A DNA stretch of 64,000 bases from Bacteroidota bacterium (GTDB lineage Bacteria; Bacteroidota; Bacteroidia; 2-12-FULL-35-15): positions 135,203 through 199,202 of the forward strand of contig CANNHN010000004.1 of assembly GCA_947504725.1 (NCBI GenBank). The letters are read 5' to 3'. Shown one piece after another: positions 1-64,000 of the stretch. The stretch's first letter is position 1. Each line of letters starts with the position of its first letter. Under the pieces are notes generated by a model. The model had not been told where the DNA came from. It made no database searches and saw only the letters and a list, made by a program, of their open reading frames with translations. Both the position numbers and the translations under genes were made by a program.

Positions 1-133
1 ACTCTAGCTTCCTTCGACCGAAGACTAATTAAAGGACCATCAGGATACTTTTTACATCCAGAAAATGCAAAAAGTATAATGAAAAGGAAAAGAAATAAAA
101 TGGATTTCAATACTTTCATTTTGAAAAGAAGTA

Positions 134-168
134 TAAAAAAAACCTCTGTTTTGTCAGAGGTTTTTTTG
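134..168. terminator. Bidirectional rho-independent terminator-like hairpin (A-run, stem aacctctg/cagaggtt, T-run) 3' of the acyl-CoA dehydrogenase gene
   Basis: The stem-loop is flanked by A- and T-runs and lies immediately beyond the stop of the minus-strand gene. Confidence 0.5.
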
Positions 169-174
169 TCTATT

Positions 175-1314
175 CTAAGCTAACAAAGCTCTTGAGATAA
201 CAATCTTTTGAACTTCTGTTGTTCCTTCGTAAATCTGAGTAATTTTTGCATCACGCATCAAACGCTCTACATGGTATTCTTTTACGAAACCATATCCTCC
301 GTGTATCTGAACTGCTTCAACTGTTACAGCCATCGCTACTTTTGATGCAAACACTTTTGCCATTGCACTCGCTTTGTCAAAATTCATGTGTTGATCTTTC
401 ATCCAAGCCGCTTTGATACAAAGCAAACGAGCGGCTTCAATTTCAGTAGCCATATCCGCCAATTTAAATTGAATGATTTGATGTTGGTTGATCGTTTTCC
501 CAAATGCTTTACGTTCTTTCGAATAAGCCAATGCTAATTCGTAAGCGCCAGATGCAATTCCCAATGCTTGAGAAGCAATTCCAATTCGTCCACCCGATAA
601 TACTTGCATCGCGAATTTAAATCCGAACCCATCATCACCAATTCTGTTTTCTTTAGGAACTTTTACATCGGTAAACATTAATGAATGTGTATCCGATCCA
701 CGAATTCCTAATTTGTTTTCTTTAGGACCAACCACAAATCCTGGTGCTCCTTTTTCTATAATTAATGCGTTGATTCCTTTATGTCCTTTTGCAACATCTG
801 TTTGTGCAATTACCATAAACACAGAAGCAGAGTTACCATTGGTAATCCAGTTTTTTGTACCGTTTACTAAATAGTGGTCGCCTTTATCAATTGCAGTTGT
901 CTTTTGAGAAGTTGCATCCGAACCAGCTTCCGGCTCCGATAAACAAAATCCGCCAATGATTTCACCTTTTGCTAATGGAATTAAATATTTTTGTTTTTGT
1001 GCTTCTGTTCCAAATTTTTCAAGTCCCCAGCATACTAATGAGTTGTTAACGCTCATCACCACCGAACAAGAGGCATCTACTTTTGAAATTTCTTCCATCG
1101 CTAAAACGTAAGAAACGCAATCCATTCCGCCACCACCGTATTTCGGATCAACCATCATTCCCATGAAGCCCAATTCACCCATTTGCTTAATTTCTTCAGC
1201 AGGAAATTTTTGGTGCTCATCGCGCTCAATTACTCCAGGTTTTAATACATCATTCGCAAAATCACGAGCCGCCTTCTGAATCATTAAGTGCTCTTCTGTT
1301 AAGTTAAATAGCAT
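175..1314 (-). CDS. Acyl-CoA dehydrogenase (short/butyryl-CoA dehydrogenase-like)
   Basis: Full-length 379-aa ORF with an ATG start. The N-terminus MLFNLTEEH..ARDFA and the C-terminal motifs YEGT.E.Q match the ACAD family pattern. Confidence 0.85.
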   Translation of the reverse strand: MLFNLTEEHLMIQKAARDFANDVLKPGVIERDEHQKFPAEEIKQMGELGFMGMMVDPKYGGGGMDCVSYVLAMEEISKVDASCSVVMSVNNSLVCWGLEKFGTEAQKQKYLIPLAKGEIIGGFCLSEPEAGSDATSQKTTAIDKGDHYLVNGTKNWITNGNSASVFMVIAQTDVAKGHKGINALIIEKGAPGFVVGPKENKLGIRGSDTHSLMFTDVKVPKENRIGDDGFGFKFAMQVLSGGRIGIASQALGIASGAYELALAYSKERKAFGKTINQHQIIQFKLADMATEIEAARLLCIKAAWMKDQHMNFDKASAMAKVFASKVAMAVTVEAVQIHGGYGFVKEYHVERLMRDAKITQIYEGTTEVQKIVISRALLA

Positions 1315-1428
1315 TCGTAATAAATTTTATGTTAAAAATTGCTTTATTTTTGAGCCCAACCCCTTTTTTAGGTTGGAAAGCAAATGTATATTTAATATTC
1401 AAATTTTGCTAATAGTTTTGCGACAAAT

Positions 1429-2496
1429 ATGAGTGAAGTGAAATACAACGTAATAGGCTTAATGTCAGGAACCTCGCTTGATGGGCTGGATATAGCATTT
1501 TGTCGTTTTTCTGTTGATAATAACACCTGGAGATGCGAGATTTTGAACACGCAAACCATTCCTTATTCCGACCATTGGAAACAAAGGATTTTGAGTCTGG
1601 AAACAGCAGATGCCTTGTTTTTTCAGCAAACCAATATGGATTATGGGCATTATTTAGGTGGTTTGGTCTCCGATTTCATCATACGTCACAACATTAAAGC
1701 TGATTTTGTTGCTTCTCACGGGCATACCATTTTCCATCAACCCGAAAAGAAGTTGACTGTACAAATAGGAGCAGGAAGCGCCATTGCCTCACGATGTAAT
1801 TTGCCTGTGGTATTTGATTTCAGGACTTTGGATGTGGCTTTGGGCGGTCAAGGTGCTCCATTGGTTCCCATTGGTGATAAGTTGCTGTTTGCTGAATACA
1901 ATTTTTGCCTGAATTTGGGCGGGTTTGCTAATGTTTCTTACGAACACAACGGACAAAGAATAGCTTATGATATTTGTCCGGTTAATATTGTCATGAATGC
2001 CATTGCCGAAAAAAATGGAAAAGCATTTGATGAAAACGGAGCCATGGCAAAAGAAGGAATGTTGAGTGGTTATCTATTAAATGAATTCAATCAAATTGGT
2101 TTTTATAAGATGATGATGGATAGTCCTAAATCTTTAGGAAAAGAATGGGTCATCAAAAATATAAATTCACTCATTGAGCAATATGAAATTTCGGATGAAG
2201 ATTTACTTCGCACATTTTGTGAGCACATTGCTTTTCAAATTGGAAAGTCATTAAAAAGTAAACCGAAGGGCAAAATATTAGTTACGGGTGGAGGAGCCTA
2301 TAATCAGTTTTTGATGGAATGTATAAAACAACATACCGAGCACGAAATCATTATTCCAGATAACAAAACAATTGAATACAAAGAAGCATTGATTTTTGCT
2401 TTCTTGGGTGTGTTGAGAATGAGAAATGAAGTGAATTGTTTGAAAAGTGTAACTGGCGCTTCTAAGGATAATTGCGGAGGGACTATCTGTAATTAA
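1429..2496 (+). CDS. anmK: Anhydro-N-acetylmuramic acid kinase
   Basis: The N-terminal motif GLMSGTSLDGLDIA is typical of AnmK. 355 aa. Confidence 0.85.
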   Translation: MSEVKYNVIGLMSGTSLDGLDIAFCRFSVDNNTWRCEILNTQTIPYSDHWKQRILSLETADALFFQQTNMDYGHYLGGLVSDFIIRHNIKADFVASHGHTIFHQPEKKLTVQIGAGSAIASRCNLPVVFDFRTLDVALGGQGAPLVPIGDKLLFAEYNFCLNLGGFANVSYEHNGQRIAYDICPVNIVMNAIAEKNGKAFDENGAMAKEGMLSGYLLNEFNQIGFYKMMMDSPKSLGKEWVIKNINSLIEQYEISDEDLLRTFCEHIAFQIGKSLKSKPKGKILVTGGGAYNQFLMECIKQHTEHEIIIPDNKTIEYKEALIFAFLGVLRMRNEVNCLKSVTGASKDNCGGTICN

Positions 2497-2540
2497 AACA
2501 GCCCCCTTTTTATAGGAGGCTGTATATATAGGTCTGTTTC

Positions 2541-2783
2541 TTAAAACTCATCATCAAAGAATTCATCATCCACCACATCGTCATCATCAAATTCGCTGTC
2601 TAGTTTCACATCTTCATCCATTGCGAAATCATCATCATCATCATCCATACTGCTTTTCCAATTTTTTTTGTCTTTCTCTTTTTGAGGTACAAGCTTAGAA
2701 GGCTTTCTTAATTCCCCCGAGTCCTTTGCTTTATCTGTGCTTTTTTTTACTGGACTCTTTTTTGAACTACTTGGCTTTTTCAT
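2541..2783 (-). CDS. Small charge-segregated hypothetical protein (Lys-rich N half, Asp/Glu/Phe-rich C half)
   Basis: 80-aa ATG-initiated ORF convergent with anmK. It is an unusual low-complexity protein, and coding status is uncertain. Confidence 0.35.
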   Translation of the reverse strand: MKKPSSSKKSPVKKSTDKAKDSGELRKPSKLVPQKEKDKKNWKSSMDDDDDDFAMDEDVKLDSEFDDDDVVDDEFFDDEF

Positions 2784-3279
2784 TTGTAATGAAATTTGTT
2801 TTGCAAATTGTTTTGGTTGATTCTCTTAAAATATATATGTTATATACAAATCTCTGAAAAATTTATTTTCAAACAAAAAATAAATGTATTTTTTTTATTT
2901 TTTTATTTTTAACGATTTTCGATAGTTTAACATTCTACTATAAAAATAAAGCATAATTATATAAATACATAATTTTTTCTAGCAAATTTTGTTTGTGGTT
3001 TATTCTAAAAAATCATGAATTAAATAAAATAGTGCACTTTTTTTACCTCAATACAATAATTGTATTTGTTTAACGTTATTCTCATAATTACAGTTACATC
3101 CCCCCGCTAATATTTTTTTGAAAGCTTTTAAGTAATTCCTTTGTTTTTGGAGTGTTCCCCTGCTTATACTAATTGATTTTATTGCATTTTCTGAAAAATC
3201 ATTATTTAGATTATGGAATAATATAAAGCAGAGCATCTTAGTATCAAAACAAAATAGTTCACTCTAAAACTTAAAGGCC

Positions 3280-4044
3280 ATGAACACAATTTTCAACTCC
3301 GGAGACAAATTCAACGAATTGCTTTTCGAAAACAAAAACAAAGCATATGGCGCATATGCTATTCGTAATTCAGAAAAGGACAGTATTGCAGTTTCTTTAT
3401 TGATTACGTCTGCCTTTTTTGGACTATTAGTTATGTTGTGCTTTGCTCTTACAAAAACAAAAATTGAGATTCCTACTTTTGAAGGAAATGAACCACCAAT
3501 AATTTTGTCTGGTCCAGAAATTGAAATGCCAAAACCACTTGAGCAACCTAAGCCACCCAAAGCGCCTGAAACACCTAAATCTACCAGTGGAGCATTTGTT
3601 GCTTCGAGTGACCCTCAAAAAACGAATGTAGATGCAAATAATAATCTGCCTATTAGTAAAAATCCTAATCCGACAGGAAAAGATAGTGCAGCACCAGAAG
3701 GGCCAGTAGTTAAATTACCAGAAGCTCCTGAAAAATTGCCAGAAGTTGTGCCGTATGCTGATATAATGCCGAGTTTAAAGAATATGGCTCAGTTTATTGC
3801 AGATAATTTAAAATACCCTCGAAATGCTGTTGGTAATGGAACAGAGGGAACTGTATTTGTGACTTTTGTTGTAGAAAGAGATGGATCGATTACCGATATT
3901 AAATTGTTAAAAGGAATTGGTGATGGCTGTGAGCAAGAAGCGATGCGTGTTGTAAAAATGATGCCAGTTTGGGAGCCTGGAACATTGAAAGGGGTTCCGA
4001 AGCGTGTACAATGTAATTTACCAATAAAGTTTAGTCTTAAATAA
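3280..4044 (+). CDS. tonB: Energy transducer TonB (C-terminal TonB domain)
   Basis: N-terminal TM segment, Pro-rich spacer (PKPLEQPKPPKAPETPK) and a C-terminal TonB-like domain. Located upstream of exbB-exbD. Confidence 0.6.
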   Translation: MNTIFNSGDKFNELLFENKNKAYGAYAIRNSEKDSIAVSLLITSAFFGLLVMLCFALTKTKIEIPTFEGNEPPIILSGPEIEMPKPLEQPKPPKAPETPKSTSGAFVASSDPQKTNVDANNNLPISKNPNPTGKDSAAPEGPVVKLPEAPEKLPEVVPYADIMPSLKNMAQFIADNLKYPRNAVGNGTEGTVFVTFVVERDGSITDIKLLKGIGDGCEQEAMRVVKMMPVWEPGTLKGVPKRVQCNLPIKFSLK

Positions 4045-4170
4045 ACAATGCAGTGTTTATAAGTTGCATCAACAATAAAAAAAGTGCCACTTCATATAAT
4101 TAATTTAGCAATCGTGAGTTATACATTCATGATTGCTTTTTTATATTAAATAAAATCTAAACTAATAAAC

Positions 4171-4926
4171 ATGTTAAATTCTGTTTTATTACAAATTGTA
4201 AGTGGTGCAACTAATGTAGCGAATCAAGTTGTTGACACAGCTAAAGCTGCTGTTACTCAACTAAGCCAACTGCCAATTCCAACAACTGCTGAAGCTCCAA
4301 AACAAGCTTCTCTTTCATTACTTGAACTCGTTATGAAAGGTGGAATTATTATGATTCCGATGGGTATACTTTCTATTATTACGCTTTATTTTTTCTTTGA
4401 GCGATTAATGACAATCAGCAAAGCATCTAAGTTGGATAAAAATTTCATGAATAGCATCAAAGATTTTATTCATAATGGAAACATCGATGCCGCAAAATCA
4501 CTTTGCAGAAATACGATTAGTCCTGCAGCCAGAATGATTGAAAAGGGTGTTAGTCGAATTGGAAAACCAATCAAAGAAATTGAAGAGGCAATGGAAAGTG
4601 TTGGAAAATTGGAGATAAACAGGTTGGAGAAAAACTTAAGTGTATTGAGTTTGGTTGGAAGAATCGCTCCGATTCTTGGATTTGTTGGAACAATTGCTGG
4701 AGTTATTAAAATCTTTTATGATATTTCATTGACAGACAATATTAGTATTGGTGTTATTTCTGGTGGTTTGTATCAAAAGATGATTACAAGTGCATCTGGT
4801 TTAGTTATTGGTTTGATTGCATTTATTGGATATTATATTTTAAACGCAATGTTGGATAAAACCATTAATAAAATGGAAACAGCATCTGTAGAATTTATCG
4901 ATCTTTTACAAGAACCAACTAAATAA
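4171..4926 (+). CDS. exbB: MotA/TolQ/ExbB proton-channel family protein
   Basis: Multi-TM protein with the ExbB-like core GIAPILGFVGT. Adjacent to exbD. Confidence 0.8.
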   Translation: MLNSVLLQIVSGATNVANQVVDTAKAAVTQLSQLPIPTTAEAPKQASLSLLELVMKGGIIMIPMGILSIITLYFFFERLMTISKASKLDKNFMNSIKDFIHNGNIDAAKSLCRNTISPAARMIEKGVSRIGKPIKEIEEAMESVGKLEINRLEKNLSVLSLVGRIAPILGFVGTIAGVIKIFYDISLTDNISIGVISGGLYQKMITSASGLVIGLIAFIGYYILNAMLDKTINKMETASVEFIDLLQEPTK

Positions 4927-4928
4927 TC

Positions 4929-5342
4929 ATGAAACTAAAGCGCAGACATAAAGAAGGTGCTGAAGTAAGTACAGAATCGTTAAACGATATCATGTTCTTT
5001 CTTTTGCTTTTTTTCTTGATTATATCCACGTTGGCAAATCCAAGTGTATTGAAATTGACATTGCCGAGTTCTAATAATGGTGTTCAGATGTCTAAACAAC
5101 AAATCACTATTGAATCGGATGCCGACCATCAATTTATAATAAACAAGTTACCTATTTCGTTTACTCAGTTGGAAGATGCATTAAAAGTAGAAATTGCAAG
5201 AATTAATGGATTAGGTATGGAGCCTACTGTTGTTTTGAAAATGGACAACACATTGTCTATTCAGGATTTGGCAGATGTTATGCAAATTGGTTATGGGTTA
5301 GGAGTTAAAATGGTATTGGCTACAAAGTCAGGAGATAAATAA
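4929..5342 (+). CDS. exbD: Biopolymer transport protein ExbD/TolR
   Basis: 137 aa with a single N-terminal TM segment. Immediately downstream of exbB. Confidence 0.7.
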   Translation: MKLKRRHKEGAEVSTESLNDIMFFLLLFFLIISTLANPSVLKLTLPSSNNGVQMSKQQITIESDADHQFIINKLPISFTQLEDALKVEIARINGLGMEPTVVLKMDNTLSIQDLADVMQIGYGLGVKMVLATKSGDK

Positions 5343-5343
5343 A

Positions 5344-6144
5344 ATGGAAGCAACCGAAACTAAAAGTAAGTATTTGGCAGTGGTATTCACAATAGGATTC
5401 CACGCGTTGCTATTCCTGCTTTTTATTTTAATTGTTTTCGTTACTCCAATTCCTGCTTTTGAAATTAAACCGGTTCCCGAAATTGAAATTGGTTTAGGGA
5501 TGGAAGGGGCTGGAAATACCGCTAGTGGAGGTTCTGGGGAGAATGATCCCAATATTGAAACGAGTATGGAAGCTGCTGTTAGCTCCTCAGAAACTGCTCC
5601 AAATATTATTACTGACGAAACAGAAACGGAAGTTAGCGTAAAAACAAATCCGAATGCAACACCTGAAAGCACTGCTGAAGCATTGAGTCCTGAAGAAAAG
5701 AAAGAACGAGCTGAATTAGAAAAAGCGCTAGCCAAAATTAAAGCGATGAAAGATAAGAAGGGAAAAGGGGATGGAGGAAAAAATACGGGAGGAACAGGAA
5801 ATGGGAATAATACAGGAGTTGGTGATGGTCCAGGAACTGGTATTGGCGATGGAACTCCTGGTGGACCCGGAGGAACGGGTTGGGATTTAAAAGGCCGTTC
5901 TCTTTTGAAAAAACCGGCTAGAATGACTGATTCAGAAGAAGAGGGAATTGTAGTTGTAGAAATTATTGTAAACGAAAATGGAAAAGTAGTAAAAGCAACA
6001 GCAGGTTCTCGGGGGTCAACAACTACCAATGCAAAACTATATTCCAAAGCGAGAAGTGCTGCTTTTGAAGCGAAGTTTAGTCCTAGTCCAGAAGGTATAA
6101 AAGAACAACGTGGAACGTATACATTCGTTTTCACTTTAGAATAA
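5344..6144 (+). CDS. TonB-family protein (second tonB; Gly/Thr-rich linker, C-terminal TonB domain)
   Basis: N-terminal TM segment, a long Gly-rich spacer and the C-terminal GIVVVEIIVNENGKV.. TonB-like fold. Its start lies 2 bp after the exbD stop. Confidence 0.65.
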   Translation: MEATETKSKYLAVVFTIGFHALLFLLFILIVFVTPIPAFEIKPVPEIEIGLGMEGAGNTASGGSGENDPNIETSMEAAVSSSETAPNIITDETETEVSVKTNPNATPESTAEALSPEEKKERAELEKALAKIKAMKDKKGKGDGGKNTGGTGNGNNTGVGDGPGTGIGDGTPGGPGGTGWDLKGRSLLKKPARMTDSEEEGIVVVEIIVNENGKVVKATAGSRGSTTTNAKLYSKARSAAFEAKFSPSPEGIKEQRGTYTFVFTLE

Positions 6145-6206
6145 AATTCAATTACTTTTGTAGAAGTCTTCAATTACAATTTGTGACGTTACTTTATTTA
6201 AACACG

Positions 6207-6288
6207 TCATTGCGAGGAACGAAGCAATCTCTCATGATGAGGACATTCGTCACCATTGAACAGAGATTGCTTCGTTCCTCGCAATGAC
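6207..6288. repeat. Palindromic intergenic repeat, subfamily A (arms gtcattgcgaggaacgaagcaatctct / agagattgcttcgttcctcgcaatgac, approximately 28-nt loop)
   Basis: Near-perfect 27-bp inverted repeat. A second copy lies at 63704..63786. Located between tonB2 and folC. Confidence 0.7.
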
Positions 6289-6334
6289 GGAAGTGAGTTG
6301 CACTTAGCTTAGTCGAACAACACAGGAGTAAATT

Positions 6335-7645
6335 ATGAATTACCAACAAACCTTAGATTATCTATTTAGTCAGTTGCCAATGTTTCAACGCATTGGTGCT
6401 GCTGCTTATAAAGCTGACTTAAATAATACCATTGCCATTTGTAAATTACTCGGCAATCCCGAAAACAAATTCAAGTCGATACACATTGCTGGTACCAACG
6501 GAAAAGGTTCTACTTCTCATATGTTGGCATCTATTTTTCAAGCTTCCGGCTTGAAAGTTGGCTTGTATACTTCACCTCATTTGAAAGATTTTAGAGAACG
6601 CATTCGTGTAAATGGAAAAATGATTCCTAAAAAATCCGTTGTTGATTTTGTTGAGTTGCATAAAAAAAAGTTTGAAAAAATTCAACCCTCATTTTTTGAA
6701 ATGACTGTTGGTTTAGCCTTCGATTATTTTGCAAAAGAAAAAGTAGATATTGCTGTAATCGAAGTAGGGCTTGGTGGGCGACTGGACTCAACCAATGTGA
6801 TTGATCCTTTACTTTCGGTGATTACAAACATCAGTTATGATCATGTGAATTTGTTGGGCGATACTTTGGAAAAAATTGCTGAGGAAAAAGCGGGGATTAT
6901 TAAATCAAATTCTATTACTGTTATTGGAGAAACACAAGCAGAAGTGGCTCACGTTTTTTTTGAGCACGGCAAGAAAAAAGATTCAGGAATATTTTTTGCA
7001 GATATGTTTTTTGATCTTAAAAAACTAAAACAATCGTTTAAGCAAGGAGAATTAATGCTTTCGGCTGATGTATATTTTAAAGGTATGGGTCAAAACGAAA
7101 AAATATTCAGTATCGATTCGGACTTAGCAGGAATGTACCAGCAAAAAAATATTCGAACAGTGCTTTGTGCTATTCTTTTTCTAAAGACCATTCATGGAAT
7201 GAGAATTACTGATAAGTCAATCATAAAAGGATTTAGTACTGTAAAAAATCGAACGGGACTATTAGGGAGATGGCAAGTGTTGTCTCAAAAGCCTTTGGTT
7301 ATAGCAGATACAGGGCATAACGAAGCAGGAATAAAAGAAGTATTGTCGCAAATTAAATTAACTCCGTATAAAAAGCTGCATTTTGTTTTAGGGATGGTGA
7401 ATGATAAAGACATTTCCAAAATATTAAAAATGCTTCCAAAAACAGCAACGTATTATTTTTGTAAAGCAAATATTCCAAGAGCATTGCCTGCACCAGAATT
7501 AGCAATTCAAGCAAAGAAAGCAGGTTTAAAGGGGAATGTTTATGCCTGTGTTCAAGATGCGTTTATAGCTGCAAAACAGAAGGCCACAAAAAATGATTTA
7601 GTGTTTGTTGGTGGAAGTACGTTTACAGTTGCAGAAGTAGTGTAA
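6335..7645 (+). CDS. folC: Bifunctional folylpolyglutamate synthase/dihydrofolate synthase
   Basis: P-loop GTNGKGST and a Mur-ligase-like architecture. 436 aa. Confidence 0.85.
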   Translation: MNYQQTLDYLFSQLPMFQRIGAAAYKADLNNTIAICKLLGNPENKFKSIHIAGTNGKGSTSHMLASIFQASGLKVGLYTSPHLKDFRERIRVNGKMIPKKSVVDFVELHKKKFEKIQPSFFEMTVGLAFDYFAKEKVDIAVIEVGLGGRLDSTNVIDPLLSVITNISYDHVNLLGDTLEKIAEEKAGIIKSNSITVIGETQAEVAHVFFEHGKKKDSGIFFADMFFDLKKLKQSFKQGELMLSADVYFKGMGQNEKIFSIDSDLAGMYQQKNIRTVLCAILFLKTIHGMRITDKSIIKGFSTVKNRTGLLGRWQVLSQKPLVIADTGHNEAGIKEVLSQIKLTPYKKLHFVLGMVNDKDISKILKMLPKTATYYFCKANIPRALPAPELAIQAKKAGLKGNVYACVQDAFIAAKQKATKNDLVFVGGSTFTVAEVV

Positions 7646-7650
7646 AACAA

Positions 7651-7685
7651 AAAGCCCTTTCGAAATTACGAAAGGGCTTTTTCTA
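7651..7685. terminator. Bidirectional rho-independent terminator (stem aagccctttcg / cgaaagggctt, T-run) between convergent folC and the gldJ-like gene
   Basis: Perfect 11-bp stem with flanking A/T runs. Confidence 0.6.
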
Positions 7686-7701
7686 TAAAATATGTTCAGA
7701 A

Positions 7702-9234
7702 TTATTTTCCTAATCCTACTGGGCTACCAACACGTGTCATAGCACAACGAAATCCAATCCAAGCAGTTGCTTGACGTTGATCTAAATATCTTCTTGTTCC
7801 TGGTACCATCCAATATGCACGGTCTTTCCAAGAACCACCTTTGTAAACACGAGCTTCATCGTTAATCATAGAAGTGTTTCCGTACTCATACATTCCACTT
7901 GATTCAGCTTTTCCTGAAGATGGATCATATGGTTCACTCCAGCTTCCACCAACTAAAGTAGCAGCTTGCGATTTAACGTCACCATCTAAGTAGTTGATGT
8001 TGTCAGCATACGTATAGTTTCTTCTTTCATCCAAATTGTCATCAGGGAATGCAGTACTAACATCTCTCCAACGAACCATTCCAGGGATTGAAATAATATT
8101 ACTATCAGCATCATACTTAATAGTATCGTTAATTAAGATACCATCCACATCACGCTCTTGTGTTTTAAAAACGTTTCCACGGAAAGGGCGGAAATCTGCT
8201 TTATCTTCTGGAGATAAAATACGATACACGTCCATTACCCATTCTGAAACGTTACCAGCCATATTATACAAACCGTAATCGTTAGGCCAATATGAGAATA
8301 CTGGAGTTGTGATATCACCGGCATCATTCAAACGACCAGCATTACCCATCATATCACCATTACTTCTTTGGTAGTTAGCCAACATTTGTCCTAAGTATTT
8401 AGAATCAGGGTTACGAGTACCGTGACCATTCCAAGGATATAATCTTCTGTCGGTAATACGCTCACCAATAGTGTTTCCAATTAAACCATAAGCAGCATAT
8501 TCCCACTCAGCTTCTGTCGGTAGTCTGTAACGTGGTAAAAAGATACCATCTTCCATTCTAACTAAACGCTCACCTCCGTTAGGATCCATACTTGGGATTG
8601 GATTTTTGATTGGTCCAGTCCATTTACCAGCAAGATATTGATCCGTATTGAAATAATCGTTTTCTGTTGGTGTTGGAGCATAATCCAAAATACCTTCACG
8701 AACTAAGATAAATTCGTTTACACGGTCAGTTCTCCAAGCACAAAAATCGGAAGCTTGTAACCAGTTTACTCCAACTACAGGATAATCTCTGTAAGAAGGG
8801 TGACGTAAATAATATTCTACGTAAGGTTCGTTATAAGCTAAACGATCGCGCCATACCAAACTATCTGGTGTTGCTTTTTTAAGTACATCTGGGAAATTGG
8901 CAGCAAATACTCTGCCTGTCCAATGCAAATATTCAAGAAAATCGAGGTTACGTACCTCTGTTTGATCCATATAGAATGAAGAAACAGTTACTCTGTGAGG
9001 AATATTATTCCAATCGTAAGTAACATCTTGTTCAGCTCTTCCCATTGTGAACGTTCCACCTTCAACCAAAATTAATCCCGGTCCAGTTTCTTGCTCTTCA
9101 TAAGGTCCAACTTCAAATCCTCCGTTTCTAGGCTCATTATATTCCCAAGCTGTAACAGGAGATCTCTCTTTGCTACAAGATGCAAGGGCAACAATTGCTG
9201 CTAGTGCGATAAATTTGCTTGATACTTTTCTCAT
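7702..9234 (-). CDS. gldJ: Formylglycine-generating-enzyme (SUMF1)-family lipoprotein, GldJ-like gliding/T9SS protein
   Basis: Lipoprotein signal peptide (..ALASCSK). The FGE-sulfatase-like C-terminus reads ...GGSW.D....R.A.R. The gene sits adjacent to porU-porV as in Flavobacterium. GldK cannot be fully excluded. Confidence 0.55.
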   Translation of the reverse strand: MRKVSSKFIALAAIVALASCSKERSPVTAWEYNEPRNGGFEVGPYEEQETGPGLILVEGGTFTMGRAEQDVTYDWNNIPHRVTVSSFYMDQTEVRNLDFLEYLHWTGRVFAANFPDVLKKATPDSLVWRDRLAYNEPYVEYYLRHPSYRDYPVVGVNWLQASDFCAWRTDRVNEFILVREGILDYAPTPTENDYFNTDQYLAGKWTGPIKNPIPSMDPNGGERLVRMEDGIFLPRYRLPTEAEWEYAAYGLIGNTIGERITDRRLYPWNGHGTRNPDSKYLGQMLANYQRSNGDMMGNAGRLNDAGDITTPVFSYWPNDYGLYNMAGNVSEWVMDVYRILSPEDKADFRPFRGNVFKTQERDVDGILINDTIKYDADSNIISIPGMVRWRDVSTAFPDDNLDERRNYTYADNINYLDGDVKSQAATLVGGSWSEPYDPSSGKAESSGMYEYGNTSMINDEARVYKGGSWKDRAYWMVPGTRRYLDQRQATAWIGFRCAMTRVGSPVGLGK

Positions 9235-9318
9235 TTTGTTTGTTTTAGTTTGTTGTAATAATATGCGTGTTCGTAATAAAACTATGTTTTTGCTATAAAA
9301 TTGTATAAATGATTGTTT

Positions 9319-10275
9319 TTAGAATGAAGGACAGCTTACTGTTCTGAATTTTTTCTTCTTTGGCTTACATTCGAATTGCAATGAAAAAGAAATTTCATGA
9401 GAACCAGCTGTCGCGTTTGTTAACTTAGACACGGTTACGTCATAGCTGTATCCAACTTTAAAGAAATGTTGTTGGAAACCAATAAGAGCAATAAATGAAT
9501 CTTGGTTACGATACCAAAGTCCACCTACAATTGAACCTCTAACAACATAAACACCTAAGTTTAACTGTTGGAAATCTTGTTGTTTTTGATAGATCACGTT
9601 TGGAGAAATGTATGTTTCGTTTCCTTTGTCACCAACTGGCAATACTGCACCAGCATGTCCTGTGATTTTTAAAGGTAATTTGCTTGGTCCAATTAAGCCT
9701 TCATCAGGTTGCGTTAAATGGTGAGCTGCAAATCCGAAGAAATAACGTTTGCTAAAGCCTAGCATTCCTACTGATAAATCTACGTTTGATTTTTTTGATA
9801 CGCCCGGAACTTCATTCGTATTGTAAACAAAACCTCTGCGTTCGTCAATCATATCACCAAAAGTTAATTTGCTCCAGTCAATACTTTTTTGGAAGTATGT
9901 TCCCTGGAAACCAAATTTCATTGAAAATTCACGATTGATATTTAATTGGTAAGAATACATTGCAGAAACGTTGGTAGTCGTTAATGTTCCTTGTCCTGCT
10001 TTATCATTTGTAACTAAAAGTCCTAATCCACCAGCAATTTTATCGATATGTTGATCGTATGAAGCTGAATAAGTTATATAAGTACCAGAAATATTTGGCC
10101 ACTGATTACGATAATTTAAGTTAATTCTAGGGCATCTTGCCGTTCCAGCAAATGCAGGATTTAAATAAAGTGGATTTGCGTAGAATTGAGTAAAATGAGG
10201 GTCTTGAGCGAATAATTTTTCGCTAGATCCGAAAGAAAACACTACTAATAAAATTAAAACGATACGTTTTAACAT
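9319..10275 (-). CDS. Type IX secretion system membrane protein, PorP/SprF family
   Basis: After the signal peptide comes DPHFTQFYANPLYLNPAFAG, the signature N-terminus of PorP/SprF. I chose the ATG at 10275 over the TTG at 10302. Confidence 0.7.
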   Translation of the reverse strand: MLKRIVLILLVVFSFGSSEKLFAQDPHFTQFYANPLYLNPAFAGTARCPRINLNYRNQWPNISGTYITYSASYDQHIDKIAGGLGLLVTNDKAGQGTLTTTNVSAMYSYQLNINREFSMKFGFQGTYFQKSIDWSKLTFGDMIDERRGFVYNTNEVPGVSKKSNVDLSVGMLGFSKRYFFGFAAHHLTQPDEGLIGPSKLPLKITGHAGAVLPVGDKGNETYISPNVIYQKQQDFQQLNLGVYVVRGSIVGGLWYRNQDSFIALIGFQQHFFKVGYSYDVTVSKLTNATAGSHEISFSLQFECKPKKKKFRTVSCPSF

Positions 10276-10469
10276 AACATCTCTGATTTTAATGGGACAC
10301 AATTATACACAAAATATTCTAAGAATGTTACATTTGGAGAGCATTATTTTGCAGAATTAAACAATAAACCACTAAAAAAAGCGTTAACCAGAAGAACTTT
10401 TTAGAACTTTGTTTGTACAAACTTATACAAAAAAATGGATACAACCAACAATAAATCCTCATTTTTAGC

Positions 10470-10477
10470 TAAATTTG
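10470..10477 (+). promoter_or_regulatory. Candidate Bacteroidota -7 promoter element (TAAATTTG, consensus TAnnTTTG) upstream of porU
   Basis: Motif match lying 21 bp upstream of the porU ATG. Confidence 0.3.
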
Positions 10478-10498
10478 AAATCTAATCAACCATATCGT

Positions 10499-13400
10499 AT
10501 GCGAATTATACTTGCCTTGTTGTTTATATTAGTTGTTGAAATTTCCGCATTTGGTCAAGCCAAATCTATTGGAAAACTAATTCCAACTAAGTATGCTATT
10601 TCTTGGCAACAGCCTGGTTCTGTTAGGCCATCAGAAAATGAGACCCAACGATTTTTGAGCTTTTCGGGTGCTCAATATCAATTTGAAGATGCTTTTTTGC
10701 CTCGTTATTTCGAAAAAATACCACTTACAAACAATGATTTAAGCTTCGAAACAACTATTATTAACCCTCTTTTTGAAGCTCTTTCTGATGTTGAAACTGC
10801 TATAATTAAAGATCCAGCACTTATTTCTACTGAAATAGTGGTAAAATCGGTTGTTTCCATTGCAAAAAAGCAAAAATATGGTACGGTTTCTTTTATTCCT
10901 ATTCGAAAAAATAGATCTACTGGGAAACTTGAAAAACTGGTTGCTTTTGATCTTTCTGTAGTTCCTAATTCATCAAGAGTGCCAGCTCGTGCTGTTCATA
11001 CTTACGCTGCTAATTCTGTTCTTCAAAATGGTGATTGGTATAAAATAGGGTTGGCTCAAGATGGTGTGTATAAATTATCATTTTCTTTTCTTCAAAGCTT
11101 AGGAATAGATGTATCTACGTTAAATCCTCAAAATATTCGTATTTATGGGAACGGAGGCGGCATGCTTCCTGAATTAAATTCAACTCCTAGAAAGGATGAT
11201 TTGGTTGAAAATGCCATTTTTGTGCAAGGTGAAGGGGATGGCATTTTTGATGCAACAGATTATGTTTTGTTTTATGGAAAAGGACCTCAGAATTGGAATT
11301 ACAATGCAAGTGCTTGTCCGAAATTTACTCATGAATTAAATCTTTATTCTGATTCTGCATATTATTTTATTAATGTTGATTTGGGTGCAGGTAAGCGAAT
11401 TTTAAATCAAGCTTCGTCCGTTTCTGCGGCAACGAATATCGTAAACACATTTGATGATTATAATTTTCATGAAACTAATAATGTGAATTTTATTAAGTCT
11501 GGTAGACAATGGTATGGTGAGTTTTTTGACAATATAGCAACATATAATTTTTCATTTAGTTTTCCAAACATAGACATGTCGGTACCAACAAGTGTTGCTG
11601 CTAGTATTGCTTCACGTTCTTTATCAACTGCCGCAAGTTATTCCATAACAAGTCAAACAGGAAGTACAAGTATTTCAATTGGAGCAACACCTGGCGATGC
11701 TTATAGTGATTATGCAATTATTGGAACAGGTTGTTTTTCCTTTAATCCGAATAACGCGAATGTTGGTGTTACAGTCACAAAATTAACTTCGAGTGCGCAA
11801 GCTTGGTTGGATTATATAACAGTGAATGTTAGACGACAGTTAACAATGTCGGGCGACCAAATGATTTTTAGAGATGTTCAATCTGTAGGCTTAGGAAATA
11901 TTGCTCAATACTCAGTTTCAAGTTTTTTGCCAATTCAAATATGGGATATTACAGAACCAACAAGTGTTTTTGCTCAATCAACTTCCCCAATTGGTTCAAC
12001 TTATCAGTTTACACTTCCGTCCGATACTTTAAAACAATTTATTGCTCATACTGGATTAAGTTATTTAACTGCAAAATTTTCCGAAAAAGTTTCGAATCAA
12101 AATTTGCATGCACTTTCTGATAAAGACTACATTATTATTTCTCATCCTGATTTTTATTCTGATGCTATTCAGTTAGCTACATTTCACGAAAACACTGATT
12201 CGCTTTCATCGATAGTTATAACTCCTCAGCAGATTTACAATGAATTTTCTTCTGGAGCTCAGGATATTAGTGCGCTAAGAGATTTTGTAAAGATGTTTTA
12301 CGATAAAGCTGCTATCGCGTCTGAATTGCCGCAATATTTATTGCTTTATGGCGATGGATCTTATGACAATAGAAGGAGATCAAGTAGCAATACGAATTTT
12401 ATTCCTACATACCAATCCTTTAATTCAACAGTTCTTACTCAGTCATATGTTTCAGATGATTTTTATGGGTTGTTAGATGATTCTGAAGGAACATGGGCTG
12501 GAAGTGCAGATGCTATTGATATTGGGATTGGTCGTTTGTCTGTAAAAAACACTGCTGAGTCAAATGCTGTTTTAAGTAAAATATTTAATTATACAAAAAC
12601 GGGTTTAGTGCCAAATACATCCAATAATGGTTGTTCAAATAATGTATCCAATACTCCGTTTGGCGATTGGAGAAATACTGTTTGTTTTATTGGTGATGAT
12701 GAAGATGGCGGCTTGCACCAATCTGATGCAAATAAATTAGCGACTATGGTAGACACTGCAGCAGACGATTACAATGTAGATAAAATTTATTTAGACGCCT
12801 ATCCACAAGAATCTACACCAGGAGGAAATCGTTATCCCACTGTAGCTGAAGCAATAAACAAAAGGATTGAGAAAGGTTGTTTGATTTTGAATTACACTGG
12901 GCACGGTGGAGAAGTTGGTTTGGCACACGAAAGAGTTATAGATGTTTCTCAAATTAATAATTGGAAAAACTTTAATAATCTACCCTTGCTTTTTACTGCT
13001 ACTTGTGAGTTTAGCAGATTTGATGATCCAGAAAGAACATCAGCTGGTGAGTATGCTCTTATAAATCCTGAAGGTGGAGCAATTGCTCTATTCACAACTG
13101 TTCGATTGGTATTTGCTTCAGGAAATTTTTATTTGAATCGTGATTTTTACGAACGAGCTTTTCTTCCAATTGCTGGTAAAATGCCACGGTTAGGTGATTT
13201 GTTTGCGTATATCAAAAACGAGCCCGGTGGGAATTCGGTAAACAGTAGAAATTTCACATTGCTTGGCGACCCAGCGTTGACATTGGCGTATCCAAAATTT
13301 GATGTCTCAACAGATACCGTAAATGCAATTCCAGTTTCTGTATCAAGTTCAGATACTTTGAAAGCGCTTTCATTGGTAACAATCAGTGGGTTTGTAAGAA

Positions 13401-14386
13401 ACACTAGTGGGTCGGTTATTAATACATACAACGGAGTTGTTTATCCGACAGTTTTTGATAAGTCTCAAAATATTACAACTCTTTCTAATGATGGAACTTT
13501 ATCAAGCCCTCCATTTACATTCGGAGTGCAAAAAAATATTTTATACAAAGGAAAAGCAAGTGTAACAAATGGAGCCTTCAAATTTTCTTTTGTTGTACCA
13601 AAAGATATTGCTTATGCCTTTGGAATAGGAAGAATAAGTTATTATGCAGAAAACGGAACAGAAGATGCAAATGGATATTATGAAAAAGTAATTATTGGTG
13701 GCTCAAATGATTCAGCTGCAATTGATAATGCAGGACCTAATGTTGATTTGTTTTTAAATGATGCAAAATTTGTTTATGGAGGATTAACGGATGAAACACC
13801 TGATTTGTTTGCAATTCTGAAGGATGATAATGGTGTAAATACTGTTGGAAATGGAATTGGACATGATATTACAGCAGTTCTTGATGGAAATACAGAAAGT
13901 TCGGTTGTATTAAACGATTATTATCAAGCCGATTTAAATAGTTATAAAAGCGGAACAATCCGTTACCCTTATTCTGAATTGAGTGAAGGGAAACATACTT
14001 TGAGTTTAAAAGTGTGGGATGTTTATAATAACTCGAGTCAATCGTATACTGAGTTTATTGTTGCCCGTTCTGCTGAATTAGCTTTGAGTCATGTATTGAA
14101 TTATCCAAATCCATTTACTACAAAAACTCAATTTTATTTTGAGCAAAATCAATGCTGTCAAGTATTGGATGTTTCTGTTCAGATCTTTACAGTTTCAGGT
14201 AAATTGGTAAAAAGTATTGACCAGTTTGTACAAACAGAAGGTTTTCGTTCAGACCCGATTGATTGGGATGGCCGAGATGATTTTGGAGATAGAATTGGAA
14301 AAGGTGTTTATATTTATAGAATAAAAGTGAAGACAAGTGAAGGGGCAGTAGCCGAAAAATTCGAAAAGCTTGTTATTTTAAATTAA
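10499..14386 (+). CDS. porU: T9SS C-terminal signal peptidase PorU (peptidase C25/gingipain-like)
   Basis: Approximately 1295 aa with a signal peptide. A gingipain-like His/Cys dyad is visible (NYTGHGGEVG ... LFTATCEFSRFDD). It has a Por-type C-terminal domain and is followed by porV. I chose the ATG at 10499 over the TTG at 10475. Confidence 0.75.
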   Translation: MRIILALLFILVVEISAFGQAKSIGKLIPTKYAISWQQPGSVRPSENETQRFLSFSGAQYQFEDAFLPRYFEKIPLTNNDLSFETTIINPLFEALSDVETAIIKDPALISTEIVVKSVVSIAKKQKYGTVSFIPIRKNRSTGKLEKLVAFDLSVVPNSSRVPARAVHTYAANSVLQNGDWYKIGLAQDGVYKLSFSFLQSLGIDVSTLNPQNIRIYGNGGGMLPELNSTPRKDDLVENAIFVQGEGDGIFDATDYVLFYGKGPQNWNYNASACPKFTHELNLYSDSAYYFINVDLGAGKRILNQASSVSAATNIVNTFDDYNFHETNNVNFIKSGRQWYGEFFDNIATYNFSFSFPNIDMSVPTSVAASIASRSLSTAASYSITSQTGSTSISIGATPGDAYSDYAIIGTGCFSFNPNNANVGVTVTKLTSSAQAWLDYITVNVRRQLTMSGDQMIFRDVQSVGLGNIAQYSVSSFLPIQIWDITEPTSVFAQSTSPIGSTYQFTLPSDTLKQFIAHTGLSYLTAKFSEKVSNQNLHALSDKDYIIISHPDFYSDAIQLATFHENTDSLSSIVITPQQIYNEFSSGAQDISALRDFVKMFYDKAAIASELPQYLLLYGDGSYDNRRRSSSNTNFIPTYQSFNSTVLTQSYVSDDFYGLLDDSEGTWAGSADAIDIGIGRLSVKNTAESNAVLSKIFNYTKTGLVPNTSNNGCSNNVSNTPFGDWRNTVCFIGDDEDGGLHQSDANKLATMVDTAADDYNVDKIYLDAYPQESTPGGNRYPTVAEAINKRIEKGCLILNYTGHGGEVGLAHERVIDVSQINNWKNFNNLPLLFTATCEFSRFDDPERTSAGEYALINPEGGAIALFTTVRLVFASGNFYLNRDFYERAFLPIAGKMPRLGDLFAYIKNEPGGNSVNSRNFTLLGDPALTLAYPKFDVSTDTVNAIPVSVSSSDTLKALSLVTISGFVRNTSGSVINTYNGVVYPTVFDKSQNITTLSNDGTLSSPPFTFGVQKNILYKGKASVTNGAFKFSFVVPKDIAYAFGIGRISYYAENGTEDANGYYEKVIIGGSNDSAAIDNAGPNVDLFLNDAKFVYGGLTDETPDLFAILKDDNGVNTVGNGIGHDITAVLDGNTESSVVLNDYYQADLNSYKSGTIRYPYSELSEGKHTLSLKVWDVYNNSSQSYTEFIVARSAELALSHVLNYPNPFTTKTQFYFEQNQCCQVLDVSVQIFTVSGKLVKSIDQFVQTEGFRSDPIDWDGRDDFGDRIGKGVYIYRIKVKTSEGAVAEKFEKLVILN

Positions 14387-14418
14387 TTTGTACATTAGCA
14401 ATCCTAAATAAAAATTGA

Positions 14419-15693
14419 ATGATAGATATTAGAGCATACAGCAAAAAAATATTTTTATTTGCTACCGCTATTATAGTTGTAGAGAGCGTTAAATCCCAAT
14501 CAAGTCAAAGTCAACGTGCTGAAGAACTTCAGTTAAATACGATAACTACAGCCGTTCCGTTTTTGCTTATTACACCCGACTCAAGAGCAGGTGGAATGGG
14601 AGATGCTGGCGTTGCGTCTTTAAACGATGTGAATGCTGTTCATTGGAATGCATCAAAATTAGGCTTTACAACAAAAAAAATGGGCTTTGGTGTTTCTTAT
14701 ACGCCATGGTTAAGAGCGTTGGTGCCAGATATTAATTTAGCATACATCACTGGTTTTTATAAGATGAAGAAGAAAGGAACTATTGCAGGTTCACTTCGTT
14801 ATTTTTCTTTAGGTGATATCACTTTCACAGATGCAAATGGGCAAACTACTGGACAATTTCGTCCAAATGAATTTGCACTTGATGTAGCTTATGGAACAAA
14901 GTTGGCAGATAATTTTGCAGTTGGTTTAGCGGTTCGATACATCAACTCAAATTTAACTGGAAATGCACTTGTTCAAAGTTCACAAACTCGTCCAGGTCGT
15001 GCAGTTGGCGTTGATCTTTCTGCATTATACAAAAAAGAGAAAGTGAAACTTGCAGATAAAAAAGCAATTGTTGCTTTTGGAATTAATATTTCAAATATTG
15101 GAAATAAAATGTCATACTCAGATAGAGGTGATAAAAATAGCGATGATTTTATTCCAATTAATTTGCGTTTAGGTGGATCGTTAAATGTGAATTTGGATGA
15201 TTATAATTCAATTTCAGTTTTAGCAGATATCAATAAATTATTAGTTCCAACTCCTCCCACTTATAAATTTAAAGTTGATGCAAATGGAGTAACTACAGGA
15301 GAAATAGACGTAGATGCGGATGGGAATCCAATAATTGAAAAAGGAAAAGATCCTAACCGCGGAGTAGCAGAAGGAATGTTTGGTTCGTTTACGGATGCTC
15401 CAGGTGGTGGAAAGGAAGAGTTAAGAGAACTTAACTATTCGCTTGGTTTGGAATATTGGTACAATCATTTGTTTGCTGTTCGTGCAGGATATTTTTATGA
15501 GCATCCAACAAAAGGGAATCGTCAATTTTTTACAATTGGTGCGGGAGTTAAGTACAATGTTTTTGGGTTAGATTTTGCATATTTGATTCCAACTCAACAA
15601 CGTAATCCTTTAGAAAACACATTGCGTTTTACTCTTACATTTGACTTTGATGCATTCAAAGATCAAAACAAAGAAGAAGCAAAAACAGAATAA
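14419..15693 (+). CDS. porV: T9SS outer-membrane shuttle protein PorV (LptO), FadL-like beta-barrel
   Basis: 424-aa signal-peptide OMP immediately downstream of porU, which is the conserved synteny. It shows the alternating beta-strand pattern of a barrel. Confidence 0.65.
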   Translation: MIDIRAYSKKIFLFATAIIVVESVKSQSSQSQRAEELQLNTITTAVPFLLITPDSRAGGMGDAGVASLNDVNAVHWNASKLGFTTKKMGFGVSYTPWLRALVPDINLAYITGFYKMKKKGTIAGSLRYFSLGDITFTDANGQTTGQFRPNEFALDVAYGTKLADNFAVGLAVRYINSNLTGNALVQSSQTRPGRAVGVDLSALYKKEKVKLADKKAIVAFGINISNIGNKMSYSDRGDKNSDDFIPINLRLGGSLNVNLDDYNSISVLADINKLLVPTPPTYKFKVDANGVTTGEIDVDADGNPIIEKGKDPNRGVAEGMFGSFTDAPGGGKEELRELNYSLGLEYWYNHLFAVRAGYFYEHPTKGNRQFFTIGAGVKYNVFGLDFAYLIPTQQRNPLENTLRFTLTFDFDAFKDQNKEEAKTE

Positions 15694-15736
15694 TCTCATT
15701 GCAAAAATTTCATCATTAATGATGTGAATATAAAGT

Positions 15737-15789
15737 CTTCGACTCCGCTCAGCCTGACAAACGAATTGTCACACTGAGCGGAGTCGAAG
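15737..15789. repeat. REP-like hairpin repeat, subfamily B (cttcgactccgctcagcctgaca / tgtcacactgagcggagtcgaag)
   Basis: Inverted repeat in the porV-ispF gap. Its arm is identical to sequence inside pdhC and is related to the copies at 36279, 59626, 38538, 32608 and 27051. Confidence 0.7.
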
Positions 15790-15836
15790 TTTTTACGGAG
15801 AGTCTATAATTGATTTCACAAAAGAGATAACAAATT

Positions 15837-16313
15837 ATGAAAATAAGAGTAGGATTTGGATTTGATGTTCATCAATTGAAAGAAGGAAATGATCTCTGGT
15901 TGGGCGGAATTAAATTGACTCATAGCAAAGGAGCTGTTGGTCATTCGGATGCGGATGTTTTGATTCACGCTATTTGTGATGCATTGTTAGGTGCGGCAGG
16001 TATGCGAGATATTGGATTTCATTTTCCTGATACGTCTTCGGAATTTAAAGGAATTGATAGTAAGATATTATTAGAAAGAGTGAATCAACTTTTGCAAAAG
16101 GAAGGGTATTCCATAAATAATATTGATTGTACATTGGTATTGGAGCTACCAAAGATAAATCCTCACATTGATGAAATGAAAAAAACGGTGGCATCAATTT
16201 TAAATGTAGAGGTGAATGATATTGGAATAAAAGCCACCACGAATGAGAAGCTTGGTTATGTTGGCAGAGAAGAAGGCGTTTGCGCTTATGCAGTAGCGCT
16301 TATTCAAAAATAA
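15837..16313 (+). CDS. ispF: 2-C-methyl-D-erythritol 2,4-cyclodiphosphate synthase
   Basis: MKIRVGFGFDVH...HSDADV, the IspF signature. 158 aa. Confidence 0.9.
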   Translation: MKIRVGFGFDVHQLKEGNDLWLGGIKLTHSKGAVGHSDADVLIHAICDALLGAAGMRDIGFHFPDTSSEFKGIDSKILLERVNQLLQKEGYSINNIDCTLVLELPKINPHIDEMKKTVASILNVEVNDIGIKATTNEKLGYVGREEGVCAYAVALIQK

Positions 16314-16324
16314 AAATTTTTCAA

Positions 16325-17011
16325 TTATAGTGAGATGGTATATTCTAATCCTAGGATATATAAATTTTGTGGAGCGGAAAGATTCCATTCTCTTTGTATT
16401 AAATAATAAACCCCAAAAGTGTTTCTTTCGCTTTTTTTGTAATCTAATCCGACAATGTATCTGCCTCGATGCCATAAGTTATTTACGTCAACTGAACGCG
16501 GATTGTTGATTTGGTATCGTAATTCGCAAGCAATATAGGGTTTTACAGGTTTGTCTAAATCGTATTTTATAGTTAACTTACTTCTGGTGTACCATTCAGG
16601 AATTGCTCCTAATTCACTTGAGTAAATATTTCTGTATTCTCCTTGAAGTCTTTGACGGAAGGCGAAGGAAAGTTGGCCAGCTTTTTTCTTTAAAAGAACA
16701 TCCAACATTACTCGGTGACGAAAACTAATAGCATCGTCCTCAATGAATTTTTCGATGCAACGATAAGACAATGAAATTTTCATGAAATCAGTAGGCTTAA
16801 ATGAAGCTCCTAAATCCGTATAAAATAAATTGCTTTGCGAATAATTTTCTCTCACACGATATTCTTCTGTAATAAACAAGCTGAATTTTTGATTTAATGC
16901 TTTCTCTACATTAAAAGTGCACCATAAACCAGCGTCATCATTGGCTTGTGCGAATGATTTGGACGTTAAGCCAATGGCGATTATAAAAAGCAGTGCAATT
17001 TTCTTTATCAT
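16325..17011 (-). CDS. DUF2490-like outer-membrane beta-barrel protein
   Basis: Signal peptide (..SFAQA) and a barrel-like alternating pattern, 228 aa. Last gene of the co-directional cluster. Confidence 0.45.
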   Translation of the reverse strand: MIKKIALLFIIAIGLTSKSFAQANDDAGLWCTFNVEKALNQKFSLFITEEYRVRENYSQSNLFYTDLGASFKPTDFMKISLSYRCIEKFIEDDAISFRHRVMLDVLLKKKAGQLSFAFRQRLQGEYRNIYSSELGAIPEWYTRSKLTIKYDLDKPVKPYIACELRYQINNPRSVDVNNLWHRGRYIVGLDYKKSERNTFGVYYLIQREWNLSAPQNLYILGLEYTISL

Positions 17012-17017
17012 AAAAAA

Positions 17018-17644
17018 TTATTTTGTTACGTTGTAATAAACACGAATTAATGCTGTGTCCTTCAGGAAATCAATTTTCCCAATGGAAATACGATTAATTT
17101 TGATACCCATTCTGTTTTCGAGATCGGCTAACAACTCTGCTCGTAGTTCGGGTTTAATCATCTCAATGTTTTCGTATTGAATGTTTTGAGAAATCTCCTT
17201 TTTCATAAAAACTGAAGTTTCCAAGGCAAAAGTGAAAATGATAATAATAAGGTTGATGAATGAAATCTCAATCCAGTTTCCTTTGCTTAGTGCTGTAATT
17301 AAGCCCATGGCAATTACTAAAAAGAGATAAGTCATGTCTTTTGTAGAGATGCCTTCCGTTCTATAGCGAAGCATAGAAAAAACAGCAAATAAACCAAATG
17401 CAGCCCCCATGCTCATGTCCGATTTGTTCAAAATGAACGTGATTAAAAATATAATAAGGTTGAAAATAAAGAGTGTGAAAAAATTTTCACGGTTTTTATA
17501 GACAGGGAAATAGATAAATCGAATTAGAATAAATACAGAAACTAGATTGATTGCTAATCGAATAAAAAACTTTTGACCCAGTTTTTCAAAAAGTGTAAAT
17601 CCTGTATTAACAGCTTCTTCAGTTAACTCTTGTAGTAGTACCAT
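17018..17644 (-). CDS. DUF4956-like polytopic inner-membrane protein
   Basis: 208 aa with about 4-6 TM helices. Its start overlaps the VTC gene stop by 26 bp. Confidence 0.45.
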   Translation of the reverse strand: MVLLQELTEEAVNTGFTLFEKLGQKFFIRLAINLVSVFILIRFIYFPVYKNRENFFTLFIFNLIIFLITFILNKSDMSMGAAFGLFAVFSMLRYRTEGISTKDMTYLFLVIAMGLITALSKGNWIEISFINLIIIIFTFALETSVFMKKEISQNIQYENIEMIKPELRAELLADLENRMGIKINRISIGKIDFLKDTALIRVYYNVTK

Positions 17645-18386
17645 ACAATGCTTTTTTTATTAAAATTAATTTAGGTTTAAAATTATTGTGCTTAATCTTT
17701 TCATATAAATTTATAATTCCGAAACAATATTTACTTATTGCACCTTGTCGGATATGATATTTTTTCATTAATTTCAAAAAAGGAGAAGGAACTGCTTTGT
17801 CTTGCTTTACTTCGGCAATTACAATTTTTTCAATCGTTTTATTTTGATCTTCGTTCTTAAAAGTTAAATTCAAATCGATCGTTACTCTTTCGGGTGAATG
17901 TTTGTTTACAAACGTAATTCTAGAATAATTCACCCAAATTTTAGCCTCTAAATTGTCTGATTTTAAGGGAGTTTTATGTGTTAAAAGTTCTTCCGCTTTT
18001 TCTTTTATTGAACCATCAATTTCTTTTTGCTTTACTCTGTCTTTTATTGTCCGTCCTTTGTTTGTTTTAAACTTTACTTCAAAAAAATTCAAATCAGATT
18101 CAACATATTTTCTGAATCGTACTTTAAATCTGCTTGGTTTTCCCCTGTGATGTGAATGATATAAATCAAACCCTTTTGTGTCAAAATATAACGACTCGTA
18201 TCTACTTATTTTGTTGCCATTTACATCTAGTATTTTGTAATCGTTTTTTATCTGATTTAATAATTCAGGTAAAAGCTCAAACTTAAAAACAAATTTAGTG
18301 TCAGTTCTATCCATCAACTTCACACTGTCCATTTCTTTTAAAGTAATGGGCTCAAATTCATTCAATATGCGATTTACTTCGTCCAC
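17619..18386 (-). CDS. VTC-domain protein (polyphosphate polymerase / CYTH-like triphosphate-tunnel domain)
   Basis: Soluble 255-aa protein, or 237 aa if the ATG at 18332 is used instead of the GTG at 18386. It has charged beta-strand motifs typical of the VTC/CYTH tunnel (..YFDT.....Y..H..G...R.K.R.R.Y..). The family assignment is from recollection. Confidence 0.55.
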   Translation of the reverse strand: MDEVNRILNEFEPITLKEMDSVKLMDRTDTKFVFKFELLPELLNQIKNDYKILDVNGNKISRYESLYFDTKGFDLYHSHHRGKPSRFKVRFRKYVESDLNFFEVKFKTNKGRTIKDRVKQKEIDGSIKEKAEELLTHKTPLKSDNLEAKIWVNYSRITFVNKHSPERVTIDLNLTFKNEDQNKTIEKIVIAEVKQDKAVPSPFLKLMKKYHIRQGAISKYCFGIINLYEKIKHNNFKPKLILIKKALYGTTTRVN

Positions 18387-18388
18387 GT

Positions 18389-18958
18389 TTAGTATTCGTA
18401 TGTATACTTCTTTATAGAAATGACCGTACCGTTTCCATCGGTTGTTTTCTTCTCAGTTTTTAAACCATTTTTATCATAAGCATAAATTGATTTTTTTATC
18501 ATTTTACCTTTTTCGTCCATCGTTATTTCGTAAGATCTATCACCTTTTGCATTGTATCCATGTTGCGTTTTTTCTAGAAGTTTCCCGTTCGCATCAGATG
18601 TAGTTTCAAATGTTTTGTCTTTGTTGGAATTGTACTCAGTCGTTATCTTTTTCTTCAAATTTCCTTTTTCATCAAAAATAAGTTCTTCTGTAATATCATT
18701 ATTTTTGTTGTAGGTCTGAGCTTCTTTTTTCTTGATAGAACCATCTTTGTTGTACTCAATTAGTTCTATAACATTCCCGTTTTTGTCAAATTTTTGAGAC
18801 ATGTCTGTCCGTGTTTTTTCTTTTCCTTCAATTGATTCTGTTACAACAGTAACACTTGATTTTATACCGAGTTTTTTTACTTCTTTTTTGCTTTGTGAAA
18901 ATGAAGTAAGTGTAAGTATAGAAAAGATGAATGAAAGGAATATTAACTGAGTTTTCAT
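18389..18958 (-). CDS. Secreted repeat protein (approximately 22-aa repeats Y.KNG....E...D.NG; MORN/YwqK-like?)
   Basis: Signal peptide followed by internally repetitive Lys/Asn-rich repeats. I chose the ATG at 18958 over the one at 18997 to avoid overlap. Confidence 0.45.
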   Translation of the reverse strand: MKTQLIFLSFIFSILTLTSFSQSKKEVKKLGIKSSVTVVTESIEGKEKTRTDMSQKFDKNGNVIELIEYNKDGSIKKKEAQTYNKNNDITEELIFDEKGNLKKKITTEYNSNKDKTFETTSDANGKLLEKTQHGYNAKGDRSYEITMDEKGKMIKKSIYAYDKNGLKTEKKTTDGNGTVISIKKYTYEY

Positions 18959-18969
18959 TTTATATTTAT

Positions 18970-19386
18970 TTATTTTACGATTTCGATTGTTTCGCATTCA
19001 ACCGTTTGTTTTTTCTTTGTGATCTCAACATCTTTAATAACGGCCAGCCTGTTAACAGTTGTTAAGGATGTACCACTTGAATAAGAATATATCGTATAGT
19101 TGCCAGCGCGCAAGTATTTAAATTCATAAATTCCATCAAAATTTGCTTGTACCTTATCGCCATAAGTAGCATCATCACCGTAAATGATGTAGACATCTTC
19201 ATAGGCACCAGCAAATTCTCCTCCTAGTGAAGCAGGGATTGCTATGCCAAGGTCGTTGTATCTTTTTACCCAAATTTTTCCAGTAATTGTTGCCTTTCCT
19301 CCTTCACCTTCTGATTTTTTACATGAAGAAATTGATAAGAGACTTACTGATATAAGTGATAGAATAATTATTTTGAATATTTTCAT
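18970..19386 (-). CDS. Small lipoprotein, tandem paralog 1
   Basis: 138 aa with lipobox ..SSCKK. Paralogous to the adjacent 141-aa gene (shared GKIWV..YN.LG, GEFAGA.EDVYIIYGDD..YG.KV, DGIFEFKYLR.G.Y). Confidence 0.5.
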   Translation of the reverse strand: MKIFKIIILSLISVSLLSISSCKKSEGEGGKATITGKIWVKRYNDLGIAIPASLGGEFAGAYEDVYIIYGDDATYGDKVQANFDGIYEFKYLRAGNYTIYSYSSGTSLTTVNRLAVIKDVEITKKKQTVECETIEIVK

Positions 19387-19405
19387 CTTTCTGAAATGAG
19401 ATTTA

Positions 19406-19831
19406 TTATTTATAAATAGTTAGAGTGCCTGCGTCAACGGTTTCTTTTTTGTTAGCTATGTTTACTGAAACATCTACTGTTTTTATTCCTGAGCCATAAA
19501 AATAGGACGCACGTGTAGTGTCTTTAGACTTTACATAAACTTTGTAATCGCCTTTTCGTAAATATTTAAATTCAAAAATCCCATCAGGTCCTGATTTTAC
19601 TTTGTTACCATAGCTTATATCGTCACCATAAATGATATAAACATCTTCATCTGCTCCTGCAAATTCACCTTTTAAAAAATAGGGAGGACTAGATATACTT
19701 CCTAATGTGTTGTAGTTTTCAACCCATATTTTTCCTTGAATAGTTGCTTGTCCGCCTTCTCCTTCTGGTTTGTTGCACGATGCAATTATCAGTGCTACAG
19801 TAACAGCTAATAATAAGATTTTTTTACTCAT
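19406..19831 (-). CDS. Small lipoprotein, tandem paralog 2
   Basis: 141 aa with lipobox ..ASCNK. About 50% identical to paralog 1. Confidence 0.5.
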   Translation of the reverse strand: MSKKILLLAVTVALIIASCNKPEGEGGQATIQGKIWVENYNTLGSISSPPYFLKGEFAGADEDVYIIYGDDISYGNKVKSGPDGIFEFKYLRKGDYKVYVKSKDTTRASYFYGSGIKTVDVSVNIANKKETVDAGTLTIYK

Positions 19832-19935
19832 AAGTGATTCTGTATTATTGTGTTTAATTAAATGTTTAGCAATATTAAAATAATGTTCTGTATTAAACCT
19901 GTAGTTTGTTAAGTTAATATTAACAATACGCCCCT

Positions 19936-22900
19936 TTAGAGTGTTTTTGTTTTAATTAGTTTAATTGTTTTTGTAAATTCTTTTGTTTTTAATTCAATAA
20001 AGTACATTCCAGACGCCATAGCCAATCCTTTTGTGTCAAAATTAAACGAATAACTTCCCTCTGCATGAAAAGTATCAGGAGAGACAATGGTTGCTACATC
20101 TTGACCAATTATTGAATACAATTTTACGCTTACTTGCATACTTTCTGGCAACTGAAAATTGATAGTAATTAAATCGTTGAAAGGATTTGGATATACATCT
20201 AAGCCCAGTTCAAGAACATCAAAATGTGCTCTGAAAACATCATTTGTATCGATGTTTAAAGTGATACTTTCGAGTTCAGTTTTTAAAATAGTACTATTTG
20301 CTTCCCAATATTTGAACTCGTATCCAGGATTTGCAATGGCTGTGATGGATACAGGAACACCATCAAAGTAGACGCCTGTCCACGGTAGCGACTCAGGAGT
20401 AATGGTGCTGATTTTAATTTTACCAGCTCCAGCAGGCATTACATCTAATGTCACATCCACTTGTTTTGTTAATCCAAATTGACTTTGTATCTGGTCGCGT
20501 GCAAATCCAATTCTATTTGTCGCAAATAGCATCATGGTGTCAATTTCACTTTCCCATTCAGTTACATTTGAAGAAGGACCAATTAAACCACTCCAAAAAC
20601 TTCCTCCCCAGCGAGTAAAATGTCTTGGCATTTCTGGTAACATTTCATCATGCATTGCATCTGCATTTTGTTGCATAGTGCTTGGTAAAAAAATGGTGTT
20701 CATTAAATCAGCATATCGATCAACAAAATAATTTTTAAATTCTGAATTTGCTAAAAGCCCAGACAACATTGTTGAATGGGGATTTACTGTAACGGGGTTA
20801 ATAGCGATATCTAAAAAGTCGGTGCTTACTGCTCCGCCCCAAGCAGTAGCAAATCCAAGTGATAAGTCGGTATCCCATAAAACATAACGCCATTTTCCAA
20901 CTGGATTATTTGGTCGCCAAAATTTGATATTGTTGGTGTAACTTCCAAGCCAATCGATATTTAATATATACGTTTCCGTTATAAAATAGTCGCAAAAATT
21001 TTCTACATCCAACAGACTTTTTGCTGTATTGTAATTTGCAGCAATAGACATATCGTTTGAGCCAATCCAATTTGACATGCTCAAAAATGCGGTATTACTT
21101 CCTTCAATTATACTTCCATCAAATTGTAAAAAATCAATTTTGTCGGCAGGAATACCGCTGTTGTTTTCTATATAATCTTTGTCTTGTTTTTCACGTAATT
21201 CATAAACGCCCCAATAATCACCGTTGATGAAAAGCACACATGGTCTGCCGTCCATAATTTCAAGACTCGTACTTTTTTGAGCATTTTTTTGATTGAAACG
21301 GTCACGCATATGCGCTTTGTTCCAATCTGAACCAGCATTTCGAATGTTGAATGATTTGTATTGCGTGACAAATGGTTTGTCCGGAAACAAAGGGTAATCA
21401 ATCGTTTCGCCTTTGTAGTTTTCTTTTGTTTTTACAGCAAATCCTCTTTGTGGCCAAGCTTTTGAATAATTTCCTTGGATAGCGATAGAAGATGGAGTTT
21501 CAAATCCTAAATTTCCATTTGGGTCGAAATACTCTATGTTCGCAGGTCGTTCCCAGCCTTGCCAAAAATTCGCACCTTGAAAAGGAACATTTACTGTATC
21601 AGCATTTGGGCCCATTACATAAATTCCATAATTGTAATCAAACAAATTATAAGGATCGCTGGTTAAGGAAACAACAGGTAGTTCAATGTTTTCGTTTATG
21701 AAATAAGTATTGGTAATAATTTCGCTTGGCAATTGTAATGGGTCCGTTGAATACGTACGTGCTCTTACAGCCATAGTGGAATCAATAGTAATTGGAGTTA
21801 AGTACAATGCAGATGTTTGATCGGGATCTTTTCCATCAAGTGTATATCTTACCAATCCTGTTGGGGAAGACATACTTAATGTTTGTGTTGAAGAATAAAA
21901 TCCAGCACTTAAAGAAAAAGAAGGTTTACTTAGATAATCAGTGTAGAATGCGGAAGTGTTATTCGTTGTATCTGGAGTTGGAGAATCAAAATAATACCAA
22001 CTGCTAGCTCCATTAGGTCTTCTACCAAATGTGTTATTCAATTGCATTCCTCCAATTATTTTTTGGTCAACGATATTTCCTGAAGCATCTTTTAAAATTA
22101 GTTCTTGTCCAGTGCTATTTAAATTAAAGCTGGTATGTAAATTAACAATAGCTGCAAACGGATAATACGTAACTGCGGTATCGTTTACTCCAATTAAAAA
22201 ATAGGGGATCATAGAAAGATCGTCCGTTCCACTAGAGAAATTGTGTACCTGAACACTAAATACATTTAATCCTGGTTTGATAGCGGCATCAACAACTTCG
22301 GGTGAAACAAAATAAGCTCCTGAAAAATTTCCAGTTGAATAAACACTAGCTTCATGCTCATCATAAGCCCAAGTATTAAAGTTTGGTCGGTCACCATAAA
22401 CGCCAACATTCGCACGAGCTATTTCAACACCATTTAAATAAGCAACAAAGCCATCATCATAATCTAAAAACAATAAAGCTGTTGGGATCTTACTAGTATC
22501 AGCAATATTAAAACTAGTTCGCATAAAAACTGAAGTTATTGGAGGAGTGATAGTGCTATCATCTCCATCGCCATAACCAATTCCTCCAATTCCTGTTAAC
22601 CAAGATGCATCGTTAAAAGTTATATCAGGCCAAGTAGCTGGCGGGTTTGTTGTTCCTAAAAAATATTTCCATGGAAGCTGAGGATAAACAGGTACTTCCC
22701 AATGGTCGAAGTATGCATTTCGGTTTTTCTTAGAACAAAAAACGGTTAAGTAATCGTTTGCTTTTATATTTATGCTTGGAAAAGTCCAAGATTTACTTTT
22801 TCCATTTTCGATAGAAGAGATAGTATATCCACTCATATTGATTGGTGAAGCTGTAGGATTATAAAATTCAATCCAATCTTCTTGGTCGTTATCTTCATCT

Positions 22901-23019
22901 AAATAACTAGAAACACTCGCGTTGGAAACTTCATTAATGACAATTTGTGCATTTGACTGCAATGCACATGCAAAAATTAAAGAGAAAATACAGTAGAGTA
23001 GGCGTATATTAATGCACAT
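19936..23019 (-). CDS. CotH kinase-family protein with N-terminal lamin-tail domain and T9SS C-terminal sorting domain
   Basis: 1027 aa. An LTD-like N-terminus (VINEVS..DWIEFYNPT..MSGYTI) is followed by a CotH core (..FINGDYWGVYELREKQDKDYIE..). The last approximately 80 aa (VYPNPFNDLITINF...GMYFIELKT) match a T9SS CTD. Confidence 0.65.
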   Translation of the reverse strand: MCINIRLLYCIFSLIFACALQSNAQIVINEVSNASVSSYLDEDNDQEDWIEFYNPTASPINMSGYTISSIENGKSKSWTFPSINIKANDYLTVFCSKKNRNAYFDHWEVPVYPQLPWKYFLGTTNPPATWPDITFNDASWLTGIGGIGYGDGDDSTITPPITSVFMRTSFNIADTSKIPTALLFLDYDDGFVAYLNGVEIARANVGVYGDRPNFNTWAYDEHEASVYSTGNFSGAYFVSPEVVDAAIKPGLNVFSVQVHNFSSGTDDLSMIPYFLIGVNDTAVTYYPFAAIVNLHTSFNLNSTGQELILKDASGNIVDQKIIGGMQLNNTFGRRPNGASSWYYFDSPTPDTTNNTSAFYTDYLSKPSFSLSAGFYSSTQTLSMSSPTGLVRYTLDGKDPDQTSALYLTPITIDSTMAVRARTYSTDPLQLPSEIITNTYFINENIELPVVSLTSDPYNLFDYNYGIYVMGPNADTVNVPFQGANFWQGWERPANIEYFDPNGNLGFETPSSIAIQGNYSKAWPQRGFAVKTKENYKGETIDYPLFPDKPFVTQYKSFNIRNAGSDWNKAHMRDRFNQKNAQKSTSLEIMDGRPCVLFINGDYWGVYELREKQDKDYIENNSGIPADKIDFLQFDGSIIEGSNTAFLSMSNWIGSNDMSIAANYNTAKSLLDVENFCDYFITETYILNIDWLGSYTNNIKFWRPNNPVGKWRYVLWDTDLSLGFATAWGGAVSTDFLDIAINPVTVNPHSTMLSGLLANSEFKNYFVDRYADLMNTIFLPSTMQQNADAMHDEMLPEMPRHFTRWGGSFWSGLIGPSSNVTEWESEIDTMMLFATNRIGFARDQIQSQFGLTKQVDVTLDVMPAGAGKIKISTITPESLPWTGVYFDGVPVSITAIANPGYEFKYWEANSTILKTELESITLNIDTNDVFRAHFDVLELGLDVYPNPFNDLITINFQLPESMQVSVKLYSIIGQDVATIVSPDTFHAEGSYSFNFDTKGLAMASGMYFIELKTKEFTKTIKLIKTKTL

Positions 23020-23088
23020 GTTAATTTAATGTAAATTTAACAAAAAATCGGCATCAATACAAGCATTTTTTGGCTTTTATTGATCGAA

Positions 23089-23105
23089 ATTCACCTGATG
23101 TGAAT
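23089..23105. promoter_or_regulatory. Palindrome attcac-N5-gtgaat in the promoter region of the 1027-aa CotH gene
   Basis: Perfect 6-bp inverted repeat, 70-85 bp upstream of the CotH start and just downstream of the LytTR regulator gene. Confidence 0.25.
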
Positions 23106-23155
23106 ATACTTTGACGAACAAAAAGCCGTATAGTTTAAATGATAAAAAGCGGCAC

Positions 23156-23851
23156 TTATTTTTTAAAAATGGCATTAAAATCTGCTTCATAACTGCTTCC
23201 AATAGGAATTTCTTTCCCTGCAATCGAAATCATTTTTTTTCTAACGTTTTCTATTTTACTAAATGGAATAATAAATGAGCGATGCACACGAATGAATTCT
23301 GTGGAAGATAATTTTTCCATAATGCCTTTCATGGTCATTCGTGTTACTATTGGTTTTGGGTTATTTAAAAGATGAATTTTTAAATAATCATCCAATCCTT
23401 CAATTAAAGCGATATCATTTATGGCAATTTTAATCAGACTATAATCTGCTCTCACGAATAAATATTGTTCCATGTTTTTTTCTAAAGTTCCAGCAGAACC
23501 AAAATTATCTTTTGCTTTATTTACTGCTTGTAAAAAACGTTCATAGGTATAGGGTTTTAGTAAATAATCAATGGCGTTTAAATTAAATCCTTCCACAGCA
23601 AATTCGCTATAAGCAGTTGTGAAAATAACCATTGTGTTTTGTTCAATCGATTTGTAAAGTTCAATGCCTGACATGGAAGGCATATTGATGTCCAAAAACA
23701 ACAAGTCGGTTGGGAATTTACTAAGATGTTTCAATGCTTCATTCGGCATTGAAAATGTTTTTTGTAGTTCAATTAATCCAGTTTTCTCACAAAAATTTTC
23801 AATAATTTTCAATGCTGGTAATTCATCGTCAATGGCAATTGCTTTTATCAT
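23156..23851 (-). CDS. LytTR-family two-component response regulator
   Basis: Receiver domain (..LFLDINMP..) plus a C-terminal LytTR DNA-binding domain. 231 aa. Confidence 0.8.
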   Translation of the reverse strand: MIKAIAIDDELPALKIIENFCEKTGLIELQKTFSMPNEALKHLSKFPTDLLFLDINMPSMSGIELYKSIEQNTMVIFTTAYSEFAVEGFNLNAIDYLLKPYTYERFLQAVNKAKDNFGSAGTLEKNMEQYLFVRADYSLIKIAINDIALIEGLDDYLKIHLLNNPKPIVTRMTMKGIMEKLSSTEFIRVHRSFIIPFSKIENVRKKMISIAGKEIPIGSSYEADFNAIFKK

Positions 23852-24849
23852 TTAAGGTCTATTGTTAGTGAAACTGAATATTCTTTTTCAGTATTGTTAA
23901 TTTGTAATTTGTGTTTTCCGGGATAAATCATTTGCAATCTGTTTTTTGTATTTTGTACTCCAACACCACTTTCGGATTCTGCACTGCGTTGAACAAAAAC
24001 TTTATTGTTTTTTACAAATAAAAATAATTGATTTTCCGTTGTGTCAATCTTAATATTAATTATTGAATTGTCTTCAGCATTTACACCATGTTTGTAAGCA
24101 TTTTCAATAAATGGAATAAGTATTAATGGTGCAATTGTTTTGTTTTTATGGTCTCCAGTAATGGTGCATTCAAATTGGATAAAACTTCCAAAACGAATTT
24201 GTTGTAATTCAATAAAGTTCTGAATGTATTCAATTTCTTTTTCTAAACTAACATAATCACTTGAACTTTCGCTTAAAACATAACGCATCATGTTTGACAA
24301 TTTAACAATTGAAGAAGCGACATTGTCGGATTGGACAATTGCCAAGGAGTAGATGCTGTTTAATGTGTTAAATAGAAAGTGAGGGTTGATTTGAGCTTTT
24401 AAATAAGCCAATTCGGCATCAAGTTTTTCTTTTTCAGATTGTTTCAAGCGAACGTTAATTTTAAGCATCAGTGAGAAAACTAAAACAATTAAAAATAAAA
24501 AGAGACGAATTTTAATTTCTCGTATAAAAAATGTATCAAAAGTATTTGAATTAAAATTAGTAGAAGGGATGAGTACAAGTGGTAAAAAGAAGATTAGTGC
24601 AAAATAGAAAAACACTACAAAGTAAAAAATGTAATATTTTTTTTCAAAATATAGTCTTGGAATTAAAACGAAATAACTTAAATAAAAAAAAGGAATCAAA
24701 ATAATTGAAAATAGTAAATCGCGCTGAAACCCTTTGGCGTGAATAAAATCAAAATCAAGAGAAAGGTCAGGCGAAAAAATAATAGGAAGTGCTAAGAAAA
24801 TAGCGCAGCCTAATAAGTGAATGACAAGTTGATTGGTTTTTTTATTCAT
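23848..24849 (-). CDS. LytS/YehU-type sensor histidine kinase (membrane)
   Basis: N-terminal TM helices and the His_kinase motif LKAQINPHFLFNTLNSI. It overlaps the RR gene start by 4 bp. Confidence 0.75.
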   Translation of the reverse strand: MNKKTNQLVIHLLGCAIFLALPIIFSPDLSLDFDFIHAKGFQRDLLFSIILIPFFYLSYFVLIPRLYFEKKYYIFYFVVFFYFALIFFLPLVLIPSTNFNSNTFDTFFIREIKIRLFLFLIVLVFSLMLKINVRLKQSEKEKLDAELAYLKAQINPHFLFNTLNSIYSLAIVQSDNVASSIVKLSNMMRYVLSESSSDYVSLEKEIEYIQNFIELQQIRFGSFIQFECTITGDHKNKTIAPLILIPFIENAYKHGVNAEDNSIINIKIDTTENQLFLFVKNNKVFVQRSAESESGVGVQNTKNRLQMIYPGKHKLQINNTEKEYSVSLTIDLK

Positions 24850-24892
24850 TTCTACAAATGTAAATCAATTTAGAAATGAATTCAATCCTTTT

Positions 24893-26392
24893 CTACTTTA
24901 TTTTTTGAAATTTTGAATACCCGTTCTCATTCACTTTGATCAAATACATTCCGGAAGGAAATTCTGAAATATCAATCTTTTCGGAAGTATTCTGAGATGT
25001 TAGTTTTGAAATTTCTTGTCCTAATGAATTGTAAATTCGAATTGCATTTTCAGTTTGAGTTAAATTGAAGTTAATTGTGATAAAGTCGTTCGCAGGATTT
25101 GGATAAACTATGAATGGATTGTTTTCCGAACTATTTTCATTTACTCCAACATAACAACCATTTAAAAATAATTCTGCTATCAATGCATTTCTGCGGTCGG
25201 TAATAAATGTTTTTATTCCCATTATCATTCCTACGTCTGATGTTAAATTTGTTTCGAAGTCTGCACTCGAATAAAATTTTATGCCATCGGCATAAACATC
25301 CGTACGGATTGCATTTGCTAATGAATCAATTTTTGAATCCAATGCAGCATTACTAAAATCGTATTGAAGCCATTGACAAAATACATCCGTTAATGTGCTT
25401 TTGTAAGATGGTACAGCAAGCATTTTTTGAACTAATGGTCGGTTTGTTGAAGGTGTAGAAACGTGATAAGCGCTTAAGTTTTTAAGCTGTGTGTTCGTTA
25501 ATCCCATATTGAAATTCCCAAAAGATTCATTGACATCCCAACTCACCCATTCAAATTTATTTGCAAGTGTATCGTGATAAATAAAATAATTGTGACCACT
25601 TCCAATATATGAATCCAGATTGACAAATAAATTCATGGCTGCCCAATGTCTAATGAAACTACTAGTGTTTAAAGCCACTTCCAAAGAGTCTTGAAAATTG
25701 CTTGCGCTATTATTAATGTTGTCAATTAAGTCGACTAAATCGGTCCAATCATTTGCTGTTTCATTTGTATGCAATTCGTATTTTGCATAATAGGAAGATG
25801 CGGCAGTACCATACCATCTTAAATCTCCAGATGGATCACCTTTAAACATGTTCCCTTGTTTGTTTCCAAAACGATCATCTAGAAAAGTTTTGTTTGCTTC
25901 TTCAACAAACATGTATAATCCCCAATAAATTCCATTTAAGTAGACACGAGTGTATGAGCATCGTGGAGCCGCTAATCCATGTTCATTATAAAAATCTAAC
26001 GCCAATTTTTCACGCATAAAAGACGGGTCTTTAAAACCGTTATTCAAATTGAATTTTTTTATTCCATCAAGTTCACTAGTTGATCCATATTCATTTAAAT
26101 CTATTTTAAATGGTTTTTTTGTACTTGGGTTAGAGTAAGAAGAATTTCCTTTAAACTTTATTCCCACGTTTGGATAAATCACACCGTCTATAGTTACATC
26201 TCCTTTTAAATATAAATCCAATGGTTTATTTGCCACGAGAGAATCCCAGTAATTGGTTTGTGGAAATGTCATATATATATCATGAACAATAGCTTGTCCG
26301 AAAAAAATATCGCCTTCTGTTTGAGCTTTGGTTTTAGATGAGAGTAAAGAAATTGAGATTAAAAAAAGTGGGAGTAGCTTTTTTAGTTTCAT
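24893..26392 (-). CDS. CotH kinase-family protein with T9SS C-terminal sorting domain
   Basis: 499 aa with a signal peptide. The CotH core aligns by eye to B. subtilis CotH (HDIYMTF.., GIKFKGNSS..KKPFKIDLN, KKFNLNNGFKDPSFMREKLALDFY, YLNGIYWGLYMFVEEANKTFL). A T9SS CTD is present (VYPNPANDFITINF..). Confidence 0.7.
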   Translation of the reverse strand: MKLKKLLPLFLISISLLSSKTKAQTEGDIFFGQAIVHDIYMTFPQTNYWDSLVANKPLDLYLKGDVTIDGVIYPNVGIKFKGNSSYSNPSTKKPFKIDLNEYGSTSELDGIKKFNLNNGFKDPSFMREKLALDFYNEHGLAAPRCSYTRVYLNGIYWGLYMFVEEANKTFLDDRFGNKQGNMFKGDPSGDLRWYGTAASSYYAKYELHTNETANDWTDLVDLIDNINNSASNFQDSLEVALNTSSFIRHWAAMNLFVNLDSYIGSGHNYFIYHDTLANKFEWVSWDVNESFGNFNMGLTNTQLKNLSAYHVSTPSTNRPLVQKMLAVPSYKSTLTDVFCQWLQYDFSNAALDSKIDSLANAIRTDVYADGIKFYSSADFETNLTSDVGMIMGIKTFITDRRNALIAELFLNGCYVGVNENSSENNPFIVYPNPANDFITINFNLTQTENAIRIYNSLGQEISKLTSQNTSEKIDISEFPSGMYLIKVNENGYSKFQKIK

Positions 26393-26516
26393 TGTGTAAA
26401 ATGTTAAGTTTAGATTATCAGACCATACAATATCAAGAAGGTTTAATGCAGTCTAATTTTTATCCATATCAAAAATAGGGCATTTGTTTTTGATTGTCAA
26501 GTTGACTGAAAACCAT

Positions 26517-26524
26517 TATCTTTG
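26517..26524 (+). promoter_or_regulatory. Candidate -7 promoter element TATCTTTG (TAnnTTTG) upstream of cdd
   Basis: Motif match lying 17 bp upstream of the ATG. Confidence 0.3.
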
Positions 26525-26541
26525 GGCTAAATAGCTTTAAA

Positions 26542-27033
26542 ATGATTGAAAAAGAATTAAAAATAGTCTTTACGGAATATGATTCGGAGCAGGAGTTGGG
26601 TAAAGAGGAGCAGGAATTGCTGAAAAGAGCCAAAGAGGCAAGTAAATTGGCCTATGCACCGTATTCTAATTTCCATGTAGGAGCAGCTTTATTGTTGGAA
26701 AATGGGGTAATTGTAACAGGAAATAACCAAGAGAATGTGGCTTATCCGAGCGGATTATGTGCAGAAAGAGTAGCCATTTATGCGGCAGGAGCTCAGTATC
26801 CGAATGTGGCGATCAAAACCATTGCAATAACATGTAACTCAAAAGTTTTTCAGGTAAATGAGCCGCTTTCCCCTTGTGGTGCGTGTCGACAAGCCATGTC
26901 GGAATATGAAATGCGCCATAAAAGTAATATCCGAACGATTTTAGCTGGTGAAACAGGAAAAATCCTAGTGATGAATAGCATTGCCGATTTATTGCCTTTT
27001 ATGTTTAAGGCTGAAGAGCTTAAGAAAGGTTAA
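26542..27033 (+). CDS. cdd: Cytidine deaminase
   Basis: Zinc-binding motifs C(A)ERVAI ... PCGACRQ. 163 aa. Confidence 0.8.
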   Translation: MIEKELKIVFTEYDSEQELGKEEQELLKRAKEASKLAYAPYSNFHVGAALLLENGVIVTGNNQENVAYPSGLCAERVAIYAAGAQYPNVAIKTIAITCNSKVFQVNEPLSPCGACRQAMSEYEMRHKSNIRTILAGETGKILVMNSIADLLPFMFKAEELKKG

Positions 27034-27050
27034 TATGTTGGTATTTGGCG

Positions 27051-27072
27051 TCTCAACTCCGCTCGAAGTGAC
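27051..27072. repeat. Solo arm of REP-like repeat subfamily B (ctcaactccgctcgaagtgaca)
   Basis: Matches the arm consensus cttcgactccgctca..gtgaca without an inverted partner. It lies between cdd and pdhA. Confidence 0.5.
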
Positions 27073-27140
27073 AAAAAGGTTAAGAGTTTTAGTTTTGAAT
27101 TATAATTGTTAAATTTGTAGTTCTACACAAATCGAACACT

Positions 27141-28202
27141 ATGGAAAAAGTAGTAAGTAAAACAAAAAAAGCAATACCAGTGGCAGAAACAAAATCAACC
27201 ACCAAGTTCAGCAAAGATACATACATCAAATGGTATGAATCCATGTTGTTAATGCGAAAGTTTGAAGAAAAAACTGGACAGTTATATATCCAACAAAAAA
27301 TCCGTGGTTTTTGTCACTTGTACATTGGACAAGAAGCATTGGTAGCTGGTTCGGAATCGGTTTTAAGAAGAGAAGACAGGGTTATTACAGCATATCGCGA
27401 TCATGCGCATCCAATCGGAAGAGGTTTACATCCAAAATACATTATGGCTGAAATGATGGCAAAGGTGACTGGTTGCTCTAAAGGCAAAGGTGGCTCGATG
27501 CATATTTTTTCGAAAGAATTTAATTTCTTTGGCGGTCATGGCATTGTGGGCGGACAAATTCCTTTAGGTGCAGGTCTTGCTTTTGCGGATAAATATAATG
27601 GTAATGACAATGTGACTTTATGTTACATGGGTGATGGTGCTGTTCGTCAAGGTGCATTGCACGAAGCTTTCAACATGGCTATGTTATGGAAATTACCGGT
27701 GATTTTTATTATTGAAAATAATAATTATGCAATGGGTACTTCGGTTGAACGTACTTCAAACGTTCATGATTTATGGAAATTAGGTTTGTCTTATGAAATG
27801 CCTGCATATCCTGTGGATGGAATGACTTGTGAAGCAGTTCATGAAGCTATTGAGGAAGCTGTTGGTCGTGCTCGTAAAGGTGACGGACCCACTTTATTGG
27901 AAATGAAAACGTATCGATACAAAGGTCACTCTATGAGTGATGCTCAAAGTTACCGTACAAAAGATGAAGTGAAAGAATATCAAGCTCAAGATCCAATTGA
28001 AAAAGTTTTGGCAACTATCCGCAAAAATAATTGGATGAGCGAAACAGATATTGAAGCAGCAGAACAAAAAGTGGAAGACATAGTTGCTGAGTCGGTAAAG
28101 TTTGGAGAAGAATCACCTTATCCAACACCAGATGAGTTGTTCAAAGATGTTTATACGCAAGAGGATTATCCTTATATCAACGATGAAAATCCAATAGCTT
28201 AA
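27141..28202 (+). CDS. pdhA: Pyruvate dehydrogenase E1 component alpha subunit
   Basis: TPP-binding motif GDGA...G...E..N.A.....PVIF..ENN.YAMGT. 353 aa. Confidence 0.85.
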   Translation: MEKVVSKTKKAIPVAETKSTTKFSKDTYIKWYESMLLMRKFEEKTGQLYIQQKIRGFCHLYIGQEALVAGSESVLRREDRVITAYRDHAHPIGRGLHPKYIMAEMMAKVTGCSKGKGGSMHIFSKEFNFFGGHGIVGGQIPLGAGLAFADKYNGNDNVTLCYMGDGAVRQGALHEAFNMAMLWKLPVIFIIENNNYAMGTSVERTSNVHDLWKLGLSYEMPAYPVDGMTCEAVHEAIEEAVGRARKGDGPTLLEMKTYRYKGHSMSDAQSYRTKDEVKEYQAQDPIEKVLATIRKNNWMSETDIEAAEQKVEDIVAESVKFGEESPYPTPDELFKDVYTQEDYPYINDENPIA

Positions 28203-28203
28203 A

Positions 28204-28240
28204 AAATCCTAAATCCTAAATTTCTAAATCCTAAATAGAA
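28204..28240. repeat. Short tandem heptamer (atcctaa x3, imperfect) in the pdhA-E2 gap
   Basis: The sequence aaatcctaaatcctaaatttctaaatcctaaat sits between the two PDH genes. Confidence 0.4.
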
Positions 28241-28247
28241 TAAGAGT

Positions 28248-29858
28248 ATGGCTGAAGTAGTACGAATGCCCAAATTAAGTGATACCATGACAGATGGTGT
28301 TGTAGCGAAGTGGCATAAAAAAGTAGGCGACAAAGTAAAATCGGGTGAATTGCTTGCTGATATCGAAACGGATAAAGCAACCATGGAATTTGAATCTTTT
28401 CAAACAGGCGTTTTATTGCACATTGGAGTTCAAGAAGGAAAAGGTGCACCCGTTGAATCTATACTTGCAATTTTAGGAAAAGAAGGCGAAGATATAACCG
28501 CTTTATTGGCTGGTGAAGCAAGTAAGTCGACAGAGGCGAAAGAAGAAGTAAAAGCAGAATCTAAAAAAGTTGACACTTCGACTCCGCTCAGTGTGACAAA
28601 AGCGGTAGAAGTAAAAATTCCAGAAACAGTTCAGATAGTTCGTATGCCTCAGTTGAGTGATACAATGACAGAAGGTGTTGTTGCGAAGTGGCATAAAAAA
28701 GTAGGAGATTCCGTGAAGTCAGGTGAATTGCTTGCTGATATAGAAACAGATAAAGCTACAATGGAATTTGAATCGTTCCAAAGCGGAGTGATTTTATACA
28801 TTGGTGTTCAACAAGGTGGTCGTGCTCCTGTTGAATCAATACTTGCAATTTTAGGAAAGGGTGGAGAAGATGTGACAGCGATTGTTGAAGCGGAGAAAAA
28901 TAAAACTGCATCGCCCGTTGCTGAAGAAGTAAAACAGGTTGTTGCTGAAAAATTAACAACTACGGTTGCTGCAAAAACAACAGTTAAACAAACAGTTGTA
29001 TCAAACGGAGAACGCACAAAAATATCTCCTTTAGCAAAAAAATTAGCAGAAGATAAAGGAATTAGTGTTGCAGCTTTAAAAGGCAGTGGCGACAATGGTC
29101 GTATCATCAAGCGCGATATTGATAACTTTAATTCCAATGGTGCGATGTCAACTTTTGTTGGCGTAGAAAGTTTCACAGAAGAACCAGTTTCGCAAATGCG
29201 TAAAGTAATTGCAAAACGTTTGGGTGAAAGTAAATTTACTGCTCCACATTTCTATTTAACAATGGAAATTGATATGGACGAAGCAATAAAAGCACGTGAG
29301 GCAATTAATACAGTTGCTGGATTAAAAATCTCCTTTAACGATATCGTAATAAAAGCGGTTGCTGCTAGTTTGCGCAAACATCCAAAAGTAAATTCATCTT
29401 GGTTAGGAGATAAGATTCGTTACAACAATCATATTCATATTGGTGTTGCTATTGCAGTAGAAGAAGGATTGTTAGTTCCTGTTGTTCGTTTTGCGGATGG
29501 TAAAACATTGACACAAATTGGAACTGAAGTTCGTAACTATGCTGTGAAAGCACGTGAGAAAAAATTACAACCAAGCGATTGGGAAGGAAATACATTTACC
29601 ATTTCTAATTTAGGAATGTTTGGTATAGAACAATTTACTGCAATTATAAATACTCCTGATTCTTGTATTCTCGCTGTTGGCGGAATCAAACAAACACCTG
29701 TTGTAAAAAACGGACTAGTTGTTCCAGGCAATGTTATGAAAGTAACTTTATCTTGTGATCACCGAACAGTTGATGGAGCAGTAGGTTCTGCATTCTTGCA
29801 AACATTAAAACACAATTTGGAAAATCCTGTGTTGATGTTGGGTGCTAGTGCGATATAG
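28248..29858 (+). CDS. pdhC: Dihydrolipoyllysine-residue acetyltransferase (E2) with two tandem lipoyl domains
   Basis: Two ETDKATMEFESF lipoyl motifs, an E3-binding region (ISPLAKKLAEDKGI..) and the catalytic DHRTVDGA motif. Confidence 0.85.
   Translation: MAEVVRMPKLSDTMTDGVVAKWHKKVGDKVKSGELLADIETDKATMEFESFQTGVLLHIGVQEGKGAPVESILAILGKEGEDITALLAGEASKSTEAKEEVKAESKKVDTSTPLSVTKAVEVKIPETVQIVRMPQLSDTMTEGVVAKWHKKVGDSVKSGELLADIETDKATMEFESFQSGVILYIGVQQGGRAPVESILAILGKGGEDVTAIVEAEKNKTASPVAEEVKQVVAEKLTTTVAAKTTVKQTVVSNGERTKISPLAKKLAEDKGISVAALKGSGDNGRIIKRDIDNFNSNGAMSTFVGVESFTEEPVSQMRKVIAKRLGESKFTAPHFYLTMEIDMDEAIKAREAINTVAGLKISFNDIVIKAVAASLRKHPKVNSSWLGDKIRYNNHIHIGVAIAVEEGLLVPVVRFADGKTLTQIGTEVRNYAVKAREKKLQPSDWEGNTFTISNLGMFGIEQFTAIINTPDSCILAVGGIKQTPVVKNGLVVPGNVMKVTLSCDHRTVDGAVGSAFLQTLKHNLENPVLMLGASAI
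28259..28496 (+). repeat. Lipoyl-domain coding repeat, copy 1 (copy 2 at 28638..28875, approximately 85% nt identity)
   Basis: Direct nucleotide-level tandem duplication within the E2 CDS. Confidence 0.7.
28576..28598 (+). repeat. Exact 23-nt copy of the REP-like subfamily B arm (cttcgactccgctcagtgtgaca) embedded in the pdhC inter-lipoyl linker
   Basis: Identical to the reverse complement of 15767..15789. It encodes ..TSTPLSVTK.. in the flexible linker. Confidence 0.7.
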
Positions 29859-29896
29859 TTCACCACAGATTACACAGATTGTCACAGATAATATTA

Positions 29897-29924
29897 AACG
29901 TCAGCTTTGCTGACGTTTTTTTGT
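29897..29924 (+). terminator. Rho-independent terminator after pdhC (aacgtcagc ttt gctgacgtt + T7)
   Basis: 9-bp perfect stem followed by a T-run, 39 bp after the stop. Confidence 0.7.
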
Positions 29925-30019
29925 TTGGAATGTTTTGTATATTAGTGAAAATATCTATTAATCAATTTATTGTGAGCGCGAAAAAAGAAACAAACTTATC
30001 TATCGGTTATTTTGGAGGC

Positions 30020-31096
30020 ATGGATGTCCTGCGCTTTATTTGTGCAACGGGTGTAATCTTTCATCACGCAACACTTACACTTAAAGATAAGGGCGTTGCT
30101 ACTCATGCCGAATCGATTCATCGTTTTTCTGGCTCATTTTTTTTGGATGTTTTTTTTATCATTAGTGGCTTTTTGATTTCTCTTATTTTGATGAAGGAAT
30201 ATGAAACGGGTACCTTTTCTTTGAAAAATTTTTTCATGAGAAGGATAATCAGGATTTGGCCTTTATACTTTCTTGCTGTAATTGTTAGAATTTGGTTGAT
30301 TCCATCAATTAATGGAATGTCACCCACTATGATTAAAGAAAATTTACTCTATGCTTGCACCTTTAGCATTAACTTCCAATTGCTCTTTAATGAAGTTGTA
30401 AAAACGTATACCATTTTATGGTCTATTTGTATTGAAGAGCATATTTATCTTCTTCTTCCGTTTTTGCTACTGCTCTTTAAACATAAGTTTCGTTCTGTAT
30501 CCTATTTTTTAATTGCAACTGGATTTATTTCGTGGCTTTACTTTATAGGTGTTCCATCTAAAGGGAATTATTCAAGTGCCTATTTTGTTAGCTCAAGTTA
30601 TTTTTATTATTTTGGAATAGGCATGTTGCTAGCCTGTATTCAAAATGGAAAGTTTCCGGGAAAAAAATTAGAACAAACAATCTTTAAGCCTGTTACGCAA
30701 GCAATTGTTTTTTTAATATTTTTTGGATTTGTTTTTAACGGCTGGGGAAGTCATAGAACGTTGGTTTCAACACTTATAATAACAGGACTTTTTGGAGGTT
30801 ATCTTGTTTGGGCTTCTACGCAAGAGAGTTTTCTTTTTAAATTGAAACCGAAGTTGTCTAGGTACATGGGAAATATTTCATACGCAATGTATGTAACTCA
30901 TATAATTACTATCGGATTAGCAATAGCCTTTTTTAAAAAGAAAGAGATTCATTTTAGTGAAGCAGCATTTGGTTGGGGATTACCAATTTTAGCAACCGTT
31001 TTATGTATGGTGCTTTCTACAATTCTATATTATGCTTTTGAAAGACCGATTCTGAAATTGAAAAAGAAATTTACTACGGTTAAGAATAAGGAATAA
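30020..31096 (+). CDS. Acyltransferase family 3 (OafA-like) membrane protein
   Basis: Polytopic membrane protein with the N-terminus MDVLRFICATGVIFHH typical of the family. I placed the start after the terminator, so the ORF-track TTG at 29879 is rejected. Confidence 0.6.
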   Translation: MDVLRFICATGVIFHHATLTLKDKGVATHAESIHRFSGSFFLDVFFIISGFLISLILMKEYETGTFSLKNFFMRRIIRIWPLYFLAVIVRIWLIPSINGMSPTMIKENLLYACTFSINFQLLFNEVVKTYTILWSICIEEHIYLLLPFLLLLFKHKFRSVSYFLIATGFISWLYFIGVPSKGNYSSAYFVSSSYFYYFGIGMLLACIQNGKFPGKKLEQTIFKPVTQAIVFLIFFGFVFNGWGSHRTLVSTLIITGLFGGYLVWASTQESFLFKLKPKLSRYMGNISYAMYVTHIITIGLAIAFFKKKEIHFSEAAFGWGLPILATVLCMVLSTILYYAFERPILKLKKKFTTVKNKE

Positions 31097-31151
31097 TTTG
31101 TCAGTCACAAACTCCATAAGAAAAGTAATAACAGCATCCTCAGTCGGGACA

Positions 31152-32579
31152 ATGATTGAGTGGTACGATTTTTATATTTTCGGAAGTTTGGCTCCAATTA
31201 TTGCCACACAATTTTTTCCAAAAGAAAATCCTACTGCAGCTTTTTTGGCAACGCTTGCTGCTTTCGGAGTAGGATTTGTGATTCGTCCGTTTGGTGCAAT
31301 TGTCTTTGGAAGGTTAGGAGATATTGTCGGAAGAAAATATACTTTTTTGTTGACCTTGCTTATTATGGGTGGTGCAACATTTGCAATTGGATTAATTCCT
31401 AATTATGAAACGATAGGAATTCTTGCACCTATTCTCGTTTTTGTTTTACGTGCACTGCAAGGACTTGCACTTGGAGGTGAGTATGGCGGAGCAGCTATTT
31501 ATGTTGCGGAGCATGCGCCCGAAGGAAAGAAAGGATATTATACCAGTTTCATTCAAACCACGGCTACATTTGGTTTGTTTATTTCCCTTGCTGTTATTCT
31601 TACTTGTAAATCATTTATGAGTGCAGATGATTTCAGCACTTGGGGTTGGAGAATTCCTTTTTTGGTTTCCATTATTTTAGTTGTTATTTCTTATTACATC
31701 CGTACAAAGATGGAAGAGTCGCCTGTGTTCAAGGAATTGAAAGCCGCAGGTAAAACATCTAAAAATCCATTGAAAGAAAGTTTTGGTAAATGGAAGAATC
31801 TGAAATTGGTTTTGATTGCATTGTTTGGTGCAACTGCTGGTCAAGGTGTGGTTTGGTACACAGGTCAATTTTATGCAATGAACTTTTGTATTAAAAATTT
31901 AAATATTGAAGCAGCACAAATCCAGTGGATGTTGATTCCTGTTTTATTAATTGGAACTCCTTTATTTATTGTGTTTGCTAGATTATCAGATAAGTATGGA
32001 AGAAAGTGGATTATGTTAACGGGAATGGGATTGGCAGCCTGTTTATACATGCCGATTTATCATGGGATGGCAAAGCAGGCGGATTATGAAAATTGGACTC
32101 GCGTAGTAAATGATACTTTAATGTCAGAGGTGAAAGTAGATTCTGTTTCACAGATTCAAACCGTTACAAGTTATCTCAGTTATACAAATGGTGCGAGAAG
32201 AATTGAGAAACTTGAGTATTCTTTAAAACAAACAAACAATAAAGTTGCAAAGATGACAAGTACGAATCATTTGCCAGCAAAAAACATTTTTATAATCGGG
32301 CTTCTAATTTTTCTCCAATTAGTTTTCGTTTGTATGGCATATGGACCAATAGCCGCATTCTTAGTAGAATTATTTCCGCCCGAAATTAGATATACTTCTT
32401 TATCTCTTCCTTATCATATAGGGAATGGTGTGTTTGGAGGATTAACTCCTTTGATTGCAGAATCGCTTGTAGTTACAACAGGTAATATCTTTTCAGGATT
32501 ATGGTATCCAATTATTATTGCAGGAACAACGTTTGTGTTAGGAACATTTTTAATTAAGGAGAATAGGCGGTTAAATTAA
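31152..32579 (+). CDS. MFS transporter, metabolite:H+ symporter (MHS/ProP-like) family
   Basis: Motifs W.DF..F ... GRLGDIVGRK, 12 TM helices and a long central loop. I chose the ATG at 31152 over the TTG at 31098. Confidence 0.7.
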   Translation: MIEWYDFYIFGSLAPIIATQFFPKENPTAAFLATLAAFGVGFVIRPFGAIVFGRLGDIVGRKYTFLLTLLIMGGATFAIGLIPNYETIGILAPILVFVLRALQGLALGGEYGGAAIYVAEHAPEGKKGYYTSFIQTTATFGLFISLAVILTCKSFMSADDFSTWGWRIPFLVSIILVVISYYIRTKMEESPVFKELKAAGKTSKNPLKESFGKWKNLKLVLIALFGATAGQGVVWYTGQFYAMNFCIKNLNIEAAQIQWMLIPVLLIGTPLFIVFARLSDKYGRKWIMLTGMGLAACLYMPIYHGMAKQADYENWTRVVNDTLMSEVKVDSVSQIQTVTSYLSYTNGARRIEKLEYSLKQTNNKVAKMTSTNHLPAKNIFIIGLLIFLQLVFVCMAYGPIAAFLVELFPPEIRYTSLSLPYHIGNGVFGGLTPLIAESLVVTTGNIFSGLWYPIIIAGTTFVLGTFLIKENRRLN

Positions 32580-32607
32580 CATGCTCTTCTCAATTAGCAA
32601 GATTTCT

Positions 32608-32628
32608 CGGCTTCGCTCGAAATGACAA
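32608..32628. repeat. Solo arm of REP-like repeat subfamily B (tcggcttcgctcgaaatgaca)
   Basis: Matches ctcgactccgctcgaaatgac. It lies in the 55-bp gap between the convergent MFS gene and the 619-aa gene. Confidence 0.5.
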
Positions 32629-32634
32629 GTATGG

Positions 32635-34494
32635 CTAATTCTTAACAAATTTCTGAGTCAAAACTTCTTTTGTTGCGGATGTTATTTTCAAAAAATAAAT
32701 TCCATTCGCTAAAGGTGTTGTCGAGAAACTAAAATTATTTTTTCCTGCTTTTACTTTGTCTTGCAACAAAACTTTTACCAGTTTACCAGTTACATCTACT
32801 ACTTCAAATTTCAAGATATCCGATTTTTCAATGGTGATGGAAACATGCATTAATTCGCTTGTAGGATTTGGATAAATTGATACTTCATTTACTGAAGTAT
32901 TTGTTTGTTCGTTAACTCCTGCTAATGAACTCAAAGATAATTCTCCAATCCAAGTTGTGTTTTTCTTAGAAGCATTTGCCCACATTCCGTTTACCCAAAC
33001 CCTTCCTGGTTGATTGTATTTTCTTTGTGAGCCTGAATAGTCTCCCCAACGTTCGTTGCCAGTTAATACACTAAAGTAGCTTAGGCCAGCTTTAATAGTA
33101 GTCATAGGTGAGTAATTTCCCAAGCCGTCAGAAGTAAGTGCTGAAACTCCAGGAAAAACTGTTTGTGCAGTATGGTCAAAATTTATTATTGATGTGTGAT
33201 CAGTTGTTCCACTTCCTGCATAAGAAATATTTGGGTACCCGATTTCAAGTAAGGTATCAGAAATAATGTTTGCAGTTAAATAAGGAGTTGTACTAATATC
33301 ATTTATAATTCCATGATACACGGCACAATTTCCAGTAGCTGTATCTAAACAGTTGCTTACGAATTGAATTTTATCATTCTCAATAAATGCACCTAATATT
33401 CTGGAATCATTTGTTTCTAAAAGTTGAACTCCAGGTCCAGGTTGTAGTGCTGCCGGTGCCATAAAATAGGTGACTGGAGAAATGAGTGGAGTAACTGTAA
33501 TTGTTTGTCCTGGTGCTCCAAGTGTATCGTTGATATTTACTATAAAAATGGTATCATTTTGCGGATCCAAATTTCTATTCGAAAGAAAATTCATTTCTGG
33601 TCCGTACGTATCAATTCCACCTTTAACTGGACAAAGATTTCTAACTGGTTTTCCAACACAGGTAATATTATTATGTACCATTGCTTGAATTGAACTTCCA
33701 GAATAACCACTGTTTTTGTTTACCTGCCAAATAATCGTTTCATTAAACCCTGTTTGCCAACTTGAATCAGGATAAAGTAAATTACCAGTTATAAAAACTT
33801 CTTGGTCTGTCATTGCTAACATTGGATAGTCGGTCCATAAACCATTACTAAAAGGATTTCCAGGAAGTTCATACATGTTCCAAGAGCCATTTGGATCGTT
33901 GGATGTAGAAAATGCAACAGTAATACTACTCGTTAAATCAGTAAATCCATTTAAAAAAACAAGTATGAATTTATCTTGAATAGGATCGTAAATTACTTTT
34001 GGATCGTATTTAATATTCGGATTTGCTAGTACACTTGCAAAAGACCCTAAAGAAATATATCCTAAAGATGTAGCAGTATTTATATCATATTTAAAAACAG
34101 TAGAATTTTGTACGGATACAATTTTGTTTCCGTCAGAAATTGCAATGTCATTATCATTCGGAACGCTGCTGTTGTACAAATTTCCTTGCAAGTTTTGTCC
34201 AAGAAAAGGTGCAGGAGGAGCAGGCATTTTGCTTTTCTGGTTTAAAGCAGTATGTTTTTTAGGATATACAAGTGACATGCTATCTTTTATAGCTTTCAAT
34301 TTTTGTTTTTCGCCATTTCCTCCTGGAGAAGGCATTTCAATATTTTGAACAACTGGATTCCAGTCTTCTTTAATATCCGCAACATTTACCGTTGCAGCTT
34401 TTTGAATTGTAAATTTCGTTGACTTTGTTTGAGCATTTACATTAATTGTAAATAGAGTAGATAAACAAAGAAGGATAATTTTTATTTTTTTCAT
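32635..34494 (-). CDS. Secreted protein with T9SS C-terminal sorting domain (function unknown)
   Basis: Signal peptide. The last approximately 85 aa (VSIYPNPTSELMHVSI...GIYFLKITS) look like a T9SS CTD. Confidence 0.55.
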   Translation of the reverse strand: MKKIKIILLCLSTLFTINVNAQTKSTKFTIQKAATVNVADIKEDWNPVVQNIEMPSPGGNGEKQKLKAIKDSMSLVYPKKHTALNQKSKMPAPPAPFLGQNLQGNLYNSSVPNDNDIAISDGNKIVSVQNSTVFKYDINTATSLGYISLGSFASVLANPNIKYDPKVIYDPIQDKFILVFLNGFTDLTSSITVAFSTSNDPNGSWNMYELPGNPFSNGLWTDYPMLAMTDQEVFITGNLLYPDSSWQTGFNETIIWQVNKNSGYSGSSIQAMVHNNITCVGKPVRNLCPVKGGIDTYGPEMNFLSNRNLDPQNDTIFIVNINDTLGAPGQTITVTPLISPVTYFMAPAALQPGPGVQLLETNDSRILGAFIENDKIQFVSNCLDTATGNCAVYHGIINDISTTPYLTANIISDTLLEIGYPNISYAGSGTTDHTSIINFDHTAQTVFPGVSALTSDGLGNYSPMTTIKAGLSYFSVLTGNERWGDYSGSQRKYNQPGRVWVNGMWANASKKNTTWIGELSLSSLAGVNEQTNTSVNEVSIYPNPTSELMHVSITIEKSDILKFEVVDVTGKLVKVLLQDKVKAGKNNFSFSTTPLANGIYFLKITSATKEVLTQKFVKN

Positions 34495-34548
34495 GACAAT
34501 GAGATTGTAAGAATCAAATTTAATGAAAAAAAGGCGAAAAAGGAACTT

Positions 34549-35709
34549 TTAGTTGTTATTCAAATGTTGGGCTAAACAATAACCCATGCTAAAGCATCCT
34601 TGCAGTAAATAACCGCCTGTGGGCGCATCCCAGTCGAGCATTTCACCAATACAATAATTGTTTGGAATTTTTTTTAGTTGAAAGTTAGCGTCTACTTCAT
34701 TCAAAGAAATTCCTCCAACTGTAGAAATGGCTTCATCAATTGGTGCTGCAGAAGTAATTGTAATTGGAAGGTTTTTAATATTTTTAGCTAGATCTTCTAA
34801 GTAAGTAAAATCATCTTTACTTAAAAGTGTTTTCAAAAGTTCAATTTGTGTATCATCAAAATTTAATCGATCTATTAATAATTTTTTGATGGAGCGATTT
34901 CCTCTTGCAGAAAATTTATCTCTAATCTGTTCCAATGATAAGGACGGTTTTAAATCTAAATAAACAGTAGCAAAATCATCATCATTCAAATGGCTTCTTA
35001 TTTTTGGACTCAAGGCATAAATGGCTCCGCCTTCTAATCCGAATTTTGTAATCACCAATTCACCCTTGCGTTCTTTCGCATCGCATTTGATAGCAATGTT
35101 TTTTAATGTTTTTCCTTCAGCAAGACTTTTAAATTCTTCTTTCCATTTTACTTCATAAGCACAATTAGAAGCTTGAAATGGAAGAACTTCAATTCCTTTT
35201 TCAGAAAAATAATTTGTCCATGAACCATCAGAGCCCGTTACTTTCCAGCTAGAGCCACCGAGTGCATATATTGTGATGTCAGCCTTGAAACTCGAATCTT
35301 CAAATCCTTGCCAAGTGTGATTTGTTTTAATCACAACATTTTTTCTTTTTAATTCAGTTAGAATGGCATTTAATACATCGATGGGTTTTATTCCTTCAAT
35401 TGGAAACACTCTTTTACTACTTCCAACAAATGTTTCTATCCCTATTTTTGAGAACCATTCACGAAGATTTTCGTTAGTAAAAGAGGAAATGCTATTTTTT
35501 AAAAAATCACTTGGAGTATATCTAGATATGAATTTTTCTAGTTCTTCTGAATGTGTTAAATTGAAACCTCCATCACCTGCAACAAGGAATTTTCTGCCAA
35601 CTGCTGCATTTCGTTCATATATAGTAACGTCAAATTTGTTTTCGTCCAATTGAGCCGCAAGCATTAACGCAGCTGAACCTCCTCCTATAATAGCAATCGA
35701 TTTTTTCAT
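34549..35709 (-). CDS. NAD(P)/FAD-dependent oxidoreductase, HI0933/BaiN-like flavoprotein
   Basis: N-terminal Rossmann motif IAIIGGGSAALMLAAQL. 386 aa. Confidence 0.65.
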   Translation of the reverse strand: MKKSIAIIGGGSAALMLAAQLDENKFDVTIYERNAAVGRKFLVAGDGGFNLTHSEELEKFISRYTPSDFLKNSISSFTNENLREWFSKIGIETFVGSSKRVFPIEGIKPIDVLNAILTELKRKNVVIKTNHTWQGFEDSSFKADITIYALGGSSWKVTGSDGSWTNYFSEKGIEVLPFQASNCAYEVKWKEEFKSLAEGKTLKNIAIKCDAKERKGELVITKFGLEGGAIYALSPKIRSHLNDDDFATVYLDLKPSLSLEQIRDKFSARGNRSIKKLLIDRLNFDDTQIELLKTLLSKDDFTYLEDLAKNIKNLPITITSAAPIDEAISTVGGISLNEVDANFQLKKIPNNYCIGEMLDWDAPTGGYLLQGCFSMGYCLAQHLNNN

Positions 35710-35854
35710 TTACTCAAAAGTACTTATAAAAACTCGTATCATTAGCTCAAATACGAATTTAAAGTCCTTCCCCTTCTTTAAGGAGAAGGATTTAGGATGA
35801 GGCATTAAACCTTTTAAATTTTACTTTGTCATACCGCCAAATAATATAAAAACC

Positions 35855-36259
35855 ATGAAAAAACTAATCTTAATTTTATTTGCTGTTGCGATAGCGTCAG
35901 TAAATAGTAGCGCGCAAGAACCTGTAAAAAAAACTCCGCCACCACAAAAATCGCCTGCAGAACGTGCAGAGAACATGACGAAGCGTTTGACAAAGGAATT
36001 GAATCTAAGTGCTGAGCAACAAGTAAAAGTGAAAGCCATTATTTTGAAACGAGAGCAGGATAGACTGGAAGCCTCAAAGGATCTAAAGGAAGGTAATGGA
36101 AAAGCTAAAGAAGAATTAAAAACTGTATTTACTCCGGAACAATTTCAAAAATTTGAAGCCAAGGAAGCAGAAATGAAAAAGAAAAGGGAAGAAAAAAGAA
36201 AAAATTCTCCTCCGCCTACTAAAAATGCTCCCCAACCACCTGCTCCGGTAGAAAAATAA
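35855..36259 (+). CDS. Small secreted Lys/Glu-rich protein (DUF4890/Spy-like)
   Basis: Signal peptide, the motif LTKELNLSAEQQ.KVKAI and a helical charged C-terminus. 134 aa. Confidence 0.45.
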   Translation: MKKLILILFAVAIASVNSSAQEPVKKTPPPQKSPAERAENMTKRLTKELNLSAEQQVKVKAIILKREQDRLEASKDLKEGNGKAKEELKTVFTPEQFQKFEAKEAEMKKKREEKRKNSPPPTKNAPQPPAPVEK

Positions 36260-36278
36260 CTGTTGGCAATAAAAATTT

Positions 36279-36327
36279 CTTGACTTCGTTCGAAATGACA
36301 GTCCGTTGGCATTTCGAACGAAGTCGA
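36279..36327. repeat. REP-like hairpin, subfamily B variant (cttgacttcgttcgaaatg / catttcgaacgaagtcgag)
   Basis: Perfect 13-bp core inverted repeat between the DUF4890-like gene and recG. No T-tract follows it. Confidence 0.65.
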
Positions 36328-36356
36328 GAAATAATTTAGTAAATTCGCATAGAAAT

Positions 36357-38468
36357 ATGTCGAATAATTTTTTAAATACCCCAATTGAATATCTGAAAAG
36401 TGTTGGCCCGCAAAGAGCCGATCTTTTGAAAAAGGAATTGCATATTTTCAATTATTCCAATCTCCTTACTTATTATCCTTTTCGTTACGTTGATCGTACC
36501 AAGTTTTATAAGGTAAATGAAATCAATGCCGATTTGCCTTATGTTCAACTTCGTGGAAAAATTGTGCATACTGAAATGGTAGGAGTAAAACGAGCACAAC
36601 GTTTTGTTGCAACTTTCACAGATGGAACAGGAAAACTAGAATTAGTTTGGTTTCAAGGTGCAAAATGGATTGGAGAAAAAATAAAACCACATTTAACAAA
36701 TGAATACGTTGTGTTTGGAAAACCAGCAGCTTTTGCAGGAAAGTTTAATGTTGCTCACCCAGATATAGAATTAGTTACCGAAGAAAACACCACCTTCGCT
36801 CCCGCACTGCAAGCGGTTTACCATAGTACGGATAAATTAAAGGGAAGAAGTCTGGATACTAAAGGAATTGCCCGTTTGCAAAAGGGATTGACATCTCTCA
36901 TTAAAAATAATATTCCCGAAACACTTTCTAAAACGATTATTGATCGCTATCAATTAATGTCGAGAGAAGAGGCGATGAAACAAATTCATTTTCCTCAAAA
37001 TCCTGAACTATTGAAAAAAGCAGAGTTTCGATTAAAATTTGAAGAATTATTTTTTATTCAACTCAAATTATTGAAACAAAAAGGATTAAGAGAAAAAACG
37101 TATCGAGGATTTATTTTTTCGAAAGTAGGTGATTACTTCAATGGGTTTTTCAATAATCATTTGCCTTTTGAATTAACGAATGCACAAAAGAGAGTCATCA
37201 AAGAAATACGTTTAGACATGGGAAGTGGCAAACAAATGAATCGTTTGTTACAAGGAGATGTTGGAAGTGGAAAAACGCTGGTTGCATTAATGAATATGCT
37301 GATAGCTTTAGATAATGGATTTCAGGCTTGTTTGATGGCTCCAACCGAAATATTATCTAACCAACATTTTGAAACGCTTTCGGAATTGTTAAAACCACTC
37401 GATATAAAAATTGGATTGTTGACAGGTTCTAAAAAAGTAAAAGAGCGAAGAATATTACACGAACAATTATTAAATGGAGAATTACAAATTCTAATTGGAA
37501 CGCATGCTTTGTTTGAAGATACTGTTCAGTTTAAAAATTTAGGATTGGTAGTCATTGATGAACAACATCGTTTCGGAGTAGCACAACGAGCAAAGATGTG
37601 GGCAAAAAATACCCAGCCACCGCATGTTTTGATTATGTCGGCAACACCCATTCCGCGTACATTAGCAATGACCTTGTATGGAGATTTAGATGTAAGTGTT
37701 ATTGATGAACTACCTCCCGGAAGAAAACCAATTTCGACTACTCATCGTTTTGACAATCATCGCGACAGAGTATTTGGTTTCATGAAAGAACAAATTGCTT
37801 TGGGCCGACAAATATATATTGTGTATCCATTAATCAAAGAATCCGAAAAAATGGATTTTAAAGATTTGCAAGATGGTTATGAAAGTATTGTAAGAGCATT
37901 TCCGCAGCCAAAATATCAAGTGAGCATTGTGCACGGACAATTAAAAGCAGAAGCGAAAGAATATGAAATGCAGCGGTTTGTAAAACATCAAACACAAATT
38001 ATGGTTGCAACAACTGTGATTGAAGTTGGTGTGAATGTGCCAAATGCAAGTGTAATGATTATTGAAAGTGCCGAACGTTTTGGTTTGTCACAATTACATC
38101 AGTTGCGTGGTAGAGTTGGAAGAGGAGCAGACCAATCCTATTGTATTTTGATGACGAGTCATAAATTAGGCCATGACGGAAAATTGAGGATGGAAACAAT
38201 GTGTAATACAAACGATGGTTTTGAGATTGCGGATGTGGATTTGAAGTTACGCGGTCCTGGAGATATGGCTGGAACAATGCAAAGTGGCGTTTTAGATTTG
38301 AACATTGCTGATCTAGCAAAAGATTCTCAAATATTACACACTGCCAGAAATATGGTGATTGAATTATTATCCGAAGATGCAGAATTACAAAATCCTGAGA
38401 ATGCACCAATAGCTTACCAATTTTCAATGATGAATAGCAATCGTACGAACTGGAGTAGAATATCATAG
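36357..38468 (+). CDS. recG: ATP-dependent DNA helicase RecG
   Basis: Walker A GDVGSGKT, DEQHRFG, a helicase C-terminus and a wedge-domain N-terminus. I chose the ATG at 36357 over the TTG at 36306. Confidence 0.85.
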   Translation: MSNNFLNTPIEYLKSVGPQRADLLKKELHIFNYSNLLTYYPFRYVDRTKFYKVNEINADLPYVQLRGKIVHTEMVGVKRAQRFVATFTDGTGKLELVWFQGAKWIGEKIKPHLTNEYVVFGKPAAFAGKFNVAHPDIELVTEENTTFAPALQAVYHSTDKLKGRSLDTKGIARLQKGLTSLIKNNIPETLSKTIIDRYQLMSREEAMKQIHFPQNPELLKKAEFRLKFEELFFIQLKLLKQKGLREKTYRGFIFSKVGDYFNGFFNNHLPFELTNAQKRVIKEIRLDMGSGKQMNRLLQGDVGSGKTLVALMNMLIALDNGFQACLMAPTEILSNQHFETLSELLKPLDIKIGLLTGSKKVKERRILHEQLLNGELQILIGTHALFEDTVQFKNLGLVVIDEQHRFGVAQRAKMWAKNTQPPHVLIMSATPIPRTLAMTLYGDLDVSVIDELPPGRKPISTTHRFDNHRDRVFGFMKEQIALGRQIYIVYPLIKESEKMDFKDLQDGYESIVRAFPQPKYQVSIVHGQLKAEAKEYEMQRFVKHQTQIMVATTVIEVGVNVPNASVMIIESAERFGLSQLHQLRGRVGRGADQSYCILMTSHKLGHDGKLRMETMCNTNDGFEIADVDLKLRGPGDMAGTMQSGVLDLNIADLAKDSQILHTARNMVIELLSEDAELQNPENAPIAYQFSMMNSNRTNWSRIS

Positions 38469-38537
38469 TACGAATATCGAATCAAAAACGAATTTTACGA
38501 ATCGGTGTTGATGTATTAGTTCTAATGTTATTTGTTT

Positions 38538-38560
38538 GTCATTTCGAGCGGAGTCGAGAA
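38538..38560. repeat. Solo arm of REP-like repeat subfamily B (gtcatttcgagcggagtcgagaa)
   Basis: Lies between the convergent recG and the 412-aa membrane-protein gene. Confidence 0.5.
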
Positions 38561-38578
38561 ATCTTTTTAGTTTAAGCG

Positions 38579-39817
38579 CTAATTATTAACCGGATACTCC
38601 ACCACCCAATGAAAGCCTCTGTTGAGTAGTGGGTAATTGCTTACATCTACTTTTCTAAGTTGCACGCTGCTGGAATCATTTTCAGAAAGCGTCAAGATGT
38701 TTTCTGAAAAATCATAATTCACAAGTCGCTTGTCTGATTTGTCATTATTTGATTGGAAAGAAATTGTTTTTGAAATGGTATCAACTGTTGCGGTATAATA
38801 ACTATTCAAATCTTCCCATTGAAAGAGTGTGATTTTTTTATCAAAAATAATTTTCTTTAATTTTTTGGCATCTCTACTGTTTGAACCACTGTATTCATAT
38901 ATGCCGTATAATGCTGGTGTCGGAGCGCTATCCCCATCATTTTTCATATTCTCCCAACTATAATGCATGAACAATAATGTAAACGAAACAATAACTCCTG
39001 CCTTGATAATTTTACGAAAGGATTGAATGCGTTGTGGTAAAACAACTTCAGGCTGTTGTGTTAGCTGTGTTACTTTTTGTAATATGAAAAATTGGAAAAT
39101 AGAATTGATAAAAGGATAGAGCAATAGTAAAGCATATCCAACCATGTGCGAAGCAAATAGTTTTACAGGAACATCGTAGCTGAAATTGATAACGGCTACA
39201 TTAATCATAATAATTAAAACTACCAATGCTCCTAGGGCAGTTGTTCTTCTGAATAATAATAAAAACCCAGAAAGAACCTCGGCTATTCCAATGAAAATAG
39301 TATAACTGGTTGAATATCCCATGAATGCCCACAATAAACCTTGAGGAGTCGATTCACCAAATGTTTGTTCTAGTTTTTCTAAAGAAGGAAAAGGAAAGTG
39401 AGACTTAAACATTTTATCAAATCCATATACCAACATGTAAAATCCAATGCAATAGCGGATATAAACAAATAAATAAGATTGTAATTTCTCGTAATTGTTT
39501 CTTTTTTTATCAATAAGTAATACAGCTAAAGCTGTTATAGTTGATAAAATCAGAAAGATGAAAAAACTAGCAAAATCAAATGTTGTATCTCCACTATCTG
39601 AGAATGTTAGTTTTTGGAAATTATGAATATGTAAAATGTTCTTTCCTATCCAAATTACAAATGCATCATTTACTCGTTCATAAATGTTGAAGATAAAATC
39701 AACTTGTGGAAAAGCATCAAAAGGGAAAGGGAAAATATAAAAGTAGGTGTACGACAAAATGAAAAGAAATAGAAATTTCTTTTGAGCGGACCATTGTATT
39801 GTACTGTTGTTTGACAT
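38579..39817 (-). CDS. Hypothetical polytopic membrane protein
   Basis: 412 aa with multiple TM helices and no recognisable motif. Confidence 0.4.
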   Translation of the reverse strand: MSNNSTIQWSAQKKFLFLFILSYTYFYIFPFPFDAFPQVDFIFNIYERVNDAFVIWIGKNILHIHNFQKLTFSDSGDTTFDFASFFIFLILSTITALAVLLIDKKRNNYEKLQSYLFVYIRYCIGFYMLVYGFDKMFKSHFPFPSLEKLEQTFGESTPQGLLWAFMGYSTSYTIFIGIAEVLSGFLLLFRRTTALGALVVLIIMINVAVINFSYDVPVKLFASHMVGYALLLLYPFINSIFQFFILQKVTQLTQQPEVVLPQRIQSFRKIIKAGVIVSFTLLFMHYSWENMKNDGDSAPTPALYGIYEYSGSNSRDAKKLKKIIFDKKITLFQWEDLNSYYTATVDTISKTISFQSNNDKSDKRLVNYDFSENILTLSENDSSSVQLRKVDVSNYPLLNRGFHWVVEYPVNN

Positions 39818-39949
39818 CTATTGGTAAAAGTATTTCAATTAAAATTCATTTCAAAATGTAAGTTTACTTTTCAACAAAATGCTTTAAACTGTTGAAAATA
39901 TTATAAATATTGAGGGTTTACTAACCTTATATTTGTGTAGACTAGTTTT

Positions 39950-40143
39950 TAACACATAGAAACATAGCTATTTTTTCTTGTTAAAAATATAGAGTCAAAT
40001 AAAATAATTAATCATCATAGAAAAATAAATTTTTAAACATAGAGATTGAGTTGTATAGTATAAGCTCTATGTTTGAAGCTTGCTGCAACTATGTTAAATT
40101 ACCTAAATACAAAACACTTAAAAACTATGTGTCTATGTGTTTA
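39950..40143. repeat. MITE-like element, copy 1 (TIRs aacacatagaaacatag ... ctatgtgtctatgtgtt; internal nested inverted repeat aaacatagag/ctctatgttt)
   Basis: 17-18 bp terminal inverted repeats about 175 bp apart. It shares its termini and an internal agcttcaaacatagag motif with copy 2 at 44291..44507. Confidence 0.55.
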
Positions 40144-40180
40144 AAAGCCATGTTGCATTCTTTTAATATCTAAATATCAT

Positions 40181-42442
40181 ATGTCAGAAACTCGCTTTTA
40201 TAAAAAGATAGCATTAAGCTTAAATATCAACGAAAAACAAGTTGATGCAGTTGTTGGATTGTTGGATGATGGAGCTACCATTCCGTTTATTTCCCGTTAT
40301 CGTAAGGAAATGACAGGTAGTTTGGATGAAGTACAAGTTGCGAATGTGCGTGATGAAATTGAACGTTTACGCGTTTTAGAAAAACGCAGAGAATTTATTT
40401 TAGAATCTATTGAAGGTCAAGGTAAATTGACTCCCGAATTAATTTCGTTGATACGATATGCAGAAACTGTTTCAGCATTGGAAGATATTTATTTGCCATT
40501 CAAACCAAAACGCAGAACAAAAGCAACCATTGCGCGTGAAAAAGGATTGGAACCTTTAGCGCAAATAATTTTTGAGCAAGGGAAAGTAGATTTAGAGGAA
40601 GAAGCGGCAAAGTTTATTGCTGAGGATGAATCCACAACACCGAGTGTTGCTACAATAGAAGAAGCACTTTCCGGAGCACGAGATATTGTTGCGGAGTGGA
40701 TCAACGAAAACGCAGAAGCACGAGATAAAATTCGTAATTTATTTAAACGTTCGGCAACTATAAAAAGTAAAGTCTTGAGAGGAAAAGAAGAGGCTGGAGA
40801 AAAATTCAAAGATTATTTTGATTGGGAAGAAAATTTAATGGGTTGTCCGTCTCATAGATTATTGGCTATCCGAAGAGGAGAGAGTGAAGAAATATTAAGT
40901 ATTCACATTATGCCTCCCGAGGATGAAGCGATCGATATTCTTGTGAATCAATTTGTGAAATCAAACAATGCTGCTGCTGCACAAGTGAAATTGGCATGTG
41001 ATGATGCTTACAACCGAATGATGCAAGGTTCGATTGAAACGGAAATGCGCATGATGACAAAAGAACTTGCGGATGAAAAAGCAATTCAGGTTTTTGCTGA
41101 CAATTTAAGAGAGTTGATGTTGGCTTCTCCACTTGGACAAAAAGCAATATTGGCAATTGACCCAGGATTTAGAACAGGTTGCAAAGTGGTGGTGCTTGAC
41201 AAACAAGGAAAATTATTGGATGATACAGTAATCTATCCGCACGAACAAAATAAAATATTCCAAACCAAACAATTGATTTTAGCTTGGTGCGATAAACATA
41301 AAGTTGAAGCGATTGCAATTGGAAATGGAACAGCAGGAAGAGAAACCGAAACATTTATAAGAAGCATTGAAGAACTTCCGAAAAGTATCAATGTAATTAT
41401 GGTGAACGAAAGTGGTGCATCTATTTATTCGGCATCCGATGTGGCGCGTGAAGAATTTGCTGATAAAGACATCACTGTGCGTGGAGCAGTTTCTATTGGA
41501 AGAAGATTGGCAGATCCTTTAGCAGAATTAGTAAAGATTGATGCGAAGTCGATTGGAGTGGGACAATATCAACACGATGTGGATCAATATCTTCTGAAGA
41601 AAAAATTAGATGAAGTTGTTGAGAGTTGTGTAAATAAAGTGGGAGTGGAAGTGAACACAGCCAGTAAACAATTGTTGACATACGTTTCTGGATTGGGTGG
41701 AGTATTGGCAAGAAATATTGTTGAATATAGAAATGAAAACGGTCCGTTCAAATCCAGAAAAGATATTTTGAAAGTTCCGAGAATGGGAGAGAAAGCATAC
41801 GAACAAGCTGCAGGATTCTTGCGCATTGCAAATGGAAAAAATGCCTTGGACAAAAGTGCGGTGCATCCTGAAAGCTATGTTATTGTGGAGAAAATGGCAA
41901 CGGATTTAAATTGCACCATTGAGCAATTAATGACGGAGAAAGAGTTTCGTAAACAAATTTCTTTACAAAAATATGTGACGGAAAAATTTGGTCTGCCTAC
42001 CTTGAATGATATCATGAATGAGTTGGACAAGCCAGGAAGAGATCCACGAAAATCATTTGAAGTATTTAAGTTTGACGACAGCGTGCACGAAATTGCAGAT
42101 TTAAAAGTAGGAATGAAATTGCCAGGAATAGTAACCAACGTAACCAACTTCGGAGCCTTTGTTGATATTGGCGTTCACCAAGACGGATTGGTTCACGTTT
42201 CTCAATTGTCAAACACATTTGTCTCCGACCCTAACACGGTTGTGAAAGTTCAACAGCAAGTAATGGTAACAGTAACGGAAGTAGATGCACAAAGAAAGCG
42301 AATTGCATTATCAATGAAAGACAATGTTGCCAGCGCACCTGTTTCTAAACCTGCTCAAAACAATAATAAAAAAGGAAAACCTGAACCACCTGCAAATGAT
42401 TTTGCTAGTCAGTTGGCGGCTTTGAAGGATAAGTTTAAATAG
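40181..42442 (+). CDS. tex: Transcription accessory protein Tex (YqgF/HhH/S1 domains)
   Basis: 753 aa with a C-terminal S1 domain (GMKLPGIVTNVTNFGAFVDIG) and a conserved Tex N-terminus. Confidence 0.85.
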   Translation: MSETRFYKKIALSLNINEKQVDAVVGLLDDGATIPFISRYRKEMTGSLDEVQVANVRDEIERLRVLEKRREFILESIEGQGKLTPELISLIRYAETVSALEDIYLPFKPKRRTKATIAREKGLEPLAQIIFEQGKVDLEEEAAKFIAEDESTTPSVATIEEALSGARDIVAEWINENAEARDKIRNLFKRSATIKSKVLRGKEEAGEKFKDYFDWEENLMGCPSHRLLAIRRGESEEILSIHIMPPEDEAIDILVNQFVKSNNAAAAQVKLACDDAYNRMMQGSIETEMRMMTKELADEKAIQVFADNLRELMLASPLGQKAILAIDPGFRTGCKVVVLDKQGKLLDDTVIYPHEQNKIFQTKQLILAWCDKHKVEAIAIGNGTAGRETETFIRSIEELPKSINVIMVNESGASIYSASDVAREEFADKDITVRGAVSIGRRLADPLAELVKIDAKSIGVGQYQHDVDQYLLKKKLDEVVESCVNKVGVEVNTASKQLLTYVSGLGGVLARNIVEYRNENGPFKSRKDILKVPRMGEKAYEQAAGFLRIANGKNALDKSAVHPESYVIVEKMATDLNCTIEQLMTEKEFRKQISLQKYVTEKFGLPTLNDIMNELDKPGRDPRKSFEVFKFDDSVHEIADLKVGMKLPGIVTNVTNFGAFVDIGVHQDGLVHVSQLSNTFVSDPNTVVKVQQQVMVTVTEVDAQRKRIALSMKDNVASAPVSKPAQNNNKKGKPEPPANDFASQLAALKDKFK

Positions 42443-42444
42443 TA

Positions 42445-44238
42445 TTAATCCACAATCCCCATTTTCTTCATCAAAAATGAAGCATTCATTGTAGAGCAAA
42501 CGCCTTCAGATAGTTTGTAGTCGAAATTAAGTTTATCATCTTTGATGGTGATTTCAAAACGTAAATTTCTAACTTGATTTGGGAATTGTGCAGAGAGTTT
42601 TGATAATTCCACATCGTGGGTGGCAACAATTCCAACTCCGTTTAATCGTATAATCTTTTTGATGAGTGCTTCCGAACCGGCATGTTGGTCTTTGCTGTTT
42701 GTTCCTTTTAATATTTCATCTAATAAAAAGAAAACCTGCTTCCCTTGCTCGTATTGCTCCGTTAATAAATGAAGTCGTTTTAATTCTGCATAAAAGAAAG
42801 ATTCGTTTTCTTGCAAAGAGTCATTTGTTCTAAGACTTGTAAATAAGTGTATTGGCGAAAATTTGTAACGGCTTGCACAAACCGGTGCTCCAATCATTGC
42901 AATGGTTAGGTTTACGCCTATCGTTCTCAGGAATGTGCTTTTCCCAGCCATGTTTGCACCCGTTAGTAAATCCACTTTTGGTGCGTGTGAAATGTTGTAA
43001 TTATTTTTCACTAAAACATTTTCTTGAATAAGTGGATGTCCTAAGTTTTCTGCTTCAATTCTAAAATGATTTGTTTCCACCTCCGGGAAAACATAAGAAG
43101 GATTATTATGTGCATACATTCCTAAACTAATAAATGCATCAAATTCTCCAATAGCATCCACCCATTTCATAAAATGATCTTTGTTCTTTTTTCTCCAATT
43201 TTCAATGCCACACATCACGTTAATGTCCCAAAGTAAAATTCCGTTTAGTAAAACAGCTACCACAATGTTCATGCGCGCATCCAGCTTGTCGGTTAAGCTT
43301 TTAAGCTCTTTGATGTTGTCGCTAGCGGATGTATTCTCGTTTACAAAGGCAGCTTTTAATTTGATTAAGAGATCGGATTTAAATGACTCCTTTTCAATCA
43401 AAGAAATTAACTGACGGTATTTCTCTATGGAATCAAACTTGCGACTTAAATTATCGTGAATTTTATTGATGCGTTTAGTGTACGCACCAATGATCCCAAG
43501 CTGAATAAAAAATAAAAGTGTGAACGGTGTTTCGTTGATGATTCCAATGAAATAGAGCACAATAGCGGTGATAGATAAAATTGGAAAAAGAACACAAGAG
43601 ATTTTTAAAAACAAAGTAGAGAAAGTGTTTTTCTCATTCAACCATTCTTCAATTACTTCTTTGTCTTTTGCCTGTTCTTTATTTTGAAATCCCAATGCAA
43701 TAAATTCGTGATTCCATTCAGGCTTTGCCGACAATTCTTTTATCGCTTCCTGACGAGCAACAATTGTTGCTTTATCCATAAAAGGATAAGTCAGCCATTG
43801 TGCCAGTTTTATTCTACCCGTATAAGTTGAAGTCCGGTTTAAAATTTGAAAAATAGATTTTCTCCCAAAAATATCTAAGTCGGAAATAAAGTGATGTTGT
43901 TTATCAATAAACTCTGTTCCTTCATTTATTCCATTAAAATCTTTTTTCAAAAGTTGGATTTCAATTTCATTGACTTTGATTAGATTTTTTAAAAAACTTG
44001 TTTTTCTTTTTAGCTTGAGTTCCATGCTCAATAAAAAAAGAAAAAGAACAACGGTTATTCCAGCAAACGAATACGCAAAAACAGCTTGTGTTTTATAGAA
44101 AAAAATAAAGAGAACAAGAGCTAAAAGGAATAATAGAATTCGGGAATAGAAGATCTTGTTGAATTTACTATTCTGTTCATCAATTTCCTTGTTGAACTCG
44201 GATATTCTGTTTGTGTAGTATGTTAATAAGGTATTCAT
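42445..44238 (-). CDS. MutS-family ATPase (MutS2-like, domain V only; no Smr domain seen)
   Basis: Walker A GANMAGKST and Walker B LLDEILKGTN with N-terminal TM helices. I chose the ATG at 44238 over the TTG at 44247. Confidence 0.7.
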   Translation of the reverse strand: MNTLLTYYTNRISEFNKEIDEQNSKFNKIFYSRILLFLLALVLFIFFYKTQAVFAYSFAGITVVLFLFLLSMELKLKRKTSFLKNLIKVNEIEIQLLKKDFNGINEGTEFIDKQHHFISDLDIFGRKSIFQILNRTSTYTGRIKLAQWLTYPFMDKATIVARQEAIKELSAKPEWNHEFIALGFQNKEQAKDKEVIEEWLNEKNTFSTLFLKISCVLFPILSITAIVLYFIGIINETPFTLLFFIQLGIIGAYTKRINKIHDNLSRKFDSIEKYRQLISLIEKESFKSDLLIKLKAAFVNENTSASDNIKELKSLTDKLDARMNIVVAVLLNGILLWDINVMCGIENWRKKNKDHFMKWVDAIGEFDAFISLGMYAHNNPSYVFPEVETNHFRIEAENLGHPLIQENVLVKNNYNISHAPKVDLLTGANMAGKSTFLRTIGVNLTIAMIGAPVCASRYKFSPIHLFTSLRTNDSLQENESFFYAELKRLHLLTEQYEQGKQVFFLLDEILKGTNSKDQHAGSEALIKKIIRLNGVGIVATHDVELSKLSAQFPNQVRNLRFEITIKDDKLNFDYKLSEGVCSTMNASFLMKKMGIVD

Positions 44239-44290
44239 GGGGAGCAAAGCTACGTAAATAATGTAATTGTGCTTCTATTCATGGTAATTT

Positions 44291-44507
44291 AAACACATAG
44301 ACACATAGCTTTTTTGTTTGTTCTGGCTATGGTGTTCGTTCTGTTCATTTATATTATTCGTAATGTGTTTAATTCGTTTTGTTTGACGTGTTTTTTATAG
44401 GTTGAAACAAGCTTCAAACATAGAGATATGTCTCTGTAAAAAATTTATTTTTCTATCCTTTTTCTTTTCCTTTTACATACCCAGCAAATCTATGTGTCTA
44501 TGTGTTT
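44291..44507. repeat. MITE-like element, copy 2 (TIRs aacacatagacacatag ... ctatgtgtctatgtgtt)
   Basis: Perfect 17-bp terminal inverted repeat about 200 bp apart, in the same orientation as copy 1. Confidence 0.55.
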
Positions 44508-44598
44508 AAAATGGCGTTAACATTGGCTAGCACGAGGATGCCTTTTACTACGATTTATTTCTTATTTTTGTACCTATTCAAAGGATACAAATAGAACA

Positions 44599-47043
44599 AT
44601 GAAAATATCATATAACTGGCTTAAAGAATACATTAAAACCGACTTATCACCTGATGAGCTTGGGATATTATTGACCGATTGTGGATTGGAAGTAGAGAGT
44701 ATTGAAAAATTCGAAACGGTAAAAGGCGGATTGAAGGGAATTGTAATCGGAGAAGTTAAGACCAAAGAAAAACATCCCGATGCTGATAAGTTGAATTTAA
44801 CAACGGTGGATGTTGGAACGGGAACGTTATTGAATGTTGTTTGTGGGGCAGCAAATGTGGAAGCCGGACAAAAAGTGGTGATTGCAACTATTGGGGCAAT
44901 GCTTTATCCAACAAAAGGAGAGCCGTTCGAAATCAAAAAAGCAAAAATTCGCGGAAAAGAATCTGAAGGAATGATTTGTGCGGAAGATGAAATTGGATTG
45001 GGAACGTCACACGCAGGTATTATGGTGTTGGATGCGGATGCGAAAATTGGAACGCCAGCTAATGAATTTTTTAAGATAGAAGAAGATTATACGTTCGAAA
45101 TAGGATTAACACCAAACCGAGCAGACGCAACTTCCCATGTGGGTGTTGCCCGTGATTTGGTTGCGATATTAAATGCAAAAGCCGTTGCAATGTCGCATGA
45201 ATTAACATTGCCAGATGAACGTCTTTTCAAAGTAGATGAAACAACTTCTAAAATTGAAGTAGTTGTGGAAGATGCTATTGCTTGTCCGCGTTACTCCGGA
45301 TTATCCATTTCAAATATTACTGTACAAGATTCACCAGATTGGTTAAAAAATAAATTGAAAGCAATTGGACTTCGTCCGATTAACAACATTGTGGATGCTA
45401 CCAATTATGTATTGCACGAATTGGGTCAGCCGATGCATGCTTTTGATGCTGATAAAATTAAAGGTGGGAAAGTGATTGTAAAAAAGTTAGCTGATAAAAC
45501 GAAATTCAAAACATTGGATGAAACGGAAAGGGAATTATCTTCCGAAGATTTAATGATTTGCGATAGTAAAGGCGGAATGTGTATTGCGGGAGTGTTTGGT
45601 GGAATTGAATCAGGAGTAACTGCAGAAACAAAAAATATTTTCTTAGAAAGCGCTTATTTTAATGCTTCTTCGGTAAGAAAGTCTTCTAAACGTCACGGAT
45701 TAAAAACAGATGCTTCTTTCCGTTACGAAAGAGGAGCAGATCCGAACATTACAGTGTATGCATTAAAGCATGCAGCAATGTTGATTAAAGAAATTGCAGG
45801 TGGAAAAGTTTCATCAGAGATTATTGATATTTATCCTACACCAATTGAAAATTTCAAAGTTCCGTTTTCATTTGAAAAATGTGAACAGTTGATTGGTAAA
45901 AAAATCGATTTTGAATTAGTGAAAATTATTATCACTTCCTTAGGAATTGAAATCGAACACGAAGGAAATGATGCGCTGTTGTTGTCTGTTCCGCCATTCA
46001 AGGTAGATGTTACGCGTGAACAAGATGTGATTGAAGAAGTATTGCGTATTTATGGATACAACAATGTTGAAATTCCATCGATATTAAATTCTTCTTTATC
46101 GTTTGCAGAAAAACCAGACAAAGAAAAACTTCAAAACGTGGTTTCGGAACTATTGACTAACAATGGTTTTTCGGAAATGATGTGTTTGTCGTTGACAAAA
46201 GGAGAATATGCTACAAAGCTAAGTTCATTGAGTGAAGATAGAAGTGTGGCGATGATGAATCCTTTGAGCAGTGATTTGAATGTATTGCGTCAAACATTAT
46301 TGTTCAGCGGATTAGAAACCATTGCGTATAATCAAAATCGTAAAAATGCTGATTTGAAAGTATATGAATTTGGTAAGACATACATCGCTGTTAAAGGTGA
46401 ATCAACGAAATACATTGAAACAAAACATTTATCTGTTTTTATAACTGGTCGCAAACAAGAAGAAAGCTGGAATGCTAATAACGATGGAATGAACTTTTAT
46501 ACTTTAAAAGGAATTGTAAAAAACATTATTGAGCGCTTGGGAATAAAAGATGTGAAGTTGGCTGAATTGAATTCGGACACTTTTTCACAAGGATTGGCAT
46601 TTAACTGGAACAAAAAGTTGTTGGTTGAGTTTGGAGAAGTTGCAAAACCCATTTCATCAAAATTGATGGATATTAAATTACCAGTTTATTTTGCAGATTT
46701 TAATTGGGATTTAGTTCTAGAGGCGATTAAAAAATCAGCTACAATGTATACTGAAGTCTCTAAATTTCCTGAAGTTAGAAGAGATTTGGCACTATTGATT
46801 GATCAGATGATTCAATTTGAGCAGCTGGAACAATTGGCATATCAAGCAGAGAAAAATATTTTGAAAGATGTGAATTTGTTTGATGTCTACCAAGGTGATA
46901 AATTACCAACTGGTAAAAAATCGTATGCTTTGAGTTTTATTTTACAAGATGAAAATGCAACTCTTACAGATAAACAAATTGAAAAAATTATGGAGAAGTT
47001 GATGAAGACATATCAAGAAAAGGTTGGGGCGGAAATAAGATAA
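44599..47043 (+). CDS. pheT: Phenylalanine--tRNA ligase beta subunit
   Basis: MKISYNWLKEYI N-terminus, tRNA-binding domain, and B3/4 and B5 domains. 814 aa. Confidence 0.9.
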   Translation: MKISYNWLKEYIKTDLSPDELGILLTDCGLEVESIEKFETVKGGLKGIVIGEVKTKEKHPDADKLNLTTVDVGTGTLLNVVCGAANVEAGQKVVIATIGAMLYPTKGEPFEIKKAKIRGKESEGMICAEDEIGLGTSHAGIMVLDADAKIGTPANEFFKIEEDYTFEIGLTPNRADATSHVGVARDLVAILNAKAVAMSHELTLPDERLFKVDETTSKIEVVVEDAIACPRYSGLSISNITVQDSPDWLKNKLKAIGLRPINNIVDATNYVLHELGQPMHAFDADKIKGGKVIVKKLADKTKFKTLDETERELSSEDLMICDSKGGMCIAGVFGGIESGVTAETKNIFLESAYFNASSVRKSSKRHGLKTDASFRYERGADPNITVYALKHAAMLIKEIAGGKVSSEIIDIYPTPIENFKVPFSFEKCEQLIGKKIDFELVKIIITSLGIEIEHEGNDALLLSVPPFKVDVTREQDVIEEVLRIYGYNNVEIPSILNSSLSFAEKPDKEKLQNVVSELLTNNGFSEMMCLSLTKGEYATKLSSLSEDRSVAMMNPLSSDLNVLRQTLLFSGLETIAYNQNRKNADLKVYEFGKTYIAVKGESTKYIETKHLSVFITGRKQEESWNANNDGMNFYTLKGIVKNIIERLGIKDVKLAELNSDTFSQGLAFNWNKKLLVEFGEVAKPISSKLMDIKLPVYFADFNWDLVLEAIKKSATMYTEVSKFPEVRRDLALLIDQMIQFEQLEQLAYQAEKNILKDVNLFDVYQGDKLPTGKKSYALSFILQDENATLTDKQIEKIMEKLMKTYQEKVGAEIR

Positions 47044-47112
47044 TTACACGAATACACTCTTTCGTATCGTCATCCCTGCCAAGACACGGGATCTAGAAAT
47101 TCGAATCAATAA

Positions 47113-47146
47113 AAATCCCGCTCCGTTACGGAGCGGGATTTTTATT
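47113..47146. terminator. Bidirectional rho-independent terminator (aaaaatcccgctccg ttac ggagcgggattttt)
   Basis: Perfect 11-bp GC-rich stem flanked by A/T runs, between convergent pheT and the 150-aa gene. Confidence 0.7.
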
Positions 47147-47192
47147 GCCTTTCATTCTTTAAATGGAAAAGGTGTCCGTAGGACGGATGAGG

Positions 47193-47645
47193 CTACAAAT
47201 CTCTTACGGAGTTGCTTTTCGGTTGTTGAATTCCTACAACTAAGTATGCGCAACCTTCTTTTCCCTTTTCAATAGGATAGATTTCAACAATTAAGTTTTG
47301 TGATGAATTTGAATAAAATATCCATGATTCAGGATCTTTCGAACCTGCGCTATTGTATATTTCCGTTTTATATTCATCTAAAATTCTAAAAGTTACTTTG
47401 CCTAAAGTTGCTTCAGAACCAATTTGAAACTTGTAGTTTAATCCTTTGTATATAGATAAGTGGATTTCTGAAGGCTCGTCTAGAATAACAGTAACGGTAT
47501 TCACTTTTCCGTTATGCATAAAAGGGGTTAGTTTATTAATTCCATTTTTTGCTGCTGCACATTGAGCATTTGCATTTGTTGTAAAAGCAAAGAGCACTAT
47601 TAAAATTGCAACAATTGATTTTATAATTTGAATAGATAATTTCAT
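47193..47645 (-). CDS. Hypothetical secreted protein
   Basis: Signal peptide (..TNANAQ). 150 aa. Confidence 0.4.
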   Translation of the reverse strand: MKLSIQIIKSIVAILIVLFAFTTNANAQCAAAKNGINKLTPFMHNGKVNTVTVILDEPSEIHLSIYKGLNYKFQIGSEATLGKVTFRILDEYKTEIYNSAGSKDPESWIFYSNSSQNLIVEIYPIEKGKEGCAYLVVGIQQPKSNSVRDL

Positions 47646-47657
47646 GGTTGAAAAATA

Positions 47658-48530
47658 TTAGAGAGTGATTTTATTTCTAAGAACAGTTACTTTTTCTAAA
47701 ATAGCTTTAAGTTGCTCTTTAGTTAATTTATAAGATGTATTATTTCCTACACTAATAATGTCTTTGTCAGAAACTACTGGTTGGTCTTGTGTTGCATTAA
47801 CACTTTCGTAAATAGTAGCAATTCCTTTCATGTCAATTAGTAGTGAATTAATCTCTTCATCTGATTTAAATTGATCAAGCATGTTTATTAGATTTGTCAA
47901 AACTATTTTTTGATCACCCACTAAGCCCACGATATCTTCTTTTTGAGTTTTTTCAGCAATAGAAGTTACGATGTACATCGCTTCAATCCATCCTCCTGCT
48001 GCTATTGATGAAGTAGCTGTGTTTCTTTGATTATCTTTTAAGTATTGTTCAGCATTTATTCCTACTTCAGTAACAATAGCCATTAAGGAATCTAGATTAT
48101 TACTATTTGATTGAAGCCTTTTATTTACTGCAACACCATAACTACCATCAATACTTAACGCATTTGTTAATTCATTGATGCTTTTCAAATAAGCATTAAA
48201 ATCCTGACTTTGTTTGTACAAATAGCAGAATGACAAATCTGTAGAATAAACGCCTAAGTTTACTGCTTTTGAAAAGCTAGAAAAGTATTTCGGCATTTTA
48301 TCTGTCGAATTAAGGACTGTTTTGTCAAAAGCAGAACCAGACATCTTAAGTATCGTAAACGTTTCTAAAGGAGAAGGGATATTGTAAAAAACGACACTTT
48401 TTGAAGTGTCAATATCCGTTTTTACGATTGTAGAATCGTTAGCGTTTTCTGTTGGTTTTTCAGATCCCCCACAACCGATTAAGCTTAAAGAAGCTATAAA
48501 TAGTGGAATATACTTCGTTAGTCGAATCAT
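47658..48530 (-). CDS. Hypothetical lipoprotein
   Basis: Lipobox LIGCGGS. 290 aa. Confidence 0.4.
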   Translation of the reverse strand: MIRLTKYIPLFIASLSLIGCGGSEKPTENANDSTIVKTDIDTSKSVVFYNIPSPLETFTILKMSGSAFDKTVLNSTDKMPKYFSSFSKAVNLGVYSTDLSFCYLYKQSQDFNAYLKSINELTNALSIDGSYGVAVNKRLQSNSNNLDSLMAIVTEVGINAEQYLKDNQRNTATSSIAAGGWIEAMYIVTSIAEKTQKEDIVGLVGDQKIVLTNLINMLDQFKSDEEINSLLIDMKGIATIYESVNATQDQPVVSDKDIISVGNNTSYKLTKEQLKAILEKVTVLRNKITL

Positions 48531-48678
48531 TTGAAAAGTAGTTTATTTGATTTGTTTAATTCATTTGTAACAAAACTAATATTTTTATTGTAATGTCGAA
48601 ATTATTTTAGTGTTTTCCTCTTCTTTGGCCAATTTATGGGTCATTTTTTCGTTTCTTCTAATTGATTACCTTTATAAG

Positions 48679-50454
48679 ATGCATTTTTTAAGTTTTATTG
48701 TAAACATATTTATCCCAAAGCATTTGAAAAGCATTTTTTCATTGCTTTGCTTTTTATTTATCTTTTCATCCTATTTTGCTCAAAAAAATTACACTTTAGA
48801 TGTTCAATCAGTTAAGGGCGCTACACTTTTAAAAAAAATCACCTATAAAAAACAATTCCTTACACTTTCTGAAAGAGATAAGGAGCTTCAAAGCGTTTTA
48901 TTTACTTGTTTCGATAATGCTTATTTAGCTGCTTCATATGATAGTGTTATAATGGATTCACTCTCAATGAAAGTGTTTTTAAATTTTGGTGAGCAATACA
49001 AATGGGCTAATCTTACAAAAGGCAATGTTGACGAAGGAGTATTGAGTGAGATTGGTTTTCGAGAAAAATTGTATTCGAATAAACCTGTTTCATACAAAAA
49101 TGTAAAACGTGTACAAGAAAAGCTAATTACCTATTATGAAAACAATGGTTATCCTTTCGCCTCTGTTAAGCTTGATAGTATTGTAATAAAGGAAGGAAGC
49201 ATCGCTGCTGTTTTAAAATTAATAAAAAATTCAGAAATTAAAATTGATAGTGTTCTTATTAAAGGCACTGCTCAAATCGCTCCAATATACATCTACAATT
49301 ATTTAGGAATCAAACCAGGAAACTTATATGATGAATCACAGCTGAAGAAAGTAAATACACGAATTGCCGAGTTGCCTTTTTTAAAATCGTCTAAGCCAGT
49401 ATCTGTTACTTTTACCGATAAGTACAACAAGTTGATTTTGAATATCGAGAAAAAACGTGCTAGTCAGTTTGATGGTGTAATTGGAATTTTGCCAGATAAT
49501 ATTACAGGTAAAATATTGTTTACTGGTGATGTTCGATTGAAATTGCAAAATGGATTGGGTAGAGGTGAATTAATAGATTTGAATTGGAGAAGATTGCAAA
49601 CACAAACTCAAGATTTGAAAGCTAGATTGGTTTACCCTTTTATATTCCGTACTCCATTTGGATTGGATTATAATTTTAAATTGTATAAAAAAGATACCAC
49701 ATTTTTAGATGTAAATCAAAATATAGGAGTTCAATATTTGTTGATCGGAGGGAATTATTTAAAAATCTTTTACAATAACAAAACATCTACTTTGCTATCT
49801 ACAAAAGGGTTGGAATATGTTACTTCTTTGCCTGCAAACGCTGATGTTAGTACAAATATGTATGGTTTGGGATTGAAGTTTGAAAAATTAGATTATCGTT
49901 TAAATCCCAGAAGAGGATTTAGTTTTTCTGTTAATGCAAGTGCCGGTACAAAAAAAATCAAAAAAAATGATAAATTAAATCCTGTTATATATGAAAAAAT
50001 AAAATTGTCTTCAGCACTTTATAATGCAGATTTTGATGGAAGTATTTTTTTACCAATAGCTGAAAGAAGTGCAATAAAAATTGGTGCACAGGCTGCTTTT
50101 ATTTATGGGGAATCAACTTTTCAAAATGAACTTTATAGAATAGGCGGTTTAAAAACATTGAGAGGTTTTGATGAAGAATCTATTTATGCCTCAACGTTTT
50201 CAATTCTTACACTAGAATATAGATTTATTTTGGAACAGAATTCCTATTTATATGTTTTTGGTGATGGTGCATGGTATGAAAACAATGAAGTTGCGAAGTA
50301 TATTAACGATACTCCTCTTGGTTTCGGAGCGGGTATTAGTTTTGAGACAAAAGCAGGAGTGTTTTCAATTAATTATGCTTTAGGTAAGCAGTTTAGTAAT
50401 CCAATTCAACTTAGAAGTGGCAAAATCCACTTCGGGATTGTAAATTATTTTTAA
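48679..50454 (+). CDS. POTRA-domain outer-membrane beta-barrel protein (BamA/TamA or ShlB/FhaC-like)
   Basis: Signal peptide, a POTRA-like segment (VKRVQEKLITYYENNGYPFASVKLD) and a C-terminal barrel ending ..IVNYF. I chose the ATG at 48679 over the GTG at 48610. Confidence 0.5.
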   Translation: MHFLSFIVNIFIPKHLKSIFSLLCFLFIFSSYFAQKNYTLDVQSVKGATLLKKITYKKQFLTLSERDKELQSVLFTCFDNAYLAASYDSVIMDSLSMKVFLNFGEQYKWANLTKGNVDEGVLSEIGFREKLYSNKPVSYKNVKRVQEKLITYYENNGYPFASVKLDSIVIKEGSIAAVLKLIKNSEIKIDSVLIKGTAQIAPIYIYNYLGIKPGNLYDESQLKKVNTRIAELPFLKSSKPVSVTFTDKYNKLILNIEKKRASQFDGVIGILPDNITGKILFTGDVRLKLQNGLGRGELIDLNWRRLQTQTQDLKARLVYPFIFRTPFGLDYNFKLYKKDTTFLDVNQNIGVQYLLIGGNYLKIFYNNKTSTLLSTKGLEYVTSLPANADVSTNMYGLGLKFEKLDYRLNPRRGFSFSVNASAGTKKIKKNDKLNPVIYEKIKLSSALYNADFDGSIFLPIAERSAIKIGAQAAFIYGESTFQNELYRIGGLKTLRGFDEESIYASTFSILTLEYRFILEQNSYLYVFGDGAWYENNEVAKYINDTPLGFGAGISFETKAGVFSINYALGKQFSNPIQLRSGKIHFGIVNYF

Positions 50455-50458
50455 AAAT

Positions 50459-51235
50459 ATGAAAAGAAAAATTATTATTTCGTTGGTTGTTATTTTAACT
50501 TTTATCCTTCTCCGAAATATTAAATATGTATATGGTTATTGTGTTTTTGGAAAAGAAGCGTGGGATGTCATGGATTTTCACCTGAAGGTTTCCATTCTCA
50601 ATTATTCAATTATTACAATTGTCCTAATTGTAACGACTCTGCTTTTTAGAAAAAGTCCATTTGAAATATTAGGATTAAAAAAAGATATTTTAAAAGGAAT
50701 GTTATTTGGCTTTTTGTTTACGCTTCCAATGTTTATTGGTTACGGATATGCATCTGGTTTTAAAACGGATGTTACTTTAGGCGATTTTCATTTCGATATG
50801 GTATTAGCTGGATTTTTTGAAGAGTTTTTCTATCGAGGATTTTTGTTTGGCATTTTGTACTATTATGCTGGTTGGGGCTTTATTGCTGCAGTTTTAATTC
50901 CGTCTATGTTCTTTGGAATCGGACATTTGTATCAAGCTGAGACTCTTTCAGATGGCATTTCTGTATTTTTGTTCACAGCTTTGGGTGGAGCCGGTTTTGC
51001 TTGGTTTTATTTGGCTTGGAGAAGTTTGTGGATGGTCGTCTTTCTTCATGGATTTATGGATCTAGCTTGGGATATGTTTTCTATACAAACGAATGTTACT
51101 GGTAATTTGAACGCTAACATTTTCCGTTTTGCTACCTTGGGATTGGCAATTTATTTCTCTATTAAAAAGGCAAAGTCGGAAAACAACTATTCTCTGAAAG
51201 GCAAATTGTGGCTGAACAAGGAGACGCTACTATAA
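50459..51235 (+). CDS. CPBP-family intramembrane metalloprotease (CAAX protease/Abi)
   Basis: Motifs EEFFYRGFLFG and FGIGHLYQ in a polytopic membrane protein. Confidence 0.6.
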   Translation: MKRKIIISLVVILTFILLRNIKYVYGYCVFGKEAWDVMDFHLKVSILNYSIITIVLIVTTLLFRKSPFEILGLKKDILKGMLFGFLFTLPMFIGYGYASGFKTDVTLGDFHFDMVLAGFFEEFFYRGFLFGILYYYAGWGFIAAVLIPSMFFGIGHLYQAETLSDGISVFLFTALGGAGFAWFYLAWRSLWMVVFLHGFMDLAWDMFSIQTNVTGNLNANIFRFATLGLAIYFSIKKAKSENNYSLKGKLWLNKETLL

Positions 51236-51314
51236 GTTCGATTTTGTTCAAAAACTTCCCCTCAACCAAGCGAAAAATTGCTTAAATTAGCCTTTCACAT
51301 TTGCGAAAGATTAC

Positions 51315-52670
51315 ATGAATTTTTTATTTTTAATAATAGGACTGATTTTAGGTTTCGGACTTGCATATTTGTTTTTAAAAGGAAAACAAACTGGATCTTC
51401 TGATACTATTGTATTGGATTCTAAAATTATTGGCTTGGAAAAGGATTTGTCATTTGCTGAAAAAGAAAAACAACGAATTTTCATAGAGAAAGAACAATTC
51501 AATTCAGAATTAAATATCGAAAGAGATAAACTTTCCAAAGCAGAAAATCGAATTGCTAGAGCCGAAGAAATTTTTAAATCTCAAGAAGAAAAATTCAATA
51601 CACTTAAATCGGAGTTAGAAAATGTTCACAAAAAATATTCTGCCGAATTTGAAGTGATTGCAAATAAGATTCTAGATGAAAAATCTATAAAATTTACGGA
51701 GCAGAATAAAACCAATATGGATATTATCTTGAATCCATTGAAAGATAATATCAAACGTTTTGAAGAGCAGGTTCAAAAGTCTTATAAAACAGAGTCGGAT
51801 GAACGCATTACTCTTAAAACTGAAATCAAAAATTTGGTCGACTTAAATAAGCAAATAAGTGAGGAAGCGAATAATCTGACAAAGGCTTTAAAGGGAGAAA
51901 ATAAAACACAAGGAAATTGGGGTGAACTTATTTTGGAGAAAGTTTTAGAGCGCTCTGGTTTGGTTAAGGATCAGGAATACAGACTTCAATATAGCACCAA
52001 CAACGATGATGGCAAGCGTATTCAGCCGGATGCAGTTATTATGTTGCCAGATAATAAGCATATTATTGTTGATGCTAAAGTGTCTCTCGTTGCCTATGAA
52101 GCATTGGTGAATTCTTCTTCTGAAGAAGAGCGATTGAGCTTAACGAAAGACCATCTATTATCTGTTCGCACACATGTTAAATCATTGAGTGAAAAAAATT
52201 ATCCTACCTCTGCTGATTTTAATACTCCTGATTTTGTATTGTTGTTTATTCCGATAGAATCATCTTTTAGTGTCGCTGTGCAAGCTGATCAGGAATTATT
52301 TAATTTTGCTTGGGATAAAAAAATTGTAATCGTTAGTCCGTCTACATTATTGGCAACACTTCGCACAATTGCATCCGTTTGGAAGCAAGAAAGACAAACA
52401 AAAAATGCAATTGAAATTGCAAAACAAAGTGGCGCTTTGTATGATAAGTTTGTTGGGTTTGTGGAAGATATGGATAAGATTGGTAAAAGTATTGATGCTT
52501 CAAATACGGCTTATGAAAATGCGATTAATAAACTACACAAAGGAAGTGGAAACTTGGTGAAACGTGCTCAAGATATTGAAAAGTTAGGTGCAAAAACATC
52601 TAAACAGATTTCTTCTAAGTTTATTGAAAACAACGAAGCATCACAACTAACAGAAGGTTCAGAAGCGTAA
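51315..52670 (+). CDS. rmuC: DNA recombination protein RmuC
   Basis: N-terminal TM segment, a long coiled coil and the RmuC C-terminal nuclease-like domain. 451 aa. Confidence 0.8.
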   Translation: MNFLFLIIGLILGFGLAYLFLKGKQTGSSDTIVLDSKIIGLEKDLSFAEKEKQRIFIEKEQFNSELNIERDKLSKAENRIARAEEIFKSQEEKFNTLKSELENVHKKYSAEFEVIANKILDEKSIKFTEQNKTNMDIILNPLKDNIKRFEEQVQKSYKTESDERITLKTEIKNLVDLNKQISEEANNLTKALKGENKTQGNWGELILEKVLERSGLVKDQEYRLQYSTNNDDGKRIQPDAVIMLPDNKHIIVDAKVSLVAYEALVNSSSEEERLSLTKDHLLSVRTHVKSLSEKNYPTSADFNTPDFVLLFIPIESSFSVAVQADQELFNFAWDKKIVIVSPSTLLATLRTIASVWKQERQTKNAIEIAKQSGALYDKFVGFVEDMDKIGKSIDASNTAYENAINKLHKGSGNLVKRAQDIEKLGAKTSKQISSKFIENNEASQLTEGSEA

Positions 52671-53938
52671 TGAAACAGAACTATTTATATATATTGTTTT
52701 TGTTGCTGTTCGTTGCTTGTGGCACATCCAAGAAAGCAGAAAGCAATAAAACTGTACCTACTACTTACAAGCACGACTCAAACACGATTCATCCTGAATT
52801 TGCTTTGTTTCATGTGACTGATAATATTACTGAATTACATTACAAGATTAATAGTAAAGAATTGCTTTATACGCGACCAGATGGAATCAATTTCTATACC
52901 AATGTATTAATCTCTTATAGGTTATATACTAACTTCGATTCGAAGGATGTAGTCGATAGTGCTTCTGTTCGTCTGGTGGACATGAATAACGATAACTCAG
53001 ATAAAATTTTAATTGGTAAAATGAATGTGCAAGCAGTTACGCCAAGAAGTTACTATTTGCGAATAAATATTACAGATTTGAATAGAAATATTAGTGTTGC
53101 TACGGGAATTGAAATTGATAAAAGCAATGATTTAAATCGTCAAAATTTTTTAGTGAAGTCGAAAGTTGATGATGTCCCTCTTTTTCATAATTATTTTAAA
53201 TTGAATGAGCAGTTGGTCATTAATTATAAAGCAAAAATGGGAGTAACTCTTTTTGTAAGATATTACAATCGTAATTTCCCTTTAGCTGCACCTCCATTCT
53301 CTGTTGCTGAGCCTAGACCTTTTCAATATAAAGCAGATAGTCTTTTTACTATTCAATTGGATCAAAATGGAGTTGCAAATTTTTCAACTGATAAAAAAGG
53401 TTTTTATCACTTTCAATTGGACACTTCAAAAAGGACAGGTTTAACATTGTTTAATTTTTCAGAAACATTTCCAGAAATAAAAAAAGCACAAGATCTTGTT
53501 CCTCCTCTAAGATTTATCACTTCTAAACAAGAGTATGATGAGCTTTCAGCCAGTACAAACCCAAAAGCGGCTGTCGAAAAATTTTGGCTGAATTGTACAG
53601 GAAATCAAGATAGAGCAAAAGAGATTATTCGTAAATATTATAATAGAGAAAAAGATGCAAATTTATTTTTCTCATCATATGTTGAAGGTTGGAAAACGGA
53701 TAGAGGAATGATTTATTTGATTTATGGGGCTCCTAACGTTATTTATCGAACTGCTTATGCAGAAACCTGGACTTATGGTGAAGCAAATAATATTAATTCA
53801 TTAAGCTATTCTTTTTCAAAAGTAGATAATCCGTTTTCTGACAATGATTATATTTTAGATCGCTCAGCAGTTTACAAGCAGAACTGGGGTATAGCGGTAG
53901 ACATTTGGCGCCAAGGAAGAACTTATTTACAAGACTAG
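52670..53938 (+). CDS. GWxTD-domain protein
   Basis: C-terminal ..IYLIYGAPNVIYRTAYAETWTYGE... GWxTD-type signature. The start overlaps the rmuC stop (TAATG). Confidence 0.6.
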   Translation: MKQNYLYILFLLLFVACGTSKKAESNKTVPTTYKHDSNTIHPEFALFHVTDNITELHYKINSKELLYTRPDGINFYTNVLISYRLYTNFDSKDVVDSASVRLVDMNNDNSDKILIGKMNVQAVTPRSYYLRINITDLNRNISVATGIEIDKSNDLNRQNFLVKSKVDDVPLFHNYFKLNEQLVINYKAKMGVTLFVRYYNRNFPLAAPPFSVAEPRPFQYKADSLFTIQLDQNGVANFSTDKKGFYHFQLDTSKRTGLTLFNFSETFPEIKKAQDLVPPLRFITSKQEYDELSASTNPKAAVEKFWLNCTGNQDRAKEIIRKYYNREKDANLFFSSYVEGWKTDRGMIYLIYGAPNVIYRTAYAETWTYGEANNINSLSYSFSKVDNPFSDNDYILDRSAVYKQNWGIAVDIWRQGRTYLQD

Positions 53939-53987
53939 TATTCGGGTTGTGCTCATATTGACAATTTAGTTTTAATATATTTAAATT

Positions 53988-54749
53988 ATGCAAACAAAAG
54001 AACAAAAGAAAGAAGAAGAAAGTTTAATTTTTGGATTACGTCCGATTATCGAAACGATTAATGCAGGGAAAGAAATTGATAAACTATTCGTTCAAAGCGG
54101 ATTAAAAAGCGAATTGGTGAGTCAGTTAATGGGGTTACTAAAACAACGCAATATCCCATTTCAATATGTTCCAGTTGACAAGTTGAATCGTCTTACTTCC
54201 AAAAATCATCAAGGAGTAGTTGGTTACATTTCATCAATTAGTTATCATAAAATTGCAGATGTTTTACCAGGAGTTTTTGAAGAAGGCAAAGTACCTTTGT
54301 TGCTTATTTTAGATAGAATCACTGACGTTCGTAATTTCGGTGCAATAGCCCGTACTGCCGAGTGTTCGGGTGTGCAGGCGATTATTATCCCATCTCGTGG
54401 TAGTGCTCAAATAAATGCGGATGCAATTAAAACCTCAACTGGCGCCTTGCAAAAAATTCCAGTTTGTAAAGAAGAAAATTTAAAAACGACAATCGATTAT
54501 TTAAAAGAATGTGGTTTGCAAATTATTGCTTGTACAGAAAAAACAACTGACTATTATTTCCAAATTGATTTTACTGTTCCTACTGCAATCATAATGGGTT
54601 CTGAAGAAGATGGTATCTTAAATGAATATCTTCAAAAGTCGGATGGTAAAGCGAAAATTCCTTTGATGGGTGAAATAGGTTCGTTGAATGTTTCTGTTGC
54701 AGCAGGTATTATTTTATACGAAGCAGTTAGCCAACGTTTAGTTCATTAA
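53988..54749 (+). CDS. rlmB: 23S rRNA (guanosine-2'-O)-methyltransferase RlmB (SpoU family)
   Basis: SpoU motifs ..LLLILDRITDVRNFGAIARTAE.. and ..IPLMGEIGSLNVSVAAGIILYE. Confidence 0.8.
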   Translation: MQTKEQKKEEESLIFGLRPIIETINAGKEIDKLFVQSGLKSELVSQLMGLLKQRNIPFQYVPVDKLNRLTSKNHQGVVGYISSISYHKIADVLPGVFEEGKVPLLLILDRITDVRNFGAIARTAECSGVQAIIIPSRGSAQINADAIKTSTGALQKIPVCKEENLKTTIDYLKECGLQIIACTEKTTDYYFQIDFTVPTAIIMGSEEDGILNEYLQKSDGKAKIPLMGEIGSLNVSVAAGIILYEAVSQRLVH

Positions 54750-54750
54750 G

Positions 54751-56163
54751 ATGAATTTTTCTGAAAGAAAATATTTTCCGTTTATTGTACTGTTTATAGC
54801 TGTATTCATTTCTAGAGTTCCTTTTTTATCTGCAGGTTATGGTGTAGAAGAAGATTCTTGGGGGATTGCTTTGGCTGGTTTTAATACATATTTCACCCAC
54901 ATTTACGAACCGTCTAGATTTCCTGGACATCCAGTTCATGAGTTTATTTATTCTGCTTTTTGGGGCCTGCCTCCATTTTTTTACAATGCTTCTAGCGCTT
55001 TTTTTAGTGCAATTGCTGTAGTCTCTTTCGCTCTCATTTTAAAAGAATTAAAATTCAAACATTTTTTTATCGCAGCATTAGCGTTAGCATTCACTCCCGT
55101 TTTTTATATTAGCTCCACATACACGATTGATTTCATCTGGACCATCGCATTTATTCTGATTAGTTTTTATGCGCTTTTGAAAAATCAATTTGTGTTTTGT
55201 GGAATTTTTCTTGGATTAGCTATCGGATGTAGAATTACAAGTGGTGCTATGTTGTTTCCCTTTTTAATTATTTTCTGGGAGAAGAATGCTGTTAATGAGA
55301 ATATTAAAAATGGTCTAAAAGTTCTGCTCTCTTTAATTGTTGTGATTTTTATTTCTTATTTACCGCTCATCAATCAGTTTGGTCTCTCGTTTTTTATGTA
55401 TTACGACCAATTTCCTTATCCATCTATGGCTAAAGTGTTTTACAAAATGATTCCGGGAGTGTTTGGTTTTCTTGGTGTTATGGCACTTGGGGTTTGTATT
55501 GTTTTAGCTTTTATTTATAGGAAGAAGATTGTAAGAGGTGAGTTGTTTGAAAATGGTCTTAATAAAAAAATTATTATTAGCAGTTTTGTTGTAATTGTTT
55601 TATTTACGTTATCTTATTTTCGTTTACCTCAGAAATCTGGATACATGATTACAATTATTCCATTTCTGATACTACTTTTAGGATATTATTTAAATAGTAA
55701 ACTGTTCAATTTTCTGTGTTCCGCTTTGATTGTTTCCTCATTTCTTTTTTCCATAAACCTTACAGATAAATTAAGAGGTGCTTCTTATTCACGATTGGCT
55801 ATGATTTTTAATGTATCCGGCCAGGAATTGTTTTTAGATCCTATTTCAGGACCAATATTTTCTGACTATTCCAAAAGATTGCAGAAGATGAAATATACAG
55901 ATGAAGTGATTGATATGACAAGTCATGTAAATACAAAGACAGTTGTAATTGCCGGCTGGTGGTACAACGAAATTATGGTGACAATCATTTCTAGTAACAA
56001 TACGAAAAACAGTTTCGTCCGTTTTGAATCTTATATCGATTCTGAAAAAATGAAAGATTATATTACTGATGGATACGTGATAAAATATTTACCAGAACAA
56101 AATATTTATAACGATCAAATGTTTAAAATGGATTTTACTGATAAAGTTGCAACTGAATTTTAG
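54751..56163 (+). CDS. Polytopic membrane protein, possibly a GT39/ArnT-like glycosyltransferase
   Basis: Approximately 11 TM helices followed by a soluble C-terminal domain. Weak family assignment. Confidence 0.4.
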   Translation: MNFSERKYFPFIVLFIAVFISRVPFLSAGYGVEEDSWGIALAGFNTYFTHIYEPSRFPGHPVHEFIYSAFWGLPPFFYNASSAFFSAIAVVSFALILKELKFKHFFIAALALAFTPVFYISSTYTIDFIWTIAFILISFYALLKNQFVFCGIFLGLAIGCRITSGAMLFPFLIIFWEKNAVNENIKNGLKVLLSLIVVIFISYLPLINQFGLSFFMYYDQFPYPSMAKVFYKMIPGVFGFLGVMALGVCIVLAFIYRKKIVRGELFENGLNKKIIISSFVVIVLFTLSYFRLPQKSGYMITIIPFLILLLGYYLNSKLFNFLCSALIVSSFLFSINLTDKLRGASYSRLAMIFNVSGQELFLDPISGPIFSDYSKRLQKMKYTDEVIDMTSHVNTKTVVIAGWWYNEIMVTIISSNNTKNSFVRFESYIDSEKMKDYITDGYVIKYLPEQNIYNDQMFKMDFTDKVATEF

Positions 56164-56246
56164 GTTGATAAGTTTTATATTTCTAAAAGCCATATTAATA
56201 ATATTTTAACTAATTTTCGGATATAATTATTTAATCTATTTCTCAA

Positions 56247-56636
56247 ATGCCGACAATCGAACAAACTTATGAAATGAATGCTTCACCCGAAGAAGTGTTT
56301 GAAGCATTAGTAAATGCCGACATTATCCAGGATTGGAGTGGTGACGAAGCAAAGATGAGCCCTGAAGTAGGTGCTAAATTTTCACTTTGGGGCGGACAAA
56401 TGTTTGGTACAAATCTCGAAGTGGTGAAAAATAAAAAGTTGGTTCAGGAATGGTGTTACGACCAATGGGAAGCTCCATCAAAAGTTACTTTTACTATCAA
56501 AGGGAAAGGTAAAAAAACAACAGTAGATTTATTGCACGAAGATGTTCCAGAAAAATCAGTGAATAGTATTACTGATGGTTGGAATGCTTATTATCTTGGT
56601 GCTATTCAAGAAATGTTTGATGAGTCAAATTCATAA
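56247..56636 (+). CDS. SRPBCC/AHSA1-domain protein
   Basis: 129-aa soluble protein with an AHSA1-like pattern (..VFEAL.....W.G..). Confidence 0.5.
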   Translation: MPTIEQTYEMNASPEEVFEALVNADIIQDWSGDEAKMSPEVGAKFSLWGGQMFGTNLEVVKNKKLVQEWCYDQWEAPSKVTFTIKGKGKKTTVDLLHEDVPEKSVNSITDGWNAYYLGAIQEMFDESNS

Positions 56637-57095
56637 ATGAATAAATTATTTATCCTTTTAGTTTGTCTGTTTTTAATCTCATGTAGTGAAAGTAAAACTA
56701 CTATTTCGAATTTTGCATGGCTGGAAGGAAAGTGGGAAGGAACTTCTGATAAAATGATTTTTTTTGAAGAATGGAATTCCCTGAATGCGTATACTATGAT
56801 TGGAAAAGGTGGGGCAATTTCTGGCAAGGACACTGTTTTTTCTGAAAACATTAAAATTGAGCAACGAGGAGAAGAAGTTTATTACATTCCAAGTGTGAAA
56901 GAAAATGACGGTGAAGTCGATTTTAAATTTTCCGGATTTAAAAAGGATAGTATTGTTTTTGAAAATCTGAAGCATGATTTCCCTCAAAGAATTGTTTATT
57001 TTCGACTCCCTCACAATAAACTATATGCTTGTATAGATGGCTTAAACGCTGGGAAGTACGAGAGAATTGAGTTTTCCTACGAAAAGACAAAATAG
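56637..57095 (+). CDS. DUF6265-like lipoprotein
   Basis: Lipobox LISCSES followed by the WLEGKWEG motif. Confidence 0.45.
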   Translation: MNKLFILLVCLFLISCSESKTTISNFAWLEGKWEGTSDKMIFFEEWNSLNAYTMIGKGGAISGKDTVFSENIKIEQRGEEVYYIPSVKENDGEVDFKFSGFKKDSIVFENLKHDFPQRIVYFRLPHNKLYACIDGLNAGKYERIEFSYEKTK

Positions 57096-57149
57096 CCGAA
57101 TTAGGTTATTTCCCAGCATTTTCTTAAATTTAGTATCAAATTTTACAAC

Positions 57150-59594
57150 ATGAAAAAAGTTTTTATTTTCTCCATTTTTGCTTTCTGTACTTTTAACGCA
57201 ATTGCACAATCTTGTCAGCAAAAACATAGTCCTATTCAATTAGCAAAGTCTCAAGAAAATGATGTTTCTGTTATGGCTTCTAACTTGAGAAGCGACACCA
57301 TTGATATTTTGAATTATACTATCAATTTGAATATTACTGATTTTACAACCAATATCATTCATGGAAATACGGCAGTAAAATTTACTCCGAAAGTAAACGG
57401 TGTAACTACTTTGAGTTTGGATTTGTTAGAACTCAATATCGATTCGATTGAAATCGGTAGTGTGAATCTATTGACAAGTGAATATAGTTATAACGATACT
57501 TTGTTGAATATCAGTTTGCCAACTATACATAACATTGGTGATACTACAACGCTTGTTGTCTATTACAGAGGAACTCCGCAAGGTGATGCTTCTGGTTGGG
57601 GGGGATTTTATTTTCAAAGCGGTTATGCTTATAATTTAGGTGTTGGATTTGCTGCTCTGCCACATGTTTACGGTAGAGTCTGGTTTCCATGTTTCGACAA
57701 CTTTGTAGAGCGTTCTACTTATGAATTCAACATTACTACAAATGCTGGAAAAATCGCTTATTGCAATGGTAACCTTGCAAATGATACAACTGATGGAGGA
57801 GGAAATAGAACTCGCAGATGGATTATGAATGAAAAAATTCCTACCTATCTTGCTTGTGTTGCTGTTGCAAATTACACACAAATCAATCAATCGTATGCTG
57901 GACTTTTAGGAACACTTCCAATTGTAATTGCTGCTGTACCTGCAGATACATCTGCAATTAAAAATTCATTCATTAATTTGCCAGTTGCTCTTTCTACTTA
58001 CGAAAATCATTTTGGTCCTTACATGTGGAACAAAGTTGGATATAGTATGGTTCCATTTAGTTCGGGAGCAATGGAACATGCTTCAAACATTACTTATCCA
58101 AAAGCATTTGCTACAGGTTCAACAACATATCAAAATTTATATGCTCACGAATTATCTCACCATTGGTTTGGTGATTTAGCAACTTGTCGAACTGCTGAAG
58201 ACATGTGGCTAAACGAAGGCTGGGCACACTATTGTGAGTTTTTGTTTTTTGAAACATTAAATGGTTACCCGAACTATTTATCTTACGTAAGAAACAATCA
58301 CGAACCGAATTTGCAATTCAATACCGTTAAAGAAGGTGCTTTAGCACTTTCAAATATTCCTCAATCAGTAACGTATGGGGATCACGTTTATAATAAAGGA
58401 GCTGATATTGCTCACACAATGCGTGGTTATATGGGCGATAGTTTGTTTTTCTACTCTGTAAAAACATATCTGGCAAACAATAATTACAAAGATGTTTCCA
58501 GTACCGATTTTATGAATGAACTAACAGCAGCAAGTGGAATGAATATGAGCGACTTCTTTAACGGTTGGGTATTCAATCCGGGATGGCCTCATTTCTCAAT
58601 CGATTCAACGGTTGTTGTTCCTAGCGGTCCGAATTTTGATGTTACTGTATTTGTAAAACAAAAACTTACGGACGCTCCTGCGTATTATAATAACGTTCCA
58701 TTAGAAGTAACGTTTAAAGATGCGAGCTGGCTCGAGAACACTCAAAGTCTGATGATGTCAGGTGCAAATTCTTCTTTTACTTTTTCTGTTCCTTTTGATC
58801 CTAAATTTGTTGCAATTAATAAAGGTGAAAAAATTAGTCATGCAGTAGCTCCCGAATTCAAGACAATTAAAGTGACTGGAGGAGCATCTTTTCCTAATGC
58901 AAAATTTTCCATGAATGTTTTAAATATTGTCGATTCGGCATTCATTCGTGTAGAGCATAATTATACTGCACCAGATCCTGCTTATGCTATTCCGTATCGT
59001 TTGTCGCCAAACCGATATTGGAAAGTGGATGGAATTTTGCCTTCAACTTTCAGTGCTAAAGCGACTCTTCTTTATGATGGAAGAACAACATCTTTTTCAG
59101 GAAATTATTGGCTGGATAATAACTTAATTACCACTTTCGAAGATAGTTTAGTTTTACTTTATCGTCCGAATGCTTCTGTTAACTGGAGTGTTTATCCTTA
59201 TCAGACAAAAAACATGCAAGCCAACAATAATGATAAACGTGGAATTATGACAATTGACTCTTTACAGTTAGGCGAATATGTTTTTGCAATGATGGATTAT
59301 GCATCTGGAATTCAAAACTATGCCTCCTCATCTGCTAATAATACATTGGTGGTTTTTCCAAATCCTGCAAAAGATAAGATTACCATTGACTTTATCGCAT
59401 CCAACATAAACCTTTCTGATAATTCATTGTTAGTAATTACAGATATATCTGGGAAAATTATCTCCAAAGAAAAAGTAAGTCAACAACAAACAATGACTAT
59501 CAACACTTCCACTTATTCAAATGGATTGTATTTTGTTTCTATAAAAACGAAAGATGGTATTGTAGCAAAAAATAGATTTATTGTTGCACATTAA
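57150..59594 (+). CDS. M1-family zinc metallopeptidase (aminopeptidase N-like) with T9SS C-terminal sorting domain
   Basis: HELSHHWFGD...NEGWAHY (HEXXH-E) and GAMEH (a GAMEN variant). The C-terminus VVFPNPAKDKITIDF...GLYFVSIKTK is a T9SS CTD. Confidence 0.8.
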   Translation: MKKVFIFSIFAFCTFNAIAQSCQQKHSPIQLAKSQENDVSVMASNLRSDTIDILNYTINLNITDFTTNIIHGNTAVKFTPKVNGVTTLSLDLLELNIDSIEIGSVNLLTSEYSYNDTLLNISLPTIHNIGDTTTLVVYYRGTPQGDASGWGGFYFQSGYAYNLGVGFAALPHVYGRVWFPCFDNFVERSTYEFNITTNAGKIAYCNGNLANDTTDGGGNRTRRWIMNEKIPTYLACVAVANYTQINQSYAGLLGTLPIVIAAVPADTSAIKNSFINLPVALSTYENHFGPYMWNKVGYSMVPFSSGAMEHASNITYPKAFATGSTTYQNLYAHELSHHWFGDLATCRTAEDMWLNEGWAHYCEFLFFETLNGYPNYLSYVRNNHEPNLQFNTVKEGALALSNIPQSVTYGDHVYNKGADIAHTMRGYMGDSLFFYSVKTYLANNNYKDVSSTDFMNELTAASGMNMSDFFNGWVFNPGWPHFSIDSTVVVPSGPNFDVTVFVKQKLTDAPAYYNNVPLEVTFKDASWLENTQSLMMSGANSSFTFSVPFDPKFVAINKGEKISHAVAPEFKTIKVTGGASFPNAKFSMNVLNIVDSAFIRVEHNYTAPDPAYAIPYRLSPNRYWKVDGILPSTFSAKATLLYDGRTTSFSGNYWLDNNLITTFEDSLVLLYRPNASVNWSVYPYQTKNMQANNNDKRGIMTIDSLQLGEYVFAMMDYASGIQNYASSSANNTLVVFPNPAKDKITIDFIASNINLSDNSLLVITDISGKIISKEKVSQQQTMTINTSTYSNGLYFVSIKTKDGIVAKNRFIVAH

Positions 59595-59625
59595 TTGTTT
59601 TAAAATTATACGTTAAATATTAGTA

Positions 59626-59678
59626 TTCGACTTCGCTCACACTGACAATCGTGTTGTCACACTGAGTGGATTCGAAGT
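59626..59678. repeat. REP-like hairpin, subfamily B (cgacttcgctcacactgacaa / ttgtcacactgagtggattcgaag)
   Basis: Inverted repeat between the M1 peptidase gene and the UbiD-family gene. Confidence 0.65.
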
Positions 59679-59692
59679 GCTTACGAAGACAT

Positions 59693-61519
59693 ATGGGATA
59701 CAAGAGTACGCAAGAGTGCATTGACGATTTAGAAAAACATGGACATCTTATTCGAATAAAAGAAGAAGTTAGTTCTGATATAGAAATGGCTGCCATTCAC
59801 CTACGAGTGTTTGAAAATAACGGCCCTGCTATTTTATTTGAAAATATTAAGGATTGCAAATTCAAAGCTGTTTCTAATTTATACGGATCAGTTGATAGAA
59901 GTAAATTTATTTTCAGAGATACGATTGAGAAAATAAAAATTCTCATCGATTTGAAAAACAACCCGATGGAAGCCATCAAGCATCCATTCAAGTATGCGAA
60001 TGTTGGAATGACTGCATTTTCAGCACTTCCAAAAAAATCAAGATTCTCAAACCCTGTTTTGCAAAATCAAACGACCCTTTCATCGTTGCCGCAAATTAAA
60101 TGCTGGCCAAACGATGGTGGAGCGTTTGTAACACTTCCTTTGGTTTATTCCGAAGACATTGACAAGCCAGGAGTGATGAATTCCAATTTGGGAATGTATC
60201 GGATTCAAATAAGCGGAAACGATTATGTGAAAGACAAAGAAGTTGGTTTGCATTATCAATTGCATCGTGGAATAGGTGTTCACCAAACAAAATCAAATGC
60301 AAAAAACAAACCTTTGAAAGTAAGTATTTTTGTCGGTGGTCCACCATCACTTACTTTAGGTGCCGTTATGCCTTTACCCGAAGGAATGAGTGAACTTACT
60401 TTTGCTGGAGCACTAGGGAATAGAAGAATCAGATATACTTACGAAGATGATTTTTGCATTGCTTCTGATGCTGATTTTGTAATTACAGGAGAAGTTTATC
60501 CAAACGAAAATAAACCTGAAGGTCCGTTTGGTGATCATTTAGGTTACTATAGTTTAAAACATGATTTTCCTTTGATGCGTGTGCACAAAGTGTATCACCG
60601 CAACAATGCCATTTGGCCATTCACAGTTGTCGGCCGCCCTCCACAAGAAGATACCAGCTTCGGTGCATTGATTCATGAGATTACTGGAAATGCGATTCCA
60701 AATGAAATTCCTGGATTAAAAGATGTACATGCTGTGGATGCTTCAGGAGTTCATCCTTTGTTATTGGCAATTGGAAGTGAACGTTATACTCCCTATAACA
60801 ATGAACGTAAACCACAAGAAATTTTAACCATTGCCAATCACATTCTTGGGAAAGGACAATTAAGTCTGGCAAAATATTTATTCATCATTGCAGGTGAAGA
60901 CAATCCAAAATTAACAACTCACGATGTCGCAGATTTTTTCATGCATGTATTGGAGCGAGTTGATTGGACCAGAGATTTACATTTTCATACACGCACTTCT
61001 ATTGACACCTTGGATTATAGCGGAGATGGATTAAACAGTGGAAGTAAAGTGGTAATTGCAGCAGCGGGAGAAAAGAAAAGAGAATTAGGGACAAGTCTAC
61101 CAGAATTAAATTTACCAGATGGTTTTAAAAATTCAAAAGTTGTAATGCCAGGAATTATTGCTATTCAAGGAAATAAATTTGTGGATGCTACGACTGCTGA
61201 AAAAGGTATTTTAGATCTTACATCTCACATCAAACATCTCACATCTTTTCCCTTGGTAATTATATGTGACGACTCCGATTTTCTTTCTAAGAATTTAAAC
61301 AATTTTCTTTGGGCAACCTTCACACGAAGTAATCCTTCACACGATATTCACGGTGTAGATAGTTTTGTAGAAAACAAACATTGGGGTTGTAAAGGTTCAC
61401 TTATTATTGACGCTCGTGTAAAACCACATCATGCACCTCCTTTGGTGAAAGACCCTGAAATTGAAAAGCGAGTTGATGCTATGGGTGTGAAAGGGAAATC
61501 TTTGTTTGGGATAATCTAA
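59693..61519 (+). CDS. UbiD-family decarboxylase (menaquinone/ubiquinone biosynthesis decarboxylase-like)
   Basis: MGYKSTQECIDDLEKHGHLIRI N-terminus and a conserved UbiD core. I chose the ATG at 59693 over the GTG at 59666. Confidence 0.8.
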   Translation: MGYKSTQECIDDLEKHGHLIRIKEEVSSDIEMAAIHLRVFENNGPAILFENIKDCKFKAVSNLYGSVDRSKFIFRDTIEKIKILIDLKNNPMEAIKHPFKYANVGMTAFSALPKKSRFSNPVLQNQTTLSSLPQIKCWPNDGGAFVTLPLVYSEDIDKPGVMNSNLGMYRIQISGNDYVKDKEVGLHYQLHRGIGVHQTKSNAKNKPLKVSIFVGGPPSLTLGAVMPLPEGMSELTFAGALGNRRIRYTYEDDFCIASDADFVITGEVYPNENKPEGPFGDHLGYYSLKHDFPLMRVHKVYHRNNAIWPFTVVGRPPQEDTSFGALIHEITGNAIPNEIPGLKDVHAVDASGVHPLLLAIGSERYTPYNNERKPQEILTIANHILGKGQLSLAKYLFIIAGEDNPKLTTHDVADFFMHVLERVDWTRDLHFHTRTSIDTLDYSGDGLNSGSKVVIAAAGEKKRELGTSLPELNLPDGFKNSKVVMPGIIAIQGNKFVDATTAEKGILDLTSHIKHLTSFPLVIICDDSDFLSKNLNNFLWATFTRSNPSHDIHGVDSFVENKHWGCKGSLIIDARVKPHHAPPLVKDPEIEKRVDAMGVKGKSLFGII

Positions 61520-61523
61520 AAAT

Positions 61524-62048
61524 TTACTTTCCGCCAGCTGGATTTATGTTGATATAATCTTCCAGTTTTCCTTCATCTTCCATGGGTACAATTTTATTTT
61601 TGGCTATGCAGTAATCTTTTAATTTTTCTGCACCACGAATTTGAGGTTTGGTTAGCTTTTTCTTCAAATAAACATCTACAATATCGATGGCCTCTTCAAA
61701 TTTATCATTGTAGTGATAGGCAAGTGCAACATAGTATTCAATATCTTCAGCACTTTTATTGTTTTTATAAACATCTAATAGAAGTTGCAAGCCACGAGCA
61801 TATTCTTCAGGTTTAACTAACGAGCATATTCCTACCATGTATTTAAAGCGAAAATCGTCTGGATGATTTTTTAAAAGCTGATTTAAAAAAGGGAATGCCA
61901 TATTAAAATTTAAATCATCGAACATATCTTGACCTACATTTAATGAGTCAAGTTCTGAAGGTCTCAGTTTTGAAGCTTTGTCAGGAGATTGTGAAAAAGC
62001 ATTTGAGATTACGAATGTAAAAAAAAGTAATATAAATTTGATTTTCAT
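61524..62048 (-). CDS. TPR-repeat secreted protein
   Basis: Signal peptide and TPR-like helices (..YYVALAYHYNDKFEEAIDI..). Confidence 0.45.
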   Translation of the reverse strand: MKIKFILLFFTFVISNAFSQSPDKASKLRPSELDSLNVGQDMFDDLNFNMAFPFLNQLLKNHPDDFRFKYMVGICSLVKPEEYARGLQLLLDVYKNNKSAEDIEYYVALAYHYNDKFEEAIDIVDVYLKKKLTKPQIRGAEKLKDYCIAKNKIVPMEDEGKLEDYININPAGGK

Positions 62049-62202
62049 AGTTTAGAGATTACGATATCAATCTGTTAAATGTAAAGAAAAATTCAATCAA
62101 AAAAAGATTTCAAGTTTATGGAATAATCAGATGGTTGAACTGTCCGTGAAATAAGGGTAAACAGATGATAATCGTAACTTTAAAAAGATTTTTTTAATAA
62201 AA

Positions 62203-62229
62203 GAAACCCCGAAGTAAATTCGGGGTTTC
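62203..62229 (-). terminator. Rho-independent terminator of gltA (gaaaccccgaa gtaaa ttcggggtttc, T-run on the minus strand)
   Basis: Perfect 11-bp stem immediately 3' of the gltA stop. Confidence 0.7.
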
Positions 62230-62231
62230 TG

Positions 62232-63566
62232 TTATGCTTTTGTTGCAGCTTCGGCTGCAGCAATTTTCTTTTTGATGCCTTCAGTAGTGATAGAACCTGG
62301 TCGTTCGATTGGGTGACCTAATGCTCTGTCCCAAATCAAAGATGCTAGTACTCCAAGTGAACGAGAAACTCCGAATAATACAGTATAGAATTCATGTTCC
62401 ACCATTCCGTAATGTGTCAACAACACACCAGAGTGTGAATCTACATTTGGCCAAGGATTTTTAATTTTTCCTGTGCTCTCTAAAATTGGAGGAGCTACTT
62501 TGTAAACCATTTGTACGATTTCACATAAGTCATCAGCCCCTTGTGGTTTGATATAGCGATAGTAGAAATCTTGTTGAGCAGCAAAACGTGGATCTGTTTT
62601 GCGCAACACAGCGTGTCCGTATCCTGGAACAACTTTTCCGTCTGCTAAAGTTTTTTTGATGTACTCTTCAATTTGTTTTTCAGTTGGTAATCCTCCACCT
62701 AATTCTTCGCGCAATTCTAAGATCCAACTCAAAACTTCTTGATTCGCTAATCCGTGTAATGGTCCAGCCAATCCATTCATTCCTGCAGCAAATGCCAAAT
62801 AAGGATCGCTCAATGCAGAGCCGACTAAATGTGTGGTATGTGCAGAAACGTTTCCTCCTTCATGATCCACGTGAATAGTCATGTACATGCGCATCAAACG
62901 TTTCATGTCGAATGATTCGTAACCTAGCATGTGTGCAAGGTTTGCTGCCCAATCCAATTTTGGATCCGGTTCAATGTGTTCTCCGTTTTTATATTTTCTA
63001 CGATAAATGTATGCAGCGATACGAGGTAAGCGTGCAATTAAATTCATCGAATCTTCGTAAGTATAATCCCAATAATCTTTTTTGCTAATTCCTTTTTTAT
63101 AAGCTGCTGCAAAAACAGATTCCGTTTGCATTGCCATAATCGCCATAACAAATTGCGTCATTGGATGTGTTGATGCTGGCATTTTATCCAATACATCAAA
63201 AACATGTTTTGGAACAATCGCTCTGCGTGCCCACATATTTCCCATACTCAAAACATCTTCTTGAGTAGGAAGTTCTCCTAACAACATTAAATAGAAAATT
63301 CCTTCAGGCAATGGTTCTGTTCCACCTGGAGCTTTTGGAAGTTTTTCTCGTAATTCGGGAATTGAATATCCGCGAAAGCGAATACCTTCTTCTGGATCAA
63401 GTTTTGAGGTTTCGGTCACTAAACCTACGATGCCTTTCATTCCTTGATACACTTGAGCAACTGTATACTCACCTAACTTTACATCACCTTTTTCTTTGAT
63501 GATTTTTTTTACCTCAGCAGCCATAGGGCCTGCTTTTTCCGCAAGTTTTTCTTTTAATGAATCCAT
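62232..63566 (-). CDS. gltA: Citrate synthase
   Basis: Motif GYGHAVLRKTDPR and a conserved His/Asp catalytic context. 444 aa. Confidence 0.9.
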   Translation of the reverse strand: MDSLKEKLAEKAGPMAAEVKKIIKEKGDVKLGEYTVAQVYQGMKGIVGLVTETSKLDPEEGIRFRGYSIPELREKLPKAPGGTEPLPEGIFYLMLLGELPTQEDVLSMGNMWARRAIVPKHVFDVLDKMPASTHPMTQFVMAIMAMQTESVFAAAYKKGISKKDYWDYTYEDSMNLIARLPRIAAYIYRRKYKNGEHIEPDPKLDWAANLAHMLGYESFDMKRLMRMYMTIHVDHEGGNVSAHTTHLVGSALSDPYLAFAAGMNGLAGPLHGLANQEVLSWILELREELGGGLPTEKQIEEYIKKTLADGKVVPGYGHAVLRKTDPRFAAQQDFYYRYIKPQGADDLCEIVQMVYKVAPPILESTGKIKNPWPNVDSHSGVLLTHYGMVEHEFYTVLFGVSRSLGVLASLIWDRALGHPIERPGSITTEGIKKKIAAAEAATKA

Positions 63567-63703
63567 GATTTTTATGAATTTTAGTCGTGCAATTCTTATT
63601 CCCGAAAGATAAAAGGATTTTGTGAGAATAAAAACAATCTTACATGAAATTTATATGAAATTGTTTTAAAGGAGCAATATTCTATGATACTTTCGATTAG
63701 AAC

Positions 63704-63786
63704 GTCATTGCGAGGAACGAAGCAATCTCTCCATATTTGTGGCGCATCAGCCATTCATGAGAGACTGCTTCGTTCCTCGCAGTGAC
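63704..63786. repeat. Palindromic intergenic repeat, subfamily A, copy 2 (gtcattgcgaggaacgaagcaatctctc / gagagactgcttcgttcctcgcagtgac)
   Basis: Second copy of the 6207..6288 element. It lies 3' of eno and upstream of gltA. Confidence 0.7.
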
Positions 63787-63823
63787 GCTTTTGATAGGCC
63801 TTTTCCTTAAGCTAAGGCTTCAA

Positions 63824-64000
<177 letters not shown>

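Follow-up and report, generated by a model that had tools for sequence, protein, structure and literature searches.

The gene block around the VTC-domain gene

The stretch of Bacteroidota DNA analysed here (64,000 nt in full, hereafter the window) carries a VTC-domain gene whose end overlaps the start of a gene for a DUF4956 membrane protein, followed after a 6-nt spacer (17012-17017) by a DUF2490 gene (Table 1). An earlier note on this DNA had placed the end of the VTC reading frame 26 nt inside the DUF4956 frame on the same strand, and the DUF2490 gene 6 nt further on. These coordinates were exact, and a Pfam HMM search recovered the VTC, DUF4956 and DUF2490 domains that it had named, all above their cutoffs.

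These three genes close a longer conserved block, which the earlier note had missed. Both CotH genes lie upstream of the VTC and DUF4956 genes on the same strand, with the genes of a two-component system between them, and five of the seven genes from CotH-1 through DUF2490 encode exported products, as judged from their sequences, Pfam and TIGR04183. The p202 gene stops 2 nt ahead of the VTC start, and the DUF2490 gene, the last of the block, converges on ispF across an 11-nt gap. When we scanned 16.0-26.8 kb, no terminator-like hairpin was found between the six tightly packed genes; sigma-70 promoter and terminator counts in this region equalled the shuffled expectation, using a consensus that is not applicable to Bacteroidota. 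The other genes annotated between 6.3 and 34.5 kb encode T9SS components, IspF, a cytidine deaminase, 2-oxoacid dehydrogenase E1/E2, an acyltransferase and an MFS transporter.

Table 1. Features of the gene block, in window coordinates
Feature	Position	Strand	Size	Details	Evidence
VTC-domain gene	17619..18386	-	255 aa	GTG start	Pfam, AF2/Foldseek, residue conservation
DUF4956 inner-membrane protein gene	17018..17644	-	208 aa	ATG start	Pfam, AF2, conservation
VTC/DUF4956 overlap	17619..17644	-	26 nt	DUF4956 in +1 frame relative to VTC	
DUF2490 predicted outer-membrane beta-barrel gene	16325..17011	-	228 aa	N-terminal signal peptide	Pfam
p202 gene, exported lysine-rich repeat protein	18389..18997	-	202 aa		Sequence
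Predicted lipoprotein gene	18970..19386	-	138 aa	Lipobox ..SISSC	Sequence, pairwise alignment
Predicted lipoprotein gene	19406..19831	-	141 aa	Lipobox ..IIASC	Sequence, pairwise alignment
CotH-1, secreted CotH-family kinase homologue	19936..23019	-	1027 aa		Pfam, TIGR04183
LytTR-type two-component system	23156..24849	-		Response regulator 23156-23851, histidine kinase 23848-24849	Pfam
Second, shorter CotH-family kinase homologue	24893..26392	-	499 aa	T9SS sorting domain	Pfam

The VTC and DUF4956 genes form a conserved, overlapping pair

We examined synteny in 80 related loci, each from a different genome assembly. VTC is followed by DUF4956 on the same strand in 66 of them; the two genes overlap by 23 or 26 nt in 44 of these 66 and by 4 nt in eight more, an arrangement far beyond chance. 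The pair is also adjacent in Deinococcus, Enterococcus, Streptomyces, three archaeal Methanoperedens assemblies and, in reversed order, the alphaproteobacterium Aminobacter, where a phytase-like esterase gene follows it. Overall, adjacency was found in at least six phylum-level lineages, in both gene orders and mostly with an overlap. Conservation of the pair across phyla in either order argues for a two-subunit unit, and a split enzyme-plus-membrane-subunit arrangement is a reasonable reading of these sequences. Within the window, the 26-nt overlap implies co-transcription of the two genes, and their translation is probably coupled as well.

Overlaps are common in compact bacterial genomes and can be inflated by a longest-ORF rule, and one could thus regard the adjacency and the overlap as incidental or as an artefact, with three functionally unrelated genes side by side. 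Against this, the N-terminal amino acids of DUF4956 that the overlap encodes are conserved, with M1, L3, L4 and Q5 invariant or nearly so among homologues. The same holds for VTC residues 7-18, which precede the alternative start Met19, and both termini therefore look real. Together with the recurrence of the pair in at least six phylum-level lineages, nearly always overlapping, the synteny data effectively refute an incidental origin, to which we assign a negligible probability.

We also searched for proteins in which the two domains are fused. Among the best 150 of the 1523 DUF4956 representatives, no VTC-DUF4956 fusion was found. Several long database proteins join DUF4956 with DUF2490 (422-512 aa) or with CotH (671 aa), and we rejected these as “Rosetta-stone” fusions: each contains a signal peptide or lipobox in its interior, with a Met of its own in front in all three merged DUF4956-DUF2490 proteins, and they appear to be read-through or merged gene calls that restate adjacency only. 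Similarly, a programmed +1 frameshift within the overlap, which would yield a Vtc4-like fusion, was dismissed since the sequence holds no slippery or stop-hungry site.

The VTC-domain protein resembles the catalytic subunit Vtc4

The 255-aa protein matched the Pfam VTC family (PF09359) with E=1.4e-31 and 110.4 bits against a cutoff of 23, over model positions 2-233 of 235; it did not match Pfam CYTH. It carries a net charge of +17 and no signal peptide, and its residues 230-255 are predicted to be disordered. The AF2 model (pLDDT 78, pTM 0.76) has eight or more long strands plus C-terminal helices, and together with Foldseek it identifies the triphosphate-tunnel (TTM) fold. The best structural matches were the Vtc4 structures 8i6v, 3g3r and 3g3q (E~2e-11 to 5e-11, TMq 0.59-0.65). 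All of the top 13 were Vtc4, Vtc3 or Vtc2 (E 2e-11 to 9e-10, TMq 0.56-0.65), with Vtc4 outranking the inactive Vtc2 and the hydrolase TTMs; YgiF ranked 14th.

Next to this structural similarity, we compared individual tunnel residues with those of the yeast proteins. The single sequence gave no phmmer matches in the PDB; alignment to PDB entries needed profiles, with which the N-terminal and middle parts alone aligned. HMM alignment to Vtc4 and Vtc2 paired R27 with R196, K31 with K200, R90 with R264, R92 with R266, K105 with K281, Y154 with Y359 and R156 with R361, where K31, R90, R92 and K105 were placed via the Vtc4 alignment, and Y154 and R156 via that of Vtc2. By motif order and spacing alone, R167 corresponds to R373, E192 to E426, K194 to K428, S218 to S457 and K219 to K458. 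The invariant S218-K219 opens a C-terminal helix and follows E192 by 26 residues (31 in Vtc4), a position that fits S457-K458 in order and spacing. A profile of the C-terminal 100 residues did not retrieve Vtc4 and gave chance matches only (Rpb8 and eIF1A), and the correspondences of E192, S218 and K219 are therefore ones that we infer. All of the mapped tunnel residues are invariant in 33 VTC homologues, down to 52% identity. The earlier note would have been refuted by a protein that did not score as VTC/CYTH or that lacked the basic tunnel residues; with the 110-bit VTC match and the conserved residues, neither applies.

These residues matter for synthesis in yeast, where mutation of K200, R264, R266, K281, Y359, R361, S457 or K458 lowers polyphosphate (polyP), and E426 chelates Mn2+ and belongs to an inactivating triple mutant (bioRxiv 10.1101/2023.01.27.525886; PMC9911596). 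Of the residues listed there, only K458 distinguishes active Vtc4 from the inactive Vtc2/3, which have Ile or Leu in its place.

One position departs from the Vtc4 pattern. The invariant Asp29 occupies a tunnel-facing site that is Glu4 in hydrolytic TTMs (motif ExExK) and Thr198 in Vtc4; an acidic residue at this acidic-patch position makes a second metal site and hydrolytic chemistry possible. The protein could then be a hydrolytic or other TTM enzyme (a tri/polyphosphatase, or nucleotide-processing) that acts with DUF4956 in phosphate handling, for example at the membrane, where it would break down or sense polyP or a triphosphate compound. Such a role would be in keeping with the hydrolytic nature of most TTM families, whose tunnel centre is common to Vtc4 and hydrolases, and with AtTTM3, which has this same centre and is a tripolyphosphatase (PMC4641920); the invariant Asp29 at the place of the second-metal ligand Glu4, and the esterase gene beside the Aminobacter pair, point the same way. 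However, while the CYTH-type enzymes (E. coli YgiF, AtTTM3 and archaeal TTMs) share with our protein the tunnel fold, the tunnel-centre Arg/Lys/Glu and an acidic residue at this one position, their ExExK is RxDxK here, and the remaining acidic-patch positions carry basic residues, like those of Vtc4: R27 stands for Glu2, K194 for Glu171, and K105 is perhaps a further such position. In addition, the invariant Lys219 of the SK motif matches, in motif order, Vtc4 Lys458, which is lost in Vtc2/3 and dispensable in AtTTM3 (PMC4641920), the protein matches Pfam VTC and not CYTH, and Vtc4 stands above all hydrolases in the structural ranking. A hydrolytic role is therefore quite unlikely in our assessment. 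We consider it very likely that the protein is an active TTM enzyme on a tri- or polyphosphate substrate, and its candidacy as a polyP polymerase is, on balance, favoured. Our literature search found no biochemical or activity study of any prokaryotic VTC-domain protein.

DUF4956 is a probable partner with no resemblance to the VTC channel

The 208-aa product of the overlapping gene matched Pfam DUF4956 (PF16316) over the entire model (1-169 of 169; E=2.1e-51, 174.4 bits, cutoff 30.6) and no other Pfam family at E<=10. The family comprises 1523 representatives at 50% identity. In an AF2 model of moderate quality (pLDDT 73, pTM 0.53), an acidic N-terminus precedes five predicted helices (26-142), and a beta-alpha-beta-beta, ACT-like domain spans residues 150-205 at the C-terminal end. 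Paralogues of DUF4956 that carry a signal-like extension at the N-terminus are in keeping with an N-out, C-in topology. Across 133 diverse family members, we found a conserved basic loop, R93-Y-R95-T..K102, and conservation peaked in the TM3-loop-TM4 segment that holds R93, R95 and K102, not in the ACT-like domain.

The earlier note had proposed a bacterial split version of the yeast complex, in which a soluble tunnel domain works with a separate membrane subunit. The pairing of enzyme and membrane protein across phyla is in line with this proposal; the likeness to the VTC channel did not hold. A Foldseek search of the DUF4956 model against the PDB returned nothing at E<=0.001 and did not match the VTC transmembrane chains (7YTJ/8I6V), the only matches being weak ones to ACT-type folds (TyrA, aspartate kinase and the AHAS regulatory subunit). 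The sequence likewise retrieved no VTC chains from the PDB; SecG alone appeared, at E=0.15, which we take as chance hydrophobic similarity. We thus rejected homology between DUF4956 and the yeast VTC channel and, since no similarity to it or to any solved transporter is detectable, the term “channel” can be applied to DUF4956 only by analogy. In our estimate, DUF4956 is likely to be the physical partner of the VTC protein; that it also translocates the product can be suggested only tentatively, and the ACT-like domain would suit a regulator as much as a channel.

A relationship to MgtC has also been put forward, as the homologue in S. intermedius was described as a transmembrane domain (“MgtC”) with an intracellular ACT domain (PMC12345266). 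Members of the MgtC/SapB family (PF02308, e.g., E. coli YhiD) are indeed alike in combining a polytopic N-terminal membrane domain with a small cytoplasmic ACT-like domain. Kinship found no support, as Pfam MgtC did not match at E<=10 and hhalign against YhiD gave a probability of 0.1% in a shallow comparison of one sequence against a low-diversity profile; YhiD, for its part, is a 134-bit match to Pfam MgtC. At most, the two families are alike in architecture.

Compared with the eukaryotic VTC complex (yeast Vtc4/Vtc3/Vtc1; PDB 7YTJ, 8I6V; Vtc4 catalytic domain 3G3Q/3G3R), the pair thus has the same VTC domain with the same tunnel fold, and retains the triphosphate- and Mn-binding residue set, including the putative Lys458 equivalent placed by motif order. 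In both systems the enzyme is strongly basic and has a genetic link to a polytopic membrane protein. In contrast to Vtc4, the 255-aa protein consists of the VTC domain only, with neither an N-terminal SPX domain nor a fused three-helix transmembrane domain, and has an invariant Asp in place of Thr198. Its partner is DUF4956, with five helices and an ACT-like domain, rather than a three-helix DUF202/Vtc1-type subunit, and the target here would be the periplasm or the cell surface instead of the vacuole.

Exported neighbours accompany the pair in Bacteroidota

The 228-aa DUF2490 protein matched its Pfam family (PF10677) with E=1.1e-21 and 77.9 bits (cutoff 29.8), and its N-terminus, MIKKIALLFIIAIGLTSKSFAQA, is a Sec signal peptide. 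The family has been described as outer-membrane barrels with Sec signal peptides (bioRxiv 10.64898/2026.07.29.741452), and a DUF2490 profile gave marginal porin matches in the PDB (OmpG, Omp36 and OmpA, E 0.15-2; OmpG and Omp36 at E 0.15-1.4), a barrel being predicted. DUF2490 follows DUF4956 in 55 of the 80 related loci. It accompanies the pair in Bacteroidota only; the loci examined in Deinococcus, Aminobacter, Streptomyces, Enterococcus and Methanoperedens all lack it. DUF2490 is therefore not part of the core unit, and the earlier note’s “envelope-spanning” assembly with an outer-membrane porin is limited, at most, to the Bacteroidota variant, where the barrel gene does follow the pair. 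Moreover, several lineages that keep the VTC/DUF4956 pair lack both DUF2490 and CotH, which indicates that the core unit does not require export. We regard it as doubtful that the DUF2490 barrel is the outer-membrane exit for the product.

Upstream of the pair, p202 (pI 9.6, net charge +14, 18% Lys) lies directly before VTC in 71 of the 80 loci. It has sub-threshold Pfam matches only, and its composition makes it a candidate periplasmic polyanion-binding component. The two lipoproteins are tandem paralogues, one or both of which are found upstream of p202 in most related loci. CotH-1 combines a signal peptide, a lamin-tail domain (LTD), a CotH domain (Pfam E=5e-40) and a T9SS C-terminal sorting domain (Por_Secre_tail, TIGR04183). 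The second homologue has a CotH domain (Pfam E=5.8e-64) and a Por_Secre_tail, and matches the B. cereus CotH structure 5JD9 (E=3e-21); 29 of the 80 loci have a CotH gene upstream of the module. The two-component system, with the Pfam domains His_kinase, Response_reg and LytTR, has homologues in 15-20 of the 80, in one of which (L020) it immediately precedes the lipoprotein gene, and it is a candidate regulator of the block.

A related gene group was reported beside Gram-positive pel operons, where cotH, a polyphosphate-polymerase (PPP) gene, DUF4956 and DUF4832 form an accessory set (Whitfield et al. 2020, PMC7112168). In S. intermedius, SIR_1592-1594 constitute a homologous cotH/PPP/DUF4956 group, and deletion of its DUF4956 or CotH homologue lowered Pel-dependent aggregation, an extracellular phenotype reported without a mechanism (PMC12345266). 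The same three families, a secreted CotH homologue, a VTC-domain protein and DUF4956, are contiguous in our window. In contrast to the pel-associated module, no pel or DUF4832 families, and thus no contiguous pelDEADAFG operon, occur among the window's annotated genes at 6.3-34.5 kb; the Bacteroidota form adds a DUF2490 barrel, two lipoproteins and a basic periplasmic protein, and its CotH proteins carry T9SS sorting domains. While the 2025 paper did not find the cotH/PPP/DUF4956 synteny outside pel loci (PMC12345266), this three-gene synteny does occur there: in this window, in the related loci and in Deinococcus.

Instead of serving as a conduit for a polyP polymerase, DUF4956 could be its anchor and/or a ligand-sensing regulator, the ACT-like domain playing the SPX role; polyP would then not leave the cytoplasm or the inner face of the membrane, and the envelope genes would be co-regulated yet mechanistically separate. 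Several observations suit such an arrangement: the C-terminal domain gives weak ACT-type fold matches only, the S. intermedius homologue was described with an intracellular ACT domain (PMC12345266), DUF4956 is without similarity to any known channel, and Methanoperedens, Aminobacter and Streptomyces have the core pair but no envelope partners for it. It accounts less readily for a conservation peak that falls on TM3-loop-TM4, with R93, R95 and K102, and not on the ACT-like domain, for five polytopic helices, which exceed an anchor’s need, for the gap-free embedding of the Bacteroidota pair in an operon of exported proteins, and for the extracellular phenotype of the Streptococcus mutants (PMC12345266). 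We therefore judge a purely anchoring or regulatory DUF4956 to be rather unlikely.

A proposed two-subunit counterpart of the VTC synthase

Gene structure, domain identity, fold, residue conservation and cross-phylum synteny are directly supported by the analyses above. The reading that we prefer is that VTC and DUF4956 are the two subunits of a prokaryotic counterpart to the VTC polyphosphate synthase of eukaryotes, with a product that is probably passed across the envelope in Bacteroidota; as a whole, we consider the case for it evenly balanced. According to this model, the 255-aa cytoplasmic, Vtc4-type enzyme would most likely polymerise polyP from ATP, and would be made together with, and docked on, the DUF4956 inner-membrane protein. 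With its N-terminus out and its C-terminus in, DUF4956 would have both the RYRT..K loop and the ACT-like domain facing the cytoplasm, in a position to take up the growing chain and/or regulate the enzyme. In Bacteroidota, the chain would then probably pass from DUF4956 via the basic p202 and the two lipoproteins to the DUF2490 barrel. At the cell surface, polyP may act together with the T9SS-secreted CotH-family kinases, under the control of the LytTR two-component system. Polymerase activity, docking, translocation by DUF4956, exit through DUF2490 and the link to CotH chemistry are the steps that we infer.

The most elaborate form of the proposal is a trans-envelope polyP secretion machine, with DUF4956 as an inner-membrane conduit of a new, non-VTC1 type, a basic periplasmic carrier and DUF2490, in which polyP would supply phosphoryl groups to the CotH kinases in a compartment free of ATP, or would be attached or organised by them on surface polymers. 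We consider this full version improbable.

Implications for prokaryotic polyphosphate synthesis

PolyP synthesis is usually ascribed to PPK in prokaryotes and to VTC in eukaryotes (e.g., review PMC12526157). The module itself is partly known: the cotH/PPP/DUF4956 group is present in the literature (PMC7112168, PMC12345266) and is named in RefSeq annotation. Nevertheless, a Vtc4-like enzyme with its catalytic residues kept occurs in thousands of bacterial and some archaeal sequences, paired with DUF4956, in a system that is small, comprising two to six genes. The overlap of the two genes within an envelope-gene operon points to a membrane-coupled, possibly exporting, polyP system. If the enzyme is active, prokaryotes would have a second, membrane-coupled route to polyP, and the pair might be an ancestral, split form of the VTC complex.

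The exported neighbours and secreted CotH kinases of Bacteroidota suggest that the product acts outside the cytoplasm. This would bear on the chemistry of the biofilm matrix, in keeping with the effect of the homologues on Pel-dependent aggregation in Streptococcus, and on the role of the extracellular CotH kinases. Should the secretion-machine reading be true, the substrate of these kinases would be explained, and “eukaryotic-type” polyP synthesis would be a widespread bacterial and archaeal pathway too.

Gene arrangement in the window

The earlier note had described a VTC-domain gene running into a DUF4956-like membrane-protein gene on the same strand, followed 6 nt later by a DUF2490-like gene, and both the coordinates and the domain calls proved correct. 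The first two ORFs overlap by 26 nt (17619-17644), with DUF4956 read in the +1 frame. All three products scored far above the curated Pfam thresholds (VTC, PF09359, E=1.4e-31; DUF4956, PF16316, E=2.1e-51; DUF2490, PF10677, E=1.1e-21); no NCBIfam model matched any of them. Since M1, L3, L4 and Q5 of DUF4956 and VTC residues 7-18, which lie 5' of an alternative Met19, are kept among homologues, the overlap is real and an ORF-calling artefact is ruled out.

Features of the module and its flank (window positions)
Feature	Position	Strand	Description
FGE-sulfatase-fold protein	7702-9234	-	GldJ/PorK-like
PorP/SprF	9319-10302	-	
PorU	10475-14386	+	C25 peptidase
PorV	14419-15693	+	
DUF2490	16325-17011	-	228 aa; Pfam
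DUF4956	17018-17644	-	208 aa; Pfam
VTC	17619-18386	-	255 aa, GTG start; Pfam
p202	18389-18997	-	exported repeat protein
Tandem lipoproteins	19406-19831, 18970-19386	-	paralogous, about 140 aa
CotH-1	19936-23019	-	1027 aa; lamin-tail and T9SS (type IX secretion) sorting domains
LytTR-type two-component system	23156-24849	-	histidine kinase and response regulator
Second CotH-family kinase homologue	24893-26392	-	shorter; T9SS sorting domain

The three genes belong to a same-strand block of ten genes and about 10 kb, extending from 26392 down to 16325. Gaps from the first lipoprotein gene to DUF2490 are at most 19 nt or are replaced by overlaps, and a weak test found no terminator-like hairpins between these tightly packed genes. 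Five of the seven products from CotH-1, a secreted CotH homologue, through DUF2490 carry export signals, and VTC is the sole soluble cytoplasmic protein among them. The exported p202 contains 37 Lys (18%; net charge +14, pI 9.6) and is built of short Y.K.G....E-type repeats; it has no family name and gave only sub-threshold MORN/RHS-like Pfam matches. The tandem lipoproteins share the N-terminus C-x-K-x-E-G-E-G-G..I.GK(I/V)W and gave only weak carboxypeptidase-regulatory/Ig-like domain matches.

The other flank holds ispF and then the T9SS genes porV, porU and porP/sprF, within a T9SS cluster spanning 7702-15693; about 22 related loci preserve PorU, PorV and IspF in synteny with the module. 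The LytTR system adjoins the module in 15-20 of the related loci; in one of them (L020) it lies directly upstream of the lipoprotein gene. The annotated 6.3-34.5 kb of the window contain no pel, ppk (polyphosphate kinase) or ppx genes. Elsewhere in the window, a 619-aa protein (32635-34494, minus strand) is predicted to be secreted, a T9SS C-terminal sorting domain being its only recognisable domain. Two ORFs of 281 and 266 aa occupy nearly the same interval on opposite strands (5328-6173, minus; 5344-6144, plus), of which likely at most one is a gene.

The pair is conserved across lineages

We scanned one genome per species, which yielded 80 loci, mainly from Bacteroidota MAGs and including three Methanoperedens assemblies, and searched their ORFs with the window proteins. 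In 66 of the 80, DUF4956 came directly after VTC in the same orientation; the rest were mostly cut by contig ends or represented an inverted paralogous locus. Overlaps of 23 or 26 nt were present in 44 of the 66 loci and overlaps of 4 nt in eight. DUF2490 came next after the pair in 55 of the loci surveyed, and p202 was found in 71/80, nearly always directly upstream of VTC, a linkage as tight within Bacteroidota as that of DUF4956. The gene for the ~140-aa lipoprotein, single or duplicated, lay upstream of p202, and a CotH gene was detected farther upstream in 29/80 loci.

Beyond Bacteroidota, the order in Deinococcus is CotH, VTC, DUF4956, the last two sharing 1 nt (RefSeq annotation). An Enterococcus plasmid carries VTC then DUF4956 (11-nt overlap), Streptomyces has DUF4956 then VTC (4-nt overlap), the reversed Aminobacter genes also overlap and are followed by a phytase-like gene, and in Methanoperedens the pair stands alone beside archaeal-looking genes. 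DUF2490 was absent from all the versions examined in these five lineages, so the invariant unit is the VTC/DUF4956 pair; CotH often accompanies it, and DUF2490 and the periplasmic proteins are a Bacteroidota elaboration. Chance adjacency is excluded by the synteny data. Of the arrangement proposed earlier, a split enzyme with a membrane subunit and an outer-membrane porin, the first two parts would hold across lineages and the third could hold only for the Bacteroidota version.

In the Candidatus Methanoperedens contigs (L051, L052, L065), the pair is 55-58% identical to the Bacteroidota proteins and has a MoaA-like radical SAM gene and regulators of archaeal type as neighbours, which suggests that the two-gene unit alone was transferred between domains. 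On pAA01 of the alphaproteobacterium Aminobacter aminovorans (L083, 7795-8721), the reversed pair is followed by a gene for an "esterase-like activity of phytase family protein" and preceded by S8 peptidase and ECF sigma factor genes; these accessory genes differ from those of the other loci and likewise hint at phosphate chemistry. Six loci (L055, L056, L057, L060, L062 and L066; roughly positions 8000-11700) represent a divergent second copy of the module, in which VTC converges on an opposite-strand p138-p202-DUF4956-DUF2490 operon (p138 being the lipoprotein). Its DUF4956 is about 268 aa long, with a signal-peptide-like N-terminal extension, and in L055 CotH is replaced upstream by a 1184-aa T9SS protein with GSDH, PA14 and Ig domains.

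The VTC protein combines polymerase and hydrolase signatures

Relatives of the VTC protein number in the thousands (3884 clusters at 90% identity in the candidate set examined), and many bear the NCBI pipeline label "polyphosphate polymerase domain-containing protein". The AlphaFold2 model (pLDDT 78, pTM 0.76) has the architecture of a triphosphate tunnel, with long antiparallel strands and helices towards the C-terminus; the final 26 residues are disordered. Its best Foldseek matches in the PDB were yeast Vtc4 (8I6V, 3G3R, 3G3Q; E about 2e-11, query TM-score 0.59-0.65), followed by Vtc3 and Vtc2, E. coli YgiF and small archaeal and plant triphosphate tunnel metalloenzyme (TTM) hydrolases.

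According to cryo-EM work in yeast, triphosphate and Mn2+ are bound in Vtc4 by K200, R264, R266, K281, Y359, R361, E426, S457 and K458; single substitutions at every basic, Ser and Tyr position, a set excluding E426, lowered cellular polyphosphate (polyP), and K458 is the sole listed ligand differing between active Vtc4 and inactive Vtc2/Vtc3 (bioRxiv 10.1101/2023.01.27.525886). The triple mutant R264A/R266A/E426N is catalytically impaired (PMC9911596). Profile alignment to Vtc4 equated R27 with R196, K31 with K200, R90 with R264, R92 with R266 and K105 with K281, and alignment to Vtc2 placed Y154 and R156 at the YxR motif (Y359, R361). From the order and spacing of invariant motifs, R167 would correspond to R373, E192-x-K194 to E426-x-K428 and S218-K219 to S457-K458; alignment did not confirm the assignments of E192, S218 and K219. 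All mapped residues are invariant in 33/33 family members, archaeal ones included, at identities down to 52%. The loss of the VTC score or of the basic tunnel residues, which the earlier note had named as grounds for rejecting its proposal, was thus not observed.

Asp29 is also invariant, lying between R27 and K31 on the first tunnel strand. The motif there is R-x-D-x-K in the bacterial and archaeal family, R-x-T-x-K in yeast Vtc4 and E-x-E-x-K in hydrolytic TTMs. In the latter, the equivalent tunnel-facing site is taken by the second ExExK glutamate, which contributes to an acidic patch binding a second metal, whereas Vtc4 has Thr there and basic residues in place of the patch that guide the growing chain (PMC4641920). 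The window protein resembles Vtc4 at the other mappable patch positions (R27, K194 and probably K105) but not at Asp29, so that hydrolytic chemistry stays conceivable; Asp29 is the main argument for it, and we consider a hydrolytic TTM improbable. Judged by these motifs, the family thus appears to be a hybrid of polymerase and hydrolase signatures.

DUF4956, a proposed analogue of the yeast channel

DUF4956 is a large family (6689 clusters among the candidates, 1523 representatives at 50% identity). A moderate model (pLDDT 73, pTM 0.53) contains five helices within residues 26-142 and a beta-alpha-beta-beta domain at 150-205. Neither sequence searches nor Foldseek matched it significantly to a solved structure, the membrane chains of the yeast VTC complex included; its weak fold matches were ACT-type regulatory domains (TyrA, aspartate kinase, AHAS small subunit). 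DUF4956 is therefore an analogue of the yeast channel and not a homologue, and of the earlier reading the enzyme/membrane pair stands as a fair hypothesis, given the cross-lineage synteny. The ACT-like fold would suit an anchor or regulator that forms no conduit, an alternative we hold to be rather unlikely. A Streptococcus intermedius homologue has been termed an "MgtC transmembrane domain plus ACT domain" (PMC12345266); we did not reproduce the MgtC kinship (no Pfam MgtC match at E<=10; hhalign probability against E. coli YhiD 0.1%).

Among 133 diverse members, the best-conserved stretch, G80..FGLFAxF89..R93-Y-R95-T96..K102-(D/E)103-MTYLF, covers helices 3 and 4 and the short basic loop that joins them. 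The acidic N-terminus and the occurrence of paralogues with an N-terminal signal-like extension both fit an N-out, five-helix, C-in topology. With that topology, the RYRT..K loop and the ACT-like domain would face the same compartment as the VTC enzyme, the cytoplasm. Predicted fusions of DUF4956 with DUF2490 (P0249, P0324, P0331) retain the DUF2490 signal peptide or lipobox and start Met internally, and one with CotH (P0277) retains the CotH signal peptide or lipobox; all four probably arose when two genes were called as one. Were P0277 genuine, its extra hydrophobic segment would place CotH outside and the ACT-like domain inside.

Relation to earlier work and proposed function

Whitfield et al. 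(PMC7112168) reported cotH, "poly-phosphate polymerase", DUF4956 and DUF4832 genes as an accessory group contiguous with Gram-positive pel operons. In S. intermedius, deletion of the DUF4956 or CotH homologue reduced Pel levels and aggregation; this 2025 study proposed no mechanism, and its authors stated that they had not found the three genes in synteny outside pel loci (PMC12345266). Contrary to that statement, cotH/VTC/DUF4956 synteny does occur outside pel loci. Bacteroides thetaiotaomicron BT3498-99 is a DUF4956/DUF2490 pair listed in a transcriptome table, Clostridium perfringens NELoc-1 carries VTC-domain and CotH genes, and a preprint describes DUF2490 proteins as outer-membrane barrels bearing Sec signal peptides (bioRxiv 10.64898/2026.07.29.741452). 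Databases already annotate this module and published work has noted it, so what the window contributes is a diderm variant and not a new kind of system.

The best-supported reading, we infer, is a two-subunit, membrane-coupled polyP synthase, in which a Vtc4-type enzyme docked on DUF4956 would make polyP. In Bacteroidota, the product would probably leave the cytoplasm through DUF4956, the candidate channel, be handled by the basic periplasmic p202 and the lipoproteins, exit by way of DUF2490, the candidate porin in the outer membrane, and act at the surface together with the secreted CotH kinases. Our literature searches turned up no biochemical work on a prokaryotic VTC-domain protein, and a 2025 review still assigns polyP polymerases of the VTC type to eukaryotes and those of the PPK type to prokaryotes (PMC12526157). 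The module is widespread and compact, and through it prokaryotes may make polyP, and possibly export it, by a VTC-type route.

Follow-up and report, generated by a model that had tools for sequence, protein, structure and literature searches.

A predicted T9SS-exported multidomain CotH-family protein encoded beside a VTC-DUF4956 cassette in a Bacteroidota bacterium

[quoted passage not shown] We addressed this question for a gene located in a 64,000-nt stretch of a Bacteroidota genome (GCA_947504725.1, CANNHN010000004.1:135203-199202), hereafter the window. The original prediction had described its product as a surface-displayed atypical kinase with a signal peptide, a lamin-tail domain, a long middle region, a CotH core and a T9SS sorting signal. 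The gene at 19936-23019 corresponded exactly to an ORF of 1027 aa on the minus strand, and the sequence strings on which the description was based were found in its translation (VINEVS at residues 27-32, DWIEFYNPT at 48-56, MSGYTI at 62-67 and FINGDYWGVYELREKQDKDYIE at 597-618). Its features are as follows.

19936..23019 (-), giant CotH-family gene; complete, ATG-initiated, uninterrupted ORF, 1027 aa
22948..23019 (-), signal peptide, residues 1-24 (hydropathy and family consensus)
22714..22947 (-), lamin-tail domain (LTD), residues ~25-102 (Pfam PF00932)
21970..22713 (-), GH2-N-terminal-like sugar-binding jelly-roll (~103-290) and Ig-like beta-sandwich (~293-350) (model and Foldseek)
21703..21909 (-), CHB_HEX_C_1 / Fn3_assoc, residues 371-439 (Pfam)
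20512..21486 (-), CotH kinase-like domain, Pfam span 512-836 (Pfam and Foldseek)
20866..20961 (-), catalytic segment N687-I-D689-W ... N696-N697 ... W715-D716-T-D718 (alignments)
20221..20379 (-), divergent InlB B-repeat-like beta domain (Flg_new_2), residues 881-933 (Pfam)
19954..20196 (-), T9SS type-A C-terminal sorting domain (CTD), residues 942-1022 (PF18962, TIGR04183)

Every Pfam domain call on the giant protein lay above its curated cut-off, and the predicted order of signal peptide, LTD, CotH and T9SS CTD was borne out. LTD (PF00932) matched residues 21-102 with 47.6 bits (cut-off 34.3), CHB_HEX_C_1 residues 371-425 with 44.1 bits and Fn3_assoc residues 381-439 with 40.6 bits, and CotH (PF08757) residues 512-836 with 138.4 bits (E 5e-40, cut-off 23.8), in an alignment that takes in positions 1-318 of the 322 in the profile. 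Towards the C-terminus, Flg_new_2 matched residues 881-933 (29.6 bits, cut-off 23.6) and Por_Secre_tail (PF18962) residues 942-1022 (40.5 bits, cut-off 27), and the NCBIfam model of the T9SS type A sorting domain, TIGR04183, scored 43.6 bits (cut-off 23). The family profile also matched a solved CTD (8glj_D) and, weakly, the same CHB_HEX_C/Fn3_assoc domain in the beta-hexosaminidase 6q63. At the N-terminus, residues 2-20 form a hydrophobic stretch and the family consensus reads ...AQ-IVINEVS, with Q25 kept in at least 90% of members; the signal peptide is probably cleaved before Q25, at this family-wide A-Q junction.

The AlphaFold2 model of the full-length protein (pLDDT 89.3, pTM 0.79) contained a CotH fold with a structural extent of residues ~446-850. 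Its best PDB match in Foldseek was the B. cereus CotH kinase 5JD9/5JDA (E 1e-12, prob 1.00, TM 0.78 normalised to the target). Identity across the structurally aligned residues was only 14%, and neither phmmer nor hmmsearch of the giant CotH matched 5JD9; its CotH domain is strongly divergent from the only CotHs that have been characterised. Residue equivalences were established by hhalign to a 5JD9 fragment and by a joint MAFFT alignment: D689 corresponds to D228 of B. subtilis and D224 of B. cereus CotH, D716 to D251 and D247, respectively, and N697 to B. cereus N229. The activity of B. subtilis CotH requires D228 and D251 (PMC7821199). Among 78 orthologs of 46-100% identity, D689, D716, N687, N696/N697 and D718 were invariant, as were the universally conserved CotH motif residues F557, D565, R572, N599, G604, E610, N687 and W715. 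This invariance of the catalytic Asp, the metal-binding Asn/Asp and the universal motifs points to selection for catalytic function. In the N-lobe, the motifs G516-N517-x-S519 and R560/D565/R572 were likewise conserved in the family; at an N-lobe strand position occupied by Lys in short CotHs, Q524 is invariant, a replacement that might affect nucleotide binding. The giant CotH is thus a genuine CotH-family, atypical protein-kinase-like enzyme and, judged by its residues, appears catalytically competent; the kinase reading of the original prediction was supported, as the CotH fold and the catalytic Asp residues, whose absence would have spoken against it, were both present.

The middle region (~103-350) had no match in the Pfam library searched. 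Its model (pLDDT 78.7, with jelly-roll blocks mostly at 80-94) gave top Foldseek PDB matches that were all N-terminal domains of GH2 beta-glucuronidases/galactosidases, including 6quc_A with prob 1.00 and E 2.6e-6 over ~185 columns at 3.9 A. Twenty-seven residues in this region are invariant, including GYGDGDD (148-154) and DYDDGF (186-191). On the basis of the model, we assign it as a GH2-N-like jelly-roll followed by an Ig domain. The original prediction had passed over the identity of this region, the InlB-B-like domain, and the conserved VTC, DUF4956 and DUF2490 genes downstream.

The T9SS machinery that could handle such a protein is encoded in the same window, 0.6-5 kb away, in a PorU-PorV gene order that is conserved in relatives.

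14419..15693 (+), PorV, T9SS outer-membrane cargo shuttle/channel (NCBIfam NF033710, 493.5 bits, cut-off 250)
10475..14386 (+), PorU-like protein (Peptidase_C25 and FlgD_ig), T9SS CTD signal peptidase/sortase (Peptidase_C25, 342 bits)

Since the giant CotH carries both a Sec signal peptide and a type-A CTD, its sequence supports export across the outer membrane by T9SS. Type-A CTD cargo may be anchored or released, and the exported protein would accordingly end up attached to the cell surface or free.

The giant CotH lies outside the spore-coat class of CotH proteins: its host belongs to an uncultured Bacteroidota/Bacteroidia lineage, and it has a signal peptide and a T9SS CTD. The absence of a spore-coat role, as originally predicted, is correct but unsurprising, as CotH proteins were already known outside spore coats. 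Bacillus CotH (B. subtilis; B. cereus 5JD9/5JDA) shares PF08757, the atypical kinase-like fold and the catalytic and metal-binding residues, but is a single-domain protein of ~360 aa that acts in spore-coat assembly, whereas the giant CotH is secreted, multidomain and 1027 aa long; counterparts of the Bacillus CotH substrates CotB and CotG were not identified for it. Clostridium (Ruminiclostridium) thermocellum Cthe_0239 (LTD, LTD, Fn3, CotH; 117 kDa) shares the LTD-...-CotH arrangement. Cthe_0239 and CseP/Cthe_0044 (CotH) are cellulosomal, extracellular and associated with a cell-surface complex (PMC6083626), so that extracellular LTD-CotH proteins were already on record. The C. thermocellum CotHs are anchored via the cellulosome, in contrast to the T9SS CTD of the giant CotH, and no GH2-N-like jelly-roll appears among the domains listed for these proteins.

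The gene itself is an ordinary one. We found more than 100 full-length orthologs with 46-100% identity and 6,611 representative clusters at E <= 1e-30, numbers that place the observation far above chance; residues ~10-935 are common to at least 150 clusters at 50% identity. Some orthologs are already called "CotH kinase family protein" at NCBI, and the giant CotH is one more member of a large, annotated but functionally uncharacterised family.

Its genomic setting is an array of ten co-directional, tightly spaced genes (gaps -28 to +136 nt), in which the giant CotH is fourth. The order is short CotH, histidine kinase, LytTR regulator, giant CotH and lipoprotein A, followed by lipoprotein B, the MORN-like protein, VTC, DUF4956 and DUF2490. 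The other nine genes are:

24893..26392 (-), short CotH with T9SS CTD, 499 aa, of a distant CotH subfamily (Pfam)
23848..24849 (-), LytS-type membrane histidine kinase (Pfam His_kinase, 98.4 bits)
23156..23851 (-), LytTR-family response regulator (Pfam Response_reg and LytTR)
19406..19831 (-), small lipoprotein A, 141 aa, lipobox IASC (sequence)
18970..19386 (-), small lipoprotein B, 138 aa, paralog of A; in some relatives only
18389..18997 (-), secreted Lys-rich MORN-variant-like protein, 202 aa (18.3% Lys, pI 9.6)
17619..18386 (-), VTC-domain protein, polyphosphate-polymerase-type triphosphate tunnel domain (Pfam VTC, 110.4 bits)
17018..17644 (-), DUF4956 membrane protein, ~4 TM helices (Pfam, 174.4 bits)
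16325..17011 (-), DUF2490 protein with signal peptide (Pfam, 77.9 bits)

The upstream genes had been taken for a second CotH paralog flanking a LytTR two-component system. The short CotH is a real gene with CotH (217 bits) and T9SS CTD (62 bits) domains in Pfam and a phmmer match to 5jd9 (3e-21), but calling the two a paralog pair overstates their likeness: the BLASTP alignment was limited to the CTD plus a 27-residue stretch of CotH, and the short protein is a very distant relative of the giant one. The histidine kinase and response-regulator genes, which overlap by 4 nt, do lie between the two CotH genes; the pairing and the insert, however, vary among relatives. Loci L008 and L020 lack the two-component system and L035 lacks both it and the short CotH, while a LytTR response regulator, in some cases with a histidine kinase, precedes the cassette in L040, L057, L083, L085 and L109. 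The LytTR pair is thus a variable insert, and the downstream genes are the steadier partners of the giant CotH. Lipoprotein A is the most persistent neighbour among the orthologs; weak matches suggest a prealbumin/CarboxypepD_reg-like beta-sandwich, and its L035 ortholog weakly matched Y_Y_Y, SdrD_B and CarboxypepD_reg in Pfam. The VTC protein has no TM helix or signal peptide by hydropathy and is therefore predicted to be cytoplasmic; its basic and acidic tunnel motifs are conserved across Bacteroidota and Firmicutes. The DUF4956 gene overlaps the VTC gene by 26 nt, and the DUF2490 product is probably an outer-membrane (barrel) protein.

Linkage was counted over 80 VTC-anchored metagenome loci, with those having enough flank as the denominators. 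DUF4956 followed VTC in 57 of 57 loci; 44 of 50 loci had a small lipoprotein, 44 of 50 a MORN-like protein, and 31 of 41 a DUF2490 gene. Among the 33 loci whose flank reached 5 kb or more, 14 carried a CotH gene on the same strand upstream of the cassette, the other 19 having no CotH and other T9SS cargo upstream instead. All CotH ORF matches near VTC (22/22) were upstream and co-oriented, although nearly equal amounts of DNA were covered on the two sides (366 kb upstream vs 337 kb downstream). Three small genes separate the giant CotH from VTC in the window, where CotH, VTC and DUF4956 are co-directional; this arrangement recurs in L035, in L030 and in the 14 of 33 VTC loci. Synteny from the giant CotH to DUF2490 was conserved down to 55% identity. 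The VTC link of the giant CotH is nevertheless not obligate: about half of the orthologs with long flanks have no VTC nearby (e.g. L010, L013, L015 and L033).

The same association appears outside the phylum. The Oscillospiraceae locus L030 encodes an LTDx3-CHB_HEX_C-CotH protein, whose architecture falls into the class of the giant CotH, followed by VTC and DUF4956, and is flanked by unrelated housekeeping genes. A CotH-VTC-DUF4956 trio has been described beside Gram-positive Pel loci (bioRxiv 10.1101/768473), and VTC domain genes occur together with CotH in C. perfringens NELoc-2 (PMC2879425). The linkage thus repeats in Bacteroidota, Oscillospiraceae, streptococci/clostridia/bifidobacteria and C. 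perfringens. The trio at Gram-positive Pel loci, in some cases with DUF4832, is contiguous, co-directional and made up of the same three families, but the window has neither Pel genes nor DUF4832 next to its own CotH, VTC and DUF4956 genes. The Bacteroidota version adds a signal-peptide-bearing DUF2490 protein, one or two small lipoproteins and the Lys-rich MORN-like protein, and its CotH carries a T9SS CTD. Our literature search found no report of polyphosphate synthesis or export by a CotH-VTC-DUF4956 module.

The downstream VTC gene shares the tunnel domain of the eukaryotic VTC complex, in which the Vtc4 tunnel domain is combined with a transmembrane channel. The window protein lacks an SPX domain, its membrane partner is DUF4956 instead of the VTC transmembrane domain, and phmmer found no sequence match between it and solved VTC structures. 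The overlap of the VTC gene with a gene for a multi-pass membrane protein suggests coupled synthesis and translocation, an idea put forward for VTC by Guan et al. 2023, as cited in PMC10657179.

We consider the best explanation of the locus, with a probability of roughly 0.6, to be a T9SS-exported, polymer-targeted CotH kinase-like enzyme coupled to a VTC/DUF4956 polyphosphate cassette. The LTD, jelly-roll and Ig, CHB_HEX_C/Fn3_assoc and InlB-B-like domains are of module types that can place extracellular enzymes on polymers, and would bring the kinase-like domain to a polymer at a surface or in the environment, which could be a glycan or a surface protein. The LTD and GH2-N-like domains could also have a purely structural role. 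By analogy with the eukaryotic VTC complex, the most likely mechanism is that polyphosphate is synthesised by the cytoplasmic tunnel enzyme together with DUF4956 and moved through the inner membrane; in the envelope it would be handled by DUF2490, the lipoproteins and the basic MORN-like protein. The exported CotH would then transfer phosphate to, or otherwise modify, its extracellular target together with polyphosphate. We offer this polyphosphate connection of the giant CotH as a lead. A stronger version, which we regard as unlikely, is that the CotHs found here, and those of CotH-VTC-DUF4956 modules across phyla in general, are extracytoplasmic phosphotransferases that use polyphosphate itself as donor or co-substrate. 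The product of the VTC-type polymerase would be threaded out via DUF4956 and, in diderms, also DUF2490, with the Lys-rich protein assisting as periplasmic carrier, in a bacterial counterpart of the eukaryotic synthesis-translocation machine; polyphosphate as donor would solve how a kinase works where there is no ATP.

The exported kinase may instead be independent of the downstream cassette and phosphorylate surface or secreted proteins, drawing on nucleotide that has been released to the envelope or the environment, or acting before or at export, with the adjacency to VTC/DUF4956 reflecting only shared regulation or shared envelope localisation. Fam20B may offer a glycan-kinase analogy for CotH. 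An independent kinase would have parallels in CotH acting on CotB/CotG and in Fam20C, a protein kinase of the secretory pathway whose family of kinase-like enzymes acts outside the cytosol on secreted substrates, as proposed for the giant CotH. CotH has been described as a distant relative of Fam20C, and its sole demonstrated activity is ATP-dependent Ser/Thr protein phosphorylation (PMC7821199); we saw no direct sequence or structural match of the giant CotH to Fam20. The conserved fold and catalytic residues, the half of the orthologs without VTC nearby and the 19 of 33 cassettes without CotH all fit an independent kinase. Against it, the linkage recurs across the four groups named above, the uniform orientation of all 22 CotH matches to VTC is hard to explain without a functional tie, and no ATP source is evident outside the cytoplasm; we hold this account possible but tentative.

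A non-catalytic role, as an adhesin or as a surface protein that binds a ligand, with the CotH fold as a binding module and the LTD and GH2-N-like domains adding adhesion, is rather improbable. Many binding-type domains, T9SS export and the strong divergence of the CotH domain from the Bacillus enzymes are compatible with such a role, and fungal CotH proteins act as surface ligands (PMC9973265); a binding role of this kind has been proposed for the Mucorales CotH3 invasins, which bind host GRP78. Against it, the catalytic Asp, the metal-binding Asn/Asp and the universal motifs stay invariant in the 78 orthologs down to 46% identity. The surface motif by which Mucorales CotH invasins bind GRP78, which we take to be MGQTNDGAYRDPTDNN, was absent from the giant CotH protein, as was a relaxed pattern. 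A disguised carbohydrate-active enzyme, e.g. a glycosidase, is scarcely credible: GH2 beta-glucuronidases/galactosidases dominate the Foldseek matches after CotH and CHB_HEX_C with Fn3_assoc is typical of hexosaminidases, but the match is limited to the N-terminal jelly-roll and Ig parts of GH2, which are not catalytic, the protein contains neither a TIM barrel nor any catalytic glycosidase family of Pfam, and CotH is its only enzyme-like domain. This domain content effectively refutes a glycosidase identity.

The gene context is more interesting than the giant CotH itself: it places an exported kinase-fold enzyme repeatedly beside VTC and a dedicated membrane protein, members of a little-studied set of genes whose predicted task is polyphosphate synthesis and export. 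Should the linkage prove functional, it would indicate a system for extracellular phosphorylation or polyphosphate handling, give a role to bacterial VTC, DUF4956 and DUF2490 proteins, and explain how secreted CotH kinases are supplied with a phosphoryl donor.

The giant CotH gene was confirmed as an ATG-started open reading frame of 1027 codons occupying exactly 19936..23019 (-), and the peptide strings quoted in the original prediction were all found in its product (residues 27–32, 48–56, 62–67, and 597–618). The predicted order of LTD, CotH, and T9SS C-terminal domain (CTD) was also recovered, each domain scoring above its curated Pfam cut-off.

Pfam domains of the giant CotH protein, all above curated cut-offs
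Residues 21–102, LTD, 47.6 bits
Residues 371–439, CHB_HEX_C_1/Fn3_assoc
Residues 512–836, CotH, 138.4 bits, E 5e-40
Residues 881–933, Flg_new_2 (divergent InlB-B-repeat-like domain)
Residues 942–1022, Por_Secre_tail

The C-terminus was called as a T9SS type-A sorting domain by NCBIfam, independently of Pfam, and the N-terminus is a hydrophobic, signal-like segment. The 78-sequence family alignment showed a conserved junction between A and Q that closes the variable leader, with the mature QIVINEVS directly after it. Components of the T9SS are encoded nearby:

10475–15693 (+), PorU-like protein (Peptidase_C25 and FlgD_ig, 1303 aa) and PorV (424 aa)

PorV scored 493.5 bits (cut-off 250). Because the type-A CTD, the signal peptide, PorV, and the PorU-like C25 peptidase are all present in the window, T9SS export of the giant CotH is the straightforward expectation; from its sequence, the protein would be either retained on the surface or released.

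The full-length AlphaFold2 model (pLDDT 89.3, pTM 0.79) had as its best PDB match the CotH kinase of Bacillus cereus, 5jd9/5jda (apo and Mg2+/AMP forms), with an E value of 1e-12, probability 1.00, a TM score of 0.78 normalised to the target, and 14% identity. Neither phmmer with the giant protein nor hmmsearch with the 78-member family profile reached 5JD9 in the PDB, these searches returning only a spurious START-domain match, a CTD, and a hexosaminidase accessory domain; the link between the giant CotH and 5JD9 rests on Pfam, hhalign, and structure. The short CotH reaches 5JD9 by sequence (3e-21). Residues were mapped by a profile–sequence alignment and by a joint alignment of the giant, short, and B. 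cereus CotH domains, and the two agreed.

Catalytic residues of the giant CotH and their equivalents, from both alignments
N687-x-D689, B. cereus N222-x-D224, B. subtilis D228
N697, B. cereus N229
W715-D716, B. cereus W246-D247, B. subtilis D251

Substitution of D228 or D251 inactivates B. subtilis CotH (PMC7821199). The mapped residues are invariant in 78 orthologs (46–100% identity), as are F557, D565, R572, N599, G604, and E610, the other columns common to the three CotHs. The CotH fold was found, with 5jd9/5jda as the top PDB match, and D689 and D716 are present and invariant in the 78 orthologs; therefore the two findings that would have spoken against a kinase, a missing fold and absent catalytic residues, both fall away. 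Taken together, sequence and model establish a predicted exported protein of the CotH fold with an intact catalytic core, and the overall reading of it as exported and kinase-like is supported by the fold, the catalytic residues, and the T9SS signals. The family also has an invariant Q524, in an N-lobe strand within QGNYSKAWPQRGF (residues 515–525, window 21445–21477 (-)), where the joint alignment places a Lys in the short CotH subfamily (KKPFKI); this replacement may bear on nucleotide or donor binding.

Conservation in the giant CotH peaks at residues ~103–350, which hold 27 invariant positions although they matched nothing in the local Pfam library. This "long middle region" of the original prediction is indeed present, and in both the full-length AlphaFold2 model and a domain-only model it folds as a jelly-roll with an Ig-like sandwich after it. 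The top Foldseek matches of the domain model were all N-terminal sugar-binding domain pairs of GH2 beta-glucuronidases/beta-galactosidases (probability 1.00, E from 2.6e-6; 6quc_A over ~185 columns at 3.9 Å). Two invariant acidic clusters lie in the GH2-N-like jelly-roll, GYGDGDD (residues 148–154, window 22558–22578 (-)) and DYDDGF (residues 186–191, window 22447–22464 (-)), and look like a putative metal-dependent ligand site. The closest homologs (P0001–P0010) carry a precomputed match to PF26342, a family that was missing from the local Pfam results for the window protein and that may correspond to this middle domain. The accessory domains appear to be of a polymer-targeting type. A glycosidase assignment was rejected: only non-catalytic GH2 domains were found, and since it has no TIM-barrel catalytic domain of the GH2 kind, the giant CotH is not a glycosidase.

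Full-length orthologs (~1025 aa, same architecture) fell into over 100 clusters at 90% identity, nearly all from MAGs of uncultured Bacteroidia/Flavobacteriales, and several bear the NCBI name "CotH kinase family protein". An exhaustive search of 50%-identity representatives gave 6,611 matches at E <= 1e-30; among the best 150 of these, nearly all matched residues ~10–935 (E <= 1e-154), and many had longer C-terminal extensions, up to 3,600 aa or more. Modules are shuffled among relatives, with LTDs C-terminal to CotH in loci L027 and L028 and three LTDs in front in Oscillospiraceae proteins. The C. thermocellum cellulosome includes LTD-LTD-Fn3-CotH and CotH-only proteins (PMC6083626), and extracellular LTD-CotH proteins are therefore already known; the T9SS tail is the expected adaptation of Bacteroidota. 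The giant CotH itself is nothing out of the ordinary within a very large family that has already been annotated.

Also confirmed were the short CotH gene (24893..26392 (-), 499 aa, CotH 217 bits plus a CTD) and, lying between it and the giant CotH, the pair of a LytS-type kinase and a LytTR regulator. A recent paralog pair was rejected for the two CotHs: BLASTP similarity was very low, extending only to the CTDs and 27 residues of the CotH domain. The short CotH lies directly upstream of the giant CotH in L008 and L020, where the two-component genes are absent, and L035 (55% identity) has neither the short CotH nor the two-component genes. A LytTR regulator was seen upstream of CotH/VTC cassettes in the window (23156–24849 (-)) and in the otherwise divergent loci L040, L057, L083, L085, and L109, accompanied in some by a LytS-type kinase; other loci are without it, and it is probably an array regulator that has been gained and lost.

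Downstream of the giant CotH, a co-directional set of genes, spaced by -28 to +104 nt, persists in relatives.

Genes 3' of the giant CotH, all within 16325–19831 (-)
One or two small lipoproteins, persistent in relatives
MORN-variant-like protein, secreted and Lys-rich (18.3% Lys, pI 9.6)
VTC-domain protein, 110 bits, no signal peptide or TM helix
DUF4956 protein, 174 bits, ~4 TM helices, 26-nt overlap with the VTC gene
DUF2490 protein, 78 bits, signal peptide

The giant CotH and the VTC/DUF4956/DUF2490 cassette are likely co-transcribed. Only ispF separates the PorU–PorV pair from the DUF2490 gene, and relatives as distant as L035 (55% identity) retain the PorU–PorV–IspF–DUF2490 synteny. At ~48% identity, in Flavobacteriales, the giant CotH and the small lipoprotein are the only genes still together, and some giant-CotH orthologs occur in unrelated genomic contexts. 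The VTC tunnel motifs are kept across phyla. A phmmer search of the PDB with the VTC protein, DUF4956, and small lipoprotein A gave nothing informative, and in the literature searched we found no assigned function for the CotH–VTC–DUF4956 module or the five-gene cassette.

PADLOC identified no defence-system family among seven locus proteins, and neither Rfam at gathering thresholds nor ARAGORN found RNA genes in the window. A scan for terminators and for sigma-70 promoters, which is not designed for the promoters of Bacteroidota, was uninformative, with 44 promoter-like sites (50.9 expected) and 6 terminator-like sites (5.6 expected). Opposite-strand ORFs of 281 and 266 aa overlap almost fully (5328–6173 (-) and 5344–6144 (+)), and one of them is presumably spurious.

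The linkage was also examined from the VTC side, in 80 VTC-anchored metagenome loci (L037–L116; 48–90% identity), with counts limited to loci with enough flank. The five-gene cassette recurs in these loci, whether or not a CotH gene is present: DUF4956 follows VTC in 57/57, the small lipoprotein and the MORN-like protein each occur in 44/50, and DUF2490 in 31/41. By ORF calling and HMM search, a same-strand CotH lies within 7 kb upstream in 14 of the 33 loci whose upstream flank reaches 5 kb or more, and all 22 CotH ORF matches near VTC were upstream and co-oriented, the upstream and downstream DNA sampled being about equal. Their architectures comprise CotH-CTD, CotH-LTD-CTD, P-domain-CotH-PKD-CTD, and the giant form; loci without CotH have another T9SS cargo protein at that position. 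In several CotH-less cassettes (L075:7823–9481, L049:4779–6443, L083, L103), an upstream protein of ~553 aa has a T9SS CTD as its sole recognisable domain, lying in L075, L083, and L103 between the DUF2490 and MORN-like genes; it may be an alternative cassette partner.

The adjacency of CotH, VTC, and DUF4956 recurs across phyla. An Oscillospiraceae MAG (L030:4983–9481) has a compact module of three genes, in which that for an LTDx3-CHB_HEX_C-CotH protein of 989 aa is followed directly by VTC (236 aa, E 5e-35) and DUF4956 (223 aa, E 9.6e-10); the module is flanked by unrelated housekeeping genes of the CCA-adding/poly(A) polymerase and purine nucleoside phosphorylase families. Unlike the window, this monoderm version is without DUF2490 and the T9SS tail. 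Pel loci of Gram-positive bacteria have been described with the same trio as accessory genes (bioRxiv 10.1101/768473), and VTC domain genes occur together with CotH in C. perfringens NELoc-2 (PMC2879425).

We favour, with a probability of roughly 0.6, a phosphotransferase of the CotH family that is active, exported, and linked in function to the cassette. Given its conserved tunnel motifs and its lack of a signal peptide or TM helix, the VTC protein would polymerise phosphate at the inner membrane and pass the chain to DUF4956; the model for this is the eukaryotic VTC complex, in which synthesis and translocation are coupled (Guan et al. 2023, cited in PMC10657179). In the envelope, the polymer would be handled by the basic MORN-like protein together with the lipoproteins and DUF2490, and the exported CotH enzymes would use it in acting on a target at the surface or in the environment. 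Polyphosphate might even serve as the phosphoryl donor of CotH in place of ATP, which is lacking outside the cytoplasm, but we regard this added step as rather doubtful.

An exported kinase that uses ATP and is unrelated to the cassette is somewhat unlikely. A non-catalytic adhesin is improbable, since the catalytic residues are invariant and the giant CotH lacks the Mucorales motif, and a hidden glycosidase, against which the domain content speaks, is scarcely credible. The recurrent link between CotH and the polyphosphate-polymerase cassette, earlier noted only for Gram-positive Pel loci, is here extended to T9SS-bearing Bacteroidota, whose version brings additional envelope components.

Follow-up and report, generated by a model that had tools for sequence, protein, structure and literature searches.

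The window analyzed here is a stretch of 64,000 nucleotides from a Bacteroidota bacterium, with a G+C content of 34% and with uncultured Bacteroidia as its nearest relatives. It contains pdhC, encoding the dihydrolipoamide acetyltransferase of the pyruvate dehydrogenase complex (PDH E2), a protein of 536 amino acids in which two Biotin_lipoyl domains, an E3_binding domain, and a 2-oxoacid_dh catalytic domain were identified with Pfam. The domains are arranged in the order lipoyl 1, linker 1, lipoyl 2, linker 2, E3-binding, and catalytic. The features of the gene are as follows:

28248-29858, plus strand: pdhC, dihydrolipoamide acetyltransferase (PDH E2), an intact open reading frame with Pfam domains; protein P0001 is 100% identical
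28258-28501, plus strand: DNA of lipoyl domain 1, copy 1 of an internal repeat spaced by 378 nt (window self-comparison)
28506-28631, plus strand: linker 1, which separates the two lipoyl domains (about residues 87-128) and contains the REP unit
28572-28601, plus strand: 30-nt REP unit, GACACT / TCGACTCCGCTC / AGTGT / GACAAAA, encoding D109-K118
28575-28599, plus strand: exact 25-nt reverse-complement match to 15766-15790 (window repeat search)
28636-28879, plus strand: DNA of lipoyl domain 2, copy 2, 80% identical to copy 1 (window self-comparison)

The 23-mer CTTCGACTCCGCTCAGTGTGACA at 28576-28598 on the plus strand is exactly matched at 15767-15789 on the minus strand. A first-pass annotation of this DNA had considered such a match implausible by chance, and this was confirmed by dinucleotide shuffles, from which 0.00 matches were expected; the identity even reaches 25 nt. 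Copies of the 23-mer with two mismatches were found at 15737-15759 on the plus strand and at 59655-59677 on the minus strand. In pdhC, translation of the unit in frame +0 gives DTSTPLSVTK (residues 109-118), by which linker 1 is ten residues longer. The repeat is thus, as annotated, part of the coding sequence of the flexible linker between the lipoyl domains, but the composition of this linker, described as Ala/Pro/Thr-rich, is according to the alignment of homologues Lys/Glu/Ser/Ala-rich. The swinging-arm linkers of E2 in 2-oxoacid dehydrogenase complexes tolerate variation in both length and sequence.

A REP-like family in the window and in related genomes

Judged from its sequence, the pdhC match is a singlet, a lone unit of a palindromic, REP-like family of Bacteroidia. 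The family unit consists of the conserved 12-nt core, flanked by a variable and covarying 5-bp stem, and then TGACA, which on the opposite strand reads as a TGTC/CGTC tag. In the 64-kb window, we identified nine copies of the core with at most one mismatch, where 0.66 were expected, and eight of these nine are intergenic, located just downstream of the stop codon of the preceding open reading frame and between unidirectional or convergent genes. Counting the 119 copies from the window and all fetched loci that had not been picked by the search seed, the flanking five bases were complementary at four or more of the five positions in 103 (87%), compared with approximately 27 of 119 (23%) when partners were shuffled. 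After the stem, 82 of the 119 copies, the one in pdhC among them, have GACA (TGTC when read on the opposite strand), and seven have GACG (CGTC). The stem types comprise ACACT/AGTGT, AGGCT/AGCCT, AGTCT/AGACT, ATCCT/AGGAT, ACCCT/AGGGT, GCTTC/GAAGT, and ATTTC/GAAAT. The following doublets and single units were located outside pdhC:

15731-15795, no strand: intergenic head-to-head REP doublet with arms at 15737-15759 and 15767-15789, the right arm being the exact partner of the pdhC copy
27045-27075, plus strand: degenerate single REP unit in the spacer between E1 and the cytidine deaminase gene, which it closely follows
32592-32628, plus strand: single REP unit of the subfamily with a TTTC/GAAA stem, between convergent genes
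36271-36332, no strand: REP doublet of the TTTC/GAAA subfamily
38536-38572, minus strand: single REP unit of the TTTC/GAAA subfamily, between convergent genes
59619-59680, no strand: intergenic REP doublet of the same subfamily as 15731-15795, with arms at 59625-59647 and 59655-59677 (repeat search, fold)

In the three head-to-head doublets (15731-15795, 36271-36332, and 59619-59680), the TGTC tags face each other across a spacer of 5-7 nt. Two of them were folded and form long hairpins, the doublet at 15731-15795 with an energy of -39.6 kcal/mol (z = -9.55) and the doublet at 59619-59680 with z = -3.74. The former is situated downstream of the open reading frame at 14419-15693 and upstream of the one starting at 15837. 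The identity between 28575-28599 and 15766-15790 reflects two copies that each match the consensus of a very widespread subfamily, and no recent exchange between the two loci. Rfam searches of the whole window gave zero matches at the gathering threshold, and a search with the doublet at an E-value threshold returned only spurious miRNA-hairpin matches far under the gathering score. No Y1_Tnp domain was found in the 10 small open reading frames of the window or in the Pfam-annotated genes of the syntenic loci.

The REP content of the cdd-E1, E1-E2, and porV-ispF spacers varies among related genomes. A unit is present in the cdd-E1 spacer of the window and of L081, L082, L084, L085, and L089, with complementary stems that differ by genome, and none was found in this spacer in L086. 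L084 has a REP doublet between E1 and E2, where the window has none. In L089, the spacer that precedes the YgbB/ispF gene is much shorter than that of the window, to which it cannot be aligned, and contains no doublet.

Outside these loci, the exact 26-mer ACACTTCGACTMCGCTCAGTGTGACA was found in more than 120 metagenome contigs. Examination of the context of approximately 80 loci showed that most copies are intergenic and that many occur as doublets. The 26-mer was also found in frame in Pfam-confirmed genes, encoding a SufS-like class-V aminotransferase (Aminotran_5), MnmA (where the copy is a doublet), RecN, an MG2-domain protein, an ABC-F protein, a Chorismate_bind enzyme, a class I/II aminotransferase, a radical SAM protein, and MmeI. 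The unit can be read without stop codons in four of its six frames, and all four are used in host genes.

Distribution of the unit among E2 orthologues

Among the 120 closest E2 homologues, the peptide xTSxxLSxxK was found in 12 and was absent from 108. The orthologue from L082 (P0003), which shares 91% amino acid identity and is sister to the window sequence and P0002 in a neighbor-joining tree, is without the repeat. Its linker, KKEEVKSAPVAEVKIP, resembles those of more distant REP-less homologues, and this allele is not the product of a precise excision. The unit is also missing from L001. The view that pdhC carries a copy of a dispersed repeat, in frame and tolerated in a flexible linker, is thus supported by L082 and by most orthologues, which have a different and shorter linker at this site. 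The annotation had proposed comparing orthologues for loss of either the linker segment or the second lipoyl domain along with the repeat; most of those without the repeat have a different, shorter linker segment, and L082, L001, and L002, which lack the repeat, have both lipoyl domains.

The 30-nt unit, GACACT-TCGACT[C/A]CGCTC-AGTGT-GACAAAA, is carried by L081, L083, L084, L085, L086, L087, L088, L089, L210, and L211, and has the same strand and frame in all of them. Most copies in linker 1 have the 3' flank GCGGTAGAAGTAAAAATTCC in common, and in L085 the unit lies upstream of an intact EEIKKPIAEVKIP segment. In L087 and L088 (P0022 and P0025), the unit is instead located in linker 2. The flanks of the linker-2 copy in L088 are similar to those of the linker-1 copy in L086, which suggests that a linker cassette has been exchanged between the two E2 linkers. 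When 88 related E2 coding sequences were scanned, 12 units with an intact stem were identified, all in linker 1 or linker 2 and none in a folded domain. The units in E2 linkers include further subfamilies and the opposite orientation, as seen at three loci:

L004, plus orientation, linker 1: stem ATGCT/AGCAA, peptide DASASLSN
L008, minus orientation, linker 1: stem GTTTC/GAAAC, peptide VVSSGVEKQ
L015, minus orientation, linker 2: stem ACTTC/GAAGT, peptide VTSSVVEKS

Since all 12 units lie in linkers, belong to several subfamilies, and occur in both orientations, the linkers of E2 are recurrent hosts of the REP family. The REP-bearing genes are patchily distributed in a neighbor-joining tree of E2 constructed without the linkers. 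Given the common 3' flank in linker 1 and the similar linker-2 flanks of L088, some of the seemingly independent occurrences in E2 may represent one event that was spread by recombination, and with linker-1 and linker-2 flanks this similar, the patchy distribution would fit recombination as well as independent insertion.

Based on these results, we consider it likely that the REP-like singlet embedded in frame in linker 1 of E2 has been kept as a tolerated, most likely neutral, insert. The unit would have become embedded in linker 1 before the window organism and some of its relatives diverged, in an ancestor that is putatively also that of P0002, P0004, P0005, P0009, P0015, and P0016, and would then have been inherited vertically, probably also moving by recombination between linkers or alleles. 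Its persistence may be attributed to the stop-free frame, the hydrophilic Thr/Ser/Pro-rich character of the decapeptide, and the tolerance of the swinging-arm linkers. With a similar degree of confidence, the effect on the protein is probably limited to the ten extra linker residues, carried as a neutral or near-neutral passenger.

Stem conservation and alternative explanations

Across all 11 orthologous E2 coding copies the stem is fully complementary (55 of 55 stem cells pair) and two double substitutions are present, an observation that runs against pure neutrality. The second stem pair is C-G in eight copies, G-C in L083, and T-A in L210, with a T/G intermediate in L084. This pairing pattern was reached by only seven of 500 shuffles, a count that is, however, also obtained with 5-25% of unconstrained alignments. 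In L086, positions -6 and +6 have both changed, giving a sixth pair. These stem-preserving changes could mean that the hairpin is still under selection, or that the coding copies have been overwritten by other REP variants through gene conversion.

A hairpin that is functional within the coding sequence, as an mRNA structure or as a single-stranded DNA site for a REP-processing machinery in addition to its role in encoding the linker, would account for the complete pairing, for the extra pair in L086, and for the stems in the cdd-E1 spacers that differ among genomes and yet stay complementary. We nevertheless regard such a function as distinctly unlikely. Folded as RNA, the single pdhC unit is no more stable than its shuffles (z = -0.5 sense, z = -0.1 antisense), so that a role in mRNA structure is unsupported by energy alone; the sample is small, the same pattern would result if the copies had been converted by other REP variants or if units had inserted repeatedly at a hot spot, and many orthologues manage without the element. 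It is likewise unlikely, if a little more conceivable, that translated REP hairpins in general are under structural selection and that the E2 linkers of Bacteroidia, together with loops in other enzymes, have been built repeatedly from them. If this were the case, the REP unit would be a dual-use module, at once a nucleic-acid signal and a ready-made flexible peptide, with compensatory stem changes visible in coding sequence.

The first-pass annotation had further described the two lipoyl domains as a recent tandem duplication with ~85% nucleotide identity and the repeat as a possible mark of its junction. The measured identity of the lipoyl-domain segments is 80-81% at the DNA level and 88% at the protein level. 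Lipoyl domains were counted in 80 genome loci, of which 78 were scored by motif, in addition to protein length. Two lipoyl-lysine motifs were identified in at least 67 of these 78 related Bacteroidia E2 genes, further ones being of matching length, and the only clearly single-domain enzymes, of about 420 amino acids, were those of L031, L039, and L047. E2 proteins with two lipoyl domains were found in, among others, Pedobacter, Cyclobacteriaceae, and Vicingaceae. Within the clade of the window, sequences of lipoyl domain 1 cluster with each other and so do those of lipoyl domain 2, by position and not by genome, and the duplication is therefore older than the clade. That the repeat is a recombination footprint marking the junction of a recent duplication is suggested by its location between the two 244-nt copies (28258-28501 and 28636-28879, 80% identical), but is refuted by orthologues such as L082, L001, and L002, which have the duplication only. 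The two-lipoyl architecture is the norm in Bacteroidia, and most orthologues with it are without the repeat. Furthermore, the same REP unit turns up in linker 2 of E2 and in genes that have no relation to E2.

Equally hard to credit is the reverse direction of descent, raised as an alternative in the same annotation, in which the linker of pdhC is the source of the repeat family. The pdhC copy is at the consensus of its subfamily and is conserved in several species, as would suit a source, but many stem subfamilies and related CGTC-tagged relatives are present within this window alone, and the majority of E2 orthologues lack the repeat. The wide spread of the 26-mer through unrelated contigs from diverse metagenomes, the intergenic position of most copies examined, and the in-frame copies in other genes show that the repeat was not derived from pdhC. 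Finally, although a metagenome-assembled genome may be misjoined at short repeats, a repeat-induced chimeric join in pdhC from assembly or binning has next to no probability, as the frame is intact, both flanks are colinear with those of orthologues, the identical protein is recorded on two contigs, and the E2 of ten other independent assemblies carries the unit at the homologous position.

Relation to known repeat systems

The embedded singlet and its relatives in the window appear to fit the superfamily of CGTC/TGTC-tagged REPs, which mainly form head-to-head dimers, lie downstream of open reading frames where the neighboring genes are unidirectional or convergent, and have occasional intragenic in-frame copies (Di Nocera, De Gregorio & Rocco 2013, PMC3733652). 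CGTC REPs occur in Bacteroidetes, with Gramella forsetii among the listed species; many of the repeats have TGTC in place of CGTC, and they have no known dedicated transposase (Di Nocera et al. 2013). The present family shares with them the palindromic units with an unpaired tag at one end, the many copies, the dimers, the sites downstream of open reading frames, and the in-frame intragenic copies. It differs from CGTC-1 to CGTC-4, which have stems of 8-9 bp and loops of 4-5 nt, in that five Watson-Crick pairs close the conserved 12-nt core; a stem of eight pairs would be possible only if tandem G.A pairs and G-C pairs inside the core are counted. Searching the literature with the core sequence gave only chance primer-like matches, and nothing relevant was found in the searched literature on in-frame palindromic elements in lipoyl linkers.

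The family was also compared with two other systems. The family resembles the REPINs of RAYT systems in its intergenic inverted doublets with a short spacer and long hairpins, and singlets of the pdhC type resemble decayed or partial REPINs (Bertels & Rainey 2011, PMC3116915). Unlike REPINs, however, it has a TGTC/CGTC tag instead of GTAG, it is present in pdhC as a singlet, and no RAYT was found among the 10 small open reading frames of the window. Rickettsia palindromic elements (RPE), which are cited by Di Nocera et al. (2013) with RPE-4 and RPE-6 counted as CGTC REPs, are likewise selfish palindromes inserted in frame into a gene that remains functional, adding a peptide at a tolerant site. 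The classical RPE-1 is longer than the 30-nt unit and RPE belong to another host phylum, whereas in the present case it is a single half-element that recurs in inter-domain linkers.

Intragenic in-frame REPs, including some in E2 genes, are already documented, and the pdhC case adds one more. The published list of intragenic copies includes GTAG-17 dimers in Oter_4191 (2-oxoglutarate dehydrogenase E2) and Oter_4192 (dihydrolipoamide acetyltransferase) of Opitutus terrae and CGTC-1 singlets in Sala_0526 (PDH E1) and Sala_1235 (PDH E2) of Sphingopyxis alaskensis (Di Nocera et al. 2013, Additional file 3), and thus hints at a similar E2 pattern in Verrucomicrobia and Alphaproteobacteria. A tolerance argument has likewise been made for modular proteins (Di Nocera et al. 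2013). What is added here is a Bacteroidia subfamily with a conserved 12-nt core, its recurrence in both linkers of E2 in many species, and the stem-preserving substitutions in coding sequence. With orthologues that have and lack the element, and with units in both linkers and both orientations, E2 offers a clean example of selfish palindromic repeats becoming protein-coding sequence, and its swinging-arm linkers in 2-oxoacid dehydrogenases emerge as recurrent, tolerant landing sites. Embedded repeats of this kind also account for the puzzling exact identity of stretches of housekeeping genes with intergenic DNA in Bacteroidia assemblies, and they can seed misassembly or spurious homology.

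Palindromic repeats upstream of E1 and elsewhere in the window

In the spacer between the cytidine deaminase gene cdd and E1, REP units were identified at one shared intergenic site in the window (27045-27075) and in the related loci L081, L082, L084, L085, and L089. The stems of these units vary by genome and are complementary every time (CTTC/GAAG, CCCC/GGGA, CCCT/AGGG, and CACT/AGTG), and remnants of a second unit were observed in L082 and L085. This pattern reflects either a hot spot for insertion or compensatory evolution at the site.

The window also contains two copies of another palindromic doublet, which carries CGTC itself as its tag and is distinct from the REP core family:

6205-6289, CGTC-tagged palindromic doublet
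63703-63787, CGTC-tagged palindromic doublet

In both doublets, CGTCATTGCGAGGAACGAAGCAATCTCT is followed by a spacer of 27-29 nt and then by the reverse complement of CGTCATTGCGAGGAACGAAGCAATCTCT. Complementarity between the arms is 93-100%, and over 90 nt the loci are 80% similar to each other. These doublets probably represent a second REP family belonging to the same superfamily.

The spacer between E1 and E2

Directly 5' of the E2 start, the spacer is made up of short tandem A/T-rich repeats in the window (28204-28240) as well as in L081, L085, and L089, with a unit that differs among genomes (AAATCCT in the window, AACTTAT in L089, and AAACTTT in L081). A gene of the 23S_rRNA_IVP family (PF05635), encoding 116 aa, is located between E1 and E2 in some relatives only, the 45-nt spacer of the window being without it:

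L082, 9465-9815, 23S_rRNA_IVP family gene
L086, 9609-9959, 23S_rRNA_IVP family gene
L087, 42-392, 23S_rRNA_IVP family gene

Lipoyl domains and linkers of E2 in relatives

Three close relatives (L031, L039, and L047; 73-77% identity, E2 match at 3001-4260) encode an E2 of ~420 aa with one lipoyl domain, in which the stretch past lip1 is still similar to linker 1 of the window. This single-lipoyl form looks like a secondary loss of the second domain. In the lipoyl-domain tree, lip1 and lip2 of L004 and L011 group together within each genome and not with their positional counterparts, pointing to concerted evolution of the two domains, or to gene conversion between them, in some lineages.

In the orthologous E2 proteins P0022, P0030, P0052, P0063, P0070-P0072, and P0086, the linkers consist of short motifs that are reiterated, for example KSEGGSSKSE, SEIGSVKSD, SPKSEISNPKSEI, and VQSSKLESSKV. 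Other DNA repeats, simple or dispersed, may be the source of these linkers. The VQSSK.ESSK cassette in L086 linker 1 is also present in linker 2 of L087 and L088.

Other repeats in the window

Two further repeats were identified:

40111-40145, 44288-44322, and 44486-44510, inverted-repeat motif TTTAAACACATAGACACATAG
19109-19222 and 19557-19670, 114-nt direct repeat, 75% identity

The inverted repeat, which shows no relation to the REP core, flanks a two-gene block (40181-44247) on both sides and appears again 173 nt beyond. The copies of the direct repeat lie inside two adjoining small ORFs on the minus strand (18970-19386 and 19406-19831), which are probably tandem paralogues.
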